NCBI GenBank assembly: GCA_977020255.1 | Contig: CDROCS010002727.1 | Span: 496,001-560,000 of the forward strand | Source: Obrimoposthia wandeli | Lineage: Eukaryota | Length of the DNA stretch: 64,000 bases | Reading direction: 5' to 3' | In this document: one piece after another, positions 1 to 64,000 of the stretch | Layout of the letters: each line of letters starts with the position of its first letter | How positions within the stretch are numbered: the first letter of the stretch is position 1 | Translations under genes and position numbers: made by a program | The notes under the pieces: model-generated | Seen by the model: the letters and a program-made list of their open reading frames with translations, nothing else | The model's database searches: none | What the model was told of the DNA's origin: nothing

Positions 1-2
1 AC

Positions 3-341
3 TCAATCCAGCCAAAATATCATGCTGAAATAGTATCATCCGCGCCAAGTGTGATTACATCGATAAACGACGAAATTATAATTTTACTAAAAAATCGATG
101 GCCGTCATCAACCGAGATACGAGTAAATTTAATTAATTATGCGAAAACACCGATATCTAAGCTGAATGTTACCTATTTTGATGGATTGTCCATCATGGGT
201 AAATTGGAAACAATTGTCATGTGCTATGGAGCACAGTTCCAAGTTGAGATACTTAAAGATAGCGTAATACCGTATCCGATTCACAAATATGAAGGGGAAA
301 TCAATCCAATTATTCTAACCCCTTCATTAATTTCAGTTTAG
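3..341 (+). CDS. C-terminal part of an ORF that is open from the window edge; product unknown; part of the LTR-element accessory region
   Basis: The frame of the 51..341 ORF has no stop back to position 3 (SIQPKYHAEIVSSAPSVITS...). No recognisable motif. Confidence 0.45.
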   Translation, partial: SIQPKYHAEIVSSAPSVITSINDEIIILLKNRWPSSTEIRVNLINYAKTPISKLNVTYFDGLSIMGKLETIVMCYGAQFQVEILKDSVIPYPIHKYEGEINPIILTPSLISV

Positions 342-455
342 ACAGACATACCAGAATACCCTTCGAGCGAGTCTAGTCAAGACAGCGAACCGGAAAGTAA
401 CGATACAGAATCAACAGAATCCGAAGATAACATAATAGAGCGATTCGGAAGAACC

Positions 456-2264
456 ATGGAGGTTGAATTCGCTAAAGAAAACAGAAAAAGACAAAACATA
501 GAATTCGTGAAACAGAATATACAAGAAAGACGAATTAAATCTGCAGAAGAGACCGAGTCGGAAGAAGACTCAACAAAGGAACAGACATCAGAGACAAAGA
601 TGAATATTTCTCCAGCAATACGAATGCTGAGAGGGAAGAAACTGGCAAAACTATCCAACATCGACGAACAGATAGAGAAGAGATTAGAAAGACTAAAACT
701 TGAAGAGTCAGAATTATTGCCACCAATGAGCGAGATCATTCCAGATAAGTTATACCTCGGAAATGTGGAAGATGCAACAGATGAAAAGAAACTGTTGGAA
801 CAAGGGATAACATACGTGATCAATGTTACAATGAATCACAAATCACAATATCAGACAATCAGAGCTATGACATTAAGAGTAAAAGACTCAATGGACGCTA
901 ATCTTCTCGAATGGTTCGTAGAAACAAACGAAATACTTCACAGAGAACTCCGAAACCAAGGAAAAGTGTTGGTACATTGTCAGAAAGGAATTTCTCGATC
1001 AGCAACTCTAGTATTAGCATATCTAATAAAGACTAGGCGAATGCAGGTACTAGAAGCGCTAAAATACCTACAGGAAAGAAGAAGTATTGCAAACCCAAAT
1101 CTTAATTTTTTGGGACAGTTGGCAAATTACCAACTTCTGTTGCAAGAACAAAGACGGATGGACGACATTCCTGAGAATCCAAAGGAAAAGAATTTCCTCC
1201 AAGCATTATCGTTGACCGGGTTATTCTTAGCCGGAGTCGACAAAATTACACAGATAATGCCAAAAGTATTTTTATGTCATCCAGGAGATATAGATGCTGC
1301 TGGATTAAAGTTCCACAGTATCAACCGAGTAATCAACATTGTTGAAGTCGGAAACGAGATAATTAGTCTGTGTCAAAATACTGAAGACGACACCACTCGA
1401 TACATACATGCTTCCAATCGAGAGATAAACGATGCACAACAACATCTGACGAAATTGACTCAAACCATCCAAGCCGAAGTCACAGAAGGAAACGGCGTTC
1501 TGATATATCAGAAAAAAGGTACGATGTTAGCGCCTACCATAGGTGTATCCTTGTTGGTAGAGTACCATGGTCACACGCCAGAAGAAGCGATGGTCTACAT
1601 CAAACAGAATAGACCAGATACGGAATTCAAACCGTTACTCGTTCGAGAAATAGAGAAGTACGCCGAAAAGAGGAAGCAACAACGAGAAACAAATGAAGCT
1701 ACAACAACAGTGCCCAGCTTTCAATACCAAAGATTGCTAGCGATAGGCTTGTTAAGTTATCTAATGCCGATAACGGGAGCACAAGAGATAGGCTCCAACC
1801 ACGGAAATAGTTCCTGGTTCAACGAAATCCACAACTACACCATACAGTACCATACGCCGGCACTGATGATGCTATTAGTGTTGTTAGGATTAATTGATGT
1901 ATGGATCATCCGAAAATGTCTCCGATCTATGAGAACCGACAGTAAACGTTTTCAGTTTGTAAAGATGAAAAGACCAAATGGACCGATGAACAAAGTACTT
2001 GTGTATCTAGACGAAAGGATCGAGGATAACATAGTAAATGAAGCGATATTTTACCCACAAAACAGAATACTGAATCAATTCCAAATGGATTACGAAGCTG
2101 ACCGACAGCGCACCCTTGACCGAATATCAACAACATTCGTCGGATGCAAGCGAAGAAAACGAATTGTAAAGGAAATACAAAAAGATGCCGATACAAAAGG
2201 ACCGACGTATATATTCGACGGCGATGTCATCAAAGTACGTGAGTATGGAAGTAAGAATAATTGA
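456..2264 (+). CDS. Tandem dual-specificity phosphatase (one active, one degenerate DSP domain) fused to a membrane protein
   Basis: DSP1: IIPDKLYLGN...VINVT, DSMDANL, catalytic VLVHCQKGISRSATLVLAYL, AL.YL.ERRSIANPNLNFLGQL. DSP2: IMPKVFL...VINIV, VLIYQKKGTMLAPT (no catalytic Cys), EAMVYIKQNRP. Then hydrophobic segments LLAIGLLSYLMPITGA and ALMMLLVLLGLIDVWII. Intronless. Confidence 0.9.
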   Translation: MEVEFAKENRKRQNIEFVKQNIQERRIKSAEETESEEDSTKEQTSETKMNISPAIRMLRGKKLAKLSNIDEQIEKRLERLKLEESELLPPMSEIIPDKLYLGNVEDATDEKKLLEQGITYVINVTMNHKSQYQTIRAMTLRVKDSMDANLLEWFVETNEILHRELRNQGKVLVHCQKGISRSATLVLAYLIKTRRMQVLEALKYLQERRSIANPNLNFLGQLANYQLLLQEQRRMDDIPENPKEKNFLQALSLTGLFLAGVDKITQIMPKVFLCHPGDIDAAGLKFHSINRVINIVEVGNEIISLCQNTEDDTTRYIHASNREINDAQQHLTKLTQTIQAEVTEGNGVLIYQKKGTMLAPTIGVSLLVEYHGHTPEEAMVYIKQNRPDTEFKPLLVREIEKYAEKRKQQRETNEATTTVPSFQYQRLLAIGLLSYLMPITGAQEIGSNHGNSSWFNEIHNYTIQYHTPALMMLLVLLGLIDVWIIRKCLRSMRTDSKRFQFVKMKRPNGPMNKVLVYLDERIEDNIVNEAIFYPQNRILNQFQMDYEADRQRTLDRISTTFVGCKRRKRIVKEIQKDADTKGPTYIFDGDVIKVREYGSKNN

Positions 2265-3984
2265 AACGATGGAAGGACATAAAACATGCTTGTCCGCTAA
2301 AAATGGATTCGGAAAGTTGATGATACAAGGTAAACAGGTACAGTTGATTATCGGAAGAAATGGAATCGAGGAGATGTCAAAACAACGACAGACAACAAAA
2401 CGATCCAATCAGAAACAGATATCTCTCAAACGAATGATAATTAAAACCCTTTGCAAAAGGTCAGTCAAGGCCCTGTGCACCGTTGCACAAGGATTGATCT
2501 ACGGAGTAGTAATTCAATTAGTACTACAAGCCATGCCAACCAGTAAAGCTGAAATGATGACATTATACGAGTATAATCTACATTTGAGAAATCTAGACAA
2601 CACCCTCGAAATAATCAAGACGTCCCACAGTAAAGCCGTAAGGATCATGTGTGTAAAAGGATGTCCAGGACGAATGTGTATAGTTCCAGCGACCGAAATG
2701 AAAACACTTAATGAACATTATGGAGTTAGTATTGTCACATGTGAAGACTACACATTTGGACAAACTAAAATAGTACTTCTCAGTGACATGTCCAACCAAA
2801 GTGCACACAAATTTAAAATATTAACCATCAAGAGTAAAGGGATACCAGCAGTACGTTATGGTATTCTAGAATTGGTTAATCCAATACTCGCACTGATCAT
2901 TGGATTCATAATATTAATATTACTCATCTTGTTTTGTTGTACAAAAATAGAGTTGAGATCAAAAAAGAAACGTCATGATCTCGCAAGACGAACAGGTCAA
3001 ATGAATTTACAAAAATTCAACACAAGTATACCAAGACCACCATTTCTAGATGAACCAGCACCTGAGTACCAGCCAACGATATATGAACATATCGAGGAAA
3101 GACCGTACTATATGAGTAATTTGAGTTGTTTCATTGAAGTTCCTGAGTTTAGGAATCGAACGATCATAGGAATCATGCTAATCATACAAATTACCACTAC
3201 CAAGGCTAGTTATGAGATCATGATCAGTAAATGGAGACAAGACGTAATACGGGCAGTATACATAGAAATCCCCCTACTAAAAACAAATCACGTAGTAGAC
3301 ATTCATCTACAGACGTCAGCAACCGACAATATCGATCAGAAATTGTATGTCATCCGACAGGTCAGAATCAAGATCGACCAAAGTACACCCTACTACAAAC
3401 TGATATTATTCTATCATGAAAGAGTGTTATACCTACGGATAACAATATCAAAGAGAAAGCGGATTATCCAAAGTATCCGAACAAAGTCATTAATATTGCC
3501 TAGAGATGAGCGCATCTGGAAAATTGTCGACAGGATTATGATCACAGGTAGACGACATAAAGCCGTATGGAATTCCGTTAGAATATTTTTCAGATTACTA
3601 GAAACTGACAAAGTAACAGTATCGTGTCCCAATCCAGATGGCGGAATCAGATTCGAAATCCAAAACCAAATGTTAGTACCACATTTTAATACAGAATGTC
3701 TGTGTAATCGAATTCCCAGTAATACTACAGAGACCTCGACCATAATCATGGTAATAACAGGTGAAATATTCTACATAACTCTAAGATACCAGAACCGTCG
3801 ATTTCGTAGATCCGGTATAAGTATCAAACCCAGGAAAACCATTCCCAAAAAACCAATCCTAGTCAAAAAGAAGGCAAAAGTAAACGAAAGTAAACGCCAT
3901 TTTTCAAAAACCGAAAGTGATCAGAACAAAGACAGAAGCGAAAGAAAAAGAGCTCAATTCCAGAAACCAAAGTACAATTATTAA
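2185..3984 (+). CDS. Multi-segment membrane protein of unknown function (accessory ORF)
   Basis: 599-aa intronless ORF. Hydrophobic segments GLIYGVVIQLVLQA, ILALIIGFIILILLILFCC and IIGIMLIIQITTTKA, with a Cys-containing segment between the first two and a basic C-terminus. Confidence 0.7.
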   Translation: MPIQKDRRIYSTAMSSKYVSMEVRIIETMEGHKTCLSAKNGFGKLMIQGKQVQLIIGRNGIEEMSKQRQTTKRSNQKQISLKRMIIKTLCKRSVKALCTVAQGLIYGVVIQLVLQAMPTSKAEMMTLYEYNLHLRNLDNTLEIIKTSHSKAVRIMCVKGCPGRMCIVPATEMKTLNEHYGVSIVTCEDYTFGQTKIVLLSDMSNQSAHKFKILTIKSKGIPAVRYGILELVNPILALIIGFIILILLILFCCTKIELRSKKKRHDLARRTGQMNLQKFNTSIPRPPFLDEPAPEYQPTIYEHIEERPYYMSNLSCFIEVPEFRNRTIIGIMLIIQITTTKASYEIMISKWRQDVIRAVYIEIPLLKTNHVVDIHLQTSATDNIDQKLYVIRQVRIKIDQSTPYYKLILFYHERVLYLRITISKRKRIIQSIRTKSLILPRDERIWKIVDRIMITGRRHKAVWNSVRIFFRLLETDKVTVSCPNPDGGIRFEIQNQMLVPHFNTECLCNRIPSNTTETSTIIMVITGEIFYITLRYQNRRFRRSGISIKPRKTIPKKPILVKKKAKVNESKRHFSKTESDQNKDRSERKRAQFQKPKYNY

Positions 3985-4393
3985 GAGGACAAGAGTGAGG
4001 GGAACGATCCCACTAGATCCCAAACATCATTTCCAATCCAAAATAATAATACCTGTTCCATCAGAAACAAAACACCCAAATCCACGAATTTTTAGAAAAT
4101 CGGACATAATACATGGAAACCGATCAAAACCCATGGAAATGTCATTCGAACCGACAAACAACAAAATGAAGTATGATTATAAATCATCAGATAGCAGAAT
4201 AACAGCGGTCAATGCTCTAATTGGAATGGCCGTAGTGTCAACAGCAGTGGTTCTATTGACAATCGTGTGCGTGAAAGGCAGTCAAGTATGCCCAAGAATA
4301 CGACGAAAATGCGAAGGATTGCGATGCTGTGACACACCCACCATGGAGGAAGTGGAATTGCGACCCTTACCTCCGCCTCCCATCAAGATATGA
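3917..4393 (+). CDS. Small single-pass membrane protein; possibly the frameshifted end of the 2185-3984 ORF
   Basis: TM segment AVNALIGMAVVSTAVVLLTIVCV, juxtamembrane Cys residues and a PLPPPP tail. Overlaps the preceding ORF by 68 nt. Confidence 0.6.
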   Translation: MIRTKTEAKEKELNSRNQSTIIKRTRVRGTIPLDPKHHFQSKIIIPVPSETKHPNPRIFRKSDIIHGNRSKPMEMSFEPTNNKMKYDYKSSDSRITAVNALIGMAVVSTAVVLLTIVCVKGSQVCPRIRRKCEGLRCCDTPTMEEVELRPLPPPPIKI

Positions 4394-4515
4394 TAAGTCA
4401 GAGGAGATTGTAGATAATTAATGTATGAAATATGTAGAAATACCTAGAAGCAATTGTACAAATAGTAGAAATATATAAAACTCATGTAGAAATTAATCAT
4501 CATCATGTATTTAGA

Positions 4516-4815
4516 ATGGCCGAAGAATGCCCAATATGTTTGGAAGATCTAACCGAACGAAGAACAAGACCCGAAACCTGCAACCATTTACACCACGAGG
4601 AATGTTTATCGACATGGATCAGAACTTATGGACAGTTCGGACATCCAACATACCCTTGTTGCCCTGTATGCAGAAGACAATTCGCAAGATTCATCATGTT
4701 AGAACCCAACCAAGAGGATGTATATGTACAAGTGGTATTCTGTTGGAAGAATTTCGGAGAGTGTTGGTGTTATTACTGTTTGTCAGAACGACAAAATCCG
4801 ACCACTTTTGTGTAA
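4516..4815 (+). CDS. RING-H2 zinc-finger protein 1 (putative E3 ligase)
   Basis: CPIC...CNHLHHEEC...W...CPVC (C3H2C3), plus a C-terminal CWKNFGECWCYYC. Confidence 0.9.
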   Translation: MAEECPICLEDLTERRTRPETCNHLHHEECLSTWIRTYGQFGHPTYPCCPVCRRQFARFIMLEPNQEDVYVQVVFCWKNFGECWCYYCLSERQNPTTFV

Positions 4816-4875
4816 ACATCACACAATCACCAGTCCTCAATCGAGCCCAAATTCAACATCAACCCTCTCACAGTA

Positions 4876-5181
4876 ATGTCTGGAGAATGTTCCATCTGCT
4901 ACGAGAGCATCGTGGACTTCTACACCAAGCCCAACAACTGCGACCACCTTTTCCACATCGAATGCCTCGAGACGTGGATCCCCATCGCCAACAGCAACAA
5001 TCCCCTCGACTTCCCAACCTGCCCGATGTGCAGAGCGACCTTCTCAGTGCACTACGTGTACAACCAGGACAGCCTCCAAGCAGTGGTACCCATAGTACAC
5101 TGCTGGAAAACAATCTGCGATTGCTGGTGCTCGTTCTGCGTAGAGGAGCGACGCACAGGCCAGCCCAACTCCCAACAATAA
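4876..5181 (+). CDS. RING-H2 zinc-finger protein 2
   Basis: CSIC...CDHLFHIECLETW...CPMC, plus a C-terminal CWKTICDCWCSFC. Clear paralogue of RING1. Confidence 0.9.
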   Translation: MSGECSICYESIVDFYTKPNNCDHLFHIECLETWIPIANSNNPLDFPTCPMCRATFSVHYVYNQDSLQAVVPIVHCWKTICDCWCSFCVEERRTGQPNSQQ

Positions 5182-5535
5182 TCGAAGGTAACTTTCTGAC
5201 TTTGAACGTGACATCATGAACTACCCTGTGTATCGCATACCGCGATAAATTAGCTACCATAATTGTAATCATAATTGTATAATCTTGTGGAAACTGTAAA
5301 TTGACCATTACCATTTTTATGTATGTTGTTTAACTGAAATTGTAATTATTATACTGAAATTCTAAAAGACAATTTTTTTTATGCCTAGTGTGAGTGTGTA
5401 AACATGCCTAAAATCGGAACAAAACTCGGTAGGATTAAAAAACTAAGGGTTCGTTTTGAACTAAAATTTTAACCTTATAAATTAACGACGAAAACAGTTG
5501 AACCCCAAGTTGAAAGGAATTATTTTCTTGTGCAG

Positions 5536-6033
5536 ATGAAGTGTTCAGTCTGCCTGGAGAAAATTTGGACGGCATCGGCATCCCCTGTCGGCTGCCGTCA
5601 CAAATTCCACGAGTCGTGCCTCTATACTTGGGCCCGACTTCGACCCGAAGGCCACGTCACATGTCCGTTGTGCCGTGCTCCCTTCGCGGAGTGGACACTA
5701 CAATGTCGCGGACGCCACAAGGGCACTCATTCGCTCACCAGCTGTATTGGTGGCGAACATTGCCAATGCCCCGACTGCATCGCGCGCCGTCGCGACGCGA
5801 AACTCGCCCTCCGAGAGAAATGGCGATCAACCCGTGACTGCCGCTCATGGCAACGTGGTCGCCAAATATGGATCCAGAACCGCGGGGTCCACGGGAGATA
5901 CACGACCCTCTTCCACCCCAATCAGCACCTCAGCATGCCCCAGCAGATGGCCCTGTTCAACGGCAGGACTCCATCATATCCGGACCTACCACTGGAGCAG
6001 GTCTTGCTGTTCTTGAGAGACAGAAACAATTGA
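5536..6033 (+). CDS. RING-H2 zinc-finger protein 3 with a basic C-terminal extension
   Basis: ATG at 5536. CSVC...CRHKFHESCLYTW...CPLC, plus CIGGEHCQCPDC. Confidence 0.88.
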   Translation: MKCSVCLEKIWTASASPVGCRHKFHESCLYTWARLRPEGHVTCPLCRAPFAEWTLQCRGRHKGTHSLTSCIGGEHCQCPDCIARRRDAKLALREKWRSTRDCRSWQRGRQIWIQNRGVHGRYTTLFHPNQHLSMPQQMALFNGRTPSYPDLPLEQVLLFLRDRNN

Positions 6034-6296
6034 CAAATCCTTGACAATCACCCTTGATCCTTTCCCTTGTATAATTTTTAGTTTGACGTAGTAATAGTGT
6101 ATAAATTGAGACGTGTTCCAAATTATGCATTATAATTCCCACTAAAAACCGGGTTTTGGAAATTTTTTTTTTGGGCATGTTTGATGAATTGAATGACTGA
6201 TTTTTGTAGGGATGGACCTAAAATCAACAGCCAGAGGCTTATAAGAGTAAAATCGATACGTTCCGGGGACGTAACTTTTTTGGAACCCCCGAGATA

Positions 6297-8147
6297 TGTT
6301 AGATTTAGGAATTGAGAAATTATTAAAAAATTAAATAATTTATACTAAAATAAAATCCTTGAAAGCAAGGTTGAAAATTAAATATTTAGAAATTAAGTTA
6401 AAATATTAGGACTAAAATAAGGGGTAAATATTAAGAGGACAACGAAGGTCGTGTGTAGTGTGTTGTATATAAAGGTTAATTAGAAAATATTAAAGTGCAA
6501 AAAGAAATCAGCAAACAAAAAATTAGATTACCCAACTACGAAGAAATTATTCAGTCAACCACGTCGTCAGTCAATCAATAACGAACGTCAACAATTCCAC
6601 GTCAGCAACAGCTGTTTCGTGAGGTGAGTGACGATTTGTAATTCAGAAACTAACCATTGTCTTACAGGACTGCGAAAAGGGAGAGAAGAATAACTGAGTC
6701 AATCGATTTACAGAAATCAGCCAACCAGAGGAGCAAGACTATATATGTCTGAAATTATTATTATTGGGAAATAGAAATAACAATCATTGTCAAAAAAGTA
6801 GACGTAAGAAGAGGAACCATTCAAAAGAAAAAGAGAGAAGAAGAACAGACGCCACAAATTAGCCACAGATTATCAATACAATCATCATCTCGATAATTGC
6901 AGCACTCTTCCGAATTACGGCAAAACAGAGACGAATTGCAGCAAGAAAACAAGAAAAGTAAGAAAACCGCGACCTCATTTAGAAAAATTAAAAAAGGATT
7001 CGTGCAGAAACTGCGTCGGATATCGAGTTCTCGAGTTCACCGCTCTTGACCCGCGAACTTACGGAAGGGAAACCAGGAACCCCTAGACTCTATCTTTCGC
7101 TGCAGATTGGAAGGTGAGAAAAAATTGTTAGAAACTATATTGGATTCGCTAAGCGAAAGTTTTGAGACATTTAGTCTGATTTTGCTAATTTGAATTTTAA
7201 TAATTGTTTTGGGACATTTAGTCCGAATTTGTTAATTTGAATTTTAATAATTGTTTTGAGACATTTAAGTCCGAATTTGCTAATTTGAATTTTAATAATT
7301 GTTTTGAGACATTTAAGTCCGAATTTGTTAATTTGAATTTTAATAATTGTTTTGAGATATTTAGTCTGATTTTGCTAATTTGAATTTTAATAATTGTTTT
7401 GGGACATTTAGTCCGAATTTGTTAATTTGAATTTTAATAATTGTTTTGAGACATTTAAGTCCGAATTTGTTAATTTGAATTTTAATAATTGTTTTGGGAC
7501 ATTTAGTCCGAATTTGTTAATTCGAATTTTAATAATTGTTTTGAGACATTTAAGTCCGAATTTGTTAATTTGAATTTTAATAATTGTTTTGAGACATTTA
7601 GTCCGAATTTGTTAATTTGAATTTTAATAATTGTTTTGAGATATTTAGTCTGATTTTGCTAATTTGAATTTTAATAATTGTTTTGAAGCACTAGTCTGAA
7701 TTGTTAATTTGAATTTTAACTAAACTGAACTATTCCTAGTTAGAGCCACAGCTCTCTAAAATCAACCCCTATTTTCAGAATACGACTCTAGTAATAGAAA
7801 CAAACATAAACTAAAATCGATACGTGGTTCATCCCCACTTGTTGTAGAGACTTACAGAAGTCTTAGGAATTTTTACGATACTTTTTAGAAAATACGTACA
7901 TAAACGTATTGTTGTGTTTTAGTTTCGTGAGTTACCAATAAACGATTTCCTACATTAGAACAAGTTGTTTTTGAACCCCTCAGATTAAGAGACGTCAAAC
8001 CAAACACCTTCAGATAAGCAATAGAGATAGGCAACCATAACACTAAGTAGGCCACGACCAACTTTAAGACCTGCTTCTATTCGAACTCACGTTGGGGCCC
8101 TCCGCACACAAGAGGATCTATACAAGTCTCGTATAGAAACCCCAACA
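6297..8147 (+). mobile_element. Long LTR (~1.85 kb), likely the 3' LTR of a large retroelement carrying the ORFs at 1-6033
   Basis: TGTTAG...CCCAACA termini. Both ends are homologous to 61875-63941 (reverse strand), and the 3' end to 34850-34912, which is followed by a tRNA PBS. Confidence 0.8.
7160..7720. repeat. Minisatellite inside the LTR, 47-48-bp unit, about 12 copies
   Basis: Unit ttttgagacattta(a)gtccgaatttgttaatttgaattttaataattg, head-to-tail with no spacers. Confidence 0.95.
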
Positions 8148-8191
8148 ATTTGTTCGCATACATGTTGTACTAGTTAATACAGCCTTATTAA

Positions 8192-8702
8192 CATTCCTCG
8201 GAAAAATTCACGTCACATCCTCGGATCATTTTGACCCGCATAGAAAAATTCCTTGGGTCTTATTGTGCCAATAATATTGTAATAGATAAATTCAATAGCA
8301 GTTTGAAAAATTTATTATTTTACATATTAAAAATAATAGTAAGTATAGGTAAGTATGACACCAGATTCATATTGGGAAGAAATGAAAATATTGATGAATT
8401 TATAAACCTTTGGTTTGAAGAAGAGCAGTAGGAGTTTGTGGTTTTTTTTCGTATTTTGTTTTGAAACAATGCTTTGGCAAGATCAAATGACGTAAAATTG
8501 TCACAAATCAAGTATATGGGCTAAATTTAACAGATGGCACTGTGTAAAATCTGAAGAAAATAAAAATTTATTATCACAAACTATTTAATCTTATCGAAAA
8601 ATAAAAGTCACGGAACGACATATCGTTATCACAATAAAAATAGAAGTTATGGGCAAAATTAGTTCACTTTCGGGCTAAAATGACCCGAAGAGCCGAGGAA
8701 GG
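8192..8702. mobile_element. piggyBac-like non-autonomous element (MITE)
   Basis: Flanked by TTAA (8188-8191 and 8703-8706). Imperfect TIRs cattcctcgg / ccgaggaagg with subterminal tcattttgacccg / cgggctaaaatgacccg. Confidence 0.6.
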
Positions 8703-9295
8703 TTAAAGAGACTATCGAGATTTTGAAGTCAGTCCAGAATAGTAAAAAATATGTAAAGATCCATAATTATTTTGAGATGTTCATTCAGAACTGAGTTCTG
8801 TCTGATTCTGAAATTATAGGCATTTTCAACATATCCACTGGATAAGATTCAGTAGCAGTACCATCCTCGAGATTTTATTTTTAGAACAAATAGTTCGTAT
8901 CTGTTTTAAAAAATATGATATAAGATCAAAATTATTCAACAATTCATTAGAAAAAAAGACGCTAATCCCAAAAGTGTTTTTATATCACTTTTCAAGTAAA
9001 TGAATGATAAATATGTTTTGGTAATATAAACTTTTGATAATCCCAACACTAAAATAAGTATTCTTATTCGATAAAAGCTGAATCTAGCAAAATTAAAATG
9101 TCCTAAACACGTTAAATCATTTAAAAAAATCAAACTACTACCAACGTAAAGATGGCGTTGACAAAAATTGACCTTCGTAAACTACGTACAAGAGTCGAGT
9201 ATTCACTGTAAAAGATATTAGTCTAAATAAAAACCACATGGTTAAATATATAATTTAGATATACATATACAAATATCTTTATAAATAAGCACTTT

Positions 9296-9567
9296 TAAAC
9301 TGTAAAATGCTCAGAAACCATTATGTCTGATTAGCTGATTCCAATACAATTATTTGCACTTAATATTACACAAAAGATACAGAGATATTCTATTTCAACG
9401 GCGGTTCTACCCTTAATTTGATCAAAAATTAAATATATTTTCAGATTTTTCATAATATAGATCTCAAAATATTTTTATAAATAAACACATTTAAACTGTA
9501 AAATGCTCAGAAACCATCCTGTCCGATTAGCTGATTCCAATAAAATTATTTGCACTAGATATTACAC
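9296..9567. repeat. Local duplication of a ~75-bp core at ~196-bp spacing
   Basis: taaactgtaaaatgctcagaaaccat...gattagctgattccaata occurs at ~9296 and ~9492. Confidence 0.7.
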
Positions 9568-10559
9568 AATCCAAAATCAAAATTTAATCGTCACCGATTG
9601 AATGAGAAAATCGACATAAAAGAAGATCGAAATCGAAAAGTCAAACCCAAGTTGGAACAAAAAAGAAAAATGAAAAAGTAATGAGCAATTCCCGAGAAAC
9701 ACAAGTTAGCCAAAGAAGGACAAGATAGCCAAAGGACGACAAGCTCGCAAAAGGAGGACAAGCTCACAAAGAAATACAGGCTCACTACAAGAGGATCGAT
9801 TTCATCACGGCACGTGGTTAATAATTTTTAAAAAACTACGATTTTATCCGAACATATATATTTATATATATATATATATTCTAGAGGTCACTATCCCTAT
9901 GTTGAGCAAACAGTTAAAAATAAATTGAGGCATACAAATATATAGATTAAACTTCAGATAGTTTATGAGACATAATTGATAGGTAGAACAAACAAGTACT
10001 ATCATTCTAAAGTACTCACGCACAAGAGACTTTCCTACGAAGTGTTTCAACTCTTGTTCAACATTTTATTAAATCCAATTGTTGTATTTTCTGTATCGAC
10101 AGGAAAACCTCCGGGCAAACTACAAATTTATTTGTATTGAAAGTGTTAAAATATTTTGTATTTTAATATTTTTGTACAATAGAAAAATGTCAGGATCTAT
10201 TTTTTTAAGACGCAAAAGGACTGAATCAGTTATAATCTGTATGATACTTCTGGCTTCTGATTTCATAACTGTCTTCTTCACCATTCAAACTTGCACTTTT
10301 TCAGCCATTCATTCTTTTGAGGAGGATTCCTCTTGAAAACTGAATTAATACCTGTAGTGGATTTAAAAATATATATTATTCTATGTGGGCCTTCATACTG
10401 GTTGATATTCTTGCTTCTTTTAATTACATTCTTTTTAACCAGCATATTTTCGTTATCTTCAAATTTCCTTTTCTTTACTTATCTAACTTCTAACTTTTCA
10501 GCTGCCATTTGTTGGTTCTTCTTCATGTCTTGAAAGATATTTTCGTTATATTTTGCTGT

Positions 10560-11200
10560 TGCATTTTATGTTTGAATTTTTCTGTTTCTTCCATAAATGA
10601 TTTCAAACGAAGAATGTTTGGAAGAACTATTTACTATAGCATTTAAAGAAAATTCAATTTGTAGCAATAAATTGTGCCAGCATTTTTCGGTTTTAGTAGA
10701 CGCTATTGTCGTAACTTTCATATTTCTTACCGTGCCTATAACTCTTTCTGCTAGACCGTTAGCTTGATGTTGATATGGTGATATAAGCTCCTAATCATTA
10801 CCAAAATTTTGTTTCCAATTCTGAAAATAATTATCAGTAAATATTCGTTCTCTATCTGTTAAAATGCTCTTAGGTTTCCCAAATTTATATATCCAATTTA
10901 TCTCAAGTGCTTTAATAATAGTTATTTCATCTTCTTTTGTAGTTGCTGATAGTGATTCCAGTTTATTAAATCGATCGATTACTATCAATATATATTTAAT
11001 TTTAGATCTTCCTTCCTTCATGTGGGCTATGTTAACGACTATTTGATCTAAAAAATTTATTTGACTATAGAAATATATATTTTTTGTTCTGCATTTGTTC
11101 TGCTTTTTTCAATTTTTTTGGTACAATATACGCATTTTGATATGCATTCATTTATTTCTTGAAACAATCCTTTTGTTAGATAATGGAAAATGAATTCAAA
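10560..11200 (-). pseudogene. Gypsy-type retroviral integrase relic
   Basis: CVYC zinc site, YILIVIDRFNK, FGKPKSILTDRE, SPYQHQANGLAERVI, EFSLNA...SSFEIIYG; interrupted by stops. Confidence 0.85.
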
Positions 11201-13059
11201 TAATAAAATGAGTATTTATAGTAAGTTAATAACCTGCGTATAGAAGACTATAAAGTTATAAAATTAAATAAAATTTAAATTAATAATTTTTATTTAAAAT
11301 AAAAATAAAATTTGGAGACTTTGATGGCCTTCATGTATATTAAAGGAAGAAACAGTGTGAAAAAGAGCAAGAAGTAAGAAAGTAACAGATAGTCACGAAA
11401 TTGACCAAACGAAAAATACTAAAAATTCAAAGCGTGCACCGACTTCATACCATTGAGAATCAGTGACAAGAAGTCACTGACACATATCATGCAGCGCGAT
11501 ACCAATCAAGTAGGTATTTAAGGCGAGTTTTTTTTTATCGATTTATACGCTATACTTCAGATGAGATTCAATCAAGTGTAAATCAAGATTAATTGGTTCC
11601 TTGGAATAGGATAGTATCGATAATGAAATCAAACAAGAAAACCAACCACTACAGACATGAACCATTAAGATCAAACAGCAGAATCAACTGCATCAGATGC
11701 GAGTTATTGGGATCAAACAACAATTTCAACCGTATTGGAAGATAAACATTAAAATTGTCCTCAACAAGCATGAGGAATCGGACGAGAAGGAAACGTAAAA
11801 GATAAAGAGATTGTAACATTAATTTAAAATTAAGTAATCGTAAAGGTATTTGATAAATTGTGAAAAAGCAAACAAAAATATATTTGATAAATTATGAAAA
11901 ATCAATTGTAAATATATTTAATAATTTAAAAGAAGTTGAATCTGTAATCATACGATTGTTGAGGATCTGTAGAGCGTCACTGCTCACGACTAATTTGTAA
12001 AAGTTCTATAGGTATAGGTACATAGGTACATTTCGTATAATAGCAATAAGTTTATTCGATCTAAAACGCATAAGACCTTGAAAGTTCCGTTTCTTGTCTT
12101 TGTCCCACAGATTGAATCGACTTTAGTTGAGAGCAATTAAACTATGACCGATCTTTTGGCGAAAAATGGTATCAAAAAACCAGCGAAAAATGGAATTTTA
12201 TAGTATTGAAATATATGTTTTTTATTGAGATTTTACTTATATTATAATCACTGACTTCCACTCTACAAGAACGTGTAAAAACATTTTAAAAATTATTCCT
12301 TGTAACCTAAAACGTTATTTTAGAAAAACGTAATATTTTTACAAATTAAAACAAAAACACTACTTTTTAAAAAGTGGATTAACCTATGAAGGAATTGAAA
12401 TATAAAGTTGAAATTCAACAATGTTGTGGTATTTAAATTGTAGTTTACGACTATATGTATGTTTAATTAAAATTCTGTAGAAATAATATTTTTTTTTTTT
12501 TAAAAAGCGAAATGTTTGCAGGTTGAGATATTTTTTTATAAGAATGTTTGAAATTTGAAATCAGTGTATATATACGAATGATAATGTGAGAACGATGGAA
12601 TAGAAAACCTTATAAAATCCGTTCAGTATTTAAAAAGTTATACTTTTTTTAAAAACCAGTATGGAGCAAATTTATCAAAATGTGCAATATGTGTTAATAA
12701 TTGTATAATAAAATGATTTCCGAAAATATCACAATTAAGTTAATTCTTAGAATTCAGGATTTTTTCTAAAATCAATCAAAACAATGATGGTAGCAGTCAT
12801 ATATCTTCAAATAAATTTGCCAATTGGGATAAAAATTGTCTATAAATTTTCAATAGTTTTATTTTTCGGGAGAATTTATACTGAGTAATTTTTCGCAACT
12901 GCAGAAATAAATAGTCTCAGTTCTTCACATCTGGCATTTCCAACAAAAATCAATAGGTGCACAACATTCAGTGCACACACGAGGGAAAAACTCTGTGAGC
13001 TTAGGGTGTCTTGTATAAAAAAATGAGGTTCAAATAGTAATGACGAGAGGGTTGAATGT

Positions 13060-13240
13060 ACGACATTTATGTATGATAGGAACTTTAAGGAAGATTTTGG
13101 AAACATAGTAATTGATGCAATTGTAGAGATTAGGATGCACACTAATAAAGCTAATCATTGGCGATAAGAGTTTTGTTCAAGTATGAGAGATATACCTAGA
13201 ATAGAGGAGAAACGGTCAATGTCTCGGTGTTTAGATGGGA
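13060..13240. repeat. Dispersed repeat of unknown family (second copy at ~51260-51430)
   Basis: ttttggaaacatagta...gatgca.ttgtagagattaggatgcac...aaagctaatc...ttcaagtatgagagatata is shared by both sites. Confidence 0.7.
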
Positions 13241-13699
13241 GTATTAGATATTAAGGTTGGATAAAGGGTTTCGACACTGTATAAGATTGTTAGCATATTG
13301 GTTAAAGAGGGAAAGCGAATTTATATTAAAAAGTATGGGTAGATTTATGCAAGACCATTTTATTGAAATTTTGAGAATTAGGCAAGATGGTAGTTTTAAT
13401 GTAATTCCAATCAAGGTTGCTTTGAATAAAAATATCATCTTATATATCTTGTTTGACTTATTTAATGAAAAGTGTTTAACGACTCAGTTACAAGATAAAT
13501 AATTAAGTTTCATTAGATTAATAACAGTGAAAGACTAAAAAAGGTAGTATAAGATAAAATACGATTTAGAAATGACAAAATATGTCTTGAAAGTCATAGC
13601 TAAGTTCTTAAAGATAAGATTAATTAATTTTGGTTACAACAAAATGGAAAGCCCCTACCTAACGGTCAGTTGAAAATTAAATTAATTAATATTAATTTA

Positions 13700-16546
13700 A
13701 AATTATGTGGAGGTTAAGTTGAGTCAGTTAATCAAACAAAAACGAATATGGAAAGGTATGTTGACAAAGGCTAGAAACACTGCATTGGATCAACAAGAAA
13801 GAGAACAGCTAAGAGGAAGTAGAAAGATGCAGAGATTGTTTTCTAAAAACGTTAACACAATTATATGCTATTTAGACGTTTGCAGGGACATTACATATGG
13901 AGGATAGACAAAAGATAGAAAAGGATGTCACTGGAATAACCAACTTGTATGAGGAATTTAAAAAGAAGCATAAACGACATTTAGAGGAAAGATCTACAAT
14001 GAAATTATATAAATTAGAGGTTGTCAAGCGACGTAGAATTATAGGTGTACATAGAGTTCATGGACAATTGAAAAAGTTCAAGTTTCATAGTTTAAATAGA
14101 AAAGCTTATGAATTTCAGAGATGGAAAGCCATATTTAACGCTTCATTAAATAATGTAGAATGAGATAAATAGGAAAAAAACTGTTTAGCTTAATAGATAA
14201 TCTACATTTCATATCAGAATCATATGATAAAGCACTTTGACGATAAGACAGAAAGTACGGTGTTAGAGAAAGACATTATAGAAACTTGTTAGAATATATC
14301 AATAAATAAAAGCCTGTACAAAGTGGAGATAGTAAGGACATAGAAAGTTTTGCAGAAATCGTAGAAACATTAATAATTGGAATGAAATATTTAGAAAAAG
14401 AAAATGAGTTACAAATTTGATTTCTATTTCAAAAGATTTTGCACAATCTATCACAAATTAAAATAATAAATTGAACTAGATAAATAGGATCTGAAGATTT
14501 AGACGAAAATTATAGAAATCGGTTAAAATAGGCCCAGCAAGAAACGTAAGATTTTAGAAATTCAGAAGAGATTTTAAGATATTAAAAAAGTGATTATAAG
14601 CATACCTTTTTTAGTAGAACAAATGAAATTGACGTTAAAGAAACAAATTTTTTTAAATCAAAGATGGTACAGATCGTAATAAACAATGCTTAATGTGTAG
14701 TAAAAGTCATTAAACTGATTAGTGCGAAACATTTAAGCAAATGAAAGTATAGGAACGAATAAATGGGGTTAAAAATGTGGGTATTTTTATTAATTGTTTA
14801 AAAAGAGACACTGGGCTAGAGATTGTAGACATGCAAAATTATGTCAAAAAGCATGTATCTTTAATCATCATTGGTTGTTACACATAGATAACTTCAATGA
14901 TTTAAAGTCTGAAAAATTTCAATGGACAGGAGATATCTTACTTAACAAGATACATAAGTTGTAAAAATCAAATTGTAGCACAAAGAATAATTTATATTAT
15001 AAAACGTAATGGAAATAGAGAAATTACGATAAATGCTCTACTTGATGATGTTAGTACAGCCAGTTTTGTTAGTGACAAGGTTGCTGACTATCTAAATTTA
15101 AAATGCCACATGAAGTCAATACATATTGGAACGATTGGAGGAAGAAAGAAGTTTTAAGTTGTCGGGAGGTAGCTGCAAAATTCAAAGTTATAATAGACAA
15201 AAGTAAATTTCTAAATATTTTGACGATTAAGCAAGAAGCAGTCGAATTAAATGTAATTTATTGGGCAGATGTAGCAAGAAATTGGAATCATCTACAAGAG
15301 ATAAGGTTTCCTTAGATAGGAAAAGCAAGACAAGTCGATATGCTCCTTGGTGCTGACAAAATTGAATTATAACGGTAAATTAGAGAAATTGTTAGAAATT
15401 GAAGGGATCCTGTAGTCAGATTAACTCCACTACGAAAGATATGCGTAAGGAAAGTAAAGGTGACCAACGATGTACAAAATAAAACAATTTTCATTGATGC
15501 ATTTTCCACAAATGCTTAACTTGACTTTCAATTAAGATGATTTTGAAAAATAGAAAATGTTGAAAACGAAGAATATCAGAGGTTTAAAACTAAAAGAAAA
15601 ATGCTTATAAATTTGATTAGACCTTACCAAGAGTTATTGAAAACATAGACGACACATTAGATTTGGTTGAATCAGTGAAATAAGCAATAAGTTTGGAAAT
15701 GTTTTGAGTGAAGTTGGGAAAGAAACTGAAATGGTGGCGAAGTGGATTAGCGATGCTTGCTAGGTAAATCATATTACTGCAGTAGACGAAAGAGCAGGAG
15801 TGACTCCTTTAAAACCATTAAGTATTCTAAGAATATAACTAATAGCAGCATGCAAAAGGTTCAATTGACAAAGTTAATTGTAAGCGATGGAAAGAAAGGC
15901 GTCAGATAAGTTTTGTTTTGGAATAATAGTAAGACCATGCTATGGTGGATAAAACAACCCAGTAGGTGATATAAAACGTTTGTAGTTAATAGGATAGAAT
16001 ACAAAAAGTTTCAAATTCTGAGAAATGGCTATGTGTACCGTTTCAACAAAAATTGTGTCTCGTGGTAATGATGCATTTATGGTAATGGATTATGGGTGCA
16101 TGAACCACAATTTCCACGAAGGAGTGACATAGGATGGCCATCAAGTTTTCATTTTCAAATCAAGAAGGAAGATATAGAAGAGATTCAGATTGTTCTCAAG
16201 TAGGGATTTGTTCCAGATTTGGCGAATTGTTGAAAGTACAAGCTTGGATTGTGCGTATTGATAATTGTGAGGTTAGACAGATGAAACAGAAGACTAAAAA
16301 ATGAAGCATTGAGGAATTTAGAAAAATATAGGTGCAACAGATGTTGTGCAAGGAAAGGTATCCTCTGAAATATATGTTTTATTTTTAATTTTAGACAATA
16401 AAAATGAAATTGGTTTTTCGCCGTTAACAAAGGTGGTCGAATTGATGCCAGTTAGTGATGGTAAGGTTAGGATTGCGAGAGTAAGAAGTCAAGATAAAGA
16501 GATAGTTAGGGAAATTCGTAAGTTATGTTTGATAACTGCGGATTAA
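13700..16546 (+). pseudogene. Degenerate BEL/Pao LTR retrotransposon gag-pol
   Basis: Protease INALLDD.S.ASF; WNHL...DMLLGAD...PVVRLTPL; RNaseH-region WNNSKTMLWWIKQPS...KTFVVNR; C-terminal KVVELMP.SDGKVRIARVR...REIRKLCL. Many stops. The 5' boundary is approximate. Confidence 0.8.
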
Positions 16547-18231
16547 GGTTGTATGTAGAATTTAAGTAGGTAGTTTTAAGTAGTCAGAAGCAGGCTGAGT
16601 TATGAATAGTTTGAAGCGATTTTTTAAGATATCTTGTGGTTGAGGTTGTGCTTGCTGTGTGTCTGGCTATATAATAATTTTTTATAAGTCAGTTTTTGTT
16701 GTCAGAAAAGAAGGTGTGAATTTATTATTGTTTGAAGTTTTGTCAGTCAGAGTTTTTACAGTAGATTTGAAGAAAGAAATTCGTAATGATCAATAAAGAA
16801 AAGAAGAAAATTAATGTACAGCATTCTGCAATAACAATTTATCGACTTGATAATTTTAAATCATTTATTTAATGTTTTTATTTTAGCGACTGTTCTTATC
16901 AAAAGTTATTCGACTGTGAACGTTAATTAATCAATGATGTAATACAGAAAGTAATTTTTTTAATGAATCATTTTTCAACTCGTAATATGTCTTGGATCGA
17001 TATTTTATTTAAAATCATTAAACTGTATCAAATTTATTATATAGAGTTTTCGTAAGGTAACTAAAACAAGTAAATTGAAATCTTACGTGGAAAACGAATT
17101 TTATTCTAATAACTGGAATAAACAATAATGATCATTTTGAGGTTTTGTTAATTATAAATCGGATAAATGTGACCTCCTTTCCTCAGGACACAAAATTTTA
17201 GTCGTGAAATCATGCATTTTACAGTGAACTTGAGCATATCTACCGGTTTTTGAACGATTACAGACTATGCTTTCTTTCAGAAGGTCCAAAGTATCATGTT
17301 TAGAAACAAAGATATTTTCGTTTTAATTATCACCTTTTATTGAATATGAGGCAGCAAATTGACCATATGCTGTCTCAGATGTCGAGACTTGTCTTCTATA
17401 TACTTTCTTCTACTATACCACACGAGTTGTGGTTCTTCGGGAGACTATATTAGAAATAGAGGTCACCCTAGGTTAATTAACTGCTACATTTACCAACATG
17501 GAGTTAATTACTTCCTTGTTTCTGGTAGTTTTGTCCATTCGATTTTAATTTTAGACTTTTATCATTTCATGTAAGAAAATGATGATATTGATTGATGAAA
17601 ACAAACATATTCATTTATATTTTTTAAAGTTAATTTTCGAAAACTGTTTATTGTAAAGTTATTTACAAAATTGTATATTTATATAAAACTCAATTAATAT
17701 TAATTTTTCAATACTGAATTTTACGAATATTTAAGATACAATTAACCAAAATTTACGCTTTTCAAAATTTTACTTTGAATTCAAGACATTTCTACTCCAT
17801 TCATTAATTGAAATTACTTGCGATGCTCATTTTTATTTAAAAATTATACTTTTTCTGATAATTTTTAACTCTATTACAGAAACGAAAAATATAATTGTCG
17901 TAGATTAATTGAAAACTAATAACAAAACATATTAAAAAAATGATGACAATAGATTTTGAGATTCCAAACTTCAATTTTTATTCAGTTAAAAATAGTTATT
18001 ATAAATATTTTGCCTTTTTAACATTACTTAAAAAATTATTTACACTTTATTTCTCTTCAGTTCCAATTTTTAAATATTATGAAAATCTGCAATTTACACC
18101 TATGTATTATTTATTTAATTAATTCTAAGCTAAGCATTGAGTTATTCTATTTCCGCTTACTTTTAATAATATTAATTATATAGTAACCCCAGTTTTAAAT
18201 GCAGTGAATATGTATTGGTGGATTTCTACGG

Positions 18232-18758
18232 TCAGGCGTAGTTGCCCTTGTAACGGGATTCACGGCGATGGAGCAGCTGACAGAGCGGCAGAGACTCGTA
18301 TAGAGAGGGACAAATGATGGAAATCTGCTTGTCGAGTTCCGAGTAGATGATGGCCAACTTCACCAGTGTGTCCGGGTGGTAGCTGTAATATATCTTCATC
18401 TGGAGGAAAAAGAGCCGCAGCTGGTGTATGAAGTGCTCGTAGTCATGGTAACGGCCATCATGTACTGCTTGTCCTATTTGTTGCAGAGAGAGCAGTTCGT
18501 GTTTGTACAAGCCTGTGTTCTCGAGAATCGGCCGCAACAAAATCGAGCTGTACCGATGCTCCTGAACCATCCGTGTTAGGTTGCGCATAACTTTCTTTTT
18601 GCTCTCATTCACCGAGCACGAGCCGCCACTGCTGCTGCTGACGGGAGTCACTCCTCCACCCCCAGCTACCGCTGAAGACGACATCGACGTTGGCAGATCT
18701 TCCACCGCAGACACCACCGCCACCGCTGCACACATAAGAGGCTCGTCACACGGGAATG
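18232..18758 (-). CDS. BRD8: BRD8-like gene, last exon (divergent bromodomain)
   Basis: KKVMRNLTRMVQEHRYSSILLRPI...LSLQQI...FIHQLRLFFLQMKIYY resembles the BRD8 bromodomain (WRAAANHRYANVFLQPV...MFQNAVMYN). Acceptor ttctcagatag gives the phase 1 needed by the previous exon. Confidence 0.75.
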
Positions 18759-19069
18759 CTATCTGAGAATCTTATGCTAATAAATGCTGAATGAATTTTA
18801 AATTCGTCGGCCTGTTGAATTTACTATAATTTTGTTTGCTTACAGTAAGCTTATGATAGCGATTATTAAAACATACTTGCTAATGCGGAATATTAAATAT
18901 ATCAATGGTAATTCTCAAAATTAAAATTCTACTACTTGTAATTTGTATGAAGTAGTTGTGCGATTGATTAACTGTATTTTCAATAAATGGAAACAAGGGA
19001 AATATTAATTGCACTGTGTTTTATAGAATCATTCACTAAGTCTGTGTCTGGCTGCTTTGTAGGACTCAC

Positions 19070-19480
19070 AATTGTAGCTCTGCCGTGTGGAGGGTGGCTG
19101 GCTGTCAATACCAGACTTTCTGCCCGCCCCGCGTCGTCTCCGCTTTTGGGGAGGCGGCTTTTGTGTGGCAGCAGTCGCTTGCTCGAGCTCGCTGTTCACG
19201 AAAGTAACAGTGATATCATCAAAGTCATCTCCAGTGAATATGGTCGAGGTGCCACCGACCGAGGGAGAGTGGTCAGCAGCGGTCGCGGTAACCTGCGCAA
19301 ATGTCGAGCTGACGGCTACCGGGAGTCCGTGCTGACTGCTGGCAGCACTGCTGCAGCTCAGACTCGTGGTCACCGTCACAACGTTGTCTAGCTCGCTCGG
19401 CGGCAGGCACTCATCGATCTTTGTGGTAGTTGAAATCAGAAACGGTTCAAGTTTCTGAACTTGTGCTGTGACCTCACAGA
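19070..19480 (-). CDS. BRD8: BRD8-like gene, exon 3 (low complexity, NLS-like KRRRR)
   Basis: GC-rich open frame bounded by acceptor ttcgtcag and donor GTGAGT; phase 1 at both ends. Confidence 0.65.
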
Positions 19481-20937
19481 CTGACGAACAGATATTATCA
19501 TATATAGCATTAACAAAATTTTAATTAAATTCCTTTTCATGTTTACAAAGCAAGTCAGTGATGCTGATTTAAATAAATGTCTCGTTTTATTGTAGCGTCC
19601 GTTATAAATAAAGTTATCCTAGGTTACCGTTTTTTCTTTCAAAATTTGTGGAAAAAATGCATATACTTAATTAATACGCGTGTATTGTTTTTTAAATATG
19701 TCATGGAAATAACATTGAATAAACTATGTACAAACTCAATATCATATTTTAATGTCACTGTTTGTCTATCATTTTATCCAATTATTATTTGAATACCTGT
19801 ACATAAGTATCATGTAGTATTTCATGAATAAAAACCTGACTAGAGCTTTGAGGACAGTAAACGAATTATTAAGTGTAAAATTTTATTTTCACGACTTTCA
19901 ATATAACATAGTAAATATATCTTTTAGATTCATGCAGGTGATTTTTGTTTTATATTTAGATACAATCTTCATTTATTGTGTTAAGACTTATTTTAAATTA
20001 CAAATAAACAATTGATGCCATAATTATTTTTCGTGGAAATTACTAGAAAAGCGACAAAAATAAAAATAATTACTAAAATACGACCGATTTACAAAGAACA
20101 AATATAAATATATATTCAAATTCAAATACAAAAAGTTTACTTTATCATCGTTTTTGTAGATCGAATAGAAACGATTGTGTGCACGGGGAAAGAAAGTATT
20201 CTGACGAGACCATTACTGAATTTTAAATGTAAATAAACAGCATAATCACCCATAAAAAATATGTTAAAAGAGCAATGGTATGATTTTTTAAAAGTATTTT
20301 AATATAATTTTTGTCTTATTTGCAAATCGGTATTATTTAGTAATTATTTTTATTTTGATGCTATTTGATGCTATTACAAAGGACTTAGATGGGCCTGATA
20401 TTGTAAATAAATACGAGTTTATCGACAGAATCCGAGAAAATATTAATAAGATATATGCTGAATCTAAGAGGATAGGTTTGCTCTATGCCAAAGAAAACAC
20501 CTATCAAATGTGCATTTTAAAACTTATTCTAAACTGTGTTATATATATATATATTTAGTGCAATACATTCTAGTTATTCAAAATATTTTTGTAAAGAAAG
20601 TAGGTAGATATGTCCCTCCTGATGTTACAATGAAGCATGAAGTAGAGATTATTTCAACATCTAGTAAATTATGACTTGGTTCTACAAAACTTTATTGAGA
20701 ATCACAGTACAAAAATATGATACTATTTTCATAATCATTAAATAAACATTATAAAATATTGATAAACACACGAACAAATTATATTTTGTTACACTGAGTG
20801 ATAAATTAATTATAAAAATATACATTAACAGCAAAAGTTAGGAATCTGCCGAAACAAACATTCATTAATAAACTATTTGGTTGATAAACAGACAATGGAG
20901 TCCTAAAATTCCAATGATAGATCCCTTCGAGAACGTC

Positions 20938-21475
20938 AGAAGTATAAAGTGTCGGTTCTAAAACAATAGCACACAAAGCCCCCCCCCGAACAAGGCACAA
21001 AGAACAAAGCACATCTGGAATTCGCTTAGTCATACAGATGTGCTTTGTTCCTTGTGCCTTGTTCGGGGGGGGGGGCTTTGTGTGCTATTGTTTGAGAACC
21101 GACACTTTACGTTTTGAAATTTGATTGGTCTTATGCGTCACTTACGATTATGTAGGTTAATATTCTGTAACATTAAGTATATAGTTCAAAAATTTTAATT
21201 CAAAATTAAAAAATTAAATTAAAAAATTAAAAAATTAAATATTGAAATTAAAAAATAAAATATGGAAATTAAAAAATTAAAATTTTAATTCAAAAATGAA
21301 ATATGAAAAAATTAAAATTTTGAAATTAAACACAATTTACCGTCCCAAATTTTTATTTGCAACTATTTAATTTACTTAGTACTGCGACCTCATTCCAGGA
21401 GTTAGACTGCCCCGCATAACCGGACCGCTATCGCAGTTTTTATCATAAGAAACGTTATTGTTTATAGTAGGAGTC
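20938..21475 (+). repeat. Left TIR: 165-bp hairpin (20945-21109), AT-rich tract and 55-bp structured motif
   Basis: Reverse complement of 30439-30970, with a few substitutions and indels. Confidence 0.95.
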
Positions 21476-21530
21476 CATATTTATATAATGAAGAAAGCAA
21501 AGTAACATCGATAAATATATATTAGCACAA

Positions 21531-22310
21531 TTATAAGCGAACTTGTCCATCAGTAATTTTCCAGATTGGTTTATGAAGACCTGTACAGTTGATTTTGTAT
21601 CCCTGTATTGAAATGACGATCATCCACTTGAGTCCAGTTCCCATATTGTCAACATTAAAGTCGTGATCTCGCATGAAAAGATTAGGATCAGCTCGAATTA
21701 TTATATGATTCCCAACTATAATGTTGAGATGCATCGACGCGAAAGTTTTGTTAAGATCATCAATATCTGACGGATTTAATCTATGTATCTTGAAATCGTA
21801 TTTTGACTTATTCAGAGCCACCGGAAACATGAATCCATATATGATTGGAGTCTTCAAAAAATTCATTTGCCAGTTATAAAACATAACCGGCTTGGTGTAC
21901 TTCAAATTGTTAGACTCAAATATTACACCTGATGGTCTATTGTTAATGAACGGTTTCTTATGTTTGTGTGTAGAAACTATATCATCAATAAAGAGATCCT
22001 CATTTGTTGCTTGCTTCTCAAAATTGATAGTCTTGGTTTGTTTGTGGTTGTTGCTTGTCATAGTTTGCTTCTTTGGTTTTGATATTAAAACTACATCATC
22101 ATCATCGGTATCCACATCTGTGTCTGTAAGCCTTGTTGGTGGGGGCTTCTCGAACTTAAGAGATTTAGTTTGTTTAGAGTTCATATCAAAATAATGAATT
22201 CTATACCAAAAGTGGTAGCTTATATATATCATCATACTCGATTCTGATTGGATAATCTTTAGCTTAAAAATTTTATATATAGATTGGGTTATTTCCATTA
22301 ATTCAATCAT
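21531..22310 (-). CDS. Element ORF A, unknown (probable start MNSKQ at 22183); possible ssDNA-binding/OB-fold protein
   Basis: Intact ORF with an acidic/basic N-terminus and a beta-rich C-terminus (KWMIVISIQGYKIN...KPIWKITDGQV). The function is only a guess. Confidence 0.55.
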   Translation of the reverse strand: MIELMEITQSIYKIFKLKIIQSESSMMIYISYHFWYRIHYFDMNSKQTKSLKFEKPPPTRLTDTDVDTDDDDVVLISKPKKQTMTSNNHKQTKTINFEKQATNEDLFIDDIVSTHKHKKPFINNRPSGVIFESNNLKYTKPVMFYNWQMNFLKTPIIYGFMFPVALNKSKYDFKIHRLNPSDIDDLNKTFASMHLNIIVGNHIIIRADPNLFMRDHDFNVDNMGTGLKWMIVISIQGYKINCTGLHKPIWKITDGQVRL

Positions 22311-22800
22311 GAATCTTGCAAATATTAATTATAAAGGTAAAGTTAAAGGAGACATCAGTCACTTACCCTTCAAAACCGGGAAACCATGTCAGTACGTGCA
22401 CAGGTGTAAGGATTATACCCTTATAATCTTCCGTTCAGGTATGTTTTTATGTTAGTTAGTTAGTTATTTATTATTAGGAGCATGCAGGATAATGGGTTGC
22501 AAGAAACATATTACTACAACTATGCTCAAGTGTCCATTTAGAATAAAGATTGATCGTATTCAATCAGTAACGGTTACTGTCGATTTAGGTAAGAAGGTGA
22601 ACCTATACAAGTTGTCTCAAAAGTGTGGAGCTGCATGCATGTTCGAACCTGAGTTGTTTCCTGCTTTGAGGTTTACAAAACACAATCCTCTGTGCGTCAA
22701 CATATTTGCAAGCGGGAAAGTGGTCATACTCGGTCTCAAGGATTTGGATTATCACTTTGATGTGACTTTGATAATAACTGATATTCTACTTTTGATATAA
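22309..22800 (+). CDS. Minimal TATA-binding-protein-like gene, two exons (22309-22438 and 22478-22800)
   Basis: Removing a 39-nt GT..AG intron gives YTLIIFRSGACRIMG (TBP repeat 1, cf. ALIFSSGKMVCTG). Repeat 2 reads FEPELFPAL...VNIFASGKVVILGLK (cf. YEPELFPGL...LIFVSGKVVLTGAK). Confidence 0.88.
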
Positions 22801-22842
22801 ACAATAAATTTTAGTTGAATTTTTATTCTTACATGATTTGAA

Positions 22843-23121
22843 ATGCTAGTTGATTATATACTTCATTATACAACTGTTGATGATGTTTTAGTTAGACGAA
22901 AAGTAGGTTATTCTAGAATGAAAGTTTTACACTGGAAATATAGACCGGAGGCTAAGGAAGCTTTAGGTACAGTTGTTAAAATTATTAAAAATCGACGTAA
23001 ACGTAAAGCAAGTGAAGCAGCACAAACGGTTGAACCCGAAACTAAAAAGCAAGAGGGTAGTGGTAGAAAGAAAGCATCTAGTATAAATAAACGAAGAAAA
23101 CAAGGTACAATATTTGCTTAA
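22843..23121 (+). CDS. Small basic protein, candidate virion core/DNA-condensing protein
   Basis: Arg/Lys-rich 92 aa immediately upstream of MCP, containing QEGSG (GxG, a possible protease site). A syntenic relic lies at ~57510-57780. Confidence 0.5.
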   Translation: MLVDYILHYTTVDDVLVRRKVGYSRMKVLHWKYRPEAKEALGTVVKIIKNRRKRKASEAAQTVEPETKKQEGSGRKKASSINKRRKQGTIFA

Positions 23122-23123
23122 TA

Positions 23124-24386
23124 ATGGCTTGTGGTAAATCTGAATTATGTATTTTTGATCGAGCTTTGCCCCAGGTAGTTGTAAATAATGGTAGCTTTGA
23201 AGATATATATCCAACAAACAATATTACCGGAACAAGAACATCAGAGATTCTGTTTAAAATCCAAGTATCAGATATTGAGTACTTAGATTTGAATGATACC
23301 TTGTTGTTTGTGAAAATAAAAGTAACGAAAACTGATGGTACAGAAATAGCTGTTGCAGATAATGTGGTCCCATCAAATTTCTTGATGCATTCCCTATTTA
23401 AAAGCATAGATATAACAATGAATAATACTGTAGTATAAACCCATCCTCAATATGCACAAAAAGCTATGATTGAAACCATACTAAACTATAGCACAGACAC
23501 TAAAGACACTTGTTTGTCGAGTATAGGTTATGATGATGATGAAGATAAGCGTAAAGGTTGGGCTGCTCGCTCAAAAGAAATTGACTTGTGTGGGACTCTT
23601 CGATCTGATATTTTTGAGCAACCAAAGTATCTCTTACCTGGTGTGTCTATCATGGTAAGACTTGTACCTAATAAATCTATGTTTAGTCTGAACTACGGAA
23701 CGACTCTATCGCGAATCATATTTATTGAAGCTAAACTTAAAGTCAGAAGAGTCAGAGTTGAGAATGATGTTTTAATGGGACAAAATATTGGTCTTGAATC
23801 TAGGAATGCTGTATATCCCTATACTCACAGAAAGCTAATGTATCATACCTTAGCCATCGGTTCTACGAGTTTTTACAAGGATCAAGTGTTTGATGATGAA
23901 CAATTGCCTAAATTTGTGTTGATTACGTTGCAAGCAGGTGAAAAACTTATCGGTAATGGTGCTACAGACTCTTCAACATTCGATCATTCTAATGTTAACA
24001 CTATCAGTCTTGCTAGAAACAGTGATTTTAACGAATCTTACAGTACAAACTTGAAACAGGTGAAACCACCTTTGCATATGTCCAATCTATCATTAGAAAT
24101 ATGGGTAATTTGGATAAGAATATAAACAATGGCGTATCACTGGATGAATTCAAAACCAAATATCCATTTTCCACGTATCACTGGATGAATTCAAAACCAA
24201 ATATCCATTTTTCACGTTTGTTTAGCCCCTGACTTTGATATCACGCAAAACCAATTAGCAAAACAGGGTAATTTACGCCTTGACATCAAGTTTCACAAGT
24301 CATTAACAGTCCCAACAAACGTACTGATTTACGGGATTTTTGATTCTGAGTTTGAAATAACTAAAGGCCGACGTGTGATTGTATGA
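23124..24386 (+). pseudogene. Maverick major capsid protein (double jelly roll), disrupted
   Basis: CGKSELCIF...EILFKI...EYLDLNDTLLFVKIKV...HSLFKSIDIT...IETILNY...DIFEQPKYLLPGV...KLKVRRV...LPKFVLI...FTFVLAPD...GNLRLDIKF...VLIYGIFD. In-frame TAA at 23436, frameshift near 24052, 41-bp duplication at 24133-24216. Confidence 0.9.
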
Positions 24387-24767
24387 AGTGAGTTTTTTTA
24401 ATTTATGTTTTAAGATTTTATTAACAACAAGTAATGTTCAGGTGAATGAAATAACTAGTTTGCTGCTCGGACCGCGATTTAAGGGTGTATACCCGTTGGA
24501 AAAAATCCCAACATTAACGCCTAGATGATATATTGTCAATACACTGACCTCAAATCTTCCTGGAGAACACTGGATTGCGTTATTCGTGAGACAGAATTCT
24601 GTACATGTGTATGACCCTCTTGGAGTATACTATCCGGGAAAACTTATCAAGCATGTAGAGTCTCAAGGAAAACATGTATATTACAACAAAATTCGTTCTC
24701 AAAACCCACTGACTACTAATTGCGGTCCACTATGTATCTTATGGTTGTATGATCAAACTATATAAAT
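24383..24767 (+). pseudogene. Adenain-like cysteine maturation protease, spliced (exon 1 24383-24387, intron 24388-24431)
   Basis: MNNVQVNE...FKGVYP...IVNT...PGEHWIAL...YDPLG...QNPLTTNCGPLC gives the catalytic H, D, Q and C. One in-frame TGA. The ATG overlaps the MCP stop codon. Confidence 0.88.
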
Positions 24768-25182
24768 GTGATTGGTAATAAAATTTGTATTCAAAAAATT
24801 TGTTTTATAAATAGCTTCAACTGTCCCATCGAAATTTTAAAAAAAATTTGAGTTTTGATAAATTAAGAGAAAATTAATGGTGTGAATTATTTTTAAAAAT
24901 TCAAAGTCTAACGGTGTGAATATCGGTTATGAAAAAATTCATAATTGATTGACCGTAATTAACCTTTATGATCACGTGTGTAGCAACTAGGGAATAAAGA
25001 GTCTTTATTACACATTCCTAGTTTGTAAGTACACACGTGATGTGTGACGTGTGCATCTAGGGCAACAACTACACTTGTGATTGTGATTGTGAACCATATA
25101 TAAACAATCAGTGTAGATTCATTTATCAATTTAATCACAATTTCCAAAAAGTAAGTATTTTGATTTTATTATTTTTATTTAG

Positions 25183-28100
25183 ATGTCAAAAATTATTGTT
25201 GCTTTCAACAGCAATAAAAGATGGACAATGAAGCCTGTAGTGGCTGATGATGATGTCGACTTGGATGCGACACCTGTTAAGAAAGGTAATTTCAATTATT
25301 ATTATTTTATTCTTTAATTTAATTTAGCAATGCGGAGTGTCACACCACCAATATCAATTGCGCCATGGCTATCAACAAAATATGATGCTCCTACTAAGAA
25401 AAGAAGCCGAAAGCAGTCAATTTCTGATGTTGAAAAGAAGAAAATGTCAAAAGTTTTTTTATCTTCTGAGAAATCTGCTCAGTCTTTACTTCCTTCTTCT
25501 TCTTCATCTTCTCATTCTCATGTTTTTCCTCCATATGACAATCATTTAAATAAACCTTTTGGGGATATAAGGGATATAAACTCTAATTCTCCCGACTGCG
25601 ATAGCTGCCCGGTAACGCGGGGCAGTCTAACTCCTGGAATGGGGTCGCAGAACAAGTTAATTAAATCAAGAGGTTACCCCTTACTTTTTAAACCAGGGAC
25701 ACCTGTTAATTCGATAGAAAATTTCGACGTAAATGAGATATACTCGGGTTTTGAAATTATCCCGTTTAAAAAATATTTTAATCAGTTAAAGAAAGTTAAA
25801 AATCAAAATATTGATTTAAGTAAACTGAAAACAGAAGGTAGGAAAGGTAAACGATTTCGTCAGAAGCTGCGTAGATTGAGAAAACTACCAGCAGATATAA
25901 CAATATTTGCAAATTTATTAGGGTCTTGCAAACCCATTAATATTAGTCCAAGTCTGAAAATTACAGATCTGGCAAATAAATTATATGAAGTCTTTGGGAC
26001 TGATCAAATTTATGTTAACCGTAATGGCATGCCCTTTGAAAGGGAAGCTATTATCGGTGATGTTTTACATGAGGGGGCTATTATCCATGTATACCCTAAA
26101 CTTCGTGGAGGAAGTAACTTATGTACATTGTACAAGTATTGCACAAACGTTAATCATGGAATAGAATGTCATAGTGTAATGCTTAAATATTATAAATTTA
26201 AAAGCGGTTTTATTTGTCCACATTGTGATGTGTTATATTGTATTGACTATCAAACATTTTATAATGATCATAAGGATCATCTGACGTATTTTAAGTCTAA
26301 AAAGTTAGCATACAAACGTAAAGTAATGAGAGTACCAACAATAGACAACAATAAAATAGCAAAAACTAATAATTTTAATGAAGAGTTTGATGTGGTAGAC
26401 TCGTGGGAACCGGATAGTGTTGTAGAAATTGATACTTATCCTGAAGTTGTAGAAATTATTGAGCCTTTAACGTCTAATGAAATCTTAAATAATAAAAATA
26501 TTGATGAACTTATAGATCAGGACGAGTTTATAACAGAAAATGATTTTTTCGACTCACTCCTAACTATTACGGATGATGACTTTGATAATATTGTTACAAT
26601 TAATTCAGATAATACATTAACTTTTAACAATCAAATAGGAGGTGCAATTCAATCAAACCTTGTTTTTGATGTTAGTGGATTAAACATGCTTAAACTATAC
26701 ATTAACGATACTATGCTAACTGAACTTACTAGCAGTATAGATGTGTTTAGTCCCTGTAAAATACAGTTTGGTGTTGAAACCGAATTTGTCAATAACGAGG
26801 GTCAACATAAAACATGGCATGTAAGCTTTAAAGCAAATATTTTTGAACAAGATTTTATCACTACAAGAACAGTTGAGCTCAACAATAAAATTGAAATTTA
26901 TAAGGATATGAGTTCTGGATGGACAGTATTTAAAATTATGTTGGAATCCTTTAAATTTACTGCACTTTCAAACGTAGCAGGATCATCATTTATAAAAACC
27001 CCGGTTGCGCTTGCTAAAACACTATCTATAGTGAACGTAAATAATACTGATGATCAGTGTTTTAAATACGCTGTTCTCAGTATCCTACACTATAAAGATT
27101 TCAATCGAAACAGACAAACAGTTGAAAACTATAATGATTATTTAAATGAACTTATATGCGAGCCTGGTCCTATGAGGATAGACTGCATCAAGGCGTTTGA
27201 AAAACTCAATAATATAGCGATAACAGTATTCTCCTATAAACCTACAAAGGTAGAGCCTCATAGTAGTCATCTAGTGTTTAAAAACCCAGATGTTAATGTT
27301 ATTTATAGAACGAGTCTTAAGCAGTGCGAAAAAGTAGTAAACTTGTTGCTGTTGGAACAGAGCGGTAATTATCACTATACTGGAATTACAAATCTGAAGA
27401 CTTTTAAATACTCAAAAATATAATGTGCGTCTCTTTTGGTGTGAGAAATGTCTTTTTGGATTTCGAACCACGATTTCATATGACAAACACAGGGCACATT
27501 GTAATATTAATACAGATTTAACAACCTTGTTTACAATGCCTAAAGAGATCAAGTGTCAGTTTTCTGACTGGTCTAAATCTATTGCGCCACCATTTGTTGT
27601 ATACGCCGACTTTGAGTCAATACTCGAGCCACATAATACTTTCAAACACATTCATAAACCAATATCTATAGGGATGATTTTGAAAAACAACACTAATAAT
27701 TCAATACAATATTTCAGTTATTACGTTCTGCAGTGTGCTAAAAACTTTGTAGATAAATTAACTGAGTTGATAAATGGTGAAGTGGCAGATTTTTGGGTAA
27801 ATAGTATTAATGTTCCTATGGTTTTTACTAATAATGACATGTTGAACTTTAGAGATTGCACTAATTGCTATCTTTGTAAAAAATTAAACGATCGTATGGT
27901 TAGAGATCATGATCATATCACGGGTAAATACTTGGGTGCGGCATGCAACAAATGCAATTTAAGTCGCAAGTTTGCAAAGAGACCGGTTTTACCTGTGGTG
28001 TTTCATAACCTTATGGGTTATGACATACATCATATTTTAAAATATGCCGACTTGAAAGGTAAATTCTTTTCAATTATCCCTAAATCAAGTGAAAAGTTCA

Positions 28101-29910
28101 TGTCCCTCCGTATAGAGATGAAGAGGGGGACATTGAAATTCATTGATTCATACCTTTTTACAACGTCAAGTCTTGAATCCTTAGTTTCATACTTGCCAAG
28201 TTGTCCTTATACTACACAATACCTAAAACCTAATATTGCAACAAGTAAGGCGGTATTTCCATATGAATATATTAGTGGTGTTGATAGGCTTATGGAGACG
28301 CAGTTACCCGCTAAATCTGAGTTTCCTTCTCGAGTCACTGATCAACAATATAATGAAGCCCTAATGATGTGGACTGTATTAGGGTGTAATACTATTAAAG
28401 ACTACATGCTTGAGTATATGAAACTTGACGTGTATCTCTTATGTGATGTTTTTGAGACCTTTAGACAGAAAGTAAGGGATGATGATAATCTAGAGGCGCT
28501 CAATTTCTTTAGTATCCCTGGTCTCAGTTGGGCTAGCGCATTAAAAACATTAGAGTATGATGTGGATTTATTGCATGATCCCGAAATGTATAACATGTTT
28601 GAGGCAGGGATACGGGGAGGGATGACTTTCATCAATAAACATTACGTTAAAACAACAGATGAAACATTCCTCCTATACATTGACATAAATAACCTATATG
28701 GCTGGGCCTTGAGTCAACCGTTACCACATACAGATTTTACATGGGTATATGACGGTTTTGAAGCGATAATTGAGCTTATAACTGAGAGGGATATTCACGG
28801 TAATATGCAGGACTTAAGTCTTAAAGAACATGGATACTTGTTGGAAATTGATTTACACATATACCCATCAGTATTCATGATAAACTTGATGACTTACCGA
28901 TTGCGCCTAATAGAGAAATCCCTCCCGGCTCAAAAGCTTCAAAGCTGTTGATGACCCATGAGGATAAAAATAATTACATCATACACTCACAACTACTACA
29001 ATTTTACTTGTTTCTGGGTGCAGAAATTAAACAAGTGCATAGAGCAATAAAGTTTCATCAAGCTCCTATATTTAAAACATATATTGATATCAATAGCCGG
29101 AAACGGGCAGAGGGTACTACTACATTTGATAAAGAGTTTTATAAACTCAAAAATAATTCAATATATGGTAAGATAGTGGAAAATCTTAAAAAACGTAAAG
29201 ATATCCGTCTTACCAAGAATGATCGTCAGTTTACTAAACTTGTTTCAAGCCCTTGGTTTAAGAAGCATACCCAAATAACCGACAATCTCAATCTTTTATT
29301 TATGCAAAAGAAAGAAATTTGTCTGGATCGACCATCATATATTGGTCAAGCTGTGTTGGACTTATCTAAACTACGTATGTACCAACTACAGTATAGTGAT
29401 CTTGACCGGTATCATAAGCAATATCATTGTGATATCAACATAGTTGCAATGGATACAGACTCGTTTTTCTTAGAGTGTAAGCATATAGATAAAGATGTCC
29501 TCTTAAAACAAATGATTAAAGATCAGATGTTAGATACGAGTAATTACCCGATCACACATGAGTTATTTAACGATTCTCATCGAAATGTGATTGGAAAGTT
29601 TAAAGATGAAAGCAAGGGGACAGTGCTTTATGATGAATGGGTATTTCTGAAACCTAAATGCTACTCATTGAAAACGAGTATGAGGGCTAAGGGTATCTCC
29701 CTTAAACAAACCGAAATCAGACATGAGCATTACATAAAGTGTTATGTTGATGATGAAATTATAACTGCCGGTCAGACACGTATTTTATCTCGTAATCATC
29801 AATTATTTACAATGTATAATGATAAAATTGCGTTAAGGTGTTATGACGATAAAAGGGTTAGGCTTGAGAAAAACAAATCCGTCGCATATGGACACTATAG
29901 TCTAAGATAG
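25183..29910 (+). pseudogene. polB: Protein-primed family B DNA polymerase polyprotein with an N-terminal ubiquitin-like domain; two frameshifts
   Basis: ATG 25183 joins ORF 25330 through a 42-nt intron (25286-25327). Motifs: SSGW...GSSFIKTP...DQCFKY, DHDHITG...AACNKC, FHNL.GYD, FIDS, FPYEY, YMKLDV, GIRGG, YIDINNLYG, KLKNNSIYGK, MDTDS, GKFKDE, KPKCY, RAKG, DDKR. Frameshifts near 27410 and 28868. Confidence 0.93.
25897..26112 (+). other. Ubiquitin-like domain (72 aa) ending in LRGG, inside the pPolB ORF
   Basis: ITIFANLLGSCKPINISPSLKITDLANKL...GAIIHVYPKLRGG follows the length and hydrophobic pattern of ubiquitin (MQIFVK...TLHLVLRLRGG). Confidence 0.75.
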
Positions 29911-30109
29911 GTGTATATAAAATCTGGGGTAACCTCTTGAAAGTATTAACTAATATCCTTCTTATTTTTAATGTGATAGTATGTATCTTTTTAAATGCAA
30001 TAGTATGTATATATTTTTAATGCTATAGTATGTATATATTTTTATTGATGTTTATTTTTAATACATTGTATGTATCATAACCATGTCTTGACTTCCTACT
30101 AGCTACTCA

Positions 30110-30421
30110 TTGGATAATTTAATCAAATTCTCTATAAATATATACACATTTCAATCAATCAATTTCTCATTATTTCAAATGACTACTTTTAAAGAAAAAT
30201 TGCAAGCTCTCTATGATAACCTGAGCCCTACCTTGATGGCCCAGTATACTGAAAAGTACTTTAACTTATTTGTTGCACCAGAACTTTTTGTCTCAAGGAT
30301 TGAAGAACTTTATATGTATCACCTGTTTAATGGAGACTTTAAACCTAAAGTTGCAACAATCATTAAAATAGAAGAAGAAGAAGAAAGCATGGATTGTGAC
30401 AATGAATATAATTATGTATAA
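30110..30421 (+). CDS. Small element ORF of unknown function (probable start MTTFKE at 30179)
   Basis: Intact ORF ending just before the right TIR; acidic tail. Confidence 0.45.
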   Translation: MDNLIKFSINIYTFQSINFSLFQMTTFKEKLQALYDNLSPTLMAQYTEKYFNLFVAPELFVSRIEELYMYHLFNGDFKPKVATIIKIEEEEESMDCDNEYNYV

Positions 30422-30438
30422 ACATAGACTTTTTACTA

Positions 30439-30970
30439 GACTCCTACTATAAACAATAACGTTTCTTATGATAAAAACTGCGATAGCTGTCCGGTTATGC
30501 GGGGCAGTCTAACTCCTGGAATGAGGTCGCAGTACTAAGTAAATTAAATAGTTGCAAATAAAAATTTGGGACGGTCAATTGTGTTTAATTTCAAAATTTT
30601 AATTTACATATTTCATTTTTGAATTAAAATTTTAATTTTTTAATTTCCATATTTAATTTTTTTAATTTCCATATTTAATTTTTTAATTTTGAATTAAAAT
30701 TTTTAATTTTTAAAATTTTTGAACTATATACTTAATGTTACAGAATATTAACCTACATAATCGTAAGTGATGCATAAGACCAATCAAATTTCAAAACGTA
30801 AAGTGTCGGTTCTAAAACAAGGCACACAAAGCCCCCCCCGAACAAGGCACAAGGAACAAAGCACATCTGTATGACTAAGCGAATTCCAGATGTGCTTTGT
30901 TCCTTGTGCCTTGTTCGGGGGGGGGGGGGCTTTGTGTGCTATTGTTTTAGAACCGACACTTTACACTTCT
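30439..30970 (-). repeat. Right TIR with hairpin at 30798-30964
   Basis: Reverse complement of the left TIR; hairpin loop tatgactaagcgaattc. Confidence 0.95.
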
Positions 30971-31331
30971 AACGTCACCTTTTTTTACTTCATTTAATAC
31001 GTACAAGTCAAAAATTGAAACGAAAATTTTCACTAAACGACCTCCTCAATATATCCCAGTACGAATGATATTTGCTCTCGACTAACCCTCTTTATCCTAA
31101 ATCAATCTCCCAAACAATGAAATTATTTCCACAAAAAAAGTCGTAATTAGTCAAATTTAGGTCAAAATCATTGAACAATTTTATTTTTTAAATAATTTGG
31201 ACCTATTTGAGAACACTTAAAAGGTTTCAACTATAATATATATCTTGGATCCTAAAACGCATCTAGATGGACTGTGTATATTCTATAATTGGTGTACAAT
31301 AAACGGAGTAATCAGAGCAGACAAAACTCAC

Positions 31332-31828
31332 TATTGCTTGTGTTCCGTTCATCGTCCATCCAGGCCTGGAACCGCAGATCCAACTGAGACTTTTGTTGCT
31401 GCTGCCCACAAATGTCGAGCTCACCAAGTCTCCAACCAGCAATCACACCGTTATCAGAACCAGCCCCCAACTCCTCATCCTCTGACGCCGTCAACCTCCT
31501 ACCCACATCACGCCACTGGCCAAGACCCACCGCACACAGTGCTTCCTCATACGACAAAATCTTCACCGGACCATTACCAGCCACCACCATGTCCTGACTC
31601 TCCTCCATAGACTCGTCCTCGCCGCCGCCTCCACAACCCCCAATGTCACAAGAGTCGCCTAACTCCTGCATGTGATTTGTCATCTCTCCGGCATCTTCCA
31701 GCGTCTCTGTGGCGTCACTGTCACTGTCATCTTCATTGGGTTGACTAGAGCCTCCTCCGAGGCGCTCAAGGATCTCATCATCAAATACACCGCTGTCTCC
31801 CGCCATCACCACCGTACCATCGCTTAAC
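31332..31828 (-). CDS. BRD8: BRD8-like gene, exon 2 (acidic, low complexity)
   Basis: Acceptor ttttttgtctag (phase 2, matching exon 1) and donor GTGAGT (phase 1, matching exon 3). GC-rich open frame. Confidence 0.65.
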
Positions 31829-33329
31829 CTAGACAAAAAATCAAGAATAAACTGTGTCTACCAAATAAATATAATTATATTTTATCCAGTACAATTTTGC
31901 AGCAAGTAAATAAATGGTTTCTGTGTTGGGTTCTGATGTTACTAATCTTATGTCTAACTTATACTGGTGTGATTGTTATATTTGTGTCAAATGTTTTTTG
32001 ATCAATTTTGAATACATACATATATTTATCTTTAAGTCTGATTACAGTTCAAATCCGATCGTTGGGCACTACAAGTTTTGTGCCACAGACCAGAAATATA
32101 AGAGGCATTAGACAGTTTTATCAACTATTTACATGAGTCAGTTTCATGGTACGGTTTGTAGTGATAATAGATAAATTAGTCAGAATGGATCAAAACATAG
32201 AGATATGCAAATAAATGTTGATTTCAAGAAAAATTCCTGTACATGAAAATATCATCAGGGTTCTCACAACTAGTTTTATTGCTGTAAATGGTCATTCGTT
32301 CCACCAAAGAAATAAAATGCTTTTCATGTCATAAAGCAAATCATTATGACTGAAAAAGAGTATTGAAATCAACCCGAACTAAATTGTTGCGTCAATAGTT
32401 TATAAAATTAAAAAGAAAGATTTCATCAGCTACTTAGAACCAAGAGACATCGATACCAAAACATTTCCTTAGAGGAACCACATGACGAGTAAATCGGGTG
32501 CAAATATCAGAGGCTTCCATTATTTACAATTAGTAACGTAAAAATTACTGATCAACCTAGAAAAACTATTCAGATCATTTAACTGATATTTTTGGTGGGG
32601 AATTTTTATTTTAAAATGTATACAAAAATTAGAATCATTGTTCAATAAATAAAAAATATACATTTTTTGTTTAATTTAGTAATTTTGTAACATACAAGAA
32701 TTTCTAGATAATATATGTCAAATATATAAAATAATACGAATGTATCACCCAAGACGCATAACATTCATGCAAACCATTGTTAATTTCGAAATAAATGACA
32801 AAACCATTAGTAGACAATTTTGATAATGTGGATAGTGGTTCATGACATGGAATACATTGCGGTTCTTGAGAGGGGGTTATGAATATTTGGATAATGGTGA
32901 TGAGGTTGAAGAAGACATTTGATAATAACACTGATGCTTAACCAACATTTTCTTTCAAATGGGTAAGTTATTCCGAATAACAGATTGATATTTTGCAGTC
33001 TTTCTTCAAACCAACCCTTATTTTGACAAAGTGGTTGAAAAACAAAATCAAGTTGTACAATAAATAAAATTGTTGTACTATTATTTTGTGATTATCTTTG
33101 TTTTAGAAATATAATAAAAATATTTTGATTGACTTGTGTTTTACTGATGAAGCCATAAAAGTCGTACAGTTTTGTCGAGTTGATACAAGAATATTCAACA
33201 AAACAACGTTTGATAAGATAAACTATAAAAAATTTGACATTCTGATTAACAAATTCACGCTGGATCGTATTGAGTTTCAGTACTGCACAATTCCACAGGG
33301 TATGTAATTGCATTAAAAAAAGAATCATG

Positions 33330-34912
33330 TGTTAGATTAATGAAAATTGAAAATAAGATAAATAATAATAATTATTTATACTAAAATTTAAACCCTAAAA
33401 ATTGAAACAAATTTAAATTAGAAATAAATTGATTTTAGAATAAAATGAATTAAAATAAATTAGGATCTTGAAGAGGTTGTGGAGAAATATGTATTTAAGG
33501 AACAAAAAGTGTAAAAGAAGGTCGAAGGATATAAAATAATAAGAGAATAATTAATTAGTGAAATCGAAAAATAATCGAAAGGTAAAATTAATTATGCGTG
33601 AGTCTGATCATATGTTGTAGGATACATCTCAAAACCACTTAGTGATCCTGAGAAAAAACCGACGAGAAAATCGGAACGTAAATTGATTTTTCTGTGAGAG
33701 TTGGATCATCAGTTTTTTTAGGAAAAACCTCTTAGAAAACCCATTAGTGTTCGTTTTGAGGATCGAGTCGCAGAACACATATCCCAAACCAATTAGAAGC
33801 CGTGGATAGAGCCGAGGTAAATTTTGTTATAAAAAAGAATTTATTTCCTAATAATTACAGAAAAAATTTGGAACTACGAATCGGGCAATTAACAAGCTAT
33901 TTGAGTTTGAACGGGGTATTTTGAATTTGAACAGAGTTATTTGAATTGGAGAATATAGAACTCCGAAACGAACAAACGATGCTGAACAGGGCTAAAAGTT
34001 TGTAGTTACAAATCGCTCAAGGAAATTGGAATTGGTGAGTAAAATGACACTTTGAATTGAAAAGCTATTGAGTGAAAGTACATTTTGGATTGAAATGTTT
34101 GTCGAGTTAAAAACATATTCGAATTGAAATGTTTATCGAGTAAAAAAACATATTTGAATTGAAAAGTGTATTGAAGTAAATAATTATTGAATTAAAATAA
34201 AACCTTAAACTAGTAGAGAATTTATTTACGTTGATTGTAAAAGAATAATTGTAAAAGTGAAATTACCATAATATTGTATAAGTATAGAGATAGTAAATAG
34301 TTACTTTAGTAAATAGTTAGATAGACCGATAGTAAGGCACGGAGAAAAATTTGAAGGGTGGTTATAGAAGGAGGCGTATAAAAATATACGCATAGAAAAG
34401 TGTCAACCCTATTGTGTATTTCTGTAGTATATTTAGGAAATTCTAAGTGTGCTAAGTTAAATTTGGTTATTTTAGCGAAATCGATAGAAGATTCATTCTG
34501 AGTTAGCTCCCTTGCGAAATTCGTGTGCCCCTAACATATAGATTAGCCGAGGCCATATTTCACGTGATCATATATTCAGATGGGTATTGTCTACGTCGAT
34601 TGGTCCCGTCTCTGTTCCAATTGATATTCGGTCTCGATGTTGCCAGACCCTTCTGACATAAAAAGCTAACTCAGCTGATAAGCGATCCACCTTACGTACA
34701 TCACACCACACTAATTTTTGGGTCCTTCTAGCTATTCTGTGAACACAACTCCTTGAACACACCACAAGACACAAAACCTTCAGATTTGAGACTAGAATTA
34801 AGTAAGAAAAGAACAGGTAGGCCATATCCATATGTAAGCCATATCGCTACAGAACTCACATTGGGGCCTCCATGAGTATATAATAGAAGAGTTTTAATTA
34901 GAAACCCCAACA
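33330..34912 (+). mobile_element. 5' LTR of the same superfamily as 6297-8147
   Basis: TGTTAG...GAAACCCCAACA termini; shared 3' motif agaactcac.ttgggg; followed by a PBS. Confidence 0.8.
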
Positions 34913-34920
34913 TATTAAAT

Positions 34921-34939
34921 TGGTGCCCCGAGTGAGGAT
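34921..34939 (+). promoter_or_regulatory. Primer-binding site complementary to elongator tRNA-Met
   Basis: TGGTGCCCCGAGTGAGGAT versus the recalled complement of the animal elongator tRNA-Met 3' end, TGGTGCCCCGTGTGAGGAT (18/19). It starts 8 nt after the LTR end. Confidence 0.8.
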
Positions 34940-34999
34940 AGCTCGTCAGACACAGCGAATTCACATAGAATAAGACAGCGAAATGAGAATAAGTTATAG

Positions 35000-35215
35000 A
35001 AGAAGAATAAGAGATAAGTAAATTGAGATTAGTAAGTAATTTGAATAAATTTGTAAATCGAGTTGATAAGTTCCTCAAAGTAAGTAAATTGAAAAAGTTG
35101 TAAAACGAGTTGATAAGTACCTCGAAGTAAGTAAATTGATATAAATTGTAGAACTGAGTCGGTAAGTTCCTTGAAGAGATAAAATAAATAAGTTGATAAG
35201 TTCCTCAAAGAGTTT
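35000..35215. repeat. Degenerate ~47-bp tandem repeats in the retroelement 5' UTR
   Basis: aagtaagtaaattga...ttgta...gagttgataagt.cctc.aag repeated about 4 times. Confidence 0.7.
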
Positions 35216-35299
35216 CATGAATCATGTGATAATAAAGAATGCGAACAAGATTATTGTAAACCATTTAGAAAATTTTATAAAATGTTAGGATCTAATTTA

Positions 35300-38200
35300 G
35301 GACAATTAACAGATGAAGTTGCACCAAATCATGGTATTGAATTTGTATGCCCAGCTCCAAAAGATTATCATTATAAATTAAATAATAGATAGATCTCAGG
35401 TAAAACCAAAGGTTTTGTAACTAAATATTTAGAAACATATATATTCACAATGGATAAAAAAGTAATATTAGTTTTGAACAATTCACATATTCCATATTAT
35501 CAAGGTCAAAATGAATCTTATGAATTGATAAAAATACAAAATGTAGATTGACAGGAACTGCCAATAATAATTTTAATAGAATAAAAACAATTGAACAAAC
35601 CAAAATGTATGATTTTAATTTCAATAAGAGTCAAGTAAAATATTAAGAAAATGAAAATGTGATAACTTATCTATTTAGACATTGAAAAAAAAATTATAAT
35701 ATGCACAAATTTCCTTATTTAGATTATCTTATAACTAATAATCTTGTAATTGATAATCTTTTAAATTGTAGTTATTGCAATATTGTGACAATATTAATAT
35801 TGGAACCAAAATATTTTGTTCCAGACAGTGTGAAGTAGCTTGTAAGCTAATTGAATTAAGGAAGGTTAAAAAATGCACCCAATTCAAAAAAACATTTAAA
35901 ATATTATTATAATAATGAATCATAAGAATGTCATAAAAATATTCATATGGCAATTTAATAAACAATTTAAATAATTATCAATTGTTGAAAAACTTGTTAC
36001 TTATAGAAATACTAGTAAATTACACTATTTAGCAAGAAAGAAAAATATAGAAAAATGTGATAGTATGACTTTTACCGAATTAATTGAAGCACTCATGTTT
36101 CTCGCTAAAGAATAAGATTTCCCTATTTTAATTTCAATAAGAGACAAGTAAAATATTTTAAAAATGTAAATGTAATAACTTATCTATTTTGAAATTTGAC
36201 TCCTTCTATATTATTGGATTCTTGTTTTTTAATAGCATATTTCATATTTTTCTCAATCCATATTATTTTATTATCAATTGTGACGGATTTTGATTTTTTA
36301 AAATTTACTAATTCTCTCAAATTTTCTATCGTTGGATTTGTCATTTTCTTCTTTTTTTCTTTAAGAAATAAAATCTTTAAAAATGACATTTTTTCCAATT
36401 TGGACTAAAGATAAAAGTACTTTTAATAATAGTATTTTTTCATCAAATTTTGAACTTTTAATTATTGGATCATCAGGTTGTGGTAAAAATGTTCTCTTGA
36501 TGAAAATGTTGTTTACAAAAGATTTTCTTGATTATAACAATCTTAACTCAACAACTATAAATCAAAAAGAATTAACAAATTGTAAAAGAAGGATTTGAAA
36601 ATGGATTGACAAAAAAGCTATAATTAATATATTTGAAAATTAAGATAGTTTTACTAATGAATTAAGTACAACAAGTGATATTTCATAATATTAGAAAATC
36701 TGATATGAATAATAAAGAAGAATATGTGAATGAATCAGAAAAAAGTAATGTTTTCTTTTCTAATAAATCTGATAGTGATTTTCTTCCTAAGGATAAAAAA
36801 ATCATATTATATTTGTTGATGTTGTAAATATTAAAAATCAAGAAATACAGAAGTCTTACGTCACTAGACAATATAATATTTGTAATGTAATTTATATTTC
36901 TCAAAATTATTATAGTCTTGATAAAAACACAGTAAGAAATAATTCTAATTGTTGTGTATTTTTTTAACTTGTTAAGAGAGATAAGGATATGGGATATAGT
37001 GATTTATTTTCAAATGTTGAACCTGATAAATTTATGTTTGATCAATTTACTGCAAATCATTGGAAGAAAAATATAGTTATATTTTCTTGGATAGAGAAGG
37101 AAGACATTATGGAAGATTTGTTCTGAAGAAATTCATTTATAGGCTTAATTTATCATTTGTAGTCTAAATCTATCATTTGAGCTCTAAATTAATCTTTTAC
37201 GGCTCACATCCCTAGAAAAGAGACCAAATCATGATTTTTAAATATTTCTCTAAAAAATGATGACTATTGAAAATATGAATTATTTATCTAATTATTTATC
37301 TAATTTTTTAGATAAATATAAAAATGTTCAAAATTTTGATACTAATCTGATGCAGAAATATGCTAAAATGGAAACGCTTGATAGATTTACTCAGGTTAAA
37401 CTTGTGTATCCTCATTTGACTCAAGAACAGATAGCTAAGAAAATTGGTTCTTCTGTTACTACATTGAAAAGAATTAGAGCAGATCTAAATACTAAGAATT
37501 TTTATCATTATGATGTTAGACTGAAAAAATCAAATGAAGTTCATAATCCTGAAGATCAATTAAAGTATCAATTTTGTCCAAAGATTTCTAAGATTTCAAA
37601 GATTCGTTTGGCTATAGAACTCATTTTAGAAGTTGTAAGTATTTTAAAAATATGAAAGAAATTACTTAAAAGACAATCACTAAATCAACAACAAGCTCAG
37701 CAAGTTCCTATGAATACAATAGGAGGAACTGGATTGGATTTTGCTACTTCATTAAAATCAAAAAATAATAAGAAGAAAAATAAAAATAATGGTAGAATCC
37801 TTGAGAATGATGAGGATAATGATGATAATATATATAATATGATAAAATAAAATTCTAAACTTAAATTTTATCTTATTCTTAAATTTTATCTTTTAAAATG
37901 GAAGATAAACTTGCGAAAGGAGATGAAGAAACTAAAATTATTATTAAAGAAAGAGTTAGAATTTTCGATGAAAGGAATTTATGTACTCAATCATCTATGG
38001 GTAAAGAATTAATTATTAATAGTGAATTAATTAAAAAGTCAATGGAGTTGCCAGGTGATACAATTTATGATTTTGAACAATGAATCAATCGAGACAGTTG
38101 ACAAATTATTTTTTTATAATAATATAAAATAATAAATATTGGAATAGATATCGAAATAAATATTAAAGTAATTACACATATATTTTTTCGTACTAATTCT

Positions 38201-38330
38201 AAGATTTTATGATTAAAATTAATTAGTTGTTTATGTACATTTAAGAAACAATTCTTTGTTAATTTTTTTATAGACTTTTTTATAGTATTTTGACTAAAAA
38301 CTTGTTTTGTGCGAATCAAAGATTCTAAAA
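35300..38330 (+). pseudogene. Decayed Polinton of a different family: pPolB C-terminus, packaging ATPase and an HTH protein
   Basis: LTDE...IEFVCPAPKDYHY...KTKGF at ~35300-35430. LLIIGSSGCGK (Walker A) ...DYNNL, KIIIFVD and NTVRNNSN at 36383-~37000. YPHLTQEQIAKKIGSSVTTLKRI (HTH) at 37257-37655. The end coordinate is approximate. Confidence 0.7.
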
Positions 38331-38643
38331 GTTAATGTTTTTTAATTCTTCAGAATAAAATTTTCCTAATATTTTTTTCCATTTTCATCAATAAGTTAGT
38401 AAAGTATAAGTTAGTAAAGTATAATAAGTTAAATTTTATTTATCATAAAAATTTATTTTTAAAATTTAAAAGTATATATTTTTTCAAACTATAAAACTGT
38501 TTTACTTCTAACTAAAGCAGTAAAATATTATAGAATAAATAAAAAAAACAGTAAAAATTAAATTTCCCTCAAATCCTCCAAATAAATGTCAAGCTAGGTG
38601 GAACTTTTTAGTTTCATACTGTTTAATGTATGAACAGTTCACT

Positions 38644-38802
38644 AAAAACAAATTGGAAATAAATGATTTTATAATTGATATTTGGTCGTTTACTTGGTTT
38701 AATGTGAGAAAATAATTTGATTGGGAAAGGTTAAAATTATATAAAACATTATGTCAAGCAGCCAAAAATACTATAACAAGAAATAAATTGGAAGGATATA
38801 AG
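38644..38802 (+). repeat. 159-bp perfect direct repeat, copy 1
   Basis: Identical to 41445-41603 by manual comparison. Confidence 0.92.
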
Positions 38803-39806
38803 CCGAATTTTGGATCAATTTTATCAATAAAAATGTCTCAAAGATGGGTGCTTGAGTATTTCCTGAGATATTTTATGTTGGAGTTTAATGTAAAATTTCA
38901 CTCGAAAAAGTACAATAGACTCTATTTTTGTAAGGTCATGTTGAATGAGTAAGGTAACGTATTTTAAATAAAATATGTTACTAACAATGAAAAATAATTT
39001 AATAAGGTTTTCTAATCTTTATCTATCATTATTCGTTTAATATTATAATTTTTCGGAATTTTATTTTTCTGTATATATTTAAAGAATTTTAAAATTACAT
39101 ATTGGTCGATTTCGTAATTTGAGAATATCCATTCTAATTTTTGTCGTGGATTCAGTTTTTTATATGGTATTTCAAAACGATTTTTGTGTGAAGATTAATT
39201 TTCATTCAGTTCAGTAATCAATTACACGCAAGCTTCTTTTTTACGACTATAAGTGTTTTTCTTTTAGACTGGTTTTCAAATTTGCGTAATTCTCGAACTG
39301 TATTTTATGTGAAAATAAATTCAGTTATTTGTTATTTATATTACAATATTATTTGTTTCGTTCACCAGATGACTTTATATTCCTTCAATTTAAAGTTCTT
39401 CAAATTAAAAATAAATATTGAAGAATACCCTGTGTAACATTCATTGATACAAAATAATTTCTTTATTTCGATCTTTGTTATGCTTCAAAAAAGTGATAAC
39501 TCTAATATTTGGCCATCTCAATAAGTGTCTACTTCTATGGTATCCGACCTATTTTGGACATATCCTTGTCTGCCAATGTAAATTAATTTACCTCAATTTT
39601 GGAATTCACTGCTTTCTAATTACCTACTTCATTATTTCTCTAAGTTTTTATATTTTAATTTTTTGTGTTTTTATCGTTTAATTTTTAAGCGTTTGAATTC
39701 GAATATTTAATTAAAATACAATATTCACTTAATAAATATACAATTTTCTTTAAAATTATAATTTACAAATTATTGAAAAGCTGCGTTTATTTATACATTT
39801 TGCCAG

Positions 39807-41097
39807 ACATACAATCTCCTGTCGGAATTCTACTTCATCCACGCCACCCCGACACTCTTCAATGCTGGCACTAGTGAGGCTCAAATGTCAAGCTGTTTTC
39901 TGCTTACTATTGAGGAAGATAGTATTGAAGGAATCTTCAACACTTTGAAGAGCTGTGCTCTAATATCAAAAAACGCAGGAGGTATCGGTCTAAATATTCA
40001 CTGCATTCGCCCAAATGGTTCTGCCATCGAGGGTACAAACGGTACATCAAATGGTCTCATTCCAATGCTTCAGGTGGGTTTGATTTGAAAAAAAGCATTC
40101 AATATTGTATGTGACCCACTAATAAAAGTATTGATGACTAACATTTTGAGCTATATCAAGATGTTGATAATTTATTGAAAGCATTCGAAATAATAGTAGA
40201 CAATTAAATAAAATATACATTCAACTAGTAAATATACACATTAAATAAATATTACATCGTCAATTAAAGAACTGTTTCTAATGTTAAAGTTAATTTTAAT
40301 TTTACTTATAATTGTTTAATGGAACCTATATATCTCTCCAGATTTGGAGTCCGCAATAGTCTGTTGGTGGCACCAATGCCCACAGCCAGTACGGCACAGA
40401 TTCTCGGCAACAATGAATGTTTCAAGCCCATCACCAGCAATATCTATCTGCGCCGCGTCTCGAGCGGCGAATTCGTGGTCACCAACAAATATATTATAGC
40501 CGACCTCGTCAAACTTGAAGTCTGGGACGAGGATCTTAAGAACGCCATTATTGCAAATCAGGGCTCTGTACAAGTTCGTCATCATTTTGTGTTTTCTAAC
40601 TTGGTGCTAAATTTATGCTAGAGTTTAAAGATTATCGTTTCTTTTTTAAAGTTTTATCAACCAATAACATTTTTAATATTTAAAGTATCATTTTATTTGG
40701 TAACTAAACATTAAAGAAACTTCGTCCCAGGTTGTCTTCCAACTGCTCATTACCCTAAAGACGCTGCTATAATATTTGACTCGGGGAATTCTATTTGGCA
40801 TGTATCTTTTAAATATTTTAATCAAGTTATACTATTTGCATATCAAATATTTGTTCGATTTCAATAATTATCAAAATATCGCGTAAACATTGTTGTATGA
40901 AATTACAGAACATCAATGGTCTTCCGGAAGAGCTTAAGCAGCTTTACAAGACGGTGTGGAAGATGGACCAGTCAACTCTGATCCGTATGGCAGCAGACCA
41001 GGCGCCCTTTGTGGATCAGAGCCAGAGTCTGAATCTGTTTGTTGCGAAGCCTGGCTACCAGGCACTGACTACACTACACATGTCTGCCTGGAAATTG
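39807..41097 (+). pseudogene. RRM1: Ribonucleotide reductase large subunit gene fragment: three intron-bounded exons (39807-40073, 40342-40573, 40909-41097)
   Basis: [10 protein letters not shown]...[28 protein letters not shown]; [22 protein letters not shown]; LKQLYKTVW...DQSQSLN. About 300 aa is missing between exons 1 and 2, whose phases are incompatible. No N- or C-terminal exons were found. Confidence 0.9.
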
Positions 41098-41444
41098 GTT
41101 AGTGGCATATACCCTTAACTATGGCTGACGTATGTGTACACTAAACTAAATTACAATGAATGGTGTTGATACTTTATGAAGTTTACATTAATTATTGTGA
41201 AAAATGTTAAAAATACCGTACTGTTTTGTTTTCTCTGTGCGTGTTTGAATGTAGGCCAAGTACACATCGCCCGTAGCTACTTCTAAACTTTTTAATGTTA
41301 TTTACAATGTTTTAGTTTATATTTTGGTAAGTCATAGTTAAGGTATAAACGTTAACAAATTAATTAAATTCACAATATTTTTCTATTTGTGAATAAATTA
41401 TTACCTCCGTTTTTATGTATTAAACTATGAAGTACTCCATTTGA

Positions 41445-41603
41445 AAAAACAAATTGGAAATAAATGATTTTATAATTGATATTTGGTCGTTTACTTGGTT
41501 TAATGTGAGAAAATAATTTGATTGGGAAAGGTTAAAATTATATAAAACATTATGTCAAGCAGCCAAAAATACTATAACAAGAAATAAATTGGAAGGATAT
41601 AAG
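41445..41603 (+). repeat. 159-bp perfect direct repeat, copy 2
   Basis: Identical to 38644-38802. Confidence 0.92.
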
Positions 41604-42804
41604 ACGAACCAACTATTAAATGAATTAGCAGCAAGAATTTTTAAGCAGATTGAATGATTAAATATCTCATTCTAAAATGTTTACAACCCTAGCAACAAAT
41701 TTAATCTATAATTTTAATAAAAAATGATACTGTTATTTTATAATATTTTTATTTTAGTTAGTTTATTTCATTTTAATATTACAACTTATAAATATTTTAA
41801 AATAGAAAAAAATACTAACCAATTTTTGAAGCAGGTCACATTCAAATCTCTGTTTTACCATAAGCTTAAATAAATCCATACAACTTTAGAAATCATTTAC
41901 TGTCAAGCAGTATCATTATAAATTTGCCATAATGGCTACATTAATTTTTTAATAATTAATGTATTCAAGAGTTAATTTTAAATAAAATGATATAAAATTG
42001 TCTTAAAAATTTCTTAAAAATTAAACTTACGCATCTCAGATTATTAAATTAAGTTACTGAAACAAATTTAATGAAAATTATTATTATTGTATTAATTATT
42101 GTAATTATTTTAAATAACTCGAGACGCTCGAAAAATGATTATTTTATTCTGAAAAATTGTATTTAGCAATATTCCATAGATACTTTTATTTTTAAAACTA
42201 TGATATAAAAATTATAATATTTTTGTAAAAAGTAAACTTCCTAGCCTATACCCATGTTAAGTGTTGAACAAATTATATTAATTTAATTTACACGAATTGT
42301 TTTGTTTGAATTTAGTCTTTCTAATAGTTTAATTCCAGCTCTAGGATTTAGAGTCCATTCAAAATTAATTTGTTTTTGATACATCTAATACAACTTAGTT
42401 CTATCAAAACGTTATAAATAACATAGTTATAATTTTGAGGAAATCCAAAAAGATGCTTTAAATCTAATTTTCCTTAAAATTTATTTTTATTATTATAGAG
42501 ATTTTCTTTACATCTGGAATCCAACCTGTTATTTCTCCATATTCATTTTTATAGGTAGCATCTGTAAGAATAACATTTAGCATATAAGAATAAATTCTTG
42601 GGTCTAGTAAACTTTCTAATTCAGTTGAATCAATTTTATGTCTCATGATTGAAAACAATTTCGGAAAGAAATTATTTTCAAGTGTGATATTTTCATCAGC
42701 ATCTATATCCTTTAGTTCAATTTTATAATAAATTACAGCATTACTAATGTCTAGAGGATTGTAATTTTGAAGTGATTGAAAGACAATATTTCCACTTTAC
42801 TTTT

Positions 42805-42965
42805 GTAACTATAAATAGAAATATGTACAATTCTAACTTGATTAGAATCTATAAATAGAAATATGTACTATTCTAACCGGGGTAGAATCTATAAATAGAA
42901 ACATGTGCTGTCTTAACCTGGTTAGAAAGTTGTACTATTCTAACTTATTTAGAATTTATAAATAG
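42805..42965. repeat. ~40-bp tandem repeat, about 4 copies
   Basis: ctataaatagaaatatgtac.attctaac..g.ttagaat. Confidence 0.75.
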
Positions 42966-43249
42966 CACTAATATAATTGTTATTTTTATGAGAGCTAAAT
43001 GTCAGTTTTCATAGCATTCTTATTGGAAAGTCAGCTGTATTAGTTCAAGTAATTAAGTATTTAATTGTGATAATTTTATCTATCCGAGAATAATTACAAA
43101 AGCCTTTAATTTTTTCTAAATATCTTAAAACCGTAACAATTTAATATTTCTTCCATATTTATTGTATTAAAGCTATTATTAAATTCTCACCGGCTCATTG
43201 TTCAGATCCACATAACAATACAATAGTTTTGGGGATATTAGGATTACAT

Positions 43250-43383
43250 TGCACACAACGAATTCACACATAACAAGAAACCTTTAGACTAGATCAGGTA
43301 GGCCACATCCATATGTAAGCCATATCACTACAGAATTTACGTTGGGGGCATCTGTACAAGGATTCTATTGAAAAGCCCCAACA
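43250..43383 (+). mobile_element. 3' end fragment of an LTR related to 33330-34912
   Basis: caggtaggcca.atccatatgtaagccatatc.ctacagaa...gttgggg...ccccaaca. Confidence 0.75.
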
Positions 43384-45539
43384 CAATTCAAAAGTAAAAA
43401 AGGAGGATACATCTTTAATATCGAGTATAATATAGGTTCATAATATATCAATAATTATATGTATAAATGTAACATATCTTTGTTAAAATATGTCTAACTG
43501 TTTATAATTCTGATATTATTTTATTTATGATAATTCATAAATTATTTTTAAACAATAATACATACTGAAAATAATTACTTAAGAGCTTAAACAGCCTATA
43601 TAAAATGCTGAAGTATAAGCAGAAATTGGCTTGAATAAATATCTCTTTTATCATAAAAATAATCGGTATTAGCTATATTTTTATTAAAAAGTTCCTAATA
43701 ATCTAAATGAATAATAATTAATTATTTTAAGTAAATGTAAAATATAATTTATATAAAATAAATTCAAAAGTTACGATAATAATTTAACATACCAAATTAA
43801 TATAAATTATATTTAAATTTGTACATTAATAGCTTTTAAATGCAGATGGGACAATAAAAACTATACAGAGGTTCTTATAAAATTAATATTAGAGTATTAT
43901 TTAGAGTCCAAAGCGTTCCCTTGTAAGTGGAATGCAAGCCCATCCATTTAGTCGCTTTTTGAAATTGGTTGAGTATACTTCAGCAAGTAAGTGTTATACC
44001 AAATAAGTTGTACATATCCCAAGCTTCTATTAAAGGACAAAAGTTAATGTTCAAACTTTGGTATGTCTTGAATTAACCTTAATTGTTGGTAGTAGGATAA
44101 CGTGTTAATCCTATCATTCATAAGCATCGCATATTGTTTTATCTGTATCGTGTTAGGATTGAGTCGCGTAGAACTTAAAAATAAATTTTCATCTTTAAAT
44201 TTGAGAAAATCTTTTTATAAAAACCTACTTTCTTAAGAACTCACAAACTAGATAAAACAATTCTAGTCTCAAATATAACAGCCCAGACCACATCTATATT
44301 GGGAGTCATACATCAAAATCACGTTTAATTGTTGTATGAAAACAACATTTAAAACGTTATAGGTTAGAAAAAATAATAACAATAAACTTTACATCAACTG
44401 AGTAGCATCAATTGTGAGACTTTAAAAAATTAAATATGTTGATGACTATAATGACTAGTATATAAGAACATTTAGTATCCTTATCTGATACGTAGTCAAT
44501 AATTTGGTTTTAAAAATCGGGGTGTTTTATATTTTTGTTTCTTTATTGATACATGGCAATATATTTTGTATGTTGTACAGAAAGTCAAGCTGGGCAACAA
44601 AAACCTGGCATCGGTTTAAGTAAGGCTGTGATTGAGCCACAATTGTGATTACGCAACTGCTCAGATATTGAACTGAGTCAGCAATTTAAAATATTAAAAA
44701 AAACTATTTGTGCAACTCTGTCTATTGCCAGACATACATCTCGCTCTCCACAAAATTCATAGAGGCTGTGGAAAACGAATAAAATAAGAGTAACATAGCA
44801 AAAAGGAACAGTATAACTCCGAGCACGTTGTCAACGATATTAAACTAGGACAAATTTAATAGACGTTCAGGAGATGTATAATTCCTGAACAAATTTTTAA
44901 AATATAAATATATCGTATTATAAATGTCTCTAAGAAAAAATATTAAGTACTTTTTAATGCTTTATTAATCATATATTCATATAAAATATATTTCCATTTA
45001 TATAATAGTAGTTATAATAAATATTTATTTTGTTTTAATTTTACCAAATATTGTGAAAGAAATCACGAAAGAAATTACGTAAGTTTTTTAATTAATTTAA
45101 AAAATTAAATCTAAAAGATTATAATAAAGGATAAGTCATCGAAGAATTTATCAGAAATATTTAATTAGATATCATTAGTTGGATATCAAAAATTCTGTTT
45201 ATAAAGTAAAAATGGAGTGTTATTCAAACAGAGAGGGCAAGACTTCATTTAATTACAAACGGCTACAATAACAATGTATAAGGGCGATAATTAAACTTAA
45301 AAATATAAATATTGAATAACGACCAAGAAAGGGTGAGTCTTAAAAGTTTATAAAGTTTCCGAAAGTTCTATAACAATTTTTTGTTAAAAAGTATTCTTAA
45401 AAAGATTATTTTAACTGATATACAAAAAAATAATAGGGTTAATATTATTGAGGAATGGTTTTGTTAAATATAAATTTTAATTGAATAATATTTACAGTGT
45501 AGATTTTCACTCGATGGACTAACATTCTTTCAATCATGG

Positions 45540-46320
45540 TCTCTCAGTAAGGATAGTAAGAAATAACAATATATCGATAACAAGCCCTCTTCTCACAGAA
45601 TGTTATTCACTTTTCTCAAGAATTAGGTTTACAAGATTTCAAATCAAGCAATAGATTTATTGATCTTTCAAAAAGAGACACGACATTATATTTATTTACA
45701 CAAGCAGTGAATTGGTACTTCCAACAGCTGAACACTACATATAGTTTATTAACTCAACATATCAGCAAATATTCACTCAGCTACATCTACAAAACCGAGG
45801 AATTTTTTAATAGATTCGACGACAATCTTAAAAAAAATGAAGTTTCATGCGGACACTTTAAAATTAACTACATAAAATTGAACTGCAAAAGCATATAGTT
45901 GTAAAATAAGCAATAAAAAAGACGGTTACATAGGGCTGCAATAATAGTATAATCACCTAATGTATTTTAAGAATGTCTCCCCAATAAGACATTGGCTTTC
46001 AAAGCAGATATGGGCAGCAGTGGTAAACAGAGCAAAAACGTGGCTCACCGTATTGTTCACCTCTAATATGTCTCCTGGTGACAAACGCGAGATTCTATTA
46101 ATTGACAAAAGCATTATCCATCCTACTTATCGACTATAAACTTAAATCAAATTTCTGGATACGAAATTTGAAATAGAGCTTTTCAAATTCGATCACGAGA
46201 TGACAAGGACAAATCGGAAAATATTCGATAATGCCCATGACACTTTACACATATAGGTCTTCAATCGATTGAATTCAGTTGTAGAGTCAAATGCTAAAAA
46301 AGAAAAGACGTTCTTATGAC
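45540..46320 (+). pseudogene. Tigger/pogo (CENP-B HTH plus DDE_1) transposase relic
   Basis: ELGLQDFKSSNRFIDLFKKRHDI (HTH), and LPNKTLAFK...SGKQSK / LTVLFTSNMS.GDKREILLI.KS across a frameshift. Confidence 0.75.
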
Positions 46321-49300
46321 AATAAAAACAAAGAGTTACCTCAACGAAATTCATATATTTGTTGTATATTTGATATACAAATTTCTAAATAGACTATGCG
46401 TCGGTTCCTTAAAACTAAATATATAAGGTACGAGAAAAAAAGTCTAATGCTTAAACAGGAAAACATAGAATTGATAAAAAGATATTTGTGATATGCTGCC
46501 TGGAGCTAAATAATGATTGAAAATCAACAGATTTCAATTATGAGAAATAGTTCAATTTGGAGACAAAATGATAAGAACTCGTGTATGCCAGAAAATCAAT
46601 CGTTAGACGTGGAATTATGTTCTGGCTCATTTCATTGCCATCTGAATTACTAGACGACAGAATAGAAACAGGCAAAATTCTCTGATATATGTAGAATTAC
46701 TGAAAATTACTTTAGTATCATTATGTGGTTCAAATTGGTTATTCTAGCACGACAATGCATCTATCCATAGGCCTACAAAAACATAACAATGGTCACAGTC
46801 GGAAAATGTTTGTTAAAATGTAACTACTTAAATACTGAAACAATCTACGATGTGTGCTGTCTCGTCAGAACGTGTAATTTACCATGATAATGCTGTTATT
46901 TCAATTGACTAACTGTGACTAAAAGTGCATTAATAAGTAGTTGCCAAATCATCGTCGAGGCAGATTGTGCAAATGTGTACTCTGATTACTCTAACATTTT
47001 TAATATCGTATTCTAATGCAGTATTCATAGTATTTTTAAAATTTTTATTTAGTCTGATACCGAACAAACATGTCAGAATCTTTCGTATTGAAATATTCCA
47101 AGAAATAAATACAAAAAGAATATGTAGTAAGTAAAGAATGTAAAACAATAATTAAACATAAAGGGTGGTTGACGTTTGGCTTATACGTCACTTATGACAA
47201 GCAGCCAACATAACATAGTAGTCACTGGCAAAACGCTCATGCGAAGAAACAGCAGAAGCACCATCTAATAGCAGAAGACCTGCCTAAATACGTTGGAAAC
47301 CTTATTTGTGAGGAAATCGTAAAAAAAATAAAAAGTGAATCTATAATAAATTCTTTGAAAGCATGGGCATGGTTGGTTTCTTCAAATAGAGCTCATATTA
47401 AAAAAAATTGTGTACTGAAATTGTTGGTAGATGTGGCGTGTTTTTATATAGTAGAACAAAGAAATAAATAATTAATCATTTTAATTTCAAATCTAAGTAA
47501 AACCAACAGAACCAGTGTCAGCTAATTTAGCAATGTCCTATTAGATTTTACATTGGAACTTTTATTAACTTAAACTATTTTAAACTATTTCATAAATATT
47601 AAATTTCATACTAAATTATCAAAAGTAAGTTTTATAACTTAATTTATATATAATTTTTTCTCTTTTTAGTTAATCAACAAACTATTAAAAAGTATTACAA
47701 TCCAATTAGTATATATTATTCATTTAAATATAAGTTTTTTTGAAAAAGAAAATTTGATAGTTGAAGATAATATATTTATTGAAGATGAGATTTTTGAGCC
47801 TGATATTGCCACAAGTTTATTAGAAAAGATTTTAAAGAAACTAAAATCGGGGAAACTACCAAAAGAATTGCAAAATCAGTCATTATTCGACAAAATATTT
47901 GTTCAAGAAATGATGATTGAGTTTGGAATAAGAATCAACGACTATCATGTGCAGCAAAATATCTAATAAATTTAATTTTTCTACAAGCGACCAATTGCTC
48001 ATTAGAACGGACAAATTTGGTTGGTACTCAACTCATGAGTCACCAAGGACATAATCTTACGAACATCAACATGGAGAACCTAATATGTTTGAGAAAAAAT
48101 AAAGACTTATGTTTTAATAAATCTTCGATATAATTAAATTTGTACATTTATTTATAAGTTCATAAGTATTTATTAAATTCAAATACGGTTAAGTATTTTT
48201 AAAAAATATAATTTGAGTAAATTTAATTCATTCAATATGACTATATTCTCTTAGACACCCTGTTTATATTATAAAAATTTAGATATTTCAAAGCAAATTA
48301 GAATTTATATGAAAAGAATTTAACAAAAAATTCAAAAAACGTAAATTTTTTAATATGAAAGATATTTAAAAAATGTTAATATAACATACTTTTATTTTAA
48401 TGCGAGTCAAATATTCTTAAAAAACCATAAAATCACAACCAGAACAAGTGAATTCCGGATCAAAAAACGACAGTAATCGGACAATAGCAAGTAATTTATC
48501 TTGAATCAGAGTAGAGACATGTTGCTTAAGTACCCCTGTAACTTATTTGAGATTTAAATGAGCAAAGCAGCTTAGAAAATTATAACAGTCAATTTACCTT
48601 AATCCATTATCTCCTAACTTTTTAAATTTATTTTTTAAATAAACATTTTTTTTTAGGACATGTCATTTTATTTAGATAGATAACGCCTGACGATTCGTTC
48701 ATTTTAAAAGATAAATTTGCATATTAAACAGACTTGGACAATATCAGGGAGGCATCAAGACAGTGTTTAAAAATAACCCAGGGTCGTGATGACGTCATCG
48801 AATAAGTGAGTCTATATATTTTTGTAAAATTGATTATTTTTTAATTTACGTATAAAACTTTAACATGTAGAATGCAATGAATGTAACTATTAATTTTCAG
48901 GTTTATATGTAGTTTTGTTGTGTGTTAAAATAATGGAAGGGTTTGGTGATGGAAATGTGAACTTTTTTTTTTTTTTGATCAATATCTAGTATTTTGTTAG
49001 TGAAAATATAGCTGCTTCTTTAAATTTTGTTGTTTATATCATTATTTATACATTGATCTATACATTATGTATTCTGTCAAAATAAAAGTATATTTGAAAA
49101 AATTGTGTTTTGTACCTATATTCTCCTAGCGTTGCCATATGGCAACACCTTATATCTTGGATAGTATATGTTCCGCAGGATTTATTTTAATGTTTTTATT
49201 ATCAATACTGTATCATAAGCATTCACAGCAAAAATTATAAAGATCCGGAAAAAAAATCTATGAGATAAAGGGTTAAAATAGCAACAAAAACAAATATTGT

Positions 49301-49893
49301 ATTTTACATTAAGTATATTGCATAAAGCAATACTCATTTTACAAGCTGCAACCTGTAAATTGTTAAGTTTCAAATTTGGCAACATTGTCTTGTCAATAGT
49401 ATAATAATTTTCAGGTACGATAACAATATATAAGTATACTTCATCAAACATTTATCAACTTTAAGCACAAAGTGACATAAAATCCAACTGGATAACCAAT
49501 GACTTATTACATTATATCTGGCTGTATAAAAACCTGACAGTCACACACACATATAAACGTAAGCACTTCTAAGTACTTTTATTTTCTTCAGTTCAATTAC
49601 CCAATTCAAAATTAATTCAAATCGATAGCTGATTATGAAAATGTGCTTAATCAGCAATCAATTATCAAGAAAGTTATTTAATCGTATTTATCACTTTATA
49701 ATAGTTTGTCGGTTGTCTGGTTCAGCGAAATAATATGATGGTTGTCTAAGGATAATTAACTATGCTACAAAAGATTCTATTTTTTTAATGTTATTGAAAG
49801 TCCTAATATATAATTTATAAATTTAATTTGCTTATATTTATATAAACCATTTTTAATTGTTATAGCTTTTACAGAAGAAATTGACGAATAATT

Positions 49894-50020
49894 TTATTTA
49901 ATTTTCATAGCACAATTATTCAACAAATGTGTTGTACAATCTATATTGGATATCTCTGAATATATTACTTTAAGATTTTTACCTGCATCACATGCGGTCG
50001 CAGAGCCATCTTGACACGAT
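49894..50020 (-). pseudogene. Possible hAT-like transposase fragment
   Basis: AGKNLKVIYSEI..IDCTTHLLNNCAMKIK resembles the recalled AGK.LK..YP...H.TC.AH.L motif. Confidence 0.35.
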
Positions 50021-51435
50021 AATCTCGAAATGGGAAACAGACCCATGGCATCAGCCCGTTCTAGTATCGACAATCCACCGTGAACTTTACCCGAAGAGAC
50101 AAATAGAAAAAGTATGCTCAAACAAGCAAATCGGAAAGAGTTATGCTGAATTTTGGTCGAAGATGGTCACTGCATGTAGTACAAAATCTATGATCTCTGC
50201 AACAAAATGTGGAAGTGGTCATCGCAAAGCGACTCACTTTTTTGTACAGTGTGCATTGGACGGGTCGCAACCGAGTCTAGGTTCTTTAAATTGACCAAGA
50301 TTACCAATATCAGTACAGAGAAATAGCCAGACATGATACTCACTGTGCAAATACCACTAGAGGACGCGGTAGAAGTAGAGGTCGTGGCCCGTCAAGCTTA
50401 TGTCCGCCGACAACTATTTTAGACTACCATTGCTCATTCTCACGGCAGCAAGGTGGAACGCTACATTTTTCCTATCTTATATGTTTTATATTTGTTATAT
50501 TTACTAATAGTACAATTAATTAGGTGAATCAGCAAATTGCTAAATCACCTGAAGAAGGAGTGGACAATTAAACCTCGTACACATAAGCACTTTGGAGTGC
50601 TTATGTGTCTGATTATATAATATCCAGACATTATGTGATTAAGCAGTCTTTGGTTTGGCGACGTGAAATTGAAAGTTTGTGATACAGTGAATTTTGATTC
50701 AGTAGAGTGCTTAGTTTTCTCAATGTGTATGCAGTAAGGAAAAGTTGTATTCAAGTGTGATTAAAAATATGAGTATTGAAGTTGGTAGTTTATTATTTCA
50801 ATTATTGTTAACAGAAGCGTGGCTATACCACTAAAGATGGCGTCATATAGGACCACTATAAAAAGACCCTGATTAGTAAGGAGAATGGATTATTAGTTTG
50901 CTCTGACCAAAAGCAGCAATACAACCCCTTAACTTACCAAGGGTTGACCTAAACTGCGGATGTACCGCAGTAGACGCGGAAAAAAACTACGGAATCCCAC
51001 TAAGATTTAACAATTTTGATCTTGACGTCACTTTGGAGCCAAAGAAAACTGCAGATGTAGTTGACTTAAACGGAATGAAAATTAATGGAGCATAAGGCAG
51101 ACAGCAACATGCGATTCATTCAAGGCTCGTAAAGTGTAGCTCCATTAATAGGTGCCTTTGCTAGAAATGCTTGTTTGGATAAAAAGCTTATGGAGTTATA
51201 AAGAAGATTTTTGAGTGTTAGTGATGATGAGAGGATTTAACGTATAAAGTTTATGTTTGATAGACTTTGATGAAGTTTATTTTGGAAACATAGTAGTAGA
51301 TGCAGTTGTAGAGATTAGGATGCACTAAAATAAAGCTAATCGTTTGCGGAGAATAGTTTTATTCAAGTATGAGAGATATATGAAGAATAAACAATGAACA
51401 GTCAATGTCTTAGTGTGGAAATGGGGAGTAATATA

Positions 51436-51506
51436 AGTAGTGTAAAGTGACGATTCAGCGGCTTGGCGGCAGAATAATGCCACCCAAGCCGCTTAATCGT
51501 CACTTT
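51436..51506 (+). mobile_element. Isolated Polinton-type terminus (AGTAGT) followed by a 63-bp hairpin
   Basis: AGTAGTGTAAAGTGACGATT matches the intact element's end AGAAGTGTAAAGTGTCGGTT at 17/20. Palindrome at 51444-51506. Confidence 0.6.
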
Positions 51507-51758
51507 CTTGACAGGTTCTCCTAGTTGATATGCTTACATATGGACATTAGGTATGAGTCATGAACTTTTAGACAATTTTTCTGGATGCCGCTGAAGCATC
51601 ACTTCTTTAGAAGGGTACTCCATGTTACAATTAATATAAAGTAATATATATATCCTTACTCAAATTTCCAACTGATTTCAAATTTAAATTCAAAAATCCA
51701 CTTCAATAAATTTAATATCATGTGAAGGTTAATATAACTTTCATTTAATATAACCGTT

Positions 51759-54700
51759 TGTGGTGACTTAATAAAAAAAATGAATAAAAAGTGGTAGAAA
51801 TGATGATGTGTATGATGGTAATAGTAATTCCTAAAATAAAATGTTAAAAAAAGAAATAAAAACTAATTTATTATAATGCTTAATTTGCATTATGTTATTG
51901 ATCAATATGGATGTTGGAATTAGGAGAATCCCGTTGTTAATTTAATTAGCAGAAAATCGGAGAACAAGTCAGTTTAAAAATAAAATCGACAACAAAATCA
52001 AAGAACAGCCAAACAACCAAATCCAACAACAATCGTCCGTCCAACAACAAGACAAACTCTCACAGCATCATTTGTAGTGATAAATAAATACATCCTTTAT
52101 ATCTGATATCATTTAATCATATAAACAAAAAATCTACAATATTTTGGTGCCTTAACAAAACGACAACTACTCAACCATCCAACACAACTTCTCGTCATAC
52201 CGTTAAGGTCCAGAATCGGACAAATTTAATAAAAATAATTGGCTATATTTATAGTCCTGGCCAAGGACATTTCGTAATCTTCAAAGATTAAAATAAATTA
52301 AATTACTAAAAAGGGAATAATCTAAGAAAAAATTTAAAATTAAAAGAAATGGTAATTTAATTGACCTCATGTGACTGCTGATTCAACAGCATAAATAGTC
52401 ACATGAAACACCACAACTTACCCAATCCAATCCAATAAGTCGAACAGAAGAGAGGATCACACATCGGAAGAGAGCTTGTCAGAAGAGGCCGATACAGAAG
52501 AGAGGAACACACAGTCAGTAAGAAGTGGATTTTCCAATTTTGGTCGCCGTTCATTGGCCAAGGAAATTATTATAAATGGAGCAACTGGAATTGTACACAA
52601 ATATCGAATAATTAAAGACCGAACTTTCCCACGAGAGGAAAGCTCCAAGCAGTTACAACAAGAAAATGACTCGGACGAACCGGGCAGATCAATTACACAC
52701 GGCGAGTAGTTGATTTATTTATAAAATCATATAGTTTAAACGTAATTTTTTGTAATTATCCTGAACACAGACTATTATTTAATTTAGTTAAAATCCTAAT
52801 TGTGCACATAGAACTATCTTGAACATGGAGAGCTTATTGTTGATTAATCGAGGAACATCAGGAGAAAATACATTAAGCCTGAAACAGGCCCAAGCCTTTT
52901 ATAATATCATTTTCCCACCTTAAAATTAGCCTGAACGGCACATCATATTGGCCCAGCTACTTCTGGATATAATTTGGACAGAGAGTACGAGACTCCTTAT
53001 GGTATTATAAACTGATCTTTTTAGTACTCATATTAATTACTTATATTGTAAGTTTGATTTGTTTGAATAGGCAATATCCTGAATTCATACAAACCGATAA
53101 AGGAACTCACAAAAACACAATATCCAAGAAATAATTCACCACAACCAAAACATACCCATACACACAACAAAACCATCCACTCCAGATATACATCACCATA
53201 TTTCAATACAAACAACAATCACACATTGCACATACGAAAACGATATAATATGCTATTACCATAAAACATACGAATCCCGAGCATACAAATGCGAAAAACC
53301 ATGTGCATATTAAAAAAACACATGAAACCAGGTTCTTTCGCACCACATTACACATTAATAAATGCCATTTTCAAGGTGCACCCTTCAAATACACCATACA
53401 GCTTTCTTATAGACTCAGGCGCTGCGATTCCTTTGATACGAAAATCAATTTGCTCACAACATAAATAAAGGATAAATAATACAAACGTCATCCTCATAGC
53501 CGCGAACAATACAAAAATAAATACTTATGGTGAAACAAAGTTGAATCTCATCATAGATGACATACCATACCACTGGAATTTTATAATAGCAGACATCAAT
53601 CAAACCATACTAGGATCAGATTTTTAAGGAAACTTCCACTTACTAATTGACTGCCACAAAACAATAATACCACGACACACGATACACACTAACAACATTT
53701 ACAAACCAACACAGAATAGAACATTCAATTACAAAAGCAAACCCACAAACATTTCACCAATCCAAAATACTTACAAAAATAAACTCATACATAACTTACC
53801 AATTCAAAGCTCAACAACACCCACAACACAGAAGAAAAAAAATACAACTACACACAAAATAGTAACTACAAGTTATCCATGTCATACAAGAGTACGACTA
53901 TTACCAACATATAAATTAACAGGTGCAAAAGACACATTCAACAACCTCATAAAAGATAACGTTATCAGACCATCAGACTCACCATGGTCATCAGCCCTCA
54001 TGATATAAAAGAAATCATCAGTCGAATGGCGTTGATGCAGAGACTAACGTCTTTTTAATACATCAACTACCCCAGACTCCTATCCATTACCACTCATCAA
54101 CGACATAACACGAAGAATGGGAGACACGATCTTTTCAAAATTAGACCTAAAAAGCGCATAGCATCACATTCCAGTAGACACAGCAGACATTAAAAAACAA
54201 CCATAATAACACCGTTGGTTTTTTCGAAACACGGCATACAACCCAATGAGAACAAAATAAAAACAATAAAGTAATTTCCATCACCAAACAACTAAGAGGA
54301 TTTTTAGGAATGATAAATTTTTACTATAAACATATAAAAACTGCGCTCACATCTTACACTTAAACGAAATAATCAAAAATAAACACAAAACGAAAATTAA
54401 ATTAGACCCCCAACAAATGAAACATTTTGATAACACCAAAAGACGCACTTCTTACAGCCACAACACTAACATACCCATTGACAGACACTAAACTTACCTT
54501 AACCACAGACGCATCAAACACAGCAATAGGAGCAGTTTTGCACCAAACTGACAAAGACAACAATATCATTTTCTCACAAAAACTGAAGGTTAACCAAATC
54601 AAATACTCTACATACGACAGAGAACTTCTCGCCATCCACCAAGCTATAAGACACTTCGAAAACATACTAATTGACAAAACATTCGACACATTCATCGACC

Positions 54701-56654
54701 ACAAGCCACTCATACATGCATTCACAATGAAAAACCCTTCACCTCGACAGTCGAGACAACTCAATTACATTTCACAATTCAACACATCTATAAATTATAT
54801 TCCAGTCTCATTCAACATAACAGCCGAATCTTTATCGAGACCACCTGACACAATCAATAATATAGAACAACTCTTCGAAAGGCACTAAATAAACAATAAA
54901 CAAAACATCAACGAACTTTCAATATTACAAACTCAAACGGAATATGGTATGATATGACAACTCCAGGACTGATCAGAACTATTCTACCAAAAGAACTTAG
55001 ACCGAAATACATTAAACACTACCACAATACTCATCGCCGAGGAATCAAAGCTATACTCGATATTGTTAGACAACATTACATTTGGAAAAACATATGAAAA
55101 GACATTCAGAATTACGTCAAATCATGTATACAATGCAATCTTTATAAATCCCTAAAAACATGCAAAAACACAAAAATTACGCATCACATGCGATACACCT
55201 TTTCACACAATCCCCGTTGATTTAGTAGGAACGTTACCTTTACATAACAAATACTCAGACTTATTAACAATGATAGACAACAACACAAGTTGGTGCACAG
55301 TCAATCCTATTAAAGAAACATCTGCCAAAACAATAATAAACAAACATTGGTTTACAATATACGGATACCCATTCAATATAATCTCAGACCAAGGCAGACA
55401 ATTCATAAGTGATACCTTTAATGATTTTTGCTACATACATAACATCAAACATACAACTACCACTACTTACAACCCACAATCCAACGGAAAAATAGAAAGA
55501 ATGCACCGACGCATTAAGAAAAGCATAGCTTGCTACAAAAAAAACACAAACCTGGCCAGAAAACATAGACATGATGGGAATACGTAATACACCACACAAA
55601 CAAGACAACAGAAGTTCAACGAACACAACACAATCCACGAGTAAACTACACCAAAACGAACAAACTAAGCCTCATACCCATCCTTAAATACAAACAAGCT
55701 TACATAACACTAAACAATTGGAACCAAAATACGAAGATCCATACACCATAATGAAACAAAATAACAATACAACATTAATCAATATAAAACCAAACCCGAC
55801 ACTAATAAACAACCGTAACGTCAAAATAGTCTCACACACCAACAAAATACAAAATTTAAAAACAACACTGAAGCAATAAACCCTTAAAACCATTTTTGTG
55901 GAACAGGATAACCACTATAAAAAACTCACTTCTTATCCAACCCAAACAACCATAAGAACTCTCAAAAACAACGACTGTGGATAATCCCACAATAACCTAT
56001 AACTGACTCACCCATAATAATAACCTTAAAAGCTCTCAAATTCGAAGCACAATTTTTTCGACACCCACACCTCTTAATGCGTTTCAATGTTCCTTATTTC
56101 AATATACTTCTTAATTCGTTTCCTTGTTACTTACACCATGTTCCTATTTATTCTCTCGTTTCACTCCTTCTCTGTTACTCCGTAACTTAGGGGGGAAGTT
56201 AATGTTGTGACTTAATTTCCAAATTGTTAATAAAATCAAATAAAAATTAAGTTAATTAAATAAAAATAAAATTGAATAAATAGTAGTAGAAATGATGATG
56301 TGTGTGATGGCAATAGTAATTCCTAAAAGAAAAATGTTAAAAAAATTAATAAAAAAACTAATTTATTATTATGCTTAATTTGAATTATGTTATCGATCAA
56401 TATCGATGTTGGAATTAGAAGAATCCCACTGCTAATTTAATTAGCAGAAAATTGAAGAATTGTCGGTTTAAAAATAAAATCGACAACAAAATCAAATACC
56501 CAAAACAACCAAATCCAACAACAATCGTCCGTCCATCAACCAAACAACAAGACATAATCTCACAACATCATTTCCTTACTTCATTTGTAGTGATAAATAA
56601 ATACATCCTTTATATCTGATATCATTTAATCTTATAAATCTAAAATCTACAATA
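51759..56654 (+). mobile_element. Degenerate Gypsy LTR retrotransposon with both LTRs (51759-52141 and 56203-56654)
   Basis: Homologous LTRs; PBS-like tggtgcc at 52145; PPT agggggggaag at ~56189-56198; candidate TSD CGTT. Protease FLIDSGA, RT SPWSS...DSYPLP...FSKLDLKSA, RNaseH TDASNTAIGAVL...DRELLAI, integrase SCIQC/PQSNGKIERMH. Confidence 0.92.
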
Positions 56655-57026
56655 CGTTTATTTTAATTTGATGATAAATTTAACCTAATTAAATTCTATA
56701 TATATTTAAGTCATATGAGACCTGCTTTTGTAGATATGATACCATGCATTACCGGGTCACCATCTCCCTTTAACATATTGATTTTATATATATATAATGA
56801 TAACTCACTATATGATATTGTTTATAGTAAATACTGAAAACTCACTCTATGTTTATTATTTTGTTGTTAATAACTTTGAATGTTGTTTCACTTCAATTAT
56901 ATCCAGGGATATGTATTAGAATGTATGTTAGTATCGATTTTGTTTATACTAGGTGTGTGTTTGTATATATGTATGTGTGTAAATTCTATATAAGGATAAA
57001 TGAATAATAATAAGATACCGTTTATC

Positions 57027-58400
57027 ATGAAACTCTCAAATATCAATTATAAAGCACATACTACTCAATATATTGGAAATCTAACATTTAGTACTACAAA
57101 ACCAAGTCAATATATAGAAAAACATAAATATTATACTTTAGTTATTTTCAAATCAAATATTAATTTGAGATATTAATAGGAAGTTGTCGATTAATGAGGT
57201 ATAAGAAACCAGATACAAACTAGAATTTACAATATGGTATACAAATAGAGAGAAAATAATCAGTAACAATGGATATTGGAAAGAAAATCAATTTACATTA
57301 TTTATCAATGAAATTAGGATCTGGTTGTATATTCAAACCGGAATTATTTGCACTCAGATTAAATAAATATAATCCATTATGTGTTAACGTATTCTCAAGT
57401 GGAAAGATTATAATAGTTGGACTTAAAGATTTGGATTATTATTATGATGTTAATTGTTTCAAATATATTGCTTTTGTTATAAGCGTATAATGTATAATCA
57501 AAATTTGAAAATGATTAATAATAATGATGAATTAGTTGAGAACACAGTTGATGAAAAAATGTCCGGAACTATATAGGGCACTTGGTATTTTTCAGAATTA
57601 TAAAATTCAATCGAGGTAATATTCGTTCAATTGTCAGAAGTTGAGTAAATCAAAATATCAGATACAAGAAAGAAGTTCCGAAAAAAGAAATCTGCATCTA
57701 AGAGACCATCACAAGCGGAAAGTAAGCAAGAAGGCAGTGATAGTATAAATAAAAGATGGTAAAAAGATACAATAATTGAGTAAAATGACAACCGCATGTG
57801 GTAAATCCGAATTGTGTTTGTTTGATAGACCAGCCCCTCAATTTATAGTTGAGAATGGATGTTTTGAAGACATTTATCCGATTAATACAATGAACGATAA
57901 CAAATATATCTGAAATTGAATTTAAAATTGAATTTAAAATTTCAGGTTCTGATGTAGGATATCTTGATTTGAGTGATACAATGTAACATGTAAAAAATAA
58001 AGTTGTTAAAAAGGACGGTACACCACTAAATGAAGCTGATAATATTACACCAGTTAATTGTTTAATAATATTACACCAGTCATGTTTCATAGACTGTTTA
58101 TAAACTTGGAAGTTTCATTGAATTCTGAGAAAATAGAAGGTGGGAATGATATGTAGGCTGTAAAATCAATGATAGAAACCATTCTTAATTATGGTACCGA
58201 TACTAAAGAAATATTTCTTTCATGTATTGGATATGACTCTGATCCAGATGAATGTAAAAAGTGGATTTCTCGATCAACTGAGTTTTAAATGTGTGGTTCA
58301 AAGTTCGATCTGATTTTTTTGAGCAACCTAAATATATTTTGCTTGGTATTTATGTGAGATTGGAATTTGTATTTAATAATCCTCAAGTAAGCCTTTACAT
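57027..58400 (+). pseudogene. Relic B of the TBP-Maverick family: TBP-like gene, small basic ORF and MCP N-terminal half
   Basis: MKLSNINYK...YTLVIFKS; KPELFAL...CVNVFSSGKIIIVGLKDLDY; MTTACGKSELCLFDRPAPQ...FEDIYP at 57785. Same gene order as the intact element. Confidence 0.85.
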
Positions 58401-58639
58401 CTGAAAATTGACAGAATAATTTATGTATAACTAAAATTTGTCTATTTTAATGCATAAATATAAGCGTAGAAAGTTTTACTGTAATTTTTTGACATGGTTT
58501 CGTCAACAAGAAAAATATCTAAGTTATAGTACTGCGTTTCGCTAAATAGTTTAAAATGTAACATGATAATATAAATTTTAGACAATATCATTTAAAATCC
58601 TATATATTTTGTGTTAAATAAAATATAAATTAGACATAC

Positions 58640-59160
58640 CTTCTGACCCATGAAGACATTAATTCTTTGTAACATTTTTCGCGTTTCTCTCGTAATCTCC
58701 AATCTTCTAATTTTTCTAATCCAAATTCTTCGCCAATCAAGTCAACACCATACACACAATAGACTTTTTCTCTCATTTCCTTTAATTTTTCATTTCCCAA
58801 GTCATTTAGTCTTCCTTCTTCTAAAAGTTTCAAGTCATTTTGCAGTTGAATTTTATCGTCACGATGATTTTGTTGTTCTAAGAAACTTTGAAATTTCTTC
58901 ATTGCAATATCTGCCAATTCATTTGTTCTCATTATTTTAATGCCTTGTTTCTGGCATTCTTGTCTTGTCGTTGCCAATATATAATTATATTGTCTCTTAA
59001 AATCTGCTTCATTATAACTTCTAAATTCACCTTCGTTAGGATTTGTCAAATGAATAATAAATAAATCTTTCAACTCAGTCAAATTTTTCAACCATTCATT
59101 TTCACCTTTGTATTTTATAAATTGAAGCAGTATAAAATTTTGTTCAATGGACCAATTCAT
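58640..59160 (-). CDS. BRD8: BRD8-like gene, exon 1 (N-terminal SANT-like domain and coiled coil)
   Basis: WSIEQNFILLQFIKYKGENEW...QYNYIL...LQNDLKLLEEGRLND compared with BRD8 WSIREKLCLASSVMRSGDQNW...QYSELL...LKRDAELIQAGHMD. Donor AG/GTATGT, phase 2. The four exons total 1956 nt (651 aa plus stop). Confidence 0.75.
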
Positions 59161-59489
59161 GCAATTGAAACTTTTAGAGTTTTAATTCTATTTTACAAAC
59201 CGTTTGTATGTCAAAGTTATTAATATTATCATGTGCTGATAATTTTGAAATTATTATATTCTGTTATAACATGTATGGCTATCTATTTAAATCAAAAGAA
59301 ATTTAGCAAGAATGTCCGTTCACCTATTATTACAATAAAACTGTATATAACTGTCAACTATTTCTGCTGTAAAAATAACGCTTTTTAATAAATTTAACAA
59401 AAAATAGAGTAAATAAAAATTTATTTATTAATTTTCAGAATTAAGCAAAAATTTCGTAATATCAAATTAATTTAATAATATAATTTTGT

Positions 59490-60880
59490 TGATTTGGAAT
59501 TCAATATTCAAGGCAATGACGATAGTTATTTGGATTTGAAAGATACATTGCTACATATCAAAGTTAAAGTAACTAAAGCTGAAAGAACTGAATTACAAAA
59601 ATAGTGTTGTTAGAGCCAATAACTATATGTTTCATAAAATGTTTAAAGATAGTTTACTAACTTTAAATAATATGAAAATTGAAAAAGGAAATAACTCATA
59701 TTGTCAAAAGGTATTGCTTGATACTCTATTCAGTTTATTAAAGAAACAAAAGAAACTAATTTACGATGTAATAGTTTTGATTCTAATGAAAGCAAATTTG
59801 ATTCTTGGTAAGCTAAATCTAAACCTTTTGAGATTTGTGGATCACTACGATTGGATTTCTTTGATCAACCAAAGTATCTTATACCGGGAGTAAATGTACA
59901 TTTACGATTAATAAGAAATAATTTTAGTTTTTCATTGGTAACAACAAATGTTGAAACTAAACCTATTTTACAAATTTTAGATCCCAGATTGTATGTTAGA
60001 CGAGTAAGGGTTAAAATTTCTGTTTTTATTTGTCGTCAATTGGGGTTGTAAATTCAAAATGCAGTATATCCAGTTAGAAAAACGTAGCTTATTAGTTATT
60101 CAAAATATAAAGTGCTATGGCAATGTTTTAAGATCAATTATTCGGAGACTATTCGTTACCTAAATTGATTATTGTATGATTTCAATCTAAAGATAAACTT
60201 TCTGGGAGTCTTATTACTGATAACTCAACTTTTAATCATTTTAATGTTTCTGATATAATTTTAACAAAGAATAATGATTTTCTAGAAACATATACAATAA
60301 ATTTCGATAATGATAACTATTGTTTTGCTTATACAAAATCACTGATACGTAATATGGAAAATGTGGATAGAATTCAAGCTATAGTATTACGTTTGATGAT
60401 TTTAAAAATAGTTATTCTCTTTTTACATTGGTTTTGGCTTCTGAGTTTGACATAAACACTACTTAAATACTAAAGAATGGGAATCTTAAACTCAAAATAA
60501 AATTTGCTACTGTTCTTGTTTCTCCTACAAGTGTTTTAATTTATGTAATTTTTGATTCTGAAATCCAAATTACAAGAACTAAAACTGTGATTATATGAAG
60601 TACTTTTTTAAATTTATAAAATTATTAATTATTTATTTTTAGTACTCTAGAAATTATAAAATCAGTAAAAATTCTGATCGATGATGCATTTATTGGAGTT
60701 TATTTGCTTGATAAAATACCATATCTCTGTGATGGTGGTTAAATCATCAATACTCATACAAATAATCTCCCAGATGAACATTGGATTGATATTTATGTTA
60801 ATAACAGTTAAATTAAAGTATGTGATCCTCTCGGTTTCTATTATCATCTTAAGCTGGTATCATTTATTTCTAAACAAAGT
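59490..60880 (+). pseudogene. Relic C of the TBP-Maverick family: MCP and spliced protease
   Basis: LEFNIQG..DSYLDLKDTLLHIKVKV, DFFDQPKYLIPGV, GNLKLKIKF...VLIYVIFDSEI; then ATGAA/gt..ag/T giving MNTLEI...FIGVY...NLPDEHWI. Confidence 0.85.
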
Positions 60881-60915
60881 CTTATATATATAGACTATTT
60901 TTTTTAAATATTACA

Positions 60916-61865
60916 ATGTTACCCCGAAGATTAAATGCTCAAAATACATTAGACTTGTTTCATGCAATGAACGAAGATATATCAGATGATGGAAATAGTA
61001 CCATAATTGGAGATTATTATATAATTGAGGAAAATGATGAGTTTAGTGAAGATGAAGATGACAAAATTGATCATGCACCAGTAGTCGATGGTCAAAGAAA
61101 TAATTATGAATCTAGAGAAGGTATTACTACATGGAGAGCTTGTGATAATACTAATGTAGGACGTTTGACTTCTTAAAATGTATTAATGCTTTTAGTTATC
61201 TTTTTATTAGGGCTATAGTGTCACATATTTCAAAATTTACGACAAATTAAGGATGTTGACAGTTACATATGTTTATTCATAATAAGAGGAATGACAGGAA
61301 ATTCTAACATGAATTTCGAAGACTTGTGGTCAAATAAATGGGGTATGCAAATATTCAAAGATACCTTTTCTCGAAAGAGATTCCGTGATAAAATGCGATT
61401 CTTAAGATTTCATGATAAACAAAATTAAAGTTTTTGATTTATGTCTGACACATTTAGTATGGTATCTTGAATATGGAATAGATTCTTAGAAAACAGTCAG
61501 TTAGCTTATATCCCAACTGAAATTTTGACTGTTGATGAACAATTGATGCCCTGTAAAATGAGATGTCCATTTATACAATATATGTATAATCAATAGGAAA
61601 AATTTGGAATAAAGTTTTGGCTTTTATGCGAAGTAGATTCAAAATTGATTTTGAATGGTATTATATGTTTGGGCAAAGATAAATCCGAAAAATTGGGTCA
61701 TTGTGTTGTAAAAATGCTGGTAGAACCATACAATAGTCTGAGATATAACGTCACTACAGATCATTTCTTTACATAACTTGCTGTTGCTAAATATTTGGCT
61801 AAAAGAAAATGTAGCTTAGTTGGTACAATGCGTAATAACAGAAAAGAACTTCCTATCAACATGTT
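60916..61865 (+). pseudogene. piggyBac transposase relic truncated by an LTR insertion
   Basis: Acidic N-terminus; LTVDEQLMPCKMRCPFIQY, KFGIKFWLLC, VTTDHFFT, LVGTMRNNRKELP. Confidence 0.9.
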
Positions 61866-61874
61866 AGATATAAA

Positions 61875-63941
61875 TGTTAGGGTTTCTATACGAGGCTTGT
61901 ATAGATCCTCTTGTGTGCGGAGGGCCCCAACGTGAGTTCTAATAGAAGCAGGTCTTAAAGTTGGTCGTGGCCTACTTAGTGTTATGGTTGCCTGTCTCAA
62001 TTACTTATCTGAAGGTGTTTGTTTTTTATGTCTCTTAATCTGAAGGGTTTAGAACAACGTTTTCTAATGTAGGAAATCGTTTATTGTTAACACACTAGAC
62101 TAACACAACAATACATTTACGTACGTATTTTTCTAAAGGTGCCATTAAAAAATTCCTAAGACTTCTGTAAGTCTCTACACAAGTGATGGATGAACCACGT
62201 ATCGATTTTTTATGTTAAGGGTGATCGAGTTTGTAGAGTCGTTCCTTTTAACCATGAATAAGCAAGTTATAGATTTTTCAAATCGTTAAACTTTAATGTC
62301 CGAGCTTTAATTTATGTCAAAAAAATGTTATATTTTTAAACTTTTACTAAATTGGAAGACAACTTTAACTTTATATCAACAAATGTTATAATGCAAAACT
62401 TTTACTAAATTGAAGGCAAATTTCAACTTTATATCAACAAATGTTATAATGCAAAACTTTTACTAAATTGAAGGCAAATTTCAACTTTATATCAACAAAT
62501 GTTATAATGCAAAACCTTTACTAAATTGAAGGCAAATTTCAACTTAATATCAACAAATGTTATAATGCAAAACTTTTACTAAATTGAAGGCAAATTTCAA
62601 CTTTATATCAACAAATGTTATAATGCAAAACTTTCACTAAATTGGGGCAAACTTCAACTTTATATCAACAAATGTTATAATGCAAAACTTTTACTAAATT
62701 GAAGGCAAACTTCAACTTTATATCAACAAATGTTATAATGCAAAACTTTCACTAAATTGGGAGCAAACTTCAACTTTATATCAACAAATGTTATAATGCA
62801 AAACTTTTACTAAATTGAAGACAAACTTCAACTTTATATCAACAAATGTTATAATGCAAAACTTTCACTAAATTGGGGGCAAACTTCAACTTTATATCAA
62901 CAAATGTTATAATGCAAAACTTTTACTAAATTGAAGGCAAACTTCAACTTTATATCAACAAATGTTATAATGCAAAACTTTCACTGAATTGAAGGCAAAC
63001 TTTAACTTTATATCAACAAATGTTATAATGCAAAACTTTTACTAAATCGAAGGCAAACTTCAACTTTATATCAACAAATGTTATAATGCAAAACTTTTAC
63101 TAAATTGAACTTTATATCAACAAATGTTATAATGCAAAACTTTTACTAAATTGAACTTTATATCAACAAATGTTATAATGCAAAACTTTTACTAAATTGA
63201 ACTTTATATCAACAAATGTTATAATGCAAAACTTTACTAAATTGAGGGCAACTTCCACTTTTGCGGTATTTATACCTTTAATTACTGATATCGGAATAGA
63301 GTTGCTCGGAATAGATTGCTGCAACTGGAGAATTAGTTTCCTTGCTATAGAATATAGATTGAGTTACTGTCGCGGTTCCGATTCTACAAAATCGATATTA
63401 AGTTAGTTCAACTAACCAAATTTACTAACCGGGGGAATTTCACTGGTTTTTTCTGCGTCGCCTTTTGTCTCTGCTTTTCCCTCTATCTAGATTTTTTCTG
63501 CAAGAATTAATAAATAAATTAGACTTATATAGTCTACCTCTGGGCTGTCAATCACTTGGCACTGGGCTTCTGCTAATTAGGCTTCTTTCTTCTGGACAGC
63601 TATAATTCCTAATAGGTTTCTGTCAATCAGTTTCTTCTTGACAGCTGTAATTCCTACTTAGGTTTCTGTCAATCAGTTTCTTAATTAATTTTCTTAGGCT
63701 TCTTGTATTTCTTTTTAGTTACTCTATTTAATTTCTTGCACTTTTACTAGTTAATTAATATCTTATATACTAACGCATTATACACGACCTTCGTGGTCTT
63801 CTAATATTTGTTCTTATTTTAATTTTAATAATTTAATTTTGATTTTAAAATTTATTTAATTCTTAACCTTGTTTTCAAGGCTTTTCATTTTACTATAAAA
63901 ACAATTAACTATTTAATTTCAATCAAAACCTAATCCTAACA
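61875..63941 (-). mobile_element. Long LTR (~2.07 kb), same family as 6297-8147, opposite orientation; the element body continues beyond the window
   Basis: On the minus strand TGTTAG...CCCTAACA. The flank at 63942-63990 is the reverse complement of 6249-6296. Confidence 0.85.
62335..63260. repeat. Minisatellite inside the LTR, 59-bp unit (the last few shortened to ~48 bp), about 16 copies
   Basis: aacttttactaaattgaaggcaaa.ttcaactttatatcaacaaatgttataatgcaa, head-to-tail with no spacers. Confidence 0.95.
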
Positions 63942-64000
63942 TATCTCGGGGGTTCTAAAAAAGTTACGTCCCCGGAACATATCGATTTTAACCTTACAAG

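Follow-up and report, generated by a model that had tools for sequence, protein, structure and literature searches.

Genes and features of the locus

The window, that is, the whole 64,000-nt stretch of DNA that we analyzed, carries a Polinton/Maverick element between positions 20938 and 30970, with the AG...CT ends, inverted repeats at both termini and the 6-bp target site duplication (TSD; exact, 20932-20937 versus 30971-30976) by which such elements are recognized (Table 1). Its terminal repeats are identical at 514 of 527 aligned bases, and in the family as a whole the TSDs are exact in 38 of 39 paired copies, the remaining one having 1 mismatch. Full-length copies measure ~15 kb, and the window copy is a 10-kb derivative that has lost, through a ~4.9-kb internal deletion, the IAP-like gene, the ATPase, the integrase and a probable minor capsid region. 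In a full-length copy, which retains these genes, the integrase (rve, E 1.1e-11) comes with a chromodomain, the packaging ATPase is A32-like (Pox_A32, E 2.6e-07) and the IAP-like accessory gene has a BIR-RING organization. The capsid and protease genes are probable assignments, made from matches below the cut-off.

The element had been called protein-primed in the initial annotation, and its polymerase bears this out, since it combines a PF03175 domain with terminal-protein-like and OTU domains. The region ahead of the exonuclease was folded from a 31-sequence alignment (pLDDT 88), and the model suggests a terminal-protein-like domain, with an invariant Ser beside Gly ahead of its last strand, followed by an OTU protease; both look intact. 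The Z values are middling taken alone, and the order of the two domains adds support: a terminal protein-vOTU architecture in the same order is described in the accessible text of bioRxiv 10.1101/2024.03.18.585575. The best viral matches of this region are adintovirus polymerases, and a Foldseek search against the PDB returned nothing at E 0.001. The endonuclease VII-like insertion in the polymerase has at best E values of 0.28 and 4.2 against the sequences of solved structures, and its nuclease activity is putative; as such insertions are frequent among related polymerases, it is not tied to the stem described below. No Pfam match to HUH/Rep or to an SF3 helicase was found in 30 ORF scans covering full copies and the window, or in 9 window ORFs, several small ORFs being without any match. 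Of note, the terminal-repeat segment of 71 nt that lies in the 5' part of the polymerase gene is found there in other copies too.

Other repeats lie elsewhere in the window. An intronless, strongly A-skewed ORF cluster at 342-6033 (dual-specificity phosphatase, RING finger) shares 88-90% identity with part of another contig and is a different large repeated element. The A-skewed region at 52000-56000, with a reverse-transcriptase RNase H fragment at 54421-54888, is a retroelement remnant. Two pairs of distant inverted repeats (6238-6482/63752-64000 and 7813-8167/61857-62209; 250-360 bp, 80-89% identity) are probably dispersed repeats.

Table 1. Features of the Polinton/Maverick copy in the window
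Feature	Positions	Strand	Remarks
Left TSD copy, 6-bp	20932..20937	.	sequence
Left terminal inverted repeat, ~540 bp	20938..21475	+	
Terminal tail, unpaired, AG-start end motif	20938..20944	+	7 nt here, 6 nt family-wide
Left hairpin, outer arm, 73 nt	20945..21017	+	C9 run at 20979
Left hairpin, loop, 17 nt	21018..21034	+	common orientation
Left hairpin, inner arm, 75 nt	21035..21109	+	G11 run at 21065
Motif just inside left hairpin	21116..21133	+	loop-like direct repeat
A/T-rich tandem tract within left terminal repeat	~21176-21330		
259-aa ORF	21531..22310	-	no Pfam match
TBP-like (half-TBP-like) accessory gene	22456..22800	+	PF00352, E 2.6e-13
Junction of ~4.9-kb internal deletion, approximate	22940..22950	.	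versus one full-length copy
Probable major capsid gene, fragmented	23124..24386	+	weak Pfam Capsid_N in other copies, E 0.03-0.05
Probable adenovirus-type protease gene, fragmented	24379..24765	+	Peptidase_C5, E 0.0047, below cut-off
Protein-primed DNA polymerase B (pPolB)	25330..29910	+	PF03175, E 6e-20; three frames, breaks near 27,400 and 28,900
71-nt copy of terminal-repeat segment in polymerase 5' region	25595..25665	+	repeat comparison
Terminal-protein-like domain, little-finger/PAD fold (model)	26641..26973	+	Z 8.0, rmsd 2.6, 93 aligned to 4ir1_F
OTU-like protease domain (model)	26995..27396	+	invariant Cys and His; Z 8.4, rmsd 3.5, 102 aligned to 8c83_x
Endonuclease VII-like (HNH) insertion in polymerase	27848..27961	+	PF02945, E 2.2e-05
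Right terminal inverted repeat	30439..30970	-	
Right hairpin	30798..30964	-	inner arm 30798-30869, loop 30870-30886, outer arm 30887-30964
Terminal tail, unpaired, 6-nt	30965..30970	-	
Right TSD copy, 6-bp	30971..30976	.	sequence

Hairpin geometry

The initial annotation had reported a long hairpin just inside each terminus (20945-21109 and 30798-30964), and both sequence and folding confirm the arms, the 17-nt loop and its mirrored orientation. The right hairpin has arms of 72 and 78 nt with C8 and G13 runs, and its loop is oriented as the left one relative to its own terminus. Folded as DNA, the left hairpin reaches -88.5 kcal/mol (z -20.7) and the right one -90.3 kcal/mol (z -19.3), values equaled by none of 200 shuffles in either case. 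The 7-nt offset from the end that had been noted holds for the left end of this copy, where it stems from a substitution seen in 2 of 187 termini; the right end has a 6-nt tail, as does the family, in which the pairing base stands at position 7 in 176 of 187 termini. In line with the earlier proposal that each strand can fold locally, the predicted structure of each single strand is a stem with a short single-stranded tail left over. This 6-nt 3' tail is unpaired on both strands, and the 3' end is therefore not base-paired for direct priming.

The loop (21017-21034) and the motif just inside the hairpin (21116-21133), which contains what we take to be a reverse CCAAT box, form a direct near-repeat with 13 of 18 positions matching in the window copy, 8 of 18 in an older subfamily and, among the young variants sampled, 16 of 18 in the commonest one. 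The lengths of the C and G runs in the two arms are only weakly correlated (r 0.22; equal in 17 of 86), and since homopolymers are error-prone, they were excluded from the evidence.

Conservation of the stem in the family

In this AT-rich genome of 1.35 Gb, presumably that of an invertebrate to judge by the relatives of the polymerase, a census with exact patterns anchored at the inner edge of the stem recovered at least 1,891 ends (the loop has the common orientation in 1,833 and is reversed in 58; reversed-pattern controls gave 0), a lower bound because an exact match was demanded. The family thus has at least ~900 copies, and the palindrome is present in essentially all of them. Many polymerase copies are 98-99% identical and the copy number is very high for a Polinton, which apparently reflects a recent or ongoing burst.

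These counts also bear on whether the hairpin was made by assembly or sequencing, a concern raised at the outset. Long-read sequencing and assembly are prone to fail at palindromes, and the outside short-read data, two runs of one sample, possibly come from the assembly's own sample. Against this stand the at least 1,891 ends with differing flanks and TSDs, the subfamily changes mirrored on both arms, and the short-read contigs that span arm, loop and arm, although the orientation of the loop is not readable from them. We therefore regard the hairpin as real and an artefact as very improbable indeed. Two marine sequencing runs gave no matching records.

The arms of the stem change together between subfamilies. 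At three columns, both arms are changed in 14, 12 and 8 of 175 termini, with single-arm changes in 3, 3 and 6; at a fourth, the figures are 4 and 1. These co-changes represent a handful of inherited events and not independent counts. In an older subfamily, a 5-nt insertion in one arm has its mirror image in the other, one stem mismatch is fixed in 17 older termini, and the stem is retained in every subfamily sampled.

Two sister Polinton families of the same genome have no terminal 165-bp stem and carry instead a hairpin with arms of ~30-35 bp located 170-250 nt inside, from which it follows that the terminal stem is dispensable for Polinton replication generally. They have in common with the hairpin family a short motif and a C-run near the end. 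A genome search with the polymerase protein recovered only the hairpin family, the sister families being recognized beside one fetched copy, where at least two related Polinton families adjoin it in tandem. The repeats of these families open with another AG motif and contain the shorter internal hairpin as well as palindromic tandem units.

Outside this genome, a scan of viral contigs with the C-terminus of the polymerase found no relative. Eighty metagenome contigs encode related polymerases (30-45% identity), mostly as fragments without both ends. Palindromes of at least 84 nt within ~250 nt of the end occur in 8 contigs and were rejected as evidence, since two look like fold-back assembly ends, one of them running into the polymerase gene, and breakage of assemblies at palindromes is uncontrolled. 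In four metagenome contigs, hairpins near related polymerase genes resemble the arms of the family by a short motif at the base of the stem, an uncontrolled likeness that may be due to chance.

Loop orientation and coupling of the two ends

All 58 reversed matches (3% of the 1,891) were read: 51 are true termini, five are fold-back junctions and two have an unclear outer end, and four additional reversed termini lie outside the pattern matches. Reversed loops occur in eight loop variants, each with the sequence of its own subfamily, which shows that loop inversion has recurred. In trees built from 49 left and 47 right ends, with 10 termini left out for an unreadable loop, an unassigned side or a short sequence, 7-8 changes of orientation are needed, of which supported branches force at least four and at least three, respectively; the right-end tree contains small clades made up of reversed loops only. 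The reversed loops are known from the assembly, and some single ones may be artefacts. One terminus has, after its reversed loop, a leftover piece of the loop in common orientation, the record of an incomplete template switch.

The orientations of the two ends are coupled. Among the 29 elements with both ends read, matching TSDs and at least one reversed loop, both loops are reversed in 10 and one loop in 19, against 0.45 both-reversed elements expected under independence at 3.1% (P 1e-11). The partner end is missing or unmatched for 16 of the 55 reversed termini, and entering all 16 as mixed still gives a P of 2e-9. This excess, spread over six variant backgrounds, indicates that one end is copied onto the other, and that this most likely happens before integration. 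Indeed, conversion after integration is insufficient to explain the coupling, since private point changes are rarely common to both ends (2 of 32 cases in 39 pairs, versus reversal of both loops in 10 of 29 elements; Fisher P 0.009). The paired reversed ends differ at 0-7 of 220 bases, so the both-reversed elements are mostly not duplicated contigs. In one of them, the left ~2.2 kb has been replaced by an inverted copy of the element's own right ~1 kb: a left end rebuilt from the right end, and a direct trace of end-to-end copying. As for the 19 mixed elements, they could be chromosomal inversions; in some, the two loops are also of different variants, which suggests that the ends came from different parent molecules.

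Solo hairpins and fold-back products

Twenty-nine sites consist of terminus, arm, loop, arm and terminus only. Fifteen were read: eight lie within an exact TSD and one within a near-exact TSD, five have an inverted host flank and one has neither. Such solo hairpins, ~180 bp within the original 6-bp TSD, would pass for a MITE, and recombination is expected to produce them, since two palindromic ends provide it with direct repeats.

At the five inverted-flank sites, the host flank reappears in inverted orientation over 19-270 nt. Four of these sites, together with one further site, continue into the element interior (flank 13-270 nt across the fold-backs), an arrangement that requires a polymerase to have folded back at a chromosomal stem. 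Five other junctions point inward, with interior sequence flanking the loop on both sides over extensions of ~15 nt to ~4 kb; one of these extends ~250 nt before a normal terminus and an intact TSD. The stem thus folds and self-primes in cells. Since the inward and host-directed classes are symmetric, the products are best read as chromosomal accidents and not as obligatory replication intermediates. An interpretation of the five inward junctions as viral dimer bridges was rejected in view of the mirror-image fold-backs into host DNA. In a separate copy, one end retains only ~18 terminal bases, joined to interior genes within a matching TSD.

Possible roles of the terminal palindrome

Taking together the stem geometry with its 6-nt tail, the family-wide conservation, the co-change of the arms, the protein domains, the isomer counts and the coupling, we infer a role in initiation and propose that, in replication by terminal-protein priming and strand displacement, the palindrome serves as a fold-back origin or as an end cap, and not as a primer; we would give this proposal an even chance. 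The 3' end of the displaced strand would snap back into an origin duplex carrying the 6-nt tail as single-stranded template, which would permit initiation without waiting for the 15-kb panhandle and shield the free end. Occasional switching of the polymerase template between the arms would invert the loop and even out the arms. One end would then be copied onto the other before integration, a step supported by the statistics of coupling and perhaps akin to panhandle repair, and the integrase would insert the repaired product. That the reversed loop never takes over may mean that the loop contains an oriented signal, or that the family has expanded from few master copies. Once the element is integrated, the stem would generate the solo-hairpin deletions and fold-back rearrangements whose products are observed. 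Several points weigh against the origin or cap. End-to-end copying means that the panhandle route is in use, and a local origin is then unneeded; the 97:3 bias could be due to a small number of master copies, with no selection involved; initiation might equally well be hindered by the stem; and template switching alone can make stems, compensatory changes and loop inversions, as described in the accessible text of PMC8794818.

That last point leads to the alternative to which we attach the most weight, albeit clearly less than to a fold-back origin: a stem that is a tolerated by-product with no role of its own, formed when one ancestral template switch duplicated the terminal 75 bp in inverted orientation, with the loop left behind as a direct repeat of the inner motif, and kept matched in its arms by later switches. 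The likeness of loop and inner motif (13-16 of 18) is what a switch and return would leave, two sister families do without the stem, the mechanism is a published one (PMC8794818, in the part accessible), and switching is frequent here, as seen in the five inward junctions and in the 19-270 nt of inverted host flank at 5 of 15 solo-type sites. Yet this likeness is lower, not higher, in the older subfamily (8 of 18), the stem has been kept in all sampled subfamilies despite the deletions it causes and it ends exactly at the 6-nt tail, and the loop is held at 97% in one orientation over eight variants despite recurrent inversion. The bias in loop orientation would be accommodated if the stem were a signal for excision (through recognition of a cruciform or single-strand hairpin), for integrase loading or for packaging, and if binding to the loop were oriented. 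Its position beside the end targeted by the integrase would fit, as would the drift of loop and inner motif toward each other in young subfamilies. We nevertheless consider such a signal unlikely, because both-reversed elements have integrated with correct TSDs, and because the copy whose stem is extended by 250 nt and the copy reduced to ~18 terminal bases at one end also lie within exact TSDs, even if these two were possibly altered after integration.

About as unlikely is true hairpin priming, in which the 3' tail is trimmed, the stem primes and the closed end is resolved by the endonuclease VII-like insertion or the integrase. Recurrent loop isomers are in keeping with it, the five junctions in which the loop is flanked on either side by interior sequence are what a self-priming product looks like, one of them being extended by ~250 nt up to a normal terminus and an intact TSD, and the polymerase does carry the insertion. 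Such insertions are common in related polymerases, however; fold-back toward the host, which only chromosomal events give, is as common as fold-back inward; the terminal-protein and OTU domains look intact; and a Rep/HUH match is absent among the 30 ORF scans. Orientation-conserving resolution is seen at the left end of minute virus of mice, and resolution of this type would stay compatible with hairpin priming. The model has been proposed for palindromic virophages/PLVs (bioRxiv 10.64898/2026.07.28.741278, accessible text), and the AAV ends to which it would be likened are random and independent according to the accessible text of PMC11575299, whereas here they are coupled and divided 97:3. 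A compound of the two modes, to which we would grant somewhat more, though still little, credence, is a hybrid replicon, in which a Polinton with terminal-protein priming has palindromic ends that isomerize and self-prime while it replicates outside the chromosome, their resolution falling to the nuclease domain of its polymerase; the ~900 copies would record the intermediates. If this were true, the element would be a living intermediate that links DNA virus genomes primed by protein with those that end in hairpins.

The initial annotation had likened the hairpins to those of parvoviruses, had set them against panhandle pairing of the terminal repeats and had suggested looking for flip/flop inversion of the loop. 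Loop isomers do exist (58 of 1,891 reversed), in a proportion of 97:3 and not 50:50. A likeness in mechanism is not supported: no HUH/Rep or SF3 helicase match was found among the ORFs scanned, the ends are open and of integrase type with a 6-bp duplication, the loops are biased and the ends coupled, and as far as sequence tells, the hairpin is not parvoviral. The opposition to the panhandle stands in part, in that the stem folds locally, and fails in part, in that end-to-end pairing or copying still occurs, as attested by the coupled loops and by the left end rebuilt from the right.

The family offers a natural labelling experiment, an invertible 17-nt marker at each end of ~900 young copies, and any model of replication must explain a reversal rate of 3% together with coupling in about one third of the affected elements. 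For the host, nearly 2,000 long palindromes carry a cost, since they seed solo-hairpin deletions, the analogue of solo LTRs for a DNA element, and fold-back inversions.

Comparison with known systems

Polinton replication has been modelled as single-strand excision, panhandle formation and protein priming and, to our knowledge, has not been observed to date. Adenovirus replicates by terminal-protein priming and strand displacement, re-initiates on a panhandle and copies one end onto the other; we know of no long internal palindrome in its terminal repeats. Terminal-protein priming and end-to-end copying are thus the likeness to our element, and the long internal palindrome, present only here, is the difference.

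The closest relatives in organization are the Polintons/Mavericks (Polintoviricetes), of which the vertebrate set is characterized in the accessible text of PMC8097293. They share the 6-bp TSD, the AG...CT ends with a short repeat-like motif, a size of ~15 kb, a range of terminal repeat lengths (46-1,447 bp) that includes ours, the rve integrase with chromodomain, the A32-like ATPase and a pPolB with TP-OTU and endonuclease VII-like insertion. The hairpin family is unlike them in the 165-bp palindrome of each repeat, in its TBP-like and IAP-like genes and in its ~900 or more copies, against the low numbers typical of the vertebrate set; the words palindrom and hairpin are absent from the main text of that paper. 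The accessible text of PMC6431247 likewise has nothing on terminal hairpins of Polintons, and in the accessible literature on Polintons and flip/flop the words occur only within a poxvirus reference. The literature searched contained no report of loop isomers in an element with a pPolB, Repbase and most subscription journals being outside its scope.

Among viruses, AAV has long fold-backs at both ends, of similar size (a 125-nt palindrome) and with two loop orientations (accessible text of PMC11575299). It differs in its Rep nickase, not found here, and in a T-shaped structure in place of a simple stem-loop with the end outside the stem; each of its ends adopts flip or flop independently of the other, as opposed to the coupled 97:3 ratio here. 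Bidnaviruses possess a Polinton-derived pPolB and terminal repeats, but these repeats are stated not to form parvovirus-like hairpins, and the viruses are non-integrating (accessible text of PMC4061559). In Streptomyces telomeres, as covered by the accessible text of PMC5449611, terminal-protein-primed linear DNA has a single-stranded 3' end that folds at palindromes and is used both as the template for priming and as a substrate for repair. There, several short palindromes are involved and Tap/Tpg patch the ends after internal initiation, whereas our element has one long stem and, presumably, the end-initiated pPolB synthesis of Polintons; the parallel is therefore offered as an analogy only.

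The presence of such palindromes in related elements was partly anticipated by a report on endogenous virophages/PLVs of Halocafeteria seosinensis (bioRxiv 10.64898/2026.07.28.741278), the accessible text of which describes palindromes in terminal repeats, preferentially with non-pPolB replicases, and proposes hairpin priming. As in our family, the palindrome lies in the terminal repeat beside the TSD of an rve-integrating element. The example shown measures 52 nt, against 165 nt here, where the palindrome stands 6 nt inside the end of a pPolB element; the section on palindromes does not report loop isomers, arm co-variation or solo hairpins, and the supplements may list pPolB cases. Our results extend this 2026 report to a polymerase-B element and argue against reading a terminal hairpin as a primer by default.

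Follow-up and report, generated by a model that had tools for sequence, protein, structure and literature searches.

A predicted three-helix, tRNA-like RNA fold lies in both TIRs and inside the polymerase gene of a Polinton/Maverick element of Obrimoposthia wandeli, and structural comparison of its natural copies gives good support to its maintenance by compensating changes across three Polinton families. The motif is read here, at slightly better than even, as a standalone tRNA-like small non-coding RNA gene, predicted from its modelled fold. It is likely a candidate for a small viral RNA gene that has not been described before, the modelled fold being absent from Rfam. All comparative evidence comes from this one genome, and "the window" refers to the whole 64,000-nt stretch that was analysed.

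The host element fits a Polinton/Maverick in its pPolB gene, its 548-bp TIR (two sides 95% identical) and its 6-bp target site duplication. Its main features in the window are the following.

20938-30970, no strand: Polinton/Maverick copy of family F1, with AG...CT ends and a 6-bp target site duplication
20938-21475 and 30438-30970, no strand: left and right TIR, each with a ~165-nt terminal palindrome
22492-22800, plus strand: single-repeat TBP-like gene of the element (PF00352, E 2.6e-13)
25183-29910, plus strand: pPolB gene with DNA_pol_B_2 (PF03175, E 6e-20) and Endonuclease_7, frameshift-broken in this copy; promoter box at 25099-25105

In the excerpted account of 10.1101/2023.08.22.554363, Polintons/Mavericks with pPolB2 are 13-25 kb long, with TIRs, 5-8-bp target site duplications and a gene set of pPolB with an HNH-type insertion, INT, ATPase, PRO and capsid genes. 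F1 differs in adding the TBP-like gene and the motif, no RNA gene being mentioned in that excerpt (10.1101/2023.08.22.554363). Three full F1 copies from the same genome are ~15 kb long and have extra ATPase-, integrase- and minor-capsid-like ORFs, named by eye from motifs; the window copy is without ~5 kb that includes these ORFs and most of a 415-aa ORF, with the deletion junction at ~22945. The near-perfect palindromes of ~165 nt (20945-21109 and 30800-30963) lie just inside the ends, have a 17-nt asymmetric centre and are shorter in F3, a sister family described below. By eye, the N-terminal region of the polymerase (~25870-26110) resembles ubiquitin up to a terminal LRGG, and the residues after it are rich in Cys and His.

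The motif copies in the window, with the boxes upstream of them, are as follows.

21381-21437, minus strand: tRNA-like motif, TIR type, outward-pointing in the left TIR, 95 nt past ORF A; motif model 61 bits
25595-25651, plus strand: internal-type tRNA-like motif in the pPolB gene, read in frame within its low-complexity 5' part; 58 bits
30477-30533, plus strand: tRNA-like motif, TIR type, outward-pointing in the right TIR, past the last 80-aa ORF; 62 bits
56714-56769, minus strand: fourth, diverged copy, TIR type of sister family F4/5; the decayed Polinton fragment whose left end it occupies lies at 57.2-58.4 kb
21460-21466, minus strand: TATAAAC box of the left copy, 29 nt ahead of its first stem
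30448-30454, plus strand: TATAAAC box of the right copy, 29 nt ahead of its first stem
25566-25581, plus strand: two hexamers resembling TATA, one 29 and the other 20 nt ahead of the internal copy

An earlier note on this DNA had described three copies of a 55-bp unit, at 21382-21436 (minus), 25596-25650 (plus) and 30478-30532 (plus). All three are confirmed, as are the reading of the internal copy in frame with the polymerase ORF and the transcript-sense orientation of the motif, which is true of every family examined; the 57-nt limits listed above are better boundaries, and the fourth copy, the upstream TATAAAC box and the tRNA-like layout had been overlooked. The closing and inner stems proposed there are supported, as is the small 3' stem after a shift of one base in register, which gives three pairs closing a 7-nt loop. 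The T or G given as a variant at position 11 does not describe the family: the G of the left copy is absent from the first 100 TIR copies among the matches listed, and is thus taken as a private mutation. The fourth copy scores 35.7 bits (E 4e-9), the next model match in the window having an E value of only 1.8, and an ungapped scan of the window found no further site with at least 29 of 55 bases in common with the motif. The two TIR copies share 50 and 51 of 55 bases with the internal copy, and since both are part of one TIR, only the internal copy is an independent occurrence.

Across the 1.35-Gb genome, exact matches to a 31-base part of the motif number 2991 (control 0), and anchors placed outside the motif recover 1810 TIR-context and 991 internal-context copies, making the internal copy an F1 family trait. 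The earlier note had raised the prospect of an internal copy missing from other family members; it is present in about 1000 F1 members and in the sister family F4/5. The TIR and internal types of F1 differ at four fixed positions. Among the matches listed, the first 100 of each search as read by eye, motif positions vary in at most ~2-3 rows each, while three positions of the 30-nt spacer split the family (~7, 29 and 50 of 100), a small hint from sequence variation that the motif may be constrained relative to the spacer.

The same fold appears, in different sequence, in two sister Polinton families and one unplaced locus (F6). DNA of the MCP and protease genes is 66-68% alike between F1 and its sister families, F4/5 among them. 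F3 was reached by a degenerate pol pattern; its right TIR has a G+C-rich motif at the place equivalent to that in F1, past the last small ORF, and the F3 motif gives 253 pattern matches and is present in both TIRs, with no internal motif in the one F3-type copy that retains that region. Short F3 derivatives (L185; L180-L181; L182-L184) keep both TIRs and the motif and have lost pol or all genes. The F4 internal type was found by a scan for a TATA followed by G+C-rich sequence, and has five matches in the 5' region of pol, two of them of identical sequence. F5 and F6 were found by a pattern limited to the box and arm 2; these searches gave 222 matches against 70 in the control, chance matches included, and 330 rows with duplicates against 0.

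One natural copy, on C1804, links these types, as it carries the motif in the left TIR, the 5' exon of pol and the right TIR, with the F5 type in both TIRs and the F4 type at the 5' end of pol. The two types are far apart in sequence; from their co-occurrence in this copy they are assigned to one family, F4/5, as its internal and TIR types, and the three-position layout is common to F1 and F4/5. F6 is a single locus (L167:7725-7779) with a TATA box at 29 nt, and may mark a further motif-bearing lineage; beside it, a pair of inverted repeats flanks a pol fragment that groups apart from F1, F3 and F4/5. A tree built from 32 pol pieces places F1, F3 and three of the four rows labelled F4/5 in one clade (99/94), with F2 outside; the fourth such row lies 5 kb from its motif, groups elsewhere and may belong to another element. 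F2 is known from three copies (C147, C919 and C1824) with pol 45-56% identical; neither ungapped and TATA+GC scans nor the motif model find the motif in 60 kb of these copies, whose ends may be lost. The absence of a model match in F2 suggests that Polintons can manage without the motif. Among viral contigs, two exact-type patterns gave no matches and no related pol locus was found, and the two matches to a general pattern were not scored by the motif model at the matched place.

The layout shared by the types begins with a 6-7-bp closing stem, two unpaired bases and a 4-7-bp arm whose loop opens with a near-invariant GG, and ends with a 2-4-nt linker, a 3-4-bp arm with a 6-7-nt loop and the closing strand. 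The linker is 2-4 nt in F1, F4, F5 and F6 and is replaced by a small tetraloop hairpin in F3, and the loop of the T-loop-like arm retains a pyrimidine at the equivalent of tRNA position 54, a purine at that of 57 and an A at that of 58. On 19 natural copies of five types, RNAalifold unaided returned the closing stem, the second stem and the short 3' stem. In the named structure of these copies, 94% of 296 cells are paired, compared with 30-51% in slid controls, and 10 of 16 pairs have two-sided change. None of 500 shuffles reached the covariation score or the paired share, 10 of 500 reached the two-sided pair count and 135 of 500 the number of pair types; these figures are not probabilities, as the copies were selected by a descriptor requiring the helices (0 matches in 665 kb of shuffled sequence) and represent only five independent types. 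The closing stem, which was absent from the patterns that found F5 and F6, has six core pairs that are rewritten between types and paired in all five, and decayed copies break pairs. Loop 2 takes insertions at one place: most F3 copies have a hairpin capped by UUCG there, and F4 internal copies one capped by GAAA. Both tetraloops, together with G-U wobbles, indicate RNA of one strand, and with the compensating changes between families they give good support to the RNA element that the earlier note had suspected. Single-sequence folding returned the three helices in six of eight copies (z -3.4 to +0.3), and no covariation was seen by eye at kissing contacts between loop 2 and the T loop.

Inside pol, the predicted fold sits within a tolerant part of low complexity. 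In 30 F1 loci chosen for identity over the motif, the frame is open for at least 97 codons upstream of the internal motif in 23, and the F4 internal motif is read in the same pol frame, which stays open through it in three of four copies. Translation through the internal copy gives peptides that differ between the families, which argues that the constraint is not on the protein, and 150 pol relatives (~35-51% identical) gave no match to the peptide encoded across the motif. An AUG in the T arm of the F1 motif is in frame with pol and is not kept in frame in F4. Upstream, two inferred pol introns (25151-25182, 32 nt, and 25286-25327, 42 nt) are AT-rich, run from GT to AG and join the upstream exon in frame with the pol ORF.

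The box upstream of the motif recurs before the protein genes of the element. In one F1 copy (C25, L035+L036) there are 19 TATAAAC sites, 17 on the plus and 2 on the minus strand, of which eight precede the ATG of an ORF of at least 70 aa by 31-46 nt, two lie 29 nt before the TIR motifs, one lies at the 5' end of pol ahead of the two inferred mini-introns, and eight are without an assigned gene. TATAAAC(A) is thus a candidate Polinton promoter box from its placement in the sequence, perhaps read by the TBP-like protein of the element. In the window, TATAAAC(A) also occurs at 22797, 23079, 25099 and 30134, 31-46 nt before the ATG of most element genes. The inner TIR edge lies ~10 nt past the box, and the box with the next bases is common to F1, F3, F5 and F6 upstream of the TIR motif despite differing spacers.

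TIR motif copies begin 29-33 nt past TATAAAC, and 17-32 nt past it in decayed F5. In loci not selected for TATA, and with one misclassified row reassigned, the stem has a TATAAA hexamer 22-35 nt ahead of it in 12 of 13 F1 TIR copies, 36 of 50 F3 copies and four of five F4 internal copies, against 0-2 in control windows; in F5, with spacing of 17-32 nt, the count in the 22-35-nt window is only two of 11 (control 1.8). The F1 internal copies have TATAAA at 20 nt in seven of seven and a second perfect hexamer at 29 nt in only one of seven, and older F1 internal copies (L151, L132) have the full box at ~29-30 nt. The promoter of ORF A (22363-22430, minus strand) has a TATA box, then a partial look-alike of the 5' half of the motif (a GG-loop stem) leading into a splice donor; this look-alike has no motif-model match.

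Behind the motif, the signals are less uniform. F4 internal copies have a T4 run 3 nt behind the stem, as close as in 3% of shuffles, and in six other copies the T runs lie 14-63 nt behind it (22-94% of shuffles); with runs no nearer than in shuffled trailers in six of seven copies, they do not establish a Pol III unit. The trailers have little folding stability (-5 to -14 kcal/mol per 90 nt), and no ORF follows the TIR copies. In F1, an AATAAA lies 23 nt behind the TIR motif, which fits a 3' UTR location. In four of seven F3 and F5 TIR loci inspected (L069, L090, L103, L178), an AATAAA lies 40-55 nt upstream of the box, so in F3 and F5 the upstream mRNA can end before the motif. Four sequencing runs cover genes and spacers evenly, with no GT..AG joints among those listed, and thus behave like DNA.

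The predicted RNA starts as a tRNA does, with 6-7 covarying acceptor-like pairs, two unpaired bases and an arm with an invariant or near-invariant GG in its loop. It has no anticodon stem-loop with a 7-nt loop, the 2-4-nt linker or the small F3 hairpin standing in its place. The T arm of a tRNA is a 5-bp stem with a T-psi-C loop; the motif stem is 3-4 bp, and only pyrimidine 54, purine 57 and A 58 are kept. T-loop position 56 is G, C or A according to family, so the tRNA G19-C56 pair cannot be general, and no B box is kept because the T arm has a different sequence from one family to the next. The spacing at positions 8-18 may resemble a degenerate Pol III A box. ARAGORN predicted no genes, and the Rfam tRNA models gave no match. 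A search of Rfam 15 up to E 10 with the element and four motif types found only chance matches, plus miRNA-precursor models on the terminal palindromes. The layouts of twister, hammerhead, pistol, hatchet, hairpin and permuted-HDV ribozymes, fitted by eye, failed against F3-F6. A search of the open literature found no prior RNA gene or such motif in Polintons or adintoviruses, and in the excerpt of PMC11071296 the ribozyme idea concerns anelloviruses.

Among viral small RNAs, the adenovirus VA RNA is described in the excerpt of PMC4378190 as a ~160-nt Pol III product with a type 2 internal promoter that binds PKR. As a candidate gene for a structured small RNA in more than one copy, the motif resembles VA RNA I/II, also in its predicted pairing of 5' and 3' ends and in coming from a linear dsDNA element with a protein-primed polymerase and a jelly-roll capsid (PMC4378190, same excerpt). 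It differs in its length of 55-70 nt, its upstream TATA box, its lack of a B box and its other fold. The MHV68 TMERs have A and B boxes and pre-miRNA hairpins freed by RNase Z, and their tRNA-like part alone is reported to rescue pathogenesis (excerpts of PMC8223928 and PMC4378190). They share with the motif a viral tRNA-like domain, at the 5' end in TMERs, in several copies, whereas the motif is without a B box and an anticodon arm and its trailers are weakly folded (PMC8223928, PMC4378190, as excerpted). BocaSR of bocavirus is also a small viral RNA of a small linear DNA virus, acting at the terminal hairpin origin, and differs in its 140 nt, its Pol III transcription, its VA-like fold and its origin in a parvovirus without its own polymerase (excerpt of PMC11194592).

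For a standalone RNA gene, the TATAAAC box, probably helped by the TBP-like protein of the element, would start transcription at or just before the closing stem, making the first strand of that stem the 5' end of the RNA. The acceptor-like stem would then stack on the short T-loop arm, and the invariant GG of the second arm would dock on the T loop, forming a tRNA elbow without an anticodon arm. The 3' end would come, with less assurance, from RNase Z-type trimming behind the stem or from a T run. The polymerase could be II or III, with the mRNA-making one favoured because the box is shared with the genes of the element. The least certain steps, which are doubtful, are that the RNA would accumulate from three gene copies during the active phase of the element and, in the manner of VA RNA and TMERs, would bind small-RNA machinery or sensors of tRNA shape in the host. 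Within this reading of the motif as a standalone RNA, a host-decoy role argued by analogy is itself rather unlikely. The best reading by analogy is that the RNA would have the mode of action of VA RNA, or of the tRNA-like domain of a TMER, while falling outside the definition of either. More tentatively, and short of an even chance, it may form a small-RNA class peculiar to the Polintons of this animal lineage, an anticodon-less tRNA mimic with a TBP-read box and three copies, one of them nested in the pol frame, blunting defence that senses tRNA shape or small RNAs.

An unlikely but live alternative is a cis-acting processing signal like mascRNA, with host RNase P and/or RNase Z cutting read-through transcripts at the fold. 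Such a signal would end the two terminal mRNAs, the internal cut would keep the polymerase low, and the hexamer would be a poly(A)-type signal; the 3' end formation guessed at in the earlier note survives in this form. TATAAA is a known poly(A)-signal variant. The motif is always in sense orientation, past the terminal ORF or within pol, the distance from hexamer to stem varies from 17 to 34 nt, and the AATAAA 23 nt behind the F1 TIR motif is also consistent with processing. In common with mascRNA and menRNA, the motif has a size of 55-60 nt, an acceptor-like stem of 7 bp, a loop 2 whose two invariant G match the conserved pair of the D-like loop, and a T-loop-like arm (excerpt of PMC11693755). 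In that excerpt, mascRNA has four arms and a 5-bp T stem with a C pairing to a D-loop G, and is cut from a long RNA (PMC11693755), whereas the motif has three arms (four in F3), a 3-4-bp T arm, a variable position 56 and an upstream promoter box. Besides this short T arm without C56, a processing signal is at odds with the same box standing at promoter distance before eight genes and at the 5' end of pol far from upstream stops, with the separate AATAAA upstream in F3 and F5 loci, and with the lack, by eye, of a U-rich/A-rich triple-helix element upstream.

It is less likely still that the fold is a promoter-proximal, TAR-like leader, forming the 5' end of longer transcripts and recruiting an elongation or translation factor. 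These transcripts would run outward through the TIR and the terminal palindrome, and the internal box would give a shorter pol transcript. This agrees with a motif that begins at about the expected transcription start behind the same box as the protein genes, with the T-arm AUG in frame with pol in F1, and with the partial arm-2 look-alike in the ORF A promoter. The in-frame AUG is lost in F4, though, the TIR copies have no ORF following them, the look-alike is unscored by the model and the trailers are weakly folded, all of which argue against a leader.

A self-cleaving ribozyme of an undescribed class is a slim prospect. The compact fold, its invariant unpaired bases and a three-way junction with a T-loop-like motif would suit one, but no Rfam ribozyme family matches the four types at E up to 10, which leaves the self-cleavage suggested earlier without a known counterpart. 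An HDV-like reading, with a stem-base wobble and a C-containing linker, partly fits F1 and fails F3-F6, and a site directly behind a promoter gives little reason for cleavage.

Marginally less probable is a site acting as DNA: it would serve single-stranded replication intermediates as an origin, packaging signal or boundary element, or form a TFIIIC-type barrier. The location at the inner edge of both TIRs and the possible A-box likeness of positions 8-18 speak for it; against it, wobble G-U pairs and UUCG/GAAA loops belong to RNA, the families keep no B box and the orientation follows transcription. The RNA-type tetraloops likewise argue against the internal origin or packaging signal that had been proposed. 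The removable 39-nt intron proposed for the internal copy is hardly credible: it has GT...CAG with a branch-like pentamer and a length in F1 divisible by three, but its G+C content is 62% with no pyrimidine tract, against ~10-12% in the two inferred introns of the gene, the TIR copies carry the identical GT and CAG, and the same stretch in F4 measures 46 nt, has a poor donor and does not end in CAG.

If the motif is a standalone RNA gene, it would be the first known from Polintons and a counterpart of VA RNA in the integrating relatives of adenovirus, with a fold outside Rfam. Polintons are annotated almost solely by their proteins, and a conserved, covarying, promoter-linked predicted RNA would mean that they have structured RNA parts as well. 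The motif model can be used for finding counterparts in the Polintons of other animals, the candidate gene bears on the origin of viral tRNA-like RNAs such as VA RNA, and the TATAAAC box offers a first handle on Polinton transcription and the role of the TBP-like protein.

Elsewhere in the window, the element is inserted in older sequence in which, by eye, a bromodomain-like ORF (18232-18735, minus strand) stands on one side and an acidic ORF (31312-31806, minus strand) on the other. Decayed older Polinton fragments lie at 57200-58400 (F4/5) and 59480-60900, with remains of TBP, capsid and protease genes. Tandem arrays at 62204-63256 (58-bp) and 7111-7727 (47/48-bp), and inverted arms at 7813-8150 and 61872-62209, ~54 kb apart, are probably other repeats.

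Follow-up and report, generated by a model that had tools for sequence, protein, structure and literature searches.

Two groups of viral TATA-binding proteins (TBPs) provide the closest described comparisons for the locus analysed here. The vTBPs of beta- and gamma-herpesviruses (KSHV ORF24, EBV BcRF1, HCMV UL87) have a TBP fold, work with host RNA polymerase II (Pol II) and, like the protein described below, present a polar DNA face with an N-x-N pair, and the part of the source drawn on here describes ORF24 as reading a non-canonical late box through that polar face (PMC12529657). Herpesvirus late genes carry the box TATTWAA, whereas their early genes have a canonical TATA. According to the same part, ORF24 is a protein of 752 aa that binds Pol II directly, requires five other viral factors, has four Phe and lacks the TFIIB-contacting acidic residues. 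TBPs of Nucleocytoviricota and mirusviruses are likewise viral, with a diverged N-lobe regulatory surface; in the sections of PMC7221094 used here they are usually paired with a viral TFIIB, and C.L3.2 is conserved in only about 40% of them. Animal Polintons (Mavericks) and adintoviruses (Starrett et al. 2021, PMC8502044; Barreat and Katzourakis 2021, PMC8097293) have the same ends, target-site duplication (TSD), polymerase, integrase, ATPase and accessories as the element below, and capsid genes and a protease for which it has putative counterparts. The surveys examined mention neither TBP nor TATA. One 'TBP' label stands in the MELD-virus legend of Fig. 5 in Starrett et al. 2021, as far as the consulted part of that paper goes; such a gene had been catalogued to the extent of that label. 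How Polintons control their genes, and whether they form virions at all, is an open question.

The window, by which we mean the whole 64,000-nt stretch of Obrimoposthia wandeli DNA analysed, contains a Polinton/Maverick provirus (Table 1) with the AG/CT-ended terminal inverted repeats (TIRs) and 6-bp TSD that are the hallmark of the group. It has lost internal sequence; the family it belongs to is ~15.1 kb long and present in at least 1,011 copies in the host genome, counted as exact pattern matches to TBP junctions; the 40 copies sampled are the first 40 of these matches in contig order. Twenty sister copies were examined for their ends, and among the 16 in which both were found, 14 have exact 6-bp TSDs and 14 measure 15.0-15.3 kb. 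The family carries protein-primed DNA polymerase B (pPolB), an rve integrase with chromodomain, a packaging ATPase, the major capsid protein (MCP), a penton-like gene, a protease, and IAP and SSB-like accessories; the capsid genes and the protease are assigned by position, likeness to relatives and weak Pfam matches (Capsid_N E 0.015; Peptidase_C5 E 0.0047). A private deletion of ~4.9 kb has removed from the window copy most of the IAP gene, ORF88, the ATPase, the mu-like gene, the integrase, the penton-like gene and the beginning of the core gene. A naturally integrase-less, hairpin-ended 10-kb virus is ruled out by the presence of integrase and ATPase in 38 of the 40 sampled copies (Pfam rve, Pox_A32). 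The stop in the MCP gene of the window copy is likewise private, being found in none of 36 copies. The window copy is a defective provirus, decaying neutrally. The element also holds small genes without an assigned role, as well as poly(A)-like signals.

Table 1. Features of the element and its surroundings, in window coordinates
Feature	Position	Strand	Remarks
Predicted last exon of host gene around insertion	18232..18762	-	bromodomain-like; splice signals
Left 6-bp TSD	20932..20937	.	right copy 30971-30976
Polinton/Maverick provirus copy, 10,033 bp	20938..30970	+	ends 5'-AG...CT-3'
Left TIR	20938..21475	.	right TIR ~30437-30970
~165-nt hairpin inside left TIR	20945-21109		fold z -19.5; equally stable shuffles 0/200
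Divergent gene, predicted OB-fold ssDNA-binding protein (SSB-like)	21531..22184	-	T7 gp2.5/Enc34/ASFV CP312R-like; weak match
Predicted divergent early promoter	22219..22290	.	TATATATA box for TBP 22274-22281 (+), another for SSB-like gene (-); ATTGG (CCAAT) between
TBP-like gene, predicted exon 1, 130 nt	22309..22438	+	start ATG 22309
Predicted spliceosomal mini-intron, 39 nt, GT-AG	22439..22477	+	phase 1, in Gly after IFRS
TBP-like gene, predicted exon 2, 323 nt	22478..22800	+	EPELF and VNIF motifs; TAA ends at 22800
TATAAACAAT box overlapping TBP stop	22796..22805	+	47 nt before IAP-like gene; in 38/40 copies
Junction of private ~4.9-kb deletion	22944..22945	.	shared by 0/40 copies; loose read ends at 22945
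MCP promoter box position	23082..23089	+	42 nt before MCP start; one base off family motif in window copy
MCP gene	23124..24386	+	broken here: stop 23436-23438, frameshifts
TATAAACAAT box inside MCP	24121..24130	+	~300 nt before protease
Adenain-like maturation protease	24430..24762	+	stop 24526-24528 here; Pfam Peptidase_C5 below cut-off
TATAAACAAT box	25099-25108	+	before polymerase region
Protein-primed DNA polymerase B	25330..29910	+	split over three frames; Pfam DNA_pol_B_2 (PF03175) E 6e-20
Predicted upstream host exon	31332..31828	-	single copy in host genome; joining to bromodomain exon inferred
Relic B, decayed TBP-like gene	57027..57490	+	ATG 57027; different, older Polinton family

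The first-pass annotation had proposed that the element encodes its own stripped-down TBP, an intact two-repeat core of ~150 aa without N-terminal extension. The predicted fold supports this. The AF2 model, made from a read-through translation with X at the stop, has pLDDT 92 and forms the two-repeat saddle of antiparallel beta-sheet typical of TBP; it superposes on human TBP with Z 13.5 and rmsd 2.7 Å over 150 aligned residues (VIA). Foldseek returned 44 matches at E<=0.001, TBP chains throughout among the matches listed. In BFVD, 19 matches at E<=0.001 go with viral TBPs of the giant-virus kind, and those to BcRF1 and UL87 are weak (E 0.005-0.014). The HH probability to TBP is 99.2, and the exon 2 part reaches E 2.6e-13 with the Pfam TBP model (PF00352), better than the cut-off requires; scores to the NCBIfam archaeal TBPs lie far below cut-off. 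There is indeed no N-terminal extension: the protein is a TBP core of ~150 aa, against ~180 aa for the cellular core, with which it shares about 22% identity. It shares with cellular TBP/TRF (PF00352; human 1cdw and 7egb, yeast 1ytb) the saddle fold, the EPELFP stirrup with its TFIIB glutamates, three Phe and the N-lobe Asn. The two repeats are asymmetric, the first being strongly shortened: in the N-lobe most spacings measure 33-40 and 17-22 residues, compared with 46 and 32 in cellular TBP, and the segment corresponding to the basic cluster of helix H2 is 10-15 residues shorter with no helix predicted. Helices of four or more residues occur in the model only at 99-109 and 149-162, so that both N-lobe helices are predicted to be missing.

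The residues that are kept and those that are changed are conserved among relatives (120 listed homologues, 35-62% identity). Of the intercalating Phe, F41 is present in 115/115, F117 in 119/120 and F133 in 120/120; the four Phe of canonical TBP are reduced to three, the N-lobe stirrup Phe having no equivalent and a Pro lying nearby in 112/113. On the DNA face the element differs from cellular TBP by V to N, N to S, V to T and L to N; N7 is found in 108/111, S86 in 116/120 and N131 in 120/120 homologues, where cellular TBPs have V, N and L in all 107 scored of 115 examined. The lost Phe, the adjoining predicted SSB gene and the terminal hairpins with their G/C runs might suggest a protein no longer active in transcription, whose targets during replication are single strands or hairpins of the terminal repeats. 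Giardia has a Phe-deficient TBP for which binding to ssDNA and poly(G) is described in the excerpt of PMC12209930 used. We regard this as very improbable: the Giardia protein lacks three Phe, whereas here three of four, together with both TFIIB glutamates, are near-invariant, and the promoter split described below would be left unexplained.

In cellular TBP the two glutamates of the C-lobe stirrup touch TFIIB, whereas TFIIA, TAF1, Brf1 and Mot1 dock on a basic cluster in the N-lobe (PMC7221094, in the sections consulted). The former are kept in the element protein: E113 is present in 116/120 homologues (D in the other four) and E115 in 119/120. Compared with giant-virus TBPs, this 97-99% conservation goes together with no viral TFIIB or RNA polymerase seen in the element. 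No TFIIB gene was detected in the element or in ORF scans of its relatives, from which a very divergent form could escape; TFIIB-family matches in the whole host genome number 12, those examined being host TFIIB/Brf-like exons, against at least 1,011 TBP junctions. Compared with ORF24, the protein is far smaller, keeps the TFIIB glutamates and has no detected partner complex; the N-terminal Pol II-binding domain of herpesvirus vTBPs is absent, and most homologues found in a search for the compact form carry no extra domain. One could propose instead that the compact TBP uses another adaptor or polymerase, such as Pol III through Brf, the machinery of a helper giant virus, or a partner encoded by the element, for instance ORF88. 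The same C-lobe glutamate serves Brf1/2 (PMC7221094), the late promoters of virophages resemble those of the giant virus they depend on, and the small genes of unassigned role could supply a partner. Yet Brf1 binds through a helix that is predicted to be missing here, element copies yielded no TFIIB-like gene, and nuclear Pol II is what introns of host style and poly(A)-like signals suggest, making this proposal improbable.

The reading frame of the TBP gene is not a single intact ORF, as had been supposed: codon 49 (22453-22455) is an in-frame stop, and the ~150-aa product exists only if the surrounding 39-nt GT-AG segment is spliced out. The segment is 35-43 nt long in 30/30 top copies; among the pattern-picked copies, 39/40 have 35-48 nt with GT-AG, and in 12/40 the length is not a multiple of three. 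It is absent from all 115 homologues covering the site, and its removal restores colinearity. Because the stop lies within a GT-AG segment of varying length that is missing from 115/115 homologues, the segment is probably an intron. Other Polinton families have a putative intron of unrelated sequence at the same site, and the host TBP gene has none there; published Polinton core genes, by contrast, are called intronless, with introns in cargo. Four read runs, all from one sample of one study and behaving as DNA, retain the intron and show no splice joint.

Two further features that had seemed to single out the TBP gene did not withstand comparison with other copies. It was described as intact beside broken neighbours. 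Its exons are open in 32 of the 40 sampled copies, compared with 29.7 expected from the decay rate of the other genes (P 0.26), and private changes in TBP copies (33 non-synonymous, 11 synonymous) are about neutral, ruling out selective preservation; the gene appears intact because it is shorter. Conserved linkage of TBP to MCP is likewise ruled out, the adjacency being a product of the private deletion in the window copy: the ATPase stands between the two genes in 38/40 copies, and in the metagenome loci with an MCP match (11/80) TBP lies 4.6-7 kb upstream or after the protease.

The key residues are kept in 146 homologues, and on sequence evidence the compact TBPs are a wide Polinton clade: they group apart from cellular TBP at 99% SH-aLRT, are tied to Polinton genes, and leave outside them the three TBPs from giant-virus contigs included in the tree, in agreement with the stripped-down Maverick TBP originally suggested. 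The host TBP groups with animal TBPs. The tree was built by a quick method with 46 of 73 branches open, and within it the clade separation rules out recent capture from host TBP. The gene could also be read as a recently captured, decaying host fragment or a passenger with no role in the element, in keeping with the neutral decay of copies after insertion. Such decay affects every gene of the element equally, however, and the conserved residues, the separate clade and the placement of host TBP already largely refute this idea, which we find hardly credible.

Evidence for a function also comes from promoters. Counts refer to 80 metagenome loci, dereplicated. A canonical TATAWAWR lies upstream of TBP in 24/54 loci (shuffle mean 5.0, maximum 10) and is missing in the other 30/54. 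At 25-100 nt upstream of the start, the box TATAAACA precedes ATPase in 12/21, the mu-like gene in 17/19, core in 5/7 and MCP in 10/12, but TBP in 0/54; on the opposite strand of these late genes it occurs 0 times, and shuffle means are <0.3. When the motif is widened to ATAAAC[AG], a step taken after the data had been seen, the counts become 20/21, 19/19, 6/7 and 12/12, against 2/54 for TBP. An unbiased ranking of 6-mers places ATAAAC first, before 57/59 packaging and capsid-gene starts versus 4/54 TBP starts, on one strand only and mostly 31-48 nt upstream; the 59 late regions are non-independent, several coming from one element. Few or no boxes lie within 100 nt of INT (2/7) and PRO (0/5), and variants starting with C are concentrated in one locus group (L094/L096). 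In the window's own family the box stands at fixed distances of 31, 35, 36, 41, 42 and 46-47 nt (36-39 copies per gene), including the family motif 42 nt before MCP in 38/38 copies, and before TBP in 0/39. One copy has eight TATAAACAAT against 0.15 expected. The box falls in differing reading frames and in intergenic DNA, and its non-consensus C is kept in 57/57 sites across elements whose MCPs are 26-63% identical. Another motif, TTGTTTTA, found near TBP promoters, was dropped since it is not positioned before late genes.

Scans of viral_contigs with MCP and ATPase found no close TBP-less animal Polintons; a polymerase scan yielded six distant TBP-less contigs, with no close relatives among them, in which ATAAACA stands 24-55 nt before only 1 of 53 ORF starts, judged by eye. 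When two divergent TBPs served as queries, every family retrieved had the box, and within the host genome a TBP match lies upstream in 9 of 10 MCP-anchored loci. In the literature searched we found no such Polinton promoter system or shared late promoter box.

Host factors might also read this box, either host TBP, to which it would be a weak TATA variant, or a forkhead protein, with the element TBP competing for host TFIIB, for TATA promoters or the like. ATAAACA fits the forkhead consensus, RYAAAYA. Going by the title of its entry, PDB 1qn3 is a crystal structure of host-type TBP with a C(-25) variant, host TBP on a C-containing box involves Hoogsteen pairs (PMC4402545), and the kept TFIIB-contact glutamates would permit squelching as well. 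Against this stand the strict strand and distance bias, the lack of any shift to the stronger GTAAACA (2/59 late regions) or of reverse ATAAACA (0/59), the retention of the C in every site although TBP's own gene has a canonical box, and the fixed manner in which the DNA-facing residues are altered. We therefore consider it unlikely. The original suggestion that the element redirects or competes with host initiation survives in its first half, the box data fitting a factor that brings host Pol II to late promoters of the element itself, while competition is unsupported.

We estimate a probability of roughly two in three that the compact TBP is the element's own late-promoter factor, working with host TFIIB and Pol II in the manner of a herpesvirus vTBP but in minimal form. 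TBP would be made early from a canonical TATA promoter, its transcript probably being spliced by the host, and would bind the (T/C)ATAAACA box before packaging and capsid genes, where it would recruit host TFIIB and Pol II. The C-lobe stirrup (EPELF, both glutamates) would dock TFIIB; loss of the basic N-lobe helix may free the protein from TFIIA, TAF1, Brf1 and Mot1/BTAF1 and so let it act outside TFIID; and the polar DNA-face changes (N7, S86, T88, N131), with the lost stirrup Phe, may have moved the preference away from TATAWAWR and towards a box whose position 7 is C. The element TBP would then be expected to prefer TATAAACA over TATAAAAG, and late transcripts to start about 25-31 nt downstream of the box. 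By analogy with TATTWAA in herpesviruses, and with early and late assigned here by gene class, ATAAACA would mark the late genes, giving a herpesvirus-like early-to-late switch from one ~150-aa protein. With somewhat less assurance, we also think it probable that a broad Polinton clade has a virus-specific switch for Pol II initiation smaller than any other known: a single ~150-aa TBP without TFIIA/TAF1/Mot1 surfaces, with the host TFIIB dock kept and the saddle re-tuned to ATAAACA before every packaging and capsid gene, in a true early-to-late programme.

A virus with a temporal cascade needs a dedicated late promoter and a factor to match. This promoter-factor pair makes the question of Polinton gene control and virions directly testable, through transcripts starting about 30 nt after ATAAACA. 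If the late-factor reading is true, nature has provided a minimal TBP whose DNA specificity is predicted to be orthogonal and which would be blind to TBP regulators and compatible with host TFIIB, a combination unlike both the herpesvirus vTBPs and the giant-virus TBP-TFIIB pairs. The box can also help to annotate where genes begin in such elements. Since the host genome holds more than 1,000 copies, any expressed protein could also reach host ATAAACA sites.

Of the neighbouring accessories, the SSB-like protein has an AF2 pLDDT of 91.9; its best Foldseek match is 7yeq (E 0.036, probability 0.96), with none at E<=0.001, and its gene shares a contig with TBP in 20/80 metagenome loci. The gene following TBP is IAP-like, with BIR and RING domains (Pfam) in undeleted copies. 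The first-pass annotation had reported a second TBP gene in relic B and had placed the element in an intron of a chromatin-regulator gene. The former is present, though decayed: its intron site lacks the GT, its exon 2 has a frameshift and stops, and the MCP/PRO region of the relic is 65-72% identical in nucleotides to sampled loci. The intronic location is plausible. The product of the flanking exon scores 0.90 to bromodomain clusters in the ESM Atlas, while its PDB match to an RSC1 chain reaches only E 0.58; because the family has more than 1,000 insertions, the intronic site looks incidental.

The TBP-like frame, which the first-pass annotation had described as intact, is interrupted by a stop at codon 49, and a 150-aa product results only if a 39-nt segment containing that stop, beginning GTATGT and ending TTAG, is spliced out. 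Among the best-matching 30 genomic copies the segment is 35-43 nt long with GT-AG ends in all, and exon lengths are 130 nt for exon 1 (28/30) and 323 nt for exon 2 (30/30). In 40 copies taken as the first 40 of 1,011 exact matches to a donor 23-mer as the sole criterion, it spans 35-48 nt, has GT-AG ends in 39 and has a length not divisible by three in 12. None of the 115 homologues covering the site has residues there. Unrelated 35-40-nt GT-AG segments interrupt the same TBP codon in other Polinton families of G000, the assembly holding the window, and in one metagenome contig, so that same-codon mini-introns of unrelated sequence occur in at least four G000 families plus that contig, with exon-2 proteins 48-58% identical (loci L166/L168/L170/L176, L173/L175/L204/L206/L210/L218/L222, L237 and L054, versus L236, L238, L239 and L240 from G000 families in which the mini-intron is missing). 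The host TBP intron is of similar size (~46 nt, GT-AG). Taken together, these features lead us to read the segment as a putative spliceosomal intron, with a predicted product of 150 aa. Four sequencing runs, which behave as DNA, contain no splice joint. About 14 of 150 TBP cluster representatives start at a Met immediately after the intron site, which hints that the mini-intron may be widespread.

Features discussed in the text (window positions unless a locus, L, is named)
Feature	Position	Strand	Remark
Polinton element	20938-30970		10,033 bp
TIR hairpins	20945-21109; 30798-30964		7 nt inside each end; z -19.5
TIR TATAAACAAT boxes	21457-21466; 30448-30457	-; +	towards element end
TBP-like gene	22309-22800		ATG to TAA
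Candidate mini-intron	22439-22477		39 nt
Codon-49 stop	22453-55
IAP-like gene (BIR + RING)	22843-22944; L127:6984-7880		window remnant; copy directly 3' of TBP
Deletion junction	22944/5		~4.9 kb lost
Ubiquitin-like stretch	25860-26120		N-terminal part of polymerase ORF
Predicted host exons	31332-31828; ~19030-19450; 18232-18762	-	last bromodomain-like
Relic B TBP	57027		ATG
Relic B MCP	57785-60871		two separate decayed copies, after TBP
AT-skewed block	456-6033		intronless ORFs
HTH-like ORF	37257-37655
Ribonucleotide reductase fragment	40319-40621		large subunit
rve integrase fragment	55270-55587
Ubiquitin-conjugating enzyme	L061:225-719		related Polinton
KilA-N protein	L096:7136-7993		related Polinton
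PLA2-like gene	L096:9080-9478		related Polinton

Protein analyses, run on the read-through product with X at the stop (P0001), bear out the TBP assignment. The Pfam TBP match covers exon 2 (E 2.6e-13), all 35 PDB sequence matches are TBPs or TBP fusions, and the AlphaFold2 model (73-sequence alignment) reaches pLDDT 92.1 with a drop confined to the intron codons. Foldseek gave 44 matches at E<=0.001, TBP in all among the matches listed, and VIA aligned 150 residues with human TBP (Z 13.5, rmsd 2.7 A), the next unrelated fold scoring Z 6.8. The only model helices of at least 4 residues are 99-109 and 149-162; relative to cellular TBP, the first repeat of the homologues is shortened by 10-15 residues at each helix, and in cellular TBP the second N-lobe helix carries a basic cluster binding TFIIA, TAF1, Brf1 and Mot1 (PMC7221094, in part). 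The two C-lobe stirrup glutamates defined as TFIIB contacts (PMC7221094, in part) are E in 116 and 119 of 120 homologues. Intercalating phenylalanines are kept at three sites (115/115, 119/120 and 120/120 homologues), but nothing in the compact TBP alignment corresponds to the stirrup Phe of the first repeat. Four positions that probably face DNA, judging from the alignment and a comparison with ORF24 residues (PMC12529657, in part), are N, S, T/S and N in compact TBPs versus V, N, V and L in 107/107 scored cellular TBPs (115 examined).

The family is large: 146 proteins match at E<=0.001, and the 120 matches listed are mostly 144-165 aa, none with a viral name; a profile search gave 57 50%-clusters at E<=1e-30. 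A further window-element gene is present at 34/80 metagenome loci; the longest four look like complete Polintons, containing ATPase, integrase, MCP and polymerase. In a quick ML tree (76 rows), a long branch (99% SH-aLRT) separates all 46 compact TBPs from eukaryotic, archaeal-like and giant-virus-contig TBPs, and the host TBP clusters with animal TBPs. The host genome encodes two canonical-type TBPs, arranged head to head, as well as three or more divergent TBP-like paralogues (L178/L179 on G000:C238, L180, L181, L182).

Upstream of the genes themselves, TATAAACAAT recurs before gene starts in the intergenic DNA of one sister copy (8 matches vs 0.15 expected, reached in 0/200 shuffles). Across 80 loci (75 metagenomic, 5 from G000), whose upstream regions were dereplicated after dropping starts without a nearby ATG or sufficient upstream DNA and are non-independent, TATAAACA lies 25-100 nt upstream of ATPase in 12/21, mu-like in 17/19, core in 5/7, MCP in 10/12, integrase in 2/7, protease in 0/5, SSB in 1/12 and TBP in 0/54 (shuffle means <0.3). 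A pattern widened post hoc, ATAAAC[AG], separates late genes (57/59) from TBP (2/54), and ATAAAC tops an unbiased 6-mer ranking (57/59 vs 4/54); GTAAACA occurs in 2/59 late regions. The canonical TATAWAWR is distributed the opposite way, preceding TBP in 24/54 (shuffles 5.0, max 10) and MCP in 0/12. The box stands mostly 31-48 nt from the ATG (rather than from a mapped start site); in the window's family its distance is constant per gene, and it is missing before TBP in 39/39. A codon effect cannot account for the box, which turns up in intergenic DNA as well as in varying reading frames. The sole TBP-less control, six distant contigs, has the box at 1/53 starts by eye; no close TBP-less Polinton was found among viral contigs and G000 loci. 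Late-gene upstream regions have no TATAAACA on the opposite strand, and reverse ATAAACA occurs in 0/59. A replication role for compact TBP on single strands, which has a precedent in Giardia TBP (PMC12209930, in part), we judge very improbable.

We favor, at a probability of roughly 0.68, a mechanism in which compact TBP is the late-promoter factor of the element, working with host TFIIB and Pol II. The TBP and SSB-like genes would share a divergent canonical promoter served by host TBP and Pol II, and the host spliceosome is predicted to remove the mini-intron. Compact TBP would then bind ATAAACA boxes, recruit host TFIIB through its intact stirrup, escape TFIID and Mot1 by its lost helices, and switch on the packaging and capsid genes. 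That this amounts to a one-protein orthogonal initiation switch is a somewhat less secure proposal, to which we nevertheless lean. The repeat without its Phe presumably contacts the box in its 3' half, the site of the unusual C. Position 7 of the late box is always C; in the consensus TATA box it is A/T, and insertion of the second Phe pair occurs between positions 7 and 8 (PMC1935006). Host TBP can itself bind a C-variant box, forming Hoogsteen pairs (PMC4402545), and host factors might thus read the box while viral TBP competes, an unlikely alternative. G000 contains only 12 TFIIB-family matches, and no TFIIB is therefore detectable among the element genes. That compact TBP works instead with another adaptor or polymerase seems improbable.

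Compact TBP would act much as herpesvirus vTBP does on its TATTWAA late box (PMC12529657, in part), but it lacks a Pol II-binding domain, keeps the TFIIB glutamates and has no detected partner complex, and is not a member of that group. Giant-virus TBPs differ in mostly pairing with viral TFIIB (PMC7221094, in part). The first-pass annotation held that TBP is not among the known core Polinton genes. Term searches for TBP or TATA were negative in PMC8097293, PMC11161782, PMC11131425 and PMC10748475. Starrett et al. name "TBP" in their legend to Fig. 5, which deals with MELD viruses (PMC8502044, in part); the term is absent from the portion of their supplement text that was covered. The accessible part of a nematode Maverick preprint reports introns in cargo genes only. 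Within the open-access literature covered, we found neither a Polinton TBP clade nor a late box described; what appears new is the pairing of a viral TBP and a dedicated late box in this group and in minimal form. The original observation is partly confirmed, and its interpretation partly supported.

The element is bounded by ~540-bp inverted repeats ending in AG/CT and is flanked by a 6-bp target-site duplication. Both ends were located in 16 of 20 sister copies examined; of these, 14 show an exact 6-bp duplication and 14 measure 15.0-15.3 kb. The terminal 22-mer occurs 2,313 times across the assembly, which implies >1,000 copies, haplotype duplicates possibly included. The usual order is TIR, SSB-like (minus), TBP, IAP-like, ORF88, ATPase, small ORF, mu-like, integrase, penton-like, core, MCP, protease, polymerase, TIR. 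The TBP-MCP linkage proposed earlier is an accident of the window copy, because its deletion junction is found in 0/40 copies; its MCP and protease stops are likewise found in 0/36 and 0/29 others. MCP copies follow TBP in relic B as well, and TBP directly precedes core/MCP in L218, so this block has undergone internal deletion repeatedly. Nor is TBP specially preserved among element genes, as had been suggested from its broken neighbors: frames are open in 32/40 sampled copies for TBP, 34/38 for SSB, 28/38 for ATPase, 27/35 for protease, 16/38 for integrase, 17/38 for penton-like and 16/38 for MCP, and the pooled decay rate predicts 29.7/40 for TBP (P 0.26). Private TBP changes are 33 non-synonymous and 11 synonymous (21% synonymous expected). 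That compact TBP is carried as a passenger is scarcely credible.

Relic B, the older decayed Polinton, does have a TBP, as first noted, with exon 1 open, but it is decayed: GT is absent, with stops and a frameshift downstream. The element is inserted between predicted host exons on the minus strand. Insertion inside a host chromatin-regulator gene is plausible because the last predicted host exon is bromodomain-like (Atlas 0.90), but the PDB match (E 0.58) leaves that earlier claim unproven.

Several minor observations accompany these results. The promoter box of the IAP-like gene overlaps the TBP stop codon. TTGTTT, which resembles the reversed late box, occurs in 20/54 TBP upstream regions vs 2/59 late ones (L039, L041, L042, L051, L064, L070, L071, L078, L079, L087 and L091 among them), possibly reflecting autoregulation or a divergent gene's promoter. 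Each TIR contains an almost perfect hairpin of ~165 nt bearing G/C runs, the two 17-nt loops being mutual reverse complements, and an outward-pointing box that, if active, could yield transcripts running towards the element end or reading out into host DNA. The ubiquitin-like stretch, spotted by eye, ends in LRGG; the three genes tabulated from related Polintons lie in TBP-bearing elements. Elsewhere in the window, the AT-skewed block encodes a 602-aa dual-specificity phosphatase, a 599-aa membrane-like protein and two RING-finger proteins and is possibly cargo of another mobile element, and the HTH-like, reductase and rve ORFs belong to other elements or host genes.

Follow-up and report, generated by a model that had tools for sequence, protein, structure and literature searches.

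Animal Polintons or Mavericks (adintoviruses, Eupolintoviridae) are elements of about 15 kb with AG..CT inverted repeats and a 6-bp duplication, as the available portions of PMC8097293, PMC8502044 and bioRxiv 10.1101/2022.07.12.499685 describe them. The element analyzed here resembles them in these respects and has in common with them pPolB, an rve integrase with a chromodomain, an A32-type ATPase, an adenain-type protease and, by prediction, a DJR-like capsid, as well as an IAP accessory gene, IAP being noted in adintoviruses too. In the accessible text of PMC8097293, intronless core ORFs are an operational, not a taxonomic, criterion for Polintons. The excerpts at hand of PMC11296320, PMC12220804 and PMC6431247, where intron mentions mostly concern self-splicing, contain no spliceosomal introns in Polinton genes, and neither do those of 10.1101/2023.08.22.554363, 10.1101/2024.03.25.586562 and 10.64898/2026.10.13.758929. 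The literature searched gave no report of position-conserved spliceosomal introns in animal Polinton core genes, although spliced genes could already figure in the genome maps of Starrett or in Repbase entries.

Spliceosomal introns inside Polinton-class elements are described in the introner-bearing eupolintoviral proviruses of dinoflagellates (PMC12166617, available sections), where the introners are young, transposon-derived and mostly acquired after integration. Adenoviruses, related linear dsDNA viruses that likewise use the host spliceosome, assemble pTP from two coding exons and express a protease that, as here, lies downstream of a capsid gene, on shared mRNAs (PMC11304566, in the text accessible). 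In flatworm host genes, according to the available part of PMC6530080, micro-introns of ~37-45 nt, with a peak at 37 bp and strong splice sites, are 5'-proximal and clustered at 5' ends.

Here we analyze a 64,000-nucleotide window carrying a eupolintovirus-like Polinton. Four short GT..AG segments within it are very probably ordinary U2-type micro-introns of the element's own genes, copied along with it, in a Polinton transcribed in the nucleus. Unlike the Polintons of those papers, the element carries introns in its protease and polymerase genes and encodes a 150-aa TBP-like protein, TBP being confined to a figure legend in the adintovirus literature as available. Its protease intron is old, position-conserved and not recognisably repetitive, in contrast to dinoflagellate introners; its introns appear short, constitutive and of host-minimal size, whereas adenoviruses rely on long-range alternative splicing and few promoters; and they reside in a mobile element, whereas the flatworm micro-introns were described in host genes.

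Results

A Defective Polinton Copy of Family A

All four segments sit within one defective, internally deleted copy (Table 1) of a family, here called A, that has many copies in the genome, the full ones measuring 15.0-15.2 kb. Copies of family A have AG..CT ends on their terminal inverted repeats and duplicate 6 bp at the target site; matching 6-bp flanks were found in seven of eight other copies examined. The window copy lacks ~5 kb, a deletion spanned by a fusion ORF and occupied elsewhere by an A32-type packaging ATPase gene (PF04665, E 3.7e-07 in another family A copy), an integrase gene (in other copies of the family, PF00665 at E 1.3e-12) and a putative gene for a minor capsid protein. 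The last is a 391-aa ORF after the integrase, which we take from its position and a motif to encode a putative single-jelly-roll minor capsid protein, with no diagnostic match. The capsid, protease and polymerase genes that remain are likewise interrupted, each by stops or frameshifts.

The major capsid protein has no significant Pfam, NCBIfam or PDB match and none in phage records; a double-jelly-roll fold is tentatively predicted from Atlas features, with a score of 0.98 against clusters in which 22-30% of the members carry PF21738, at a recognition value below threshold. In the protease, His is invariant and Asp, Gln and Cys are nearly so among 20 relatives.

Table 1. Features of the element copy and of two related relics, in window coordinates
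Feature	Position	Strand	Remarks
Polinton/Maverick copy, family A, internally deleted	20938..30970	.	6-bp target-site duplication at flanks
Left terminal inverted repeat	20938..21475	.	palindrome inside
Stop-to-stop ORF	21534..22328	-	no Pfam match; C-terminal half also in families B and C
TBP-like gene, exon 1	22309..22438	+	43 codons + one base
Intron 1, phase 1	22439..22477	+	39 nt, GC 0.18, GT..AG; within conserved Gly codon of TBP-like gene
TBP-like gene, exon 2	22478..22800	+	PF00352, E 2.7e-13
Fusion of BIR/RING gene start and end of 140-aa ORF	22843..23121	+	junction near 22945
Major capsid gene, intron-free	23124..24386	+	double-jelly-roll-like by Atlas features; broken by stop, frameshift and short duplication
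Protease exon 1	24383..24387	+	start codon + two bases; ATG 24383-24385 overlaps capsid stop 24384-24386
Intron 2, phase 2	24388..24431	+	44 nt, GC 0.18, GT..AG; splits codon 2 (Asn) of adenain-type protease
Protease exon 2	24432..24765	+	premature stop; PF00770, E 0.0047, below curated cut-off
TATA-like motif and putative non-coding first exon of polymerase gene	25097..25150	+	promoter function inferred
Intron 3, in putative 5' UTR	25151..25182	+	32 nt, GC 0.12, GT..AG; polymerase ATG directly after
Polymerase, first coding exon	25183..25285	+	34 codons + one base
Intron 4, phase 1	25286..25327	+	42 nt, GC 0.10, GT..AG
Protein-primed DNA polymerase B, main exon	25328..29910	+	PF03175, E 7.4e-20; PF02945; two frameshifts
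80-codon ORF	30179..30421	+	no Pfam match
Right terminal inverted repeat	30439..30970	.	
Relic B, TBP-like gene	57027..57454	+	acceptor retained at 57178-57179, donor lost
Relic C, protease gene	60595..60880	+	43-nt intron 60600-60642; site and phase as intron 2

Four Segments with the Properties of Introns

A sequence-only reading had singled out the four segments, and each was confirmed in position and length. A filter for intron-like strings finds nine matches (six acceptors) on the plus strand of the element, against 1.12 +/- 1.06 and a maximum of five in 300 block shuffles; the pattern alone is nevertheless weak, because the filter was tuned on these very segments and the remainder of the AT-rich window matches often (3.7 and 2.7 matches per 9 kb), so that homology and conservation must carry the argument. 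Further matches at 24775-24814 and 29979-30028 and two on the minus strand were rejected for want of coding support.

Conservation was scored in the best 40 of 867 and 1521 candidates matching the window, which are related, so that the following counts are not independent. Intron 1 is present in 28 of 28 parsed family A copies (35-45 nt; GT in 27, AG in 28) and intron 2 in 23 of 23 (42-44 nt), with AAG as a weaker acceptor; intron 3 spans 32-50 nt in the 40 best-matching copies (GT in 39, AG in 40), and intron 4 spans 39-48 nt across 34 parsed copies (GT and AG in 33 each). In family A copies, as between protease lineages, GT..AG ends are kept while the bodies drift, as is characteristic of U2-type introns.

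The coding evidence differs between the introns. The exons around introns 1 and 2 are collinear with intronless homologues, and those around intron 4 by frame only; the length of intron 2 is not a multiple of three, and both intron 1 and the polymerase segment run into a stop when read in the frame of the upstream exon. Exactly one residue lies between the exons in 32 of the 34 database TBP homologues that have both halves. Intron 3 lies outside the coding sequence, where this test is inapplicable. Between introns 3 and 4, both variable in length, the first coding exon of the polymerase has nine different lengths, every one equal to 1 mod 3, across all 34 parsed copies (six of the 40 were unparsed), whereas intron 4 keeps the frame in 26 of the 34 (Fisher p 0.005); it is important to note that most of the exon variation stems from a GAT repeat, which slips in threes anyway, and that assembly errors at homopolymers may exaggerate how much the introns vary in length. 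Removing the three coding segments restores conserved frames, as had been noted from the sequence, but these frames are not open from end to end in the broken window copy.

Could the segments simply remain in the transcript, as AT-rich spacers or dead insertions, with proteins that begin at an internal Met or are not made? Intron-like strings are common in the AT-rich DNA of the window, 18 of 34 copies, including this one, offer an in-frame ATG after intron 4, and exon 2 of the TBP-like gene has an early Met at which six database calls start. Yet 16 of the 34 lack an ATG directly behind that intron, exon 2 of the family A protease contains no Met, GT and AG are retained as the bodies diverge, and the TBP segment lies precisely within a single conserved codon; we consider such an unspliced state extremely improbable. 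Four runs made up of contigs from a single sample, with similar depth across genes and spacers, speak neither for nor against splicing: of their 80 joints, the 15 inspected include none that matches an intron. Some acceptors, above all the AG of intron 3 before the ATG, might instead serve spliced-leader trans-splicing or a distant leader of the kind known from adenovirus late mRNAs, and not the adjacent donor only: flatworms trans-splice (PMC6530080, as excerpted), the genes are packed head to tail, and the transcripts of one adenovirus are all spliced, with the protease downstream on capsid mRNAs (PMC11304566, likewise). The donor of intron 3, however, is nearly always GTAAGT and stands 53-54 nt from the TATA-like motif in all 40 best-matching copies, and the protease acceptor needs its adjacent five-base exon for a start codon unless the leader supplies a phase 2 start, so that a leader role appears improbable.

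Comparison with the minimal intron size of the host, which the sequence-only reading had called for, agrees in part. Host kinesin genes contain a 39-nt AT-rich intron of like appearance; only three of 36 sampled host introns are shorter than 70 nt (median ~410), by a method that tends to miss short introns and may combine two animals. The mitochondrial code, together with NUMTs in three contigs that also carry Polintons, indicates that the host is probably a free-living flatworm.

A Protease Intron Shared by Divergent Lineages

The recurrence of the protease intron in divergent relic C was borne out: it is preceded there by ATGAA and followed by T, matching the site and phase of 24388. It further occupies one site, within a split Asn codon, in all eight lineages compared (three in-genome families and five on metagenome contigs), with lengths of 38-43 nt and protein identities of 43-58%. 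The intron bodies are mostly unalignable (only two of 28 pairs above z 2). Among metagenome loci, seven of 52 have the intron, 42 a continuous Met start, and three are cut off. The spliced start agrees with protease homologues, of which 49 of 150 begin with Met-Asn, the commonest start, and 102 of 135 have a G(V)(Y/F) motif at residues 17-23, predicted at 20 here. Scans of viral contigs returned four weak, unrelated-looking protease matches, and none for the protease alignment, the TBP alignment or the capsid.

In a 24-row capsid tree, all eight intron-bearing rows fall within one nine-row clade (support 100/100); the same clade has SH-aLRT 100 in the 42-row tree of which these rows are a subset, from which near-duplicate loci and capsid pieces below 140 aa were excluded, and the 33 rows outside it lack the intron. 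The ninth member, L199/L204, has a continuous protease start, and intron loss in L199 is not distinguished by the tree from branching before the gain (AU p 0.42).

These data bear on whether the introns, of introner type or otherwise, were inserted only after the element had integrated in the host. Full-length eupolintoviral proviruses of dinoflagellates do carry introners, and ~90% of tested pairs fit secondary insertion (PMC12166617, available text); introns 3 and 4, too, are found in family A only. Against this, the protease intron holds a single site across eight lineages, of which five come from outside the genome. Introners form families of similar sequences at unrelated sites with TIR/TSD hallmarks; within the orthologous protease introns, to which this comparison was limited, there is no common body; the four window introns, compared by eye, do not form one evident repeat family; and every parsed family A copy has each intron, so that the introns are older than the family's expansion. 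Post-integration insertion is unlikely for intron 2, and as an account of the whole set it seems very improbable. The comparisons instead support spliceosomal-type introns inherited with the element, which itself appears to be a genuine and ancient variant, one that uses introns, within a known class of elements.

Patchy Introns in the TBP-Like and Polymerase Genes

The remaining introns are more restricted. As had been noted from the sequence, the TBP acceptor recurs in relic B, though its donor is lost there; the donor is retained in 13 of 19 parsed kin copies (20 examined). In all five family C copies and four external loci the TBP junction is continuous, and a 43-row TBP tree requires at least two changes and is too weak for ordering gain and loss. 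The polymerase start of family C lacks both 5' introns. The proposal of a family-wide spliced expression programme thus goes too far for the TBP-like and polymerase genes, and one family-wide intron set is also unsupported at L199/L204 and in the ~5 kb missing from the window copy, where eight copies showed no recurrent intron-like segment on the coding strand.

The start/stop overlap between protease and capsid genes (ATGA), likewise put forward as a feature of these genes, holds in the window and is not a family trait: it is exact in two of ten intron-bearing and five of 37 intronless loci.

Discussion

We propose that the element is transcribed in the host nucleus and that the host spliceosome would remove its introns, because 32-50 nt falls in the flatworm micro-intron class. 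A single gain at the root of the clade, or close to it, would account for the protease intron, and selection would then have retained it, since the start codon precedes it; the introns of the TBP-like and polymerase genes would be lineage-restricted gains or losses, and the clade would therefore turn over 5'-proximal introns, with no single common set. Transcription of the polymerase gene presumably starts past the TATA-like motif, and translation would begin at 25183 once introns 3 and 4 have been removed. The most likely route for the protease, yet the weakest step of the model, would be translation from a capsid-spanning mRNA via reinitiation at the abutting stop and start.

Protease expression may differ across the capsid clade boundary. 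An ATAAA motif within the capsid gene, ~70 nt ahead of the protease ATG, occurs in 19 of 37 intronless loci and none of ten intron-bearing ones, with Ile at that site encoded by ATA in 26 of 32 cases; and among the 120 capsid clusters listed, 71 score at least 372 bits against this capsid, clade membership having been tested for nine tree rows. It is conceivable, though doubtful, that a large, widespread clade lost ATAAA, possibly an internal promoter, and put the protease start codon behind a micro-intron, rewiring protease expression so that synthesis needs host splicing. If so, capsid maturation would depend on host splicing, a possible regulatory gate, and the clade would be tied to hosts that splice 40-nt introns.

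Surveys of animal Polintons took intronless ORFs as the sign of an intact element (PMC8097293, in its available text), a rule under which lineages with spliced genes would count as decayed or mis-annotated; family A, through its protease and polymerase introns, lacks the intronless core ORFs of that criterion. The proposal that ORF-based annotation misses the protease start is supported, with abnormal starts already present in the closest database proteases: all five best-scoring relatives are affected (three extended by intron-like residues, two cut to an internal Met), as are seven of the top 12 relatives versus 24 of the 138 others. Intron size may further help to assign metagenomic elements to hosts, and the uneven occurrence of the TBP and polymerase introns makes a small, testable model of how introns come and go within a lineage of DNA viruses. 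The predicted splicing of the protease start is tied to a core gene, though core genes are usually described as intron-free, and one intron site across elements only 43-58% identical would imply that Pol II has long transcribed them in the nucleus and that selection has favoured a functional maturation protease, which bears indirectly on whether these elements make particles.

The element and its relatives in the genome

Inverted repeats of ~530 bp mark the ends of the window copy, together with a 6-bp duplication. The copy has a gene for a TBP-like protein (PF00352), whose profile corresponds to a single repeat of cellular and archaeal TBPs, and genes for a capsid protein, a protease of the adenain type and a polymerase of the protein-primed type, these three being interrupted by stops or frameshifts. 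By the features tested the element is a Polinton, with the capsid fold only suggested. Full-size copies elsewhere in its family (family A) span 15.0-15.2 kb, have matching 6-bp flanks in 7/8 cases and additionally carry BIR/RING, A32-type ATPase, integrase-chromodomain and putative minor capsid genes. The 1.35 Gb genome holds many copies: searches gave 867 and 1521 first-look candidates, the best 40 of each being scored. Family B comprises kin of relic B and a second B-type lineage (L120), and family C is the young family closest to relic C (78-79% DNA identity). The layout of family C (L109-L118) differs: there the polymerase occupies the left end, runs on the opposite strand and is arranged head to head with a TBP-like gene that has no intron.

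Coordinates of the introns and of other features, in window positions unless a locus is named
Feature	Position	Remark
Window copy	20938-30970	~5 kb missing at 22945
Intron 1	22439-22477	TBP-like gene
Intron 2	24388-24431	Protease
Intron 3	25151-25182	Polymerase
Intron 4	25286-25327	Polymerase
Relic C protease intron	60600-60642	
Relic B TBP-like gene	57027-57454	
Polymerase leader	25843-26118	LRGG-ended segment, presumably ubiquitin-like (no Pfam match there); possible protease cleavage site; absent from family C
Palindromes	20970-21082; 30832-30936	Near-perfect, one per terminal repeat; long hairpin possible
Terminal-repeat fragment	25595-25665	71-nt copy of an inner segment, located within the polymerase gene; shares 86% identity with 30477-30547
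ORF cluster	342-6033 (+)	Compact, long ORFs: dual-specificity phosphatase, unknown 604-aa ORF, RING-finger ORFs; may be another virus-like insert
P-loop ATPase-like stretch	36400-37100	Decayed; presumed by eye from motifs
piggyBac-like transposase stretch	61150-61850	Decayed; presumed by eye from motifs
Tandem arrays	62204-63256; 7111-7727	Periods 58-nt and 47/48-nt
Inverted-repeat pair	6238-6315; 63923-64000	Encloses both arrays
Segmented gene	L199:1830-3500; L204:660-3300 (-)	Metagenome loci; between protease and polymerase

A protease intron shared by eight lineages

The GT..AG segments proposed by the sequence-only reading are confirmed. Intron 2 is found in 23/23 family A copies and also in the kin of relic C, where 13 of the 18 copies parsed (20 examined) have it with start and donor both intact. 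Seven of 52 metagenome loci share this arrangement and come from five lineages (L200, L201/L202, L203/L217, L207 and L208); of the others, 42 start with an uninterrupted Met codon and reading frame and three are cut off. Across the eight lineages the intron measures 38-43 nt and splits the Asn of codon 2 every time, while its body is mostly unalignable and protease identity is 43-58%. In the capsid tree these lineages plus L199 form one clade (100/100) within which branching is not resolved, and by an AU test (p 0.42) a group of just these eight is not rejected; the simplest reading is a single gain, followed or not by a single loss. Abnormal N-termini are seen in the five best database proteases, bearing out the expectation that ORF calling misses the start, as would be expected if callers run into the intron or jump to an internal Met.

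The reported ATGA overlap between capsid stop and protease start holds as close packing (-4 to +2 nt in 9/10 intron-bearing loci). ATGA in its exact form is limited to 2/10 of these loci and is also found in 5/37 intronless ones. The overlap reflects tight packing rather than a link to the intron, and is compatible with reinitiation. In the capsid gene tail (L209-L247), 19/37 intronless loci have an ATAAA motif some 70 nt upstream of the protease start codon, with ATA at 26/32 Ile codons at this site; the motif is absent in the intron-bearing clade. It is possibly an internal promoter, though the contrast sets one clade against another.

Introns of the TBP-like and polymerase genes

The proposed family-wide set of introns is not supported, the TBP intron and introns 3 and 4 being absent from family C. 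Intron 1 is present in 28/28 family A copies examined (35-45 nt, all three length classes), at the same site in family B (donor kept in 13/19 parsed copies) and in L120, and is absent from 5/5 family C copies and four external loci. Among 49 TBP database homologues, some possibly from RNA assemblies, 34 match both exon halves and 15 lack an exon 1 match; in 32 of the 34 a single residue, mostly Gly, separates the halves.

For introns 3 and 4 the comparison covers families A and C, family B being too decayed for scoring. Across 40 copies intron 3 has GT in 39, AG-ATG in all 40 and 14 lengths, and a TATA-like motif lies at a constant 53-54 nt from its donor. The polymerase's first coding exon has nine lengths, 1 mod 3 in 34/34 parsed copies (one with a stop), a frame test weakened because the variation is mostly trinucleotide repeat. 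Intron 4 occurs in all classes with eight lengths, and the ATG following it is missing in 16/34 copies. The family C polymerase has neither intron and no such leader.

The host and its intron sizes

The host is probably a flatworm. At four positions where the other animal COX1 of the assembly has Asn, the multi-copy mitochondrial COX1 reads AAA, in line with NCBI table 9, the code of rhabditophoran flatworms and echinoderms; we read the divergent COX1 as probably flatworm. Three Polinton-bearing contigs hold mitochondrial inserts of table-9-type sequence (89-92% identical). The assembly is mixed (G000:C5352 and many other contigs), with another animal mitochondrial type and COX1 genes of bacterial type by the dozen, which leaves the host only probable.

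Two paralogous kinesin loci each contain an AT-rich intron of 39 nt, and another whose length is 40-54 nt according to the acceptor chosen. Only 3/36 sampled host introns are <70 nt, in a sample whose method favours long introns and which possibly mixes two animals. Element intron size is compatible with the host but may not match its modal size. A flatworm study reports an intron length peak at 37 bp, with clustering at 5' ends (PMC6530080).

Discussion

Gene anatomy and its conservation are direct observations, and the interpretation first offered is partly supported. Pol II transcription would start from the TATA-like motifs, the host spliceosome would remove the introns in cis, and translation would begin on the short first exons. 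Vertebrate and nematode Maverick core genes are described as intronless and dinoflagellate element introners as mostly post-integration; among the papers listed by our literature search, none reports a position-conserved spliceosomal intron in an animal Polinton core gene.

Two metagenome loci, L199 and L204, are without the protease intron and have another gene with at least four similar intron-like segments of 40-45 nt, the 5' part of which is similar to a Cys/His-rich stretch in the N-terminus of the window polymerase (E 6e-9). From these segments the clade as a whole looks generally tolerant of introns, with turnover.
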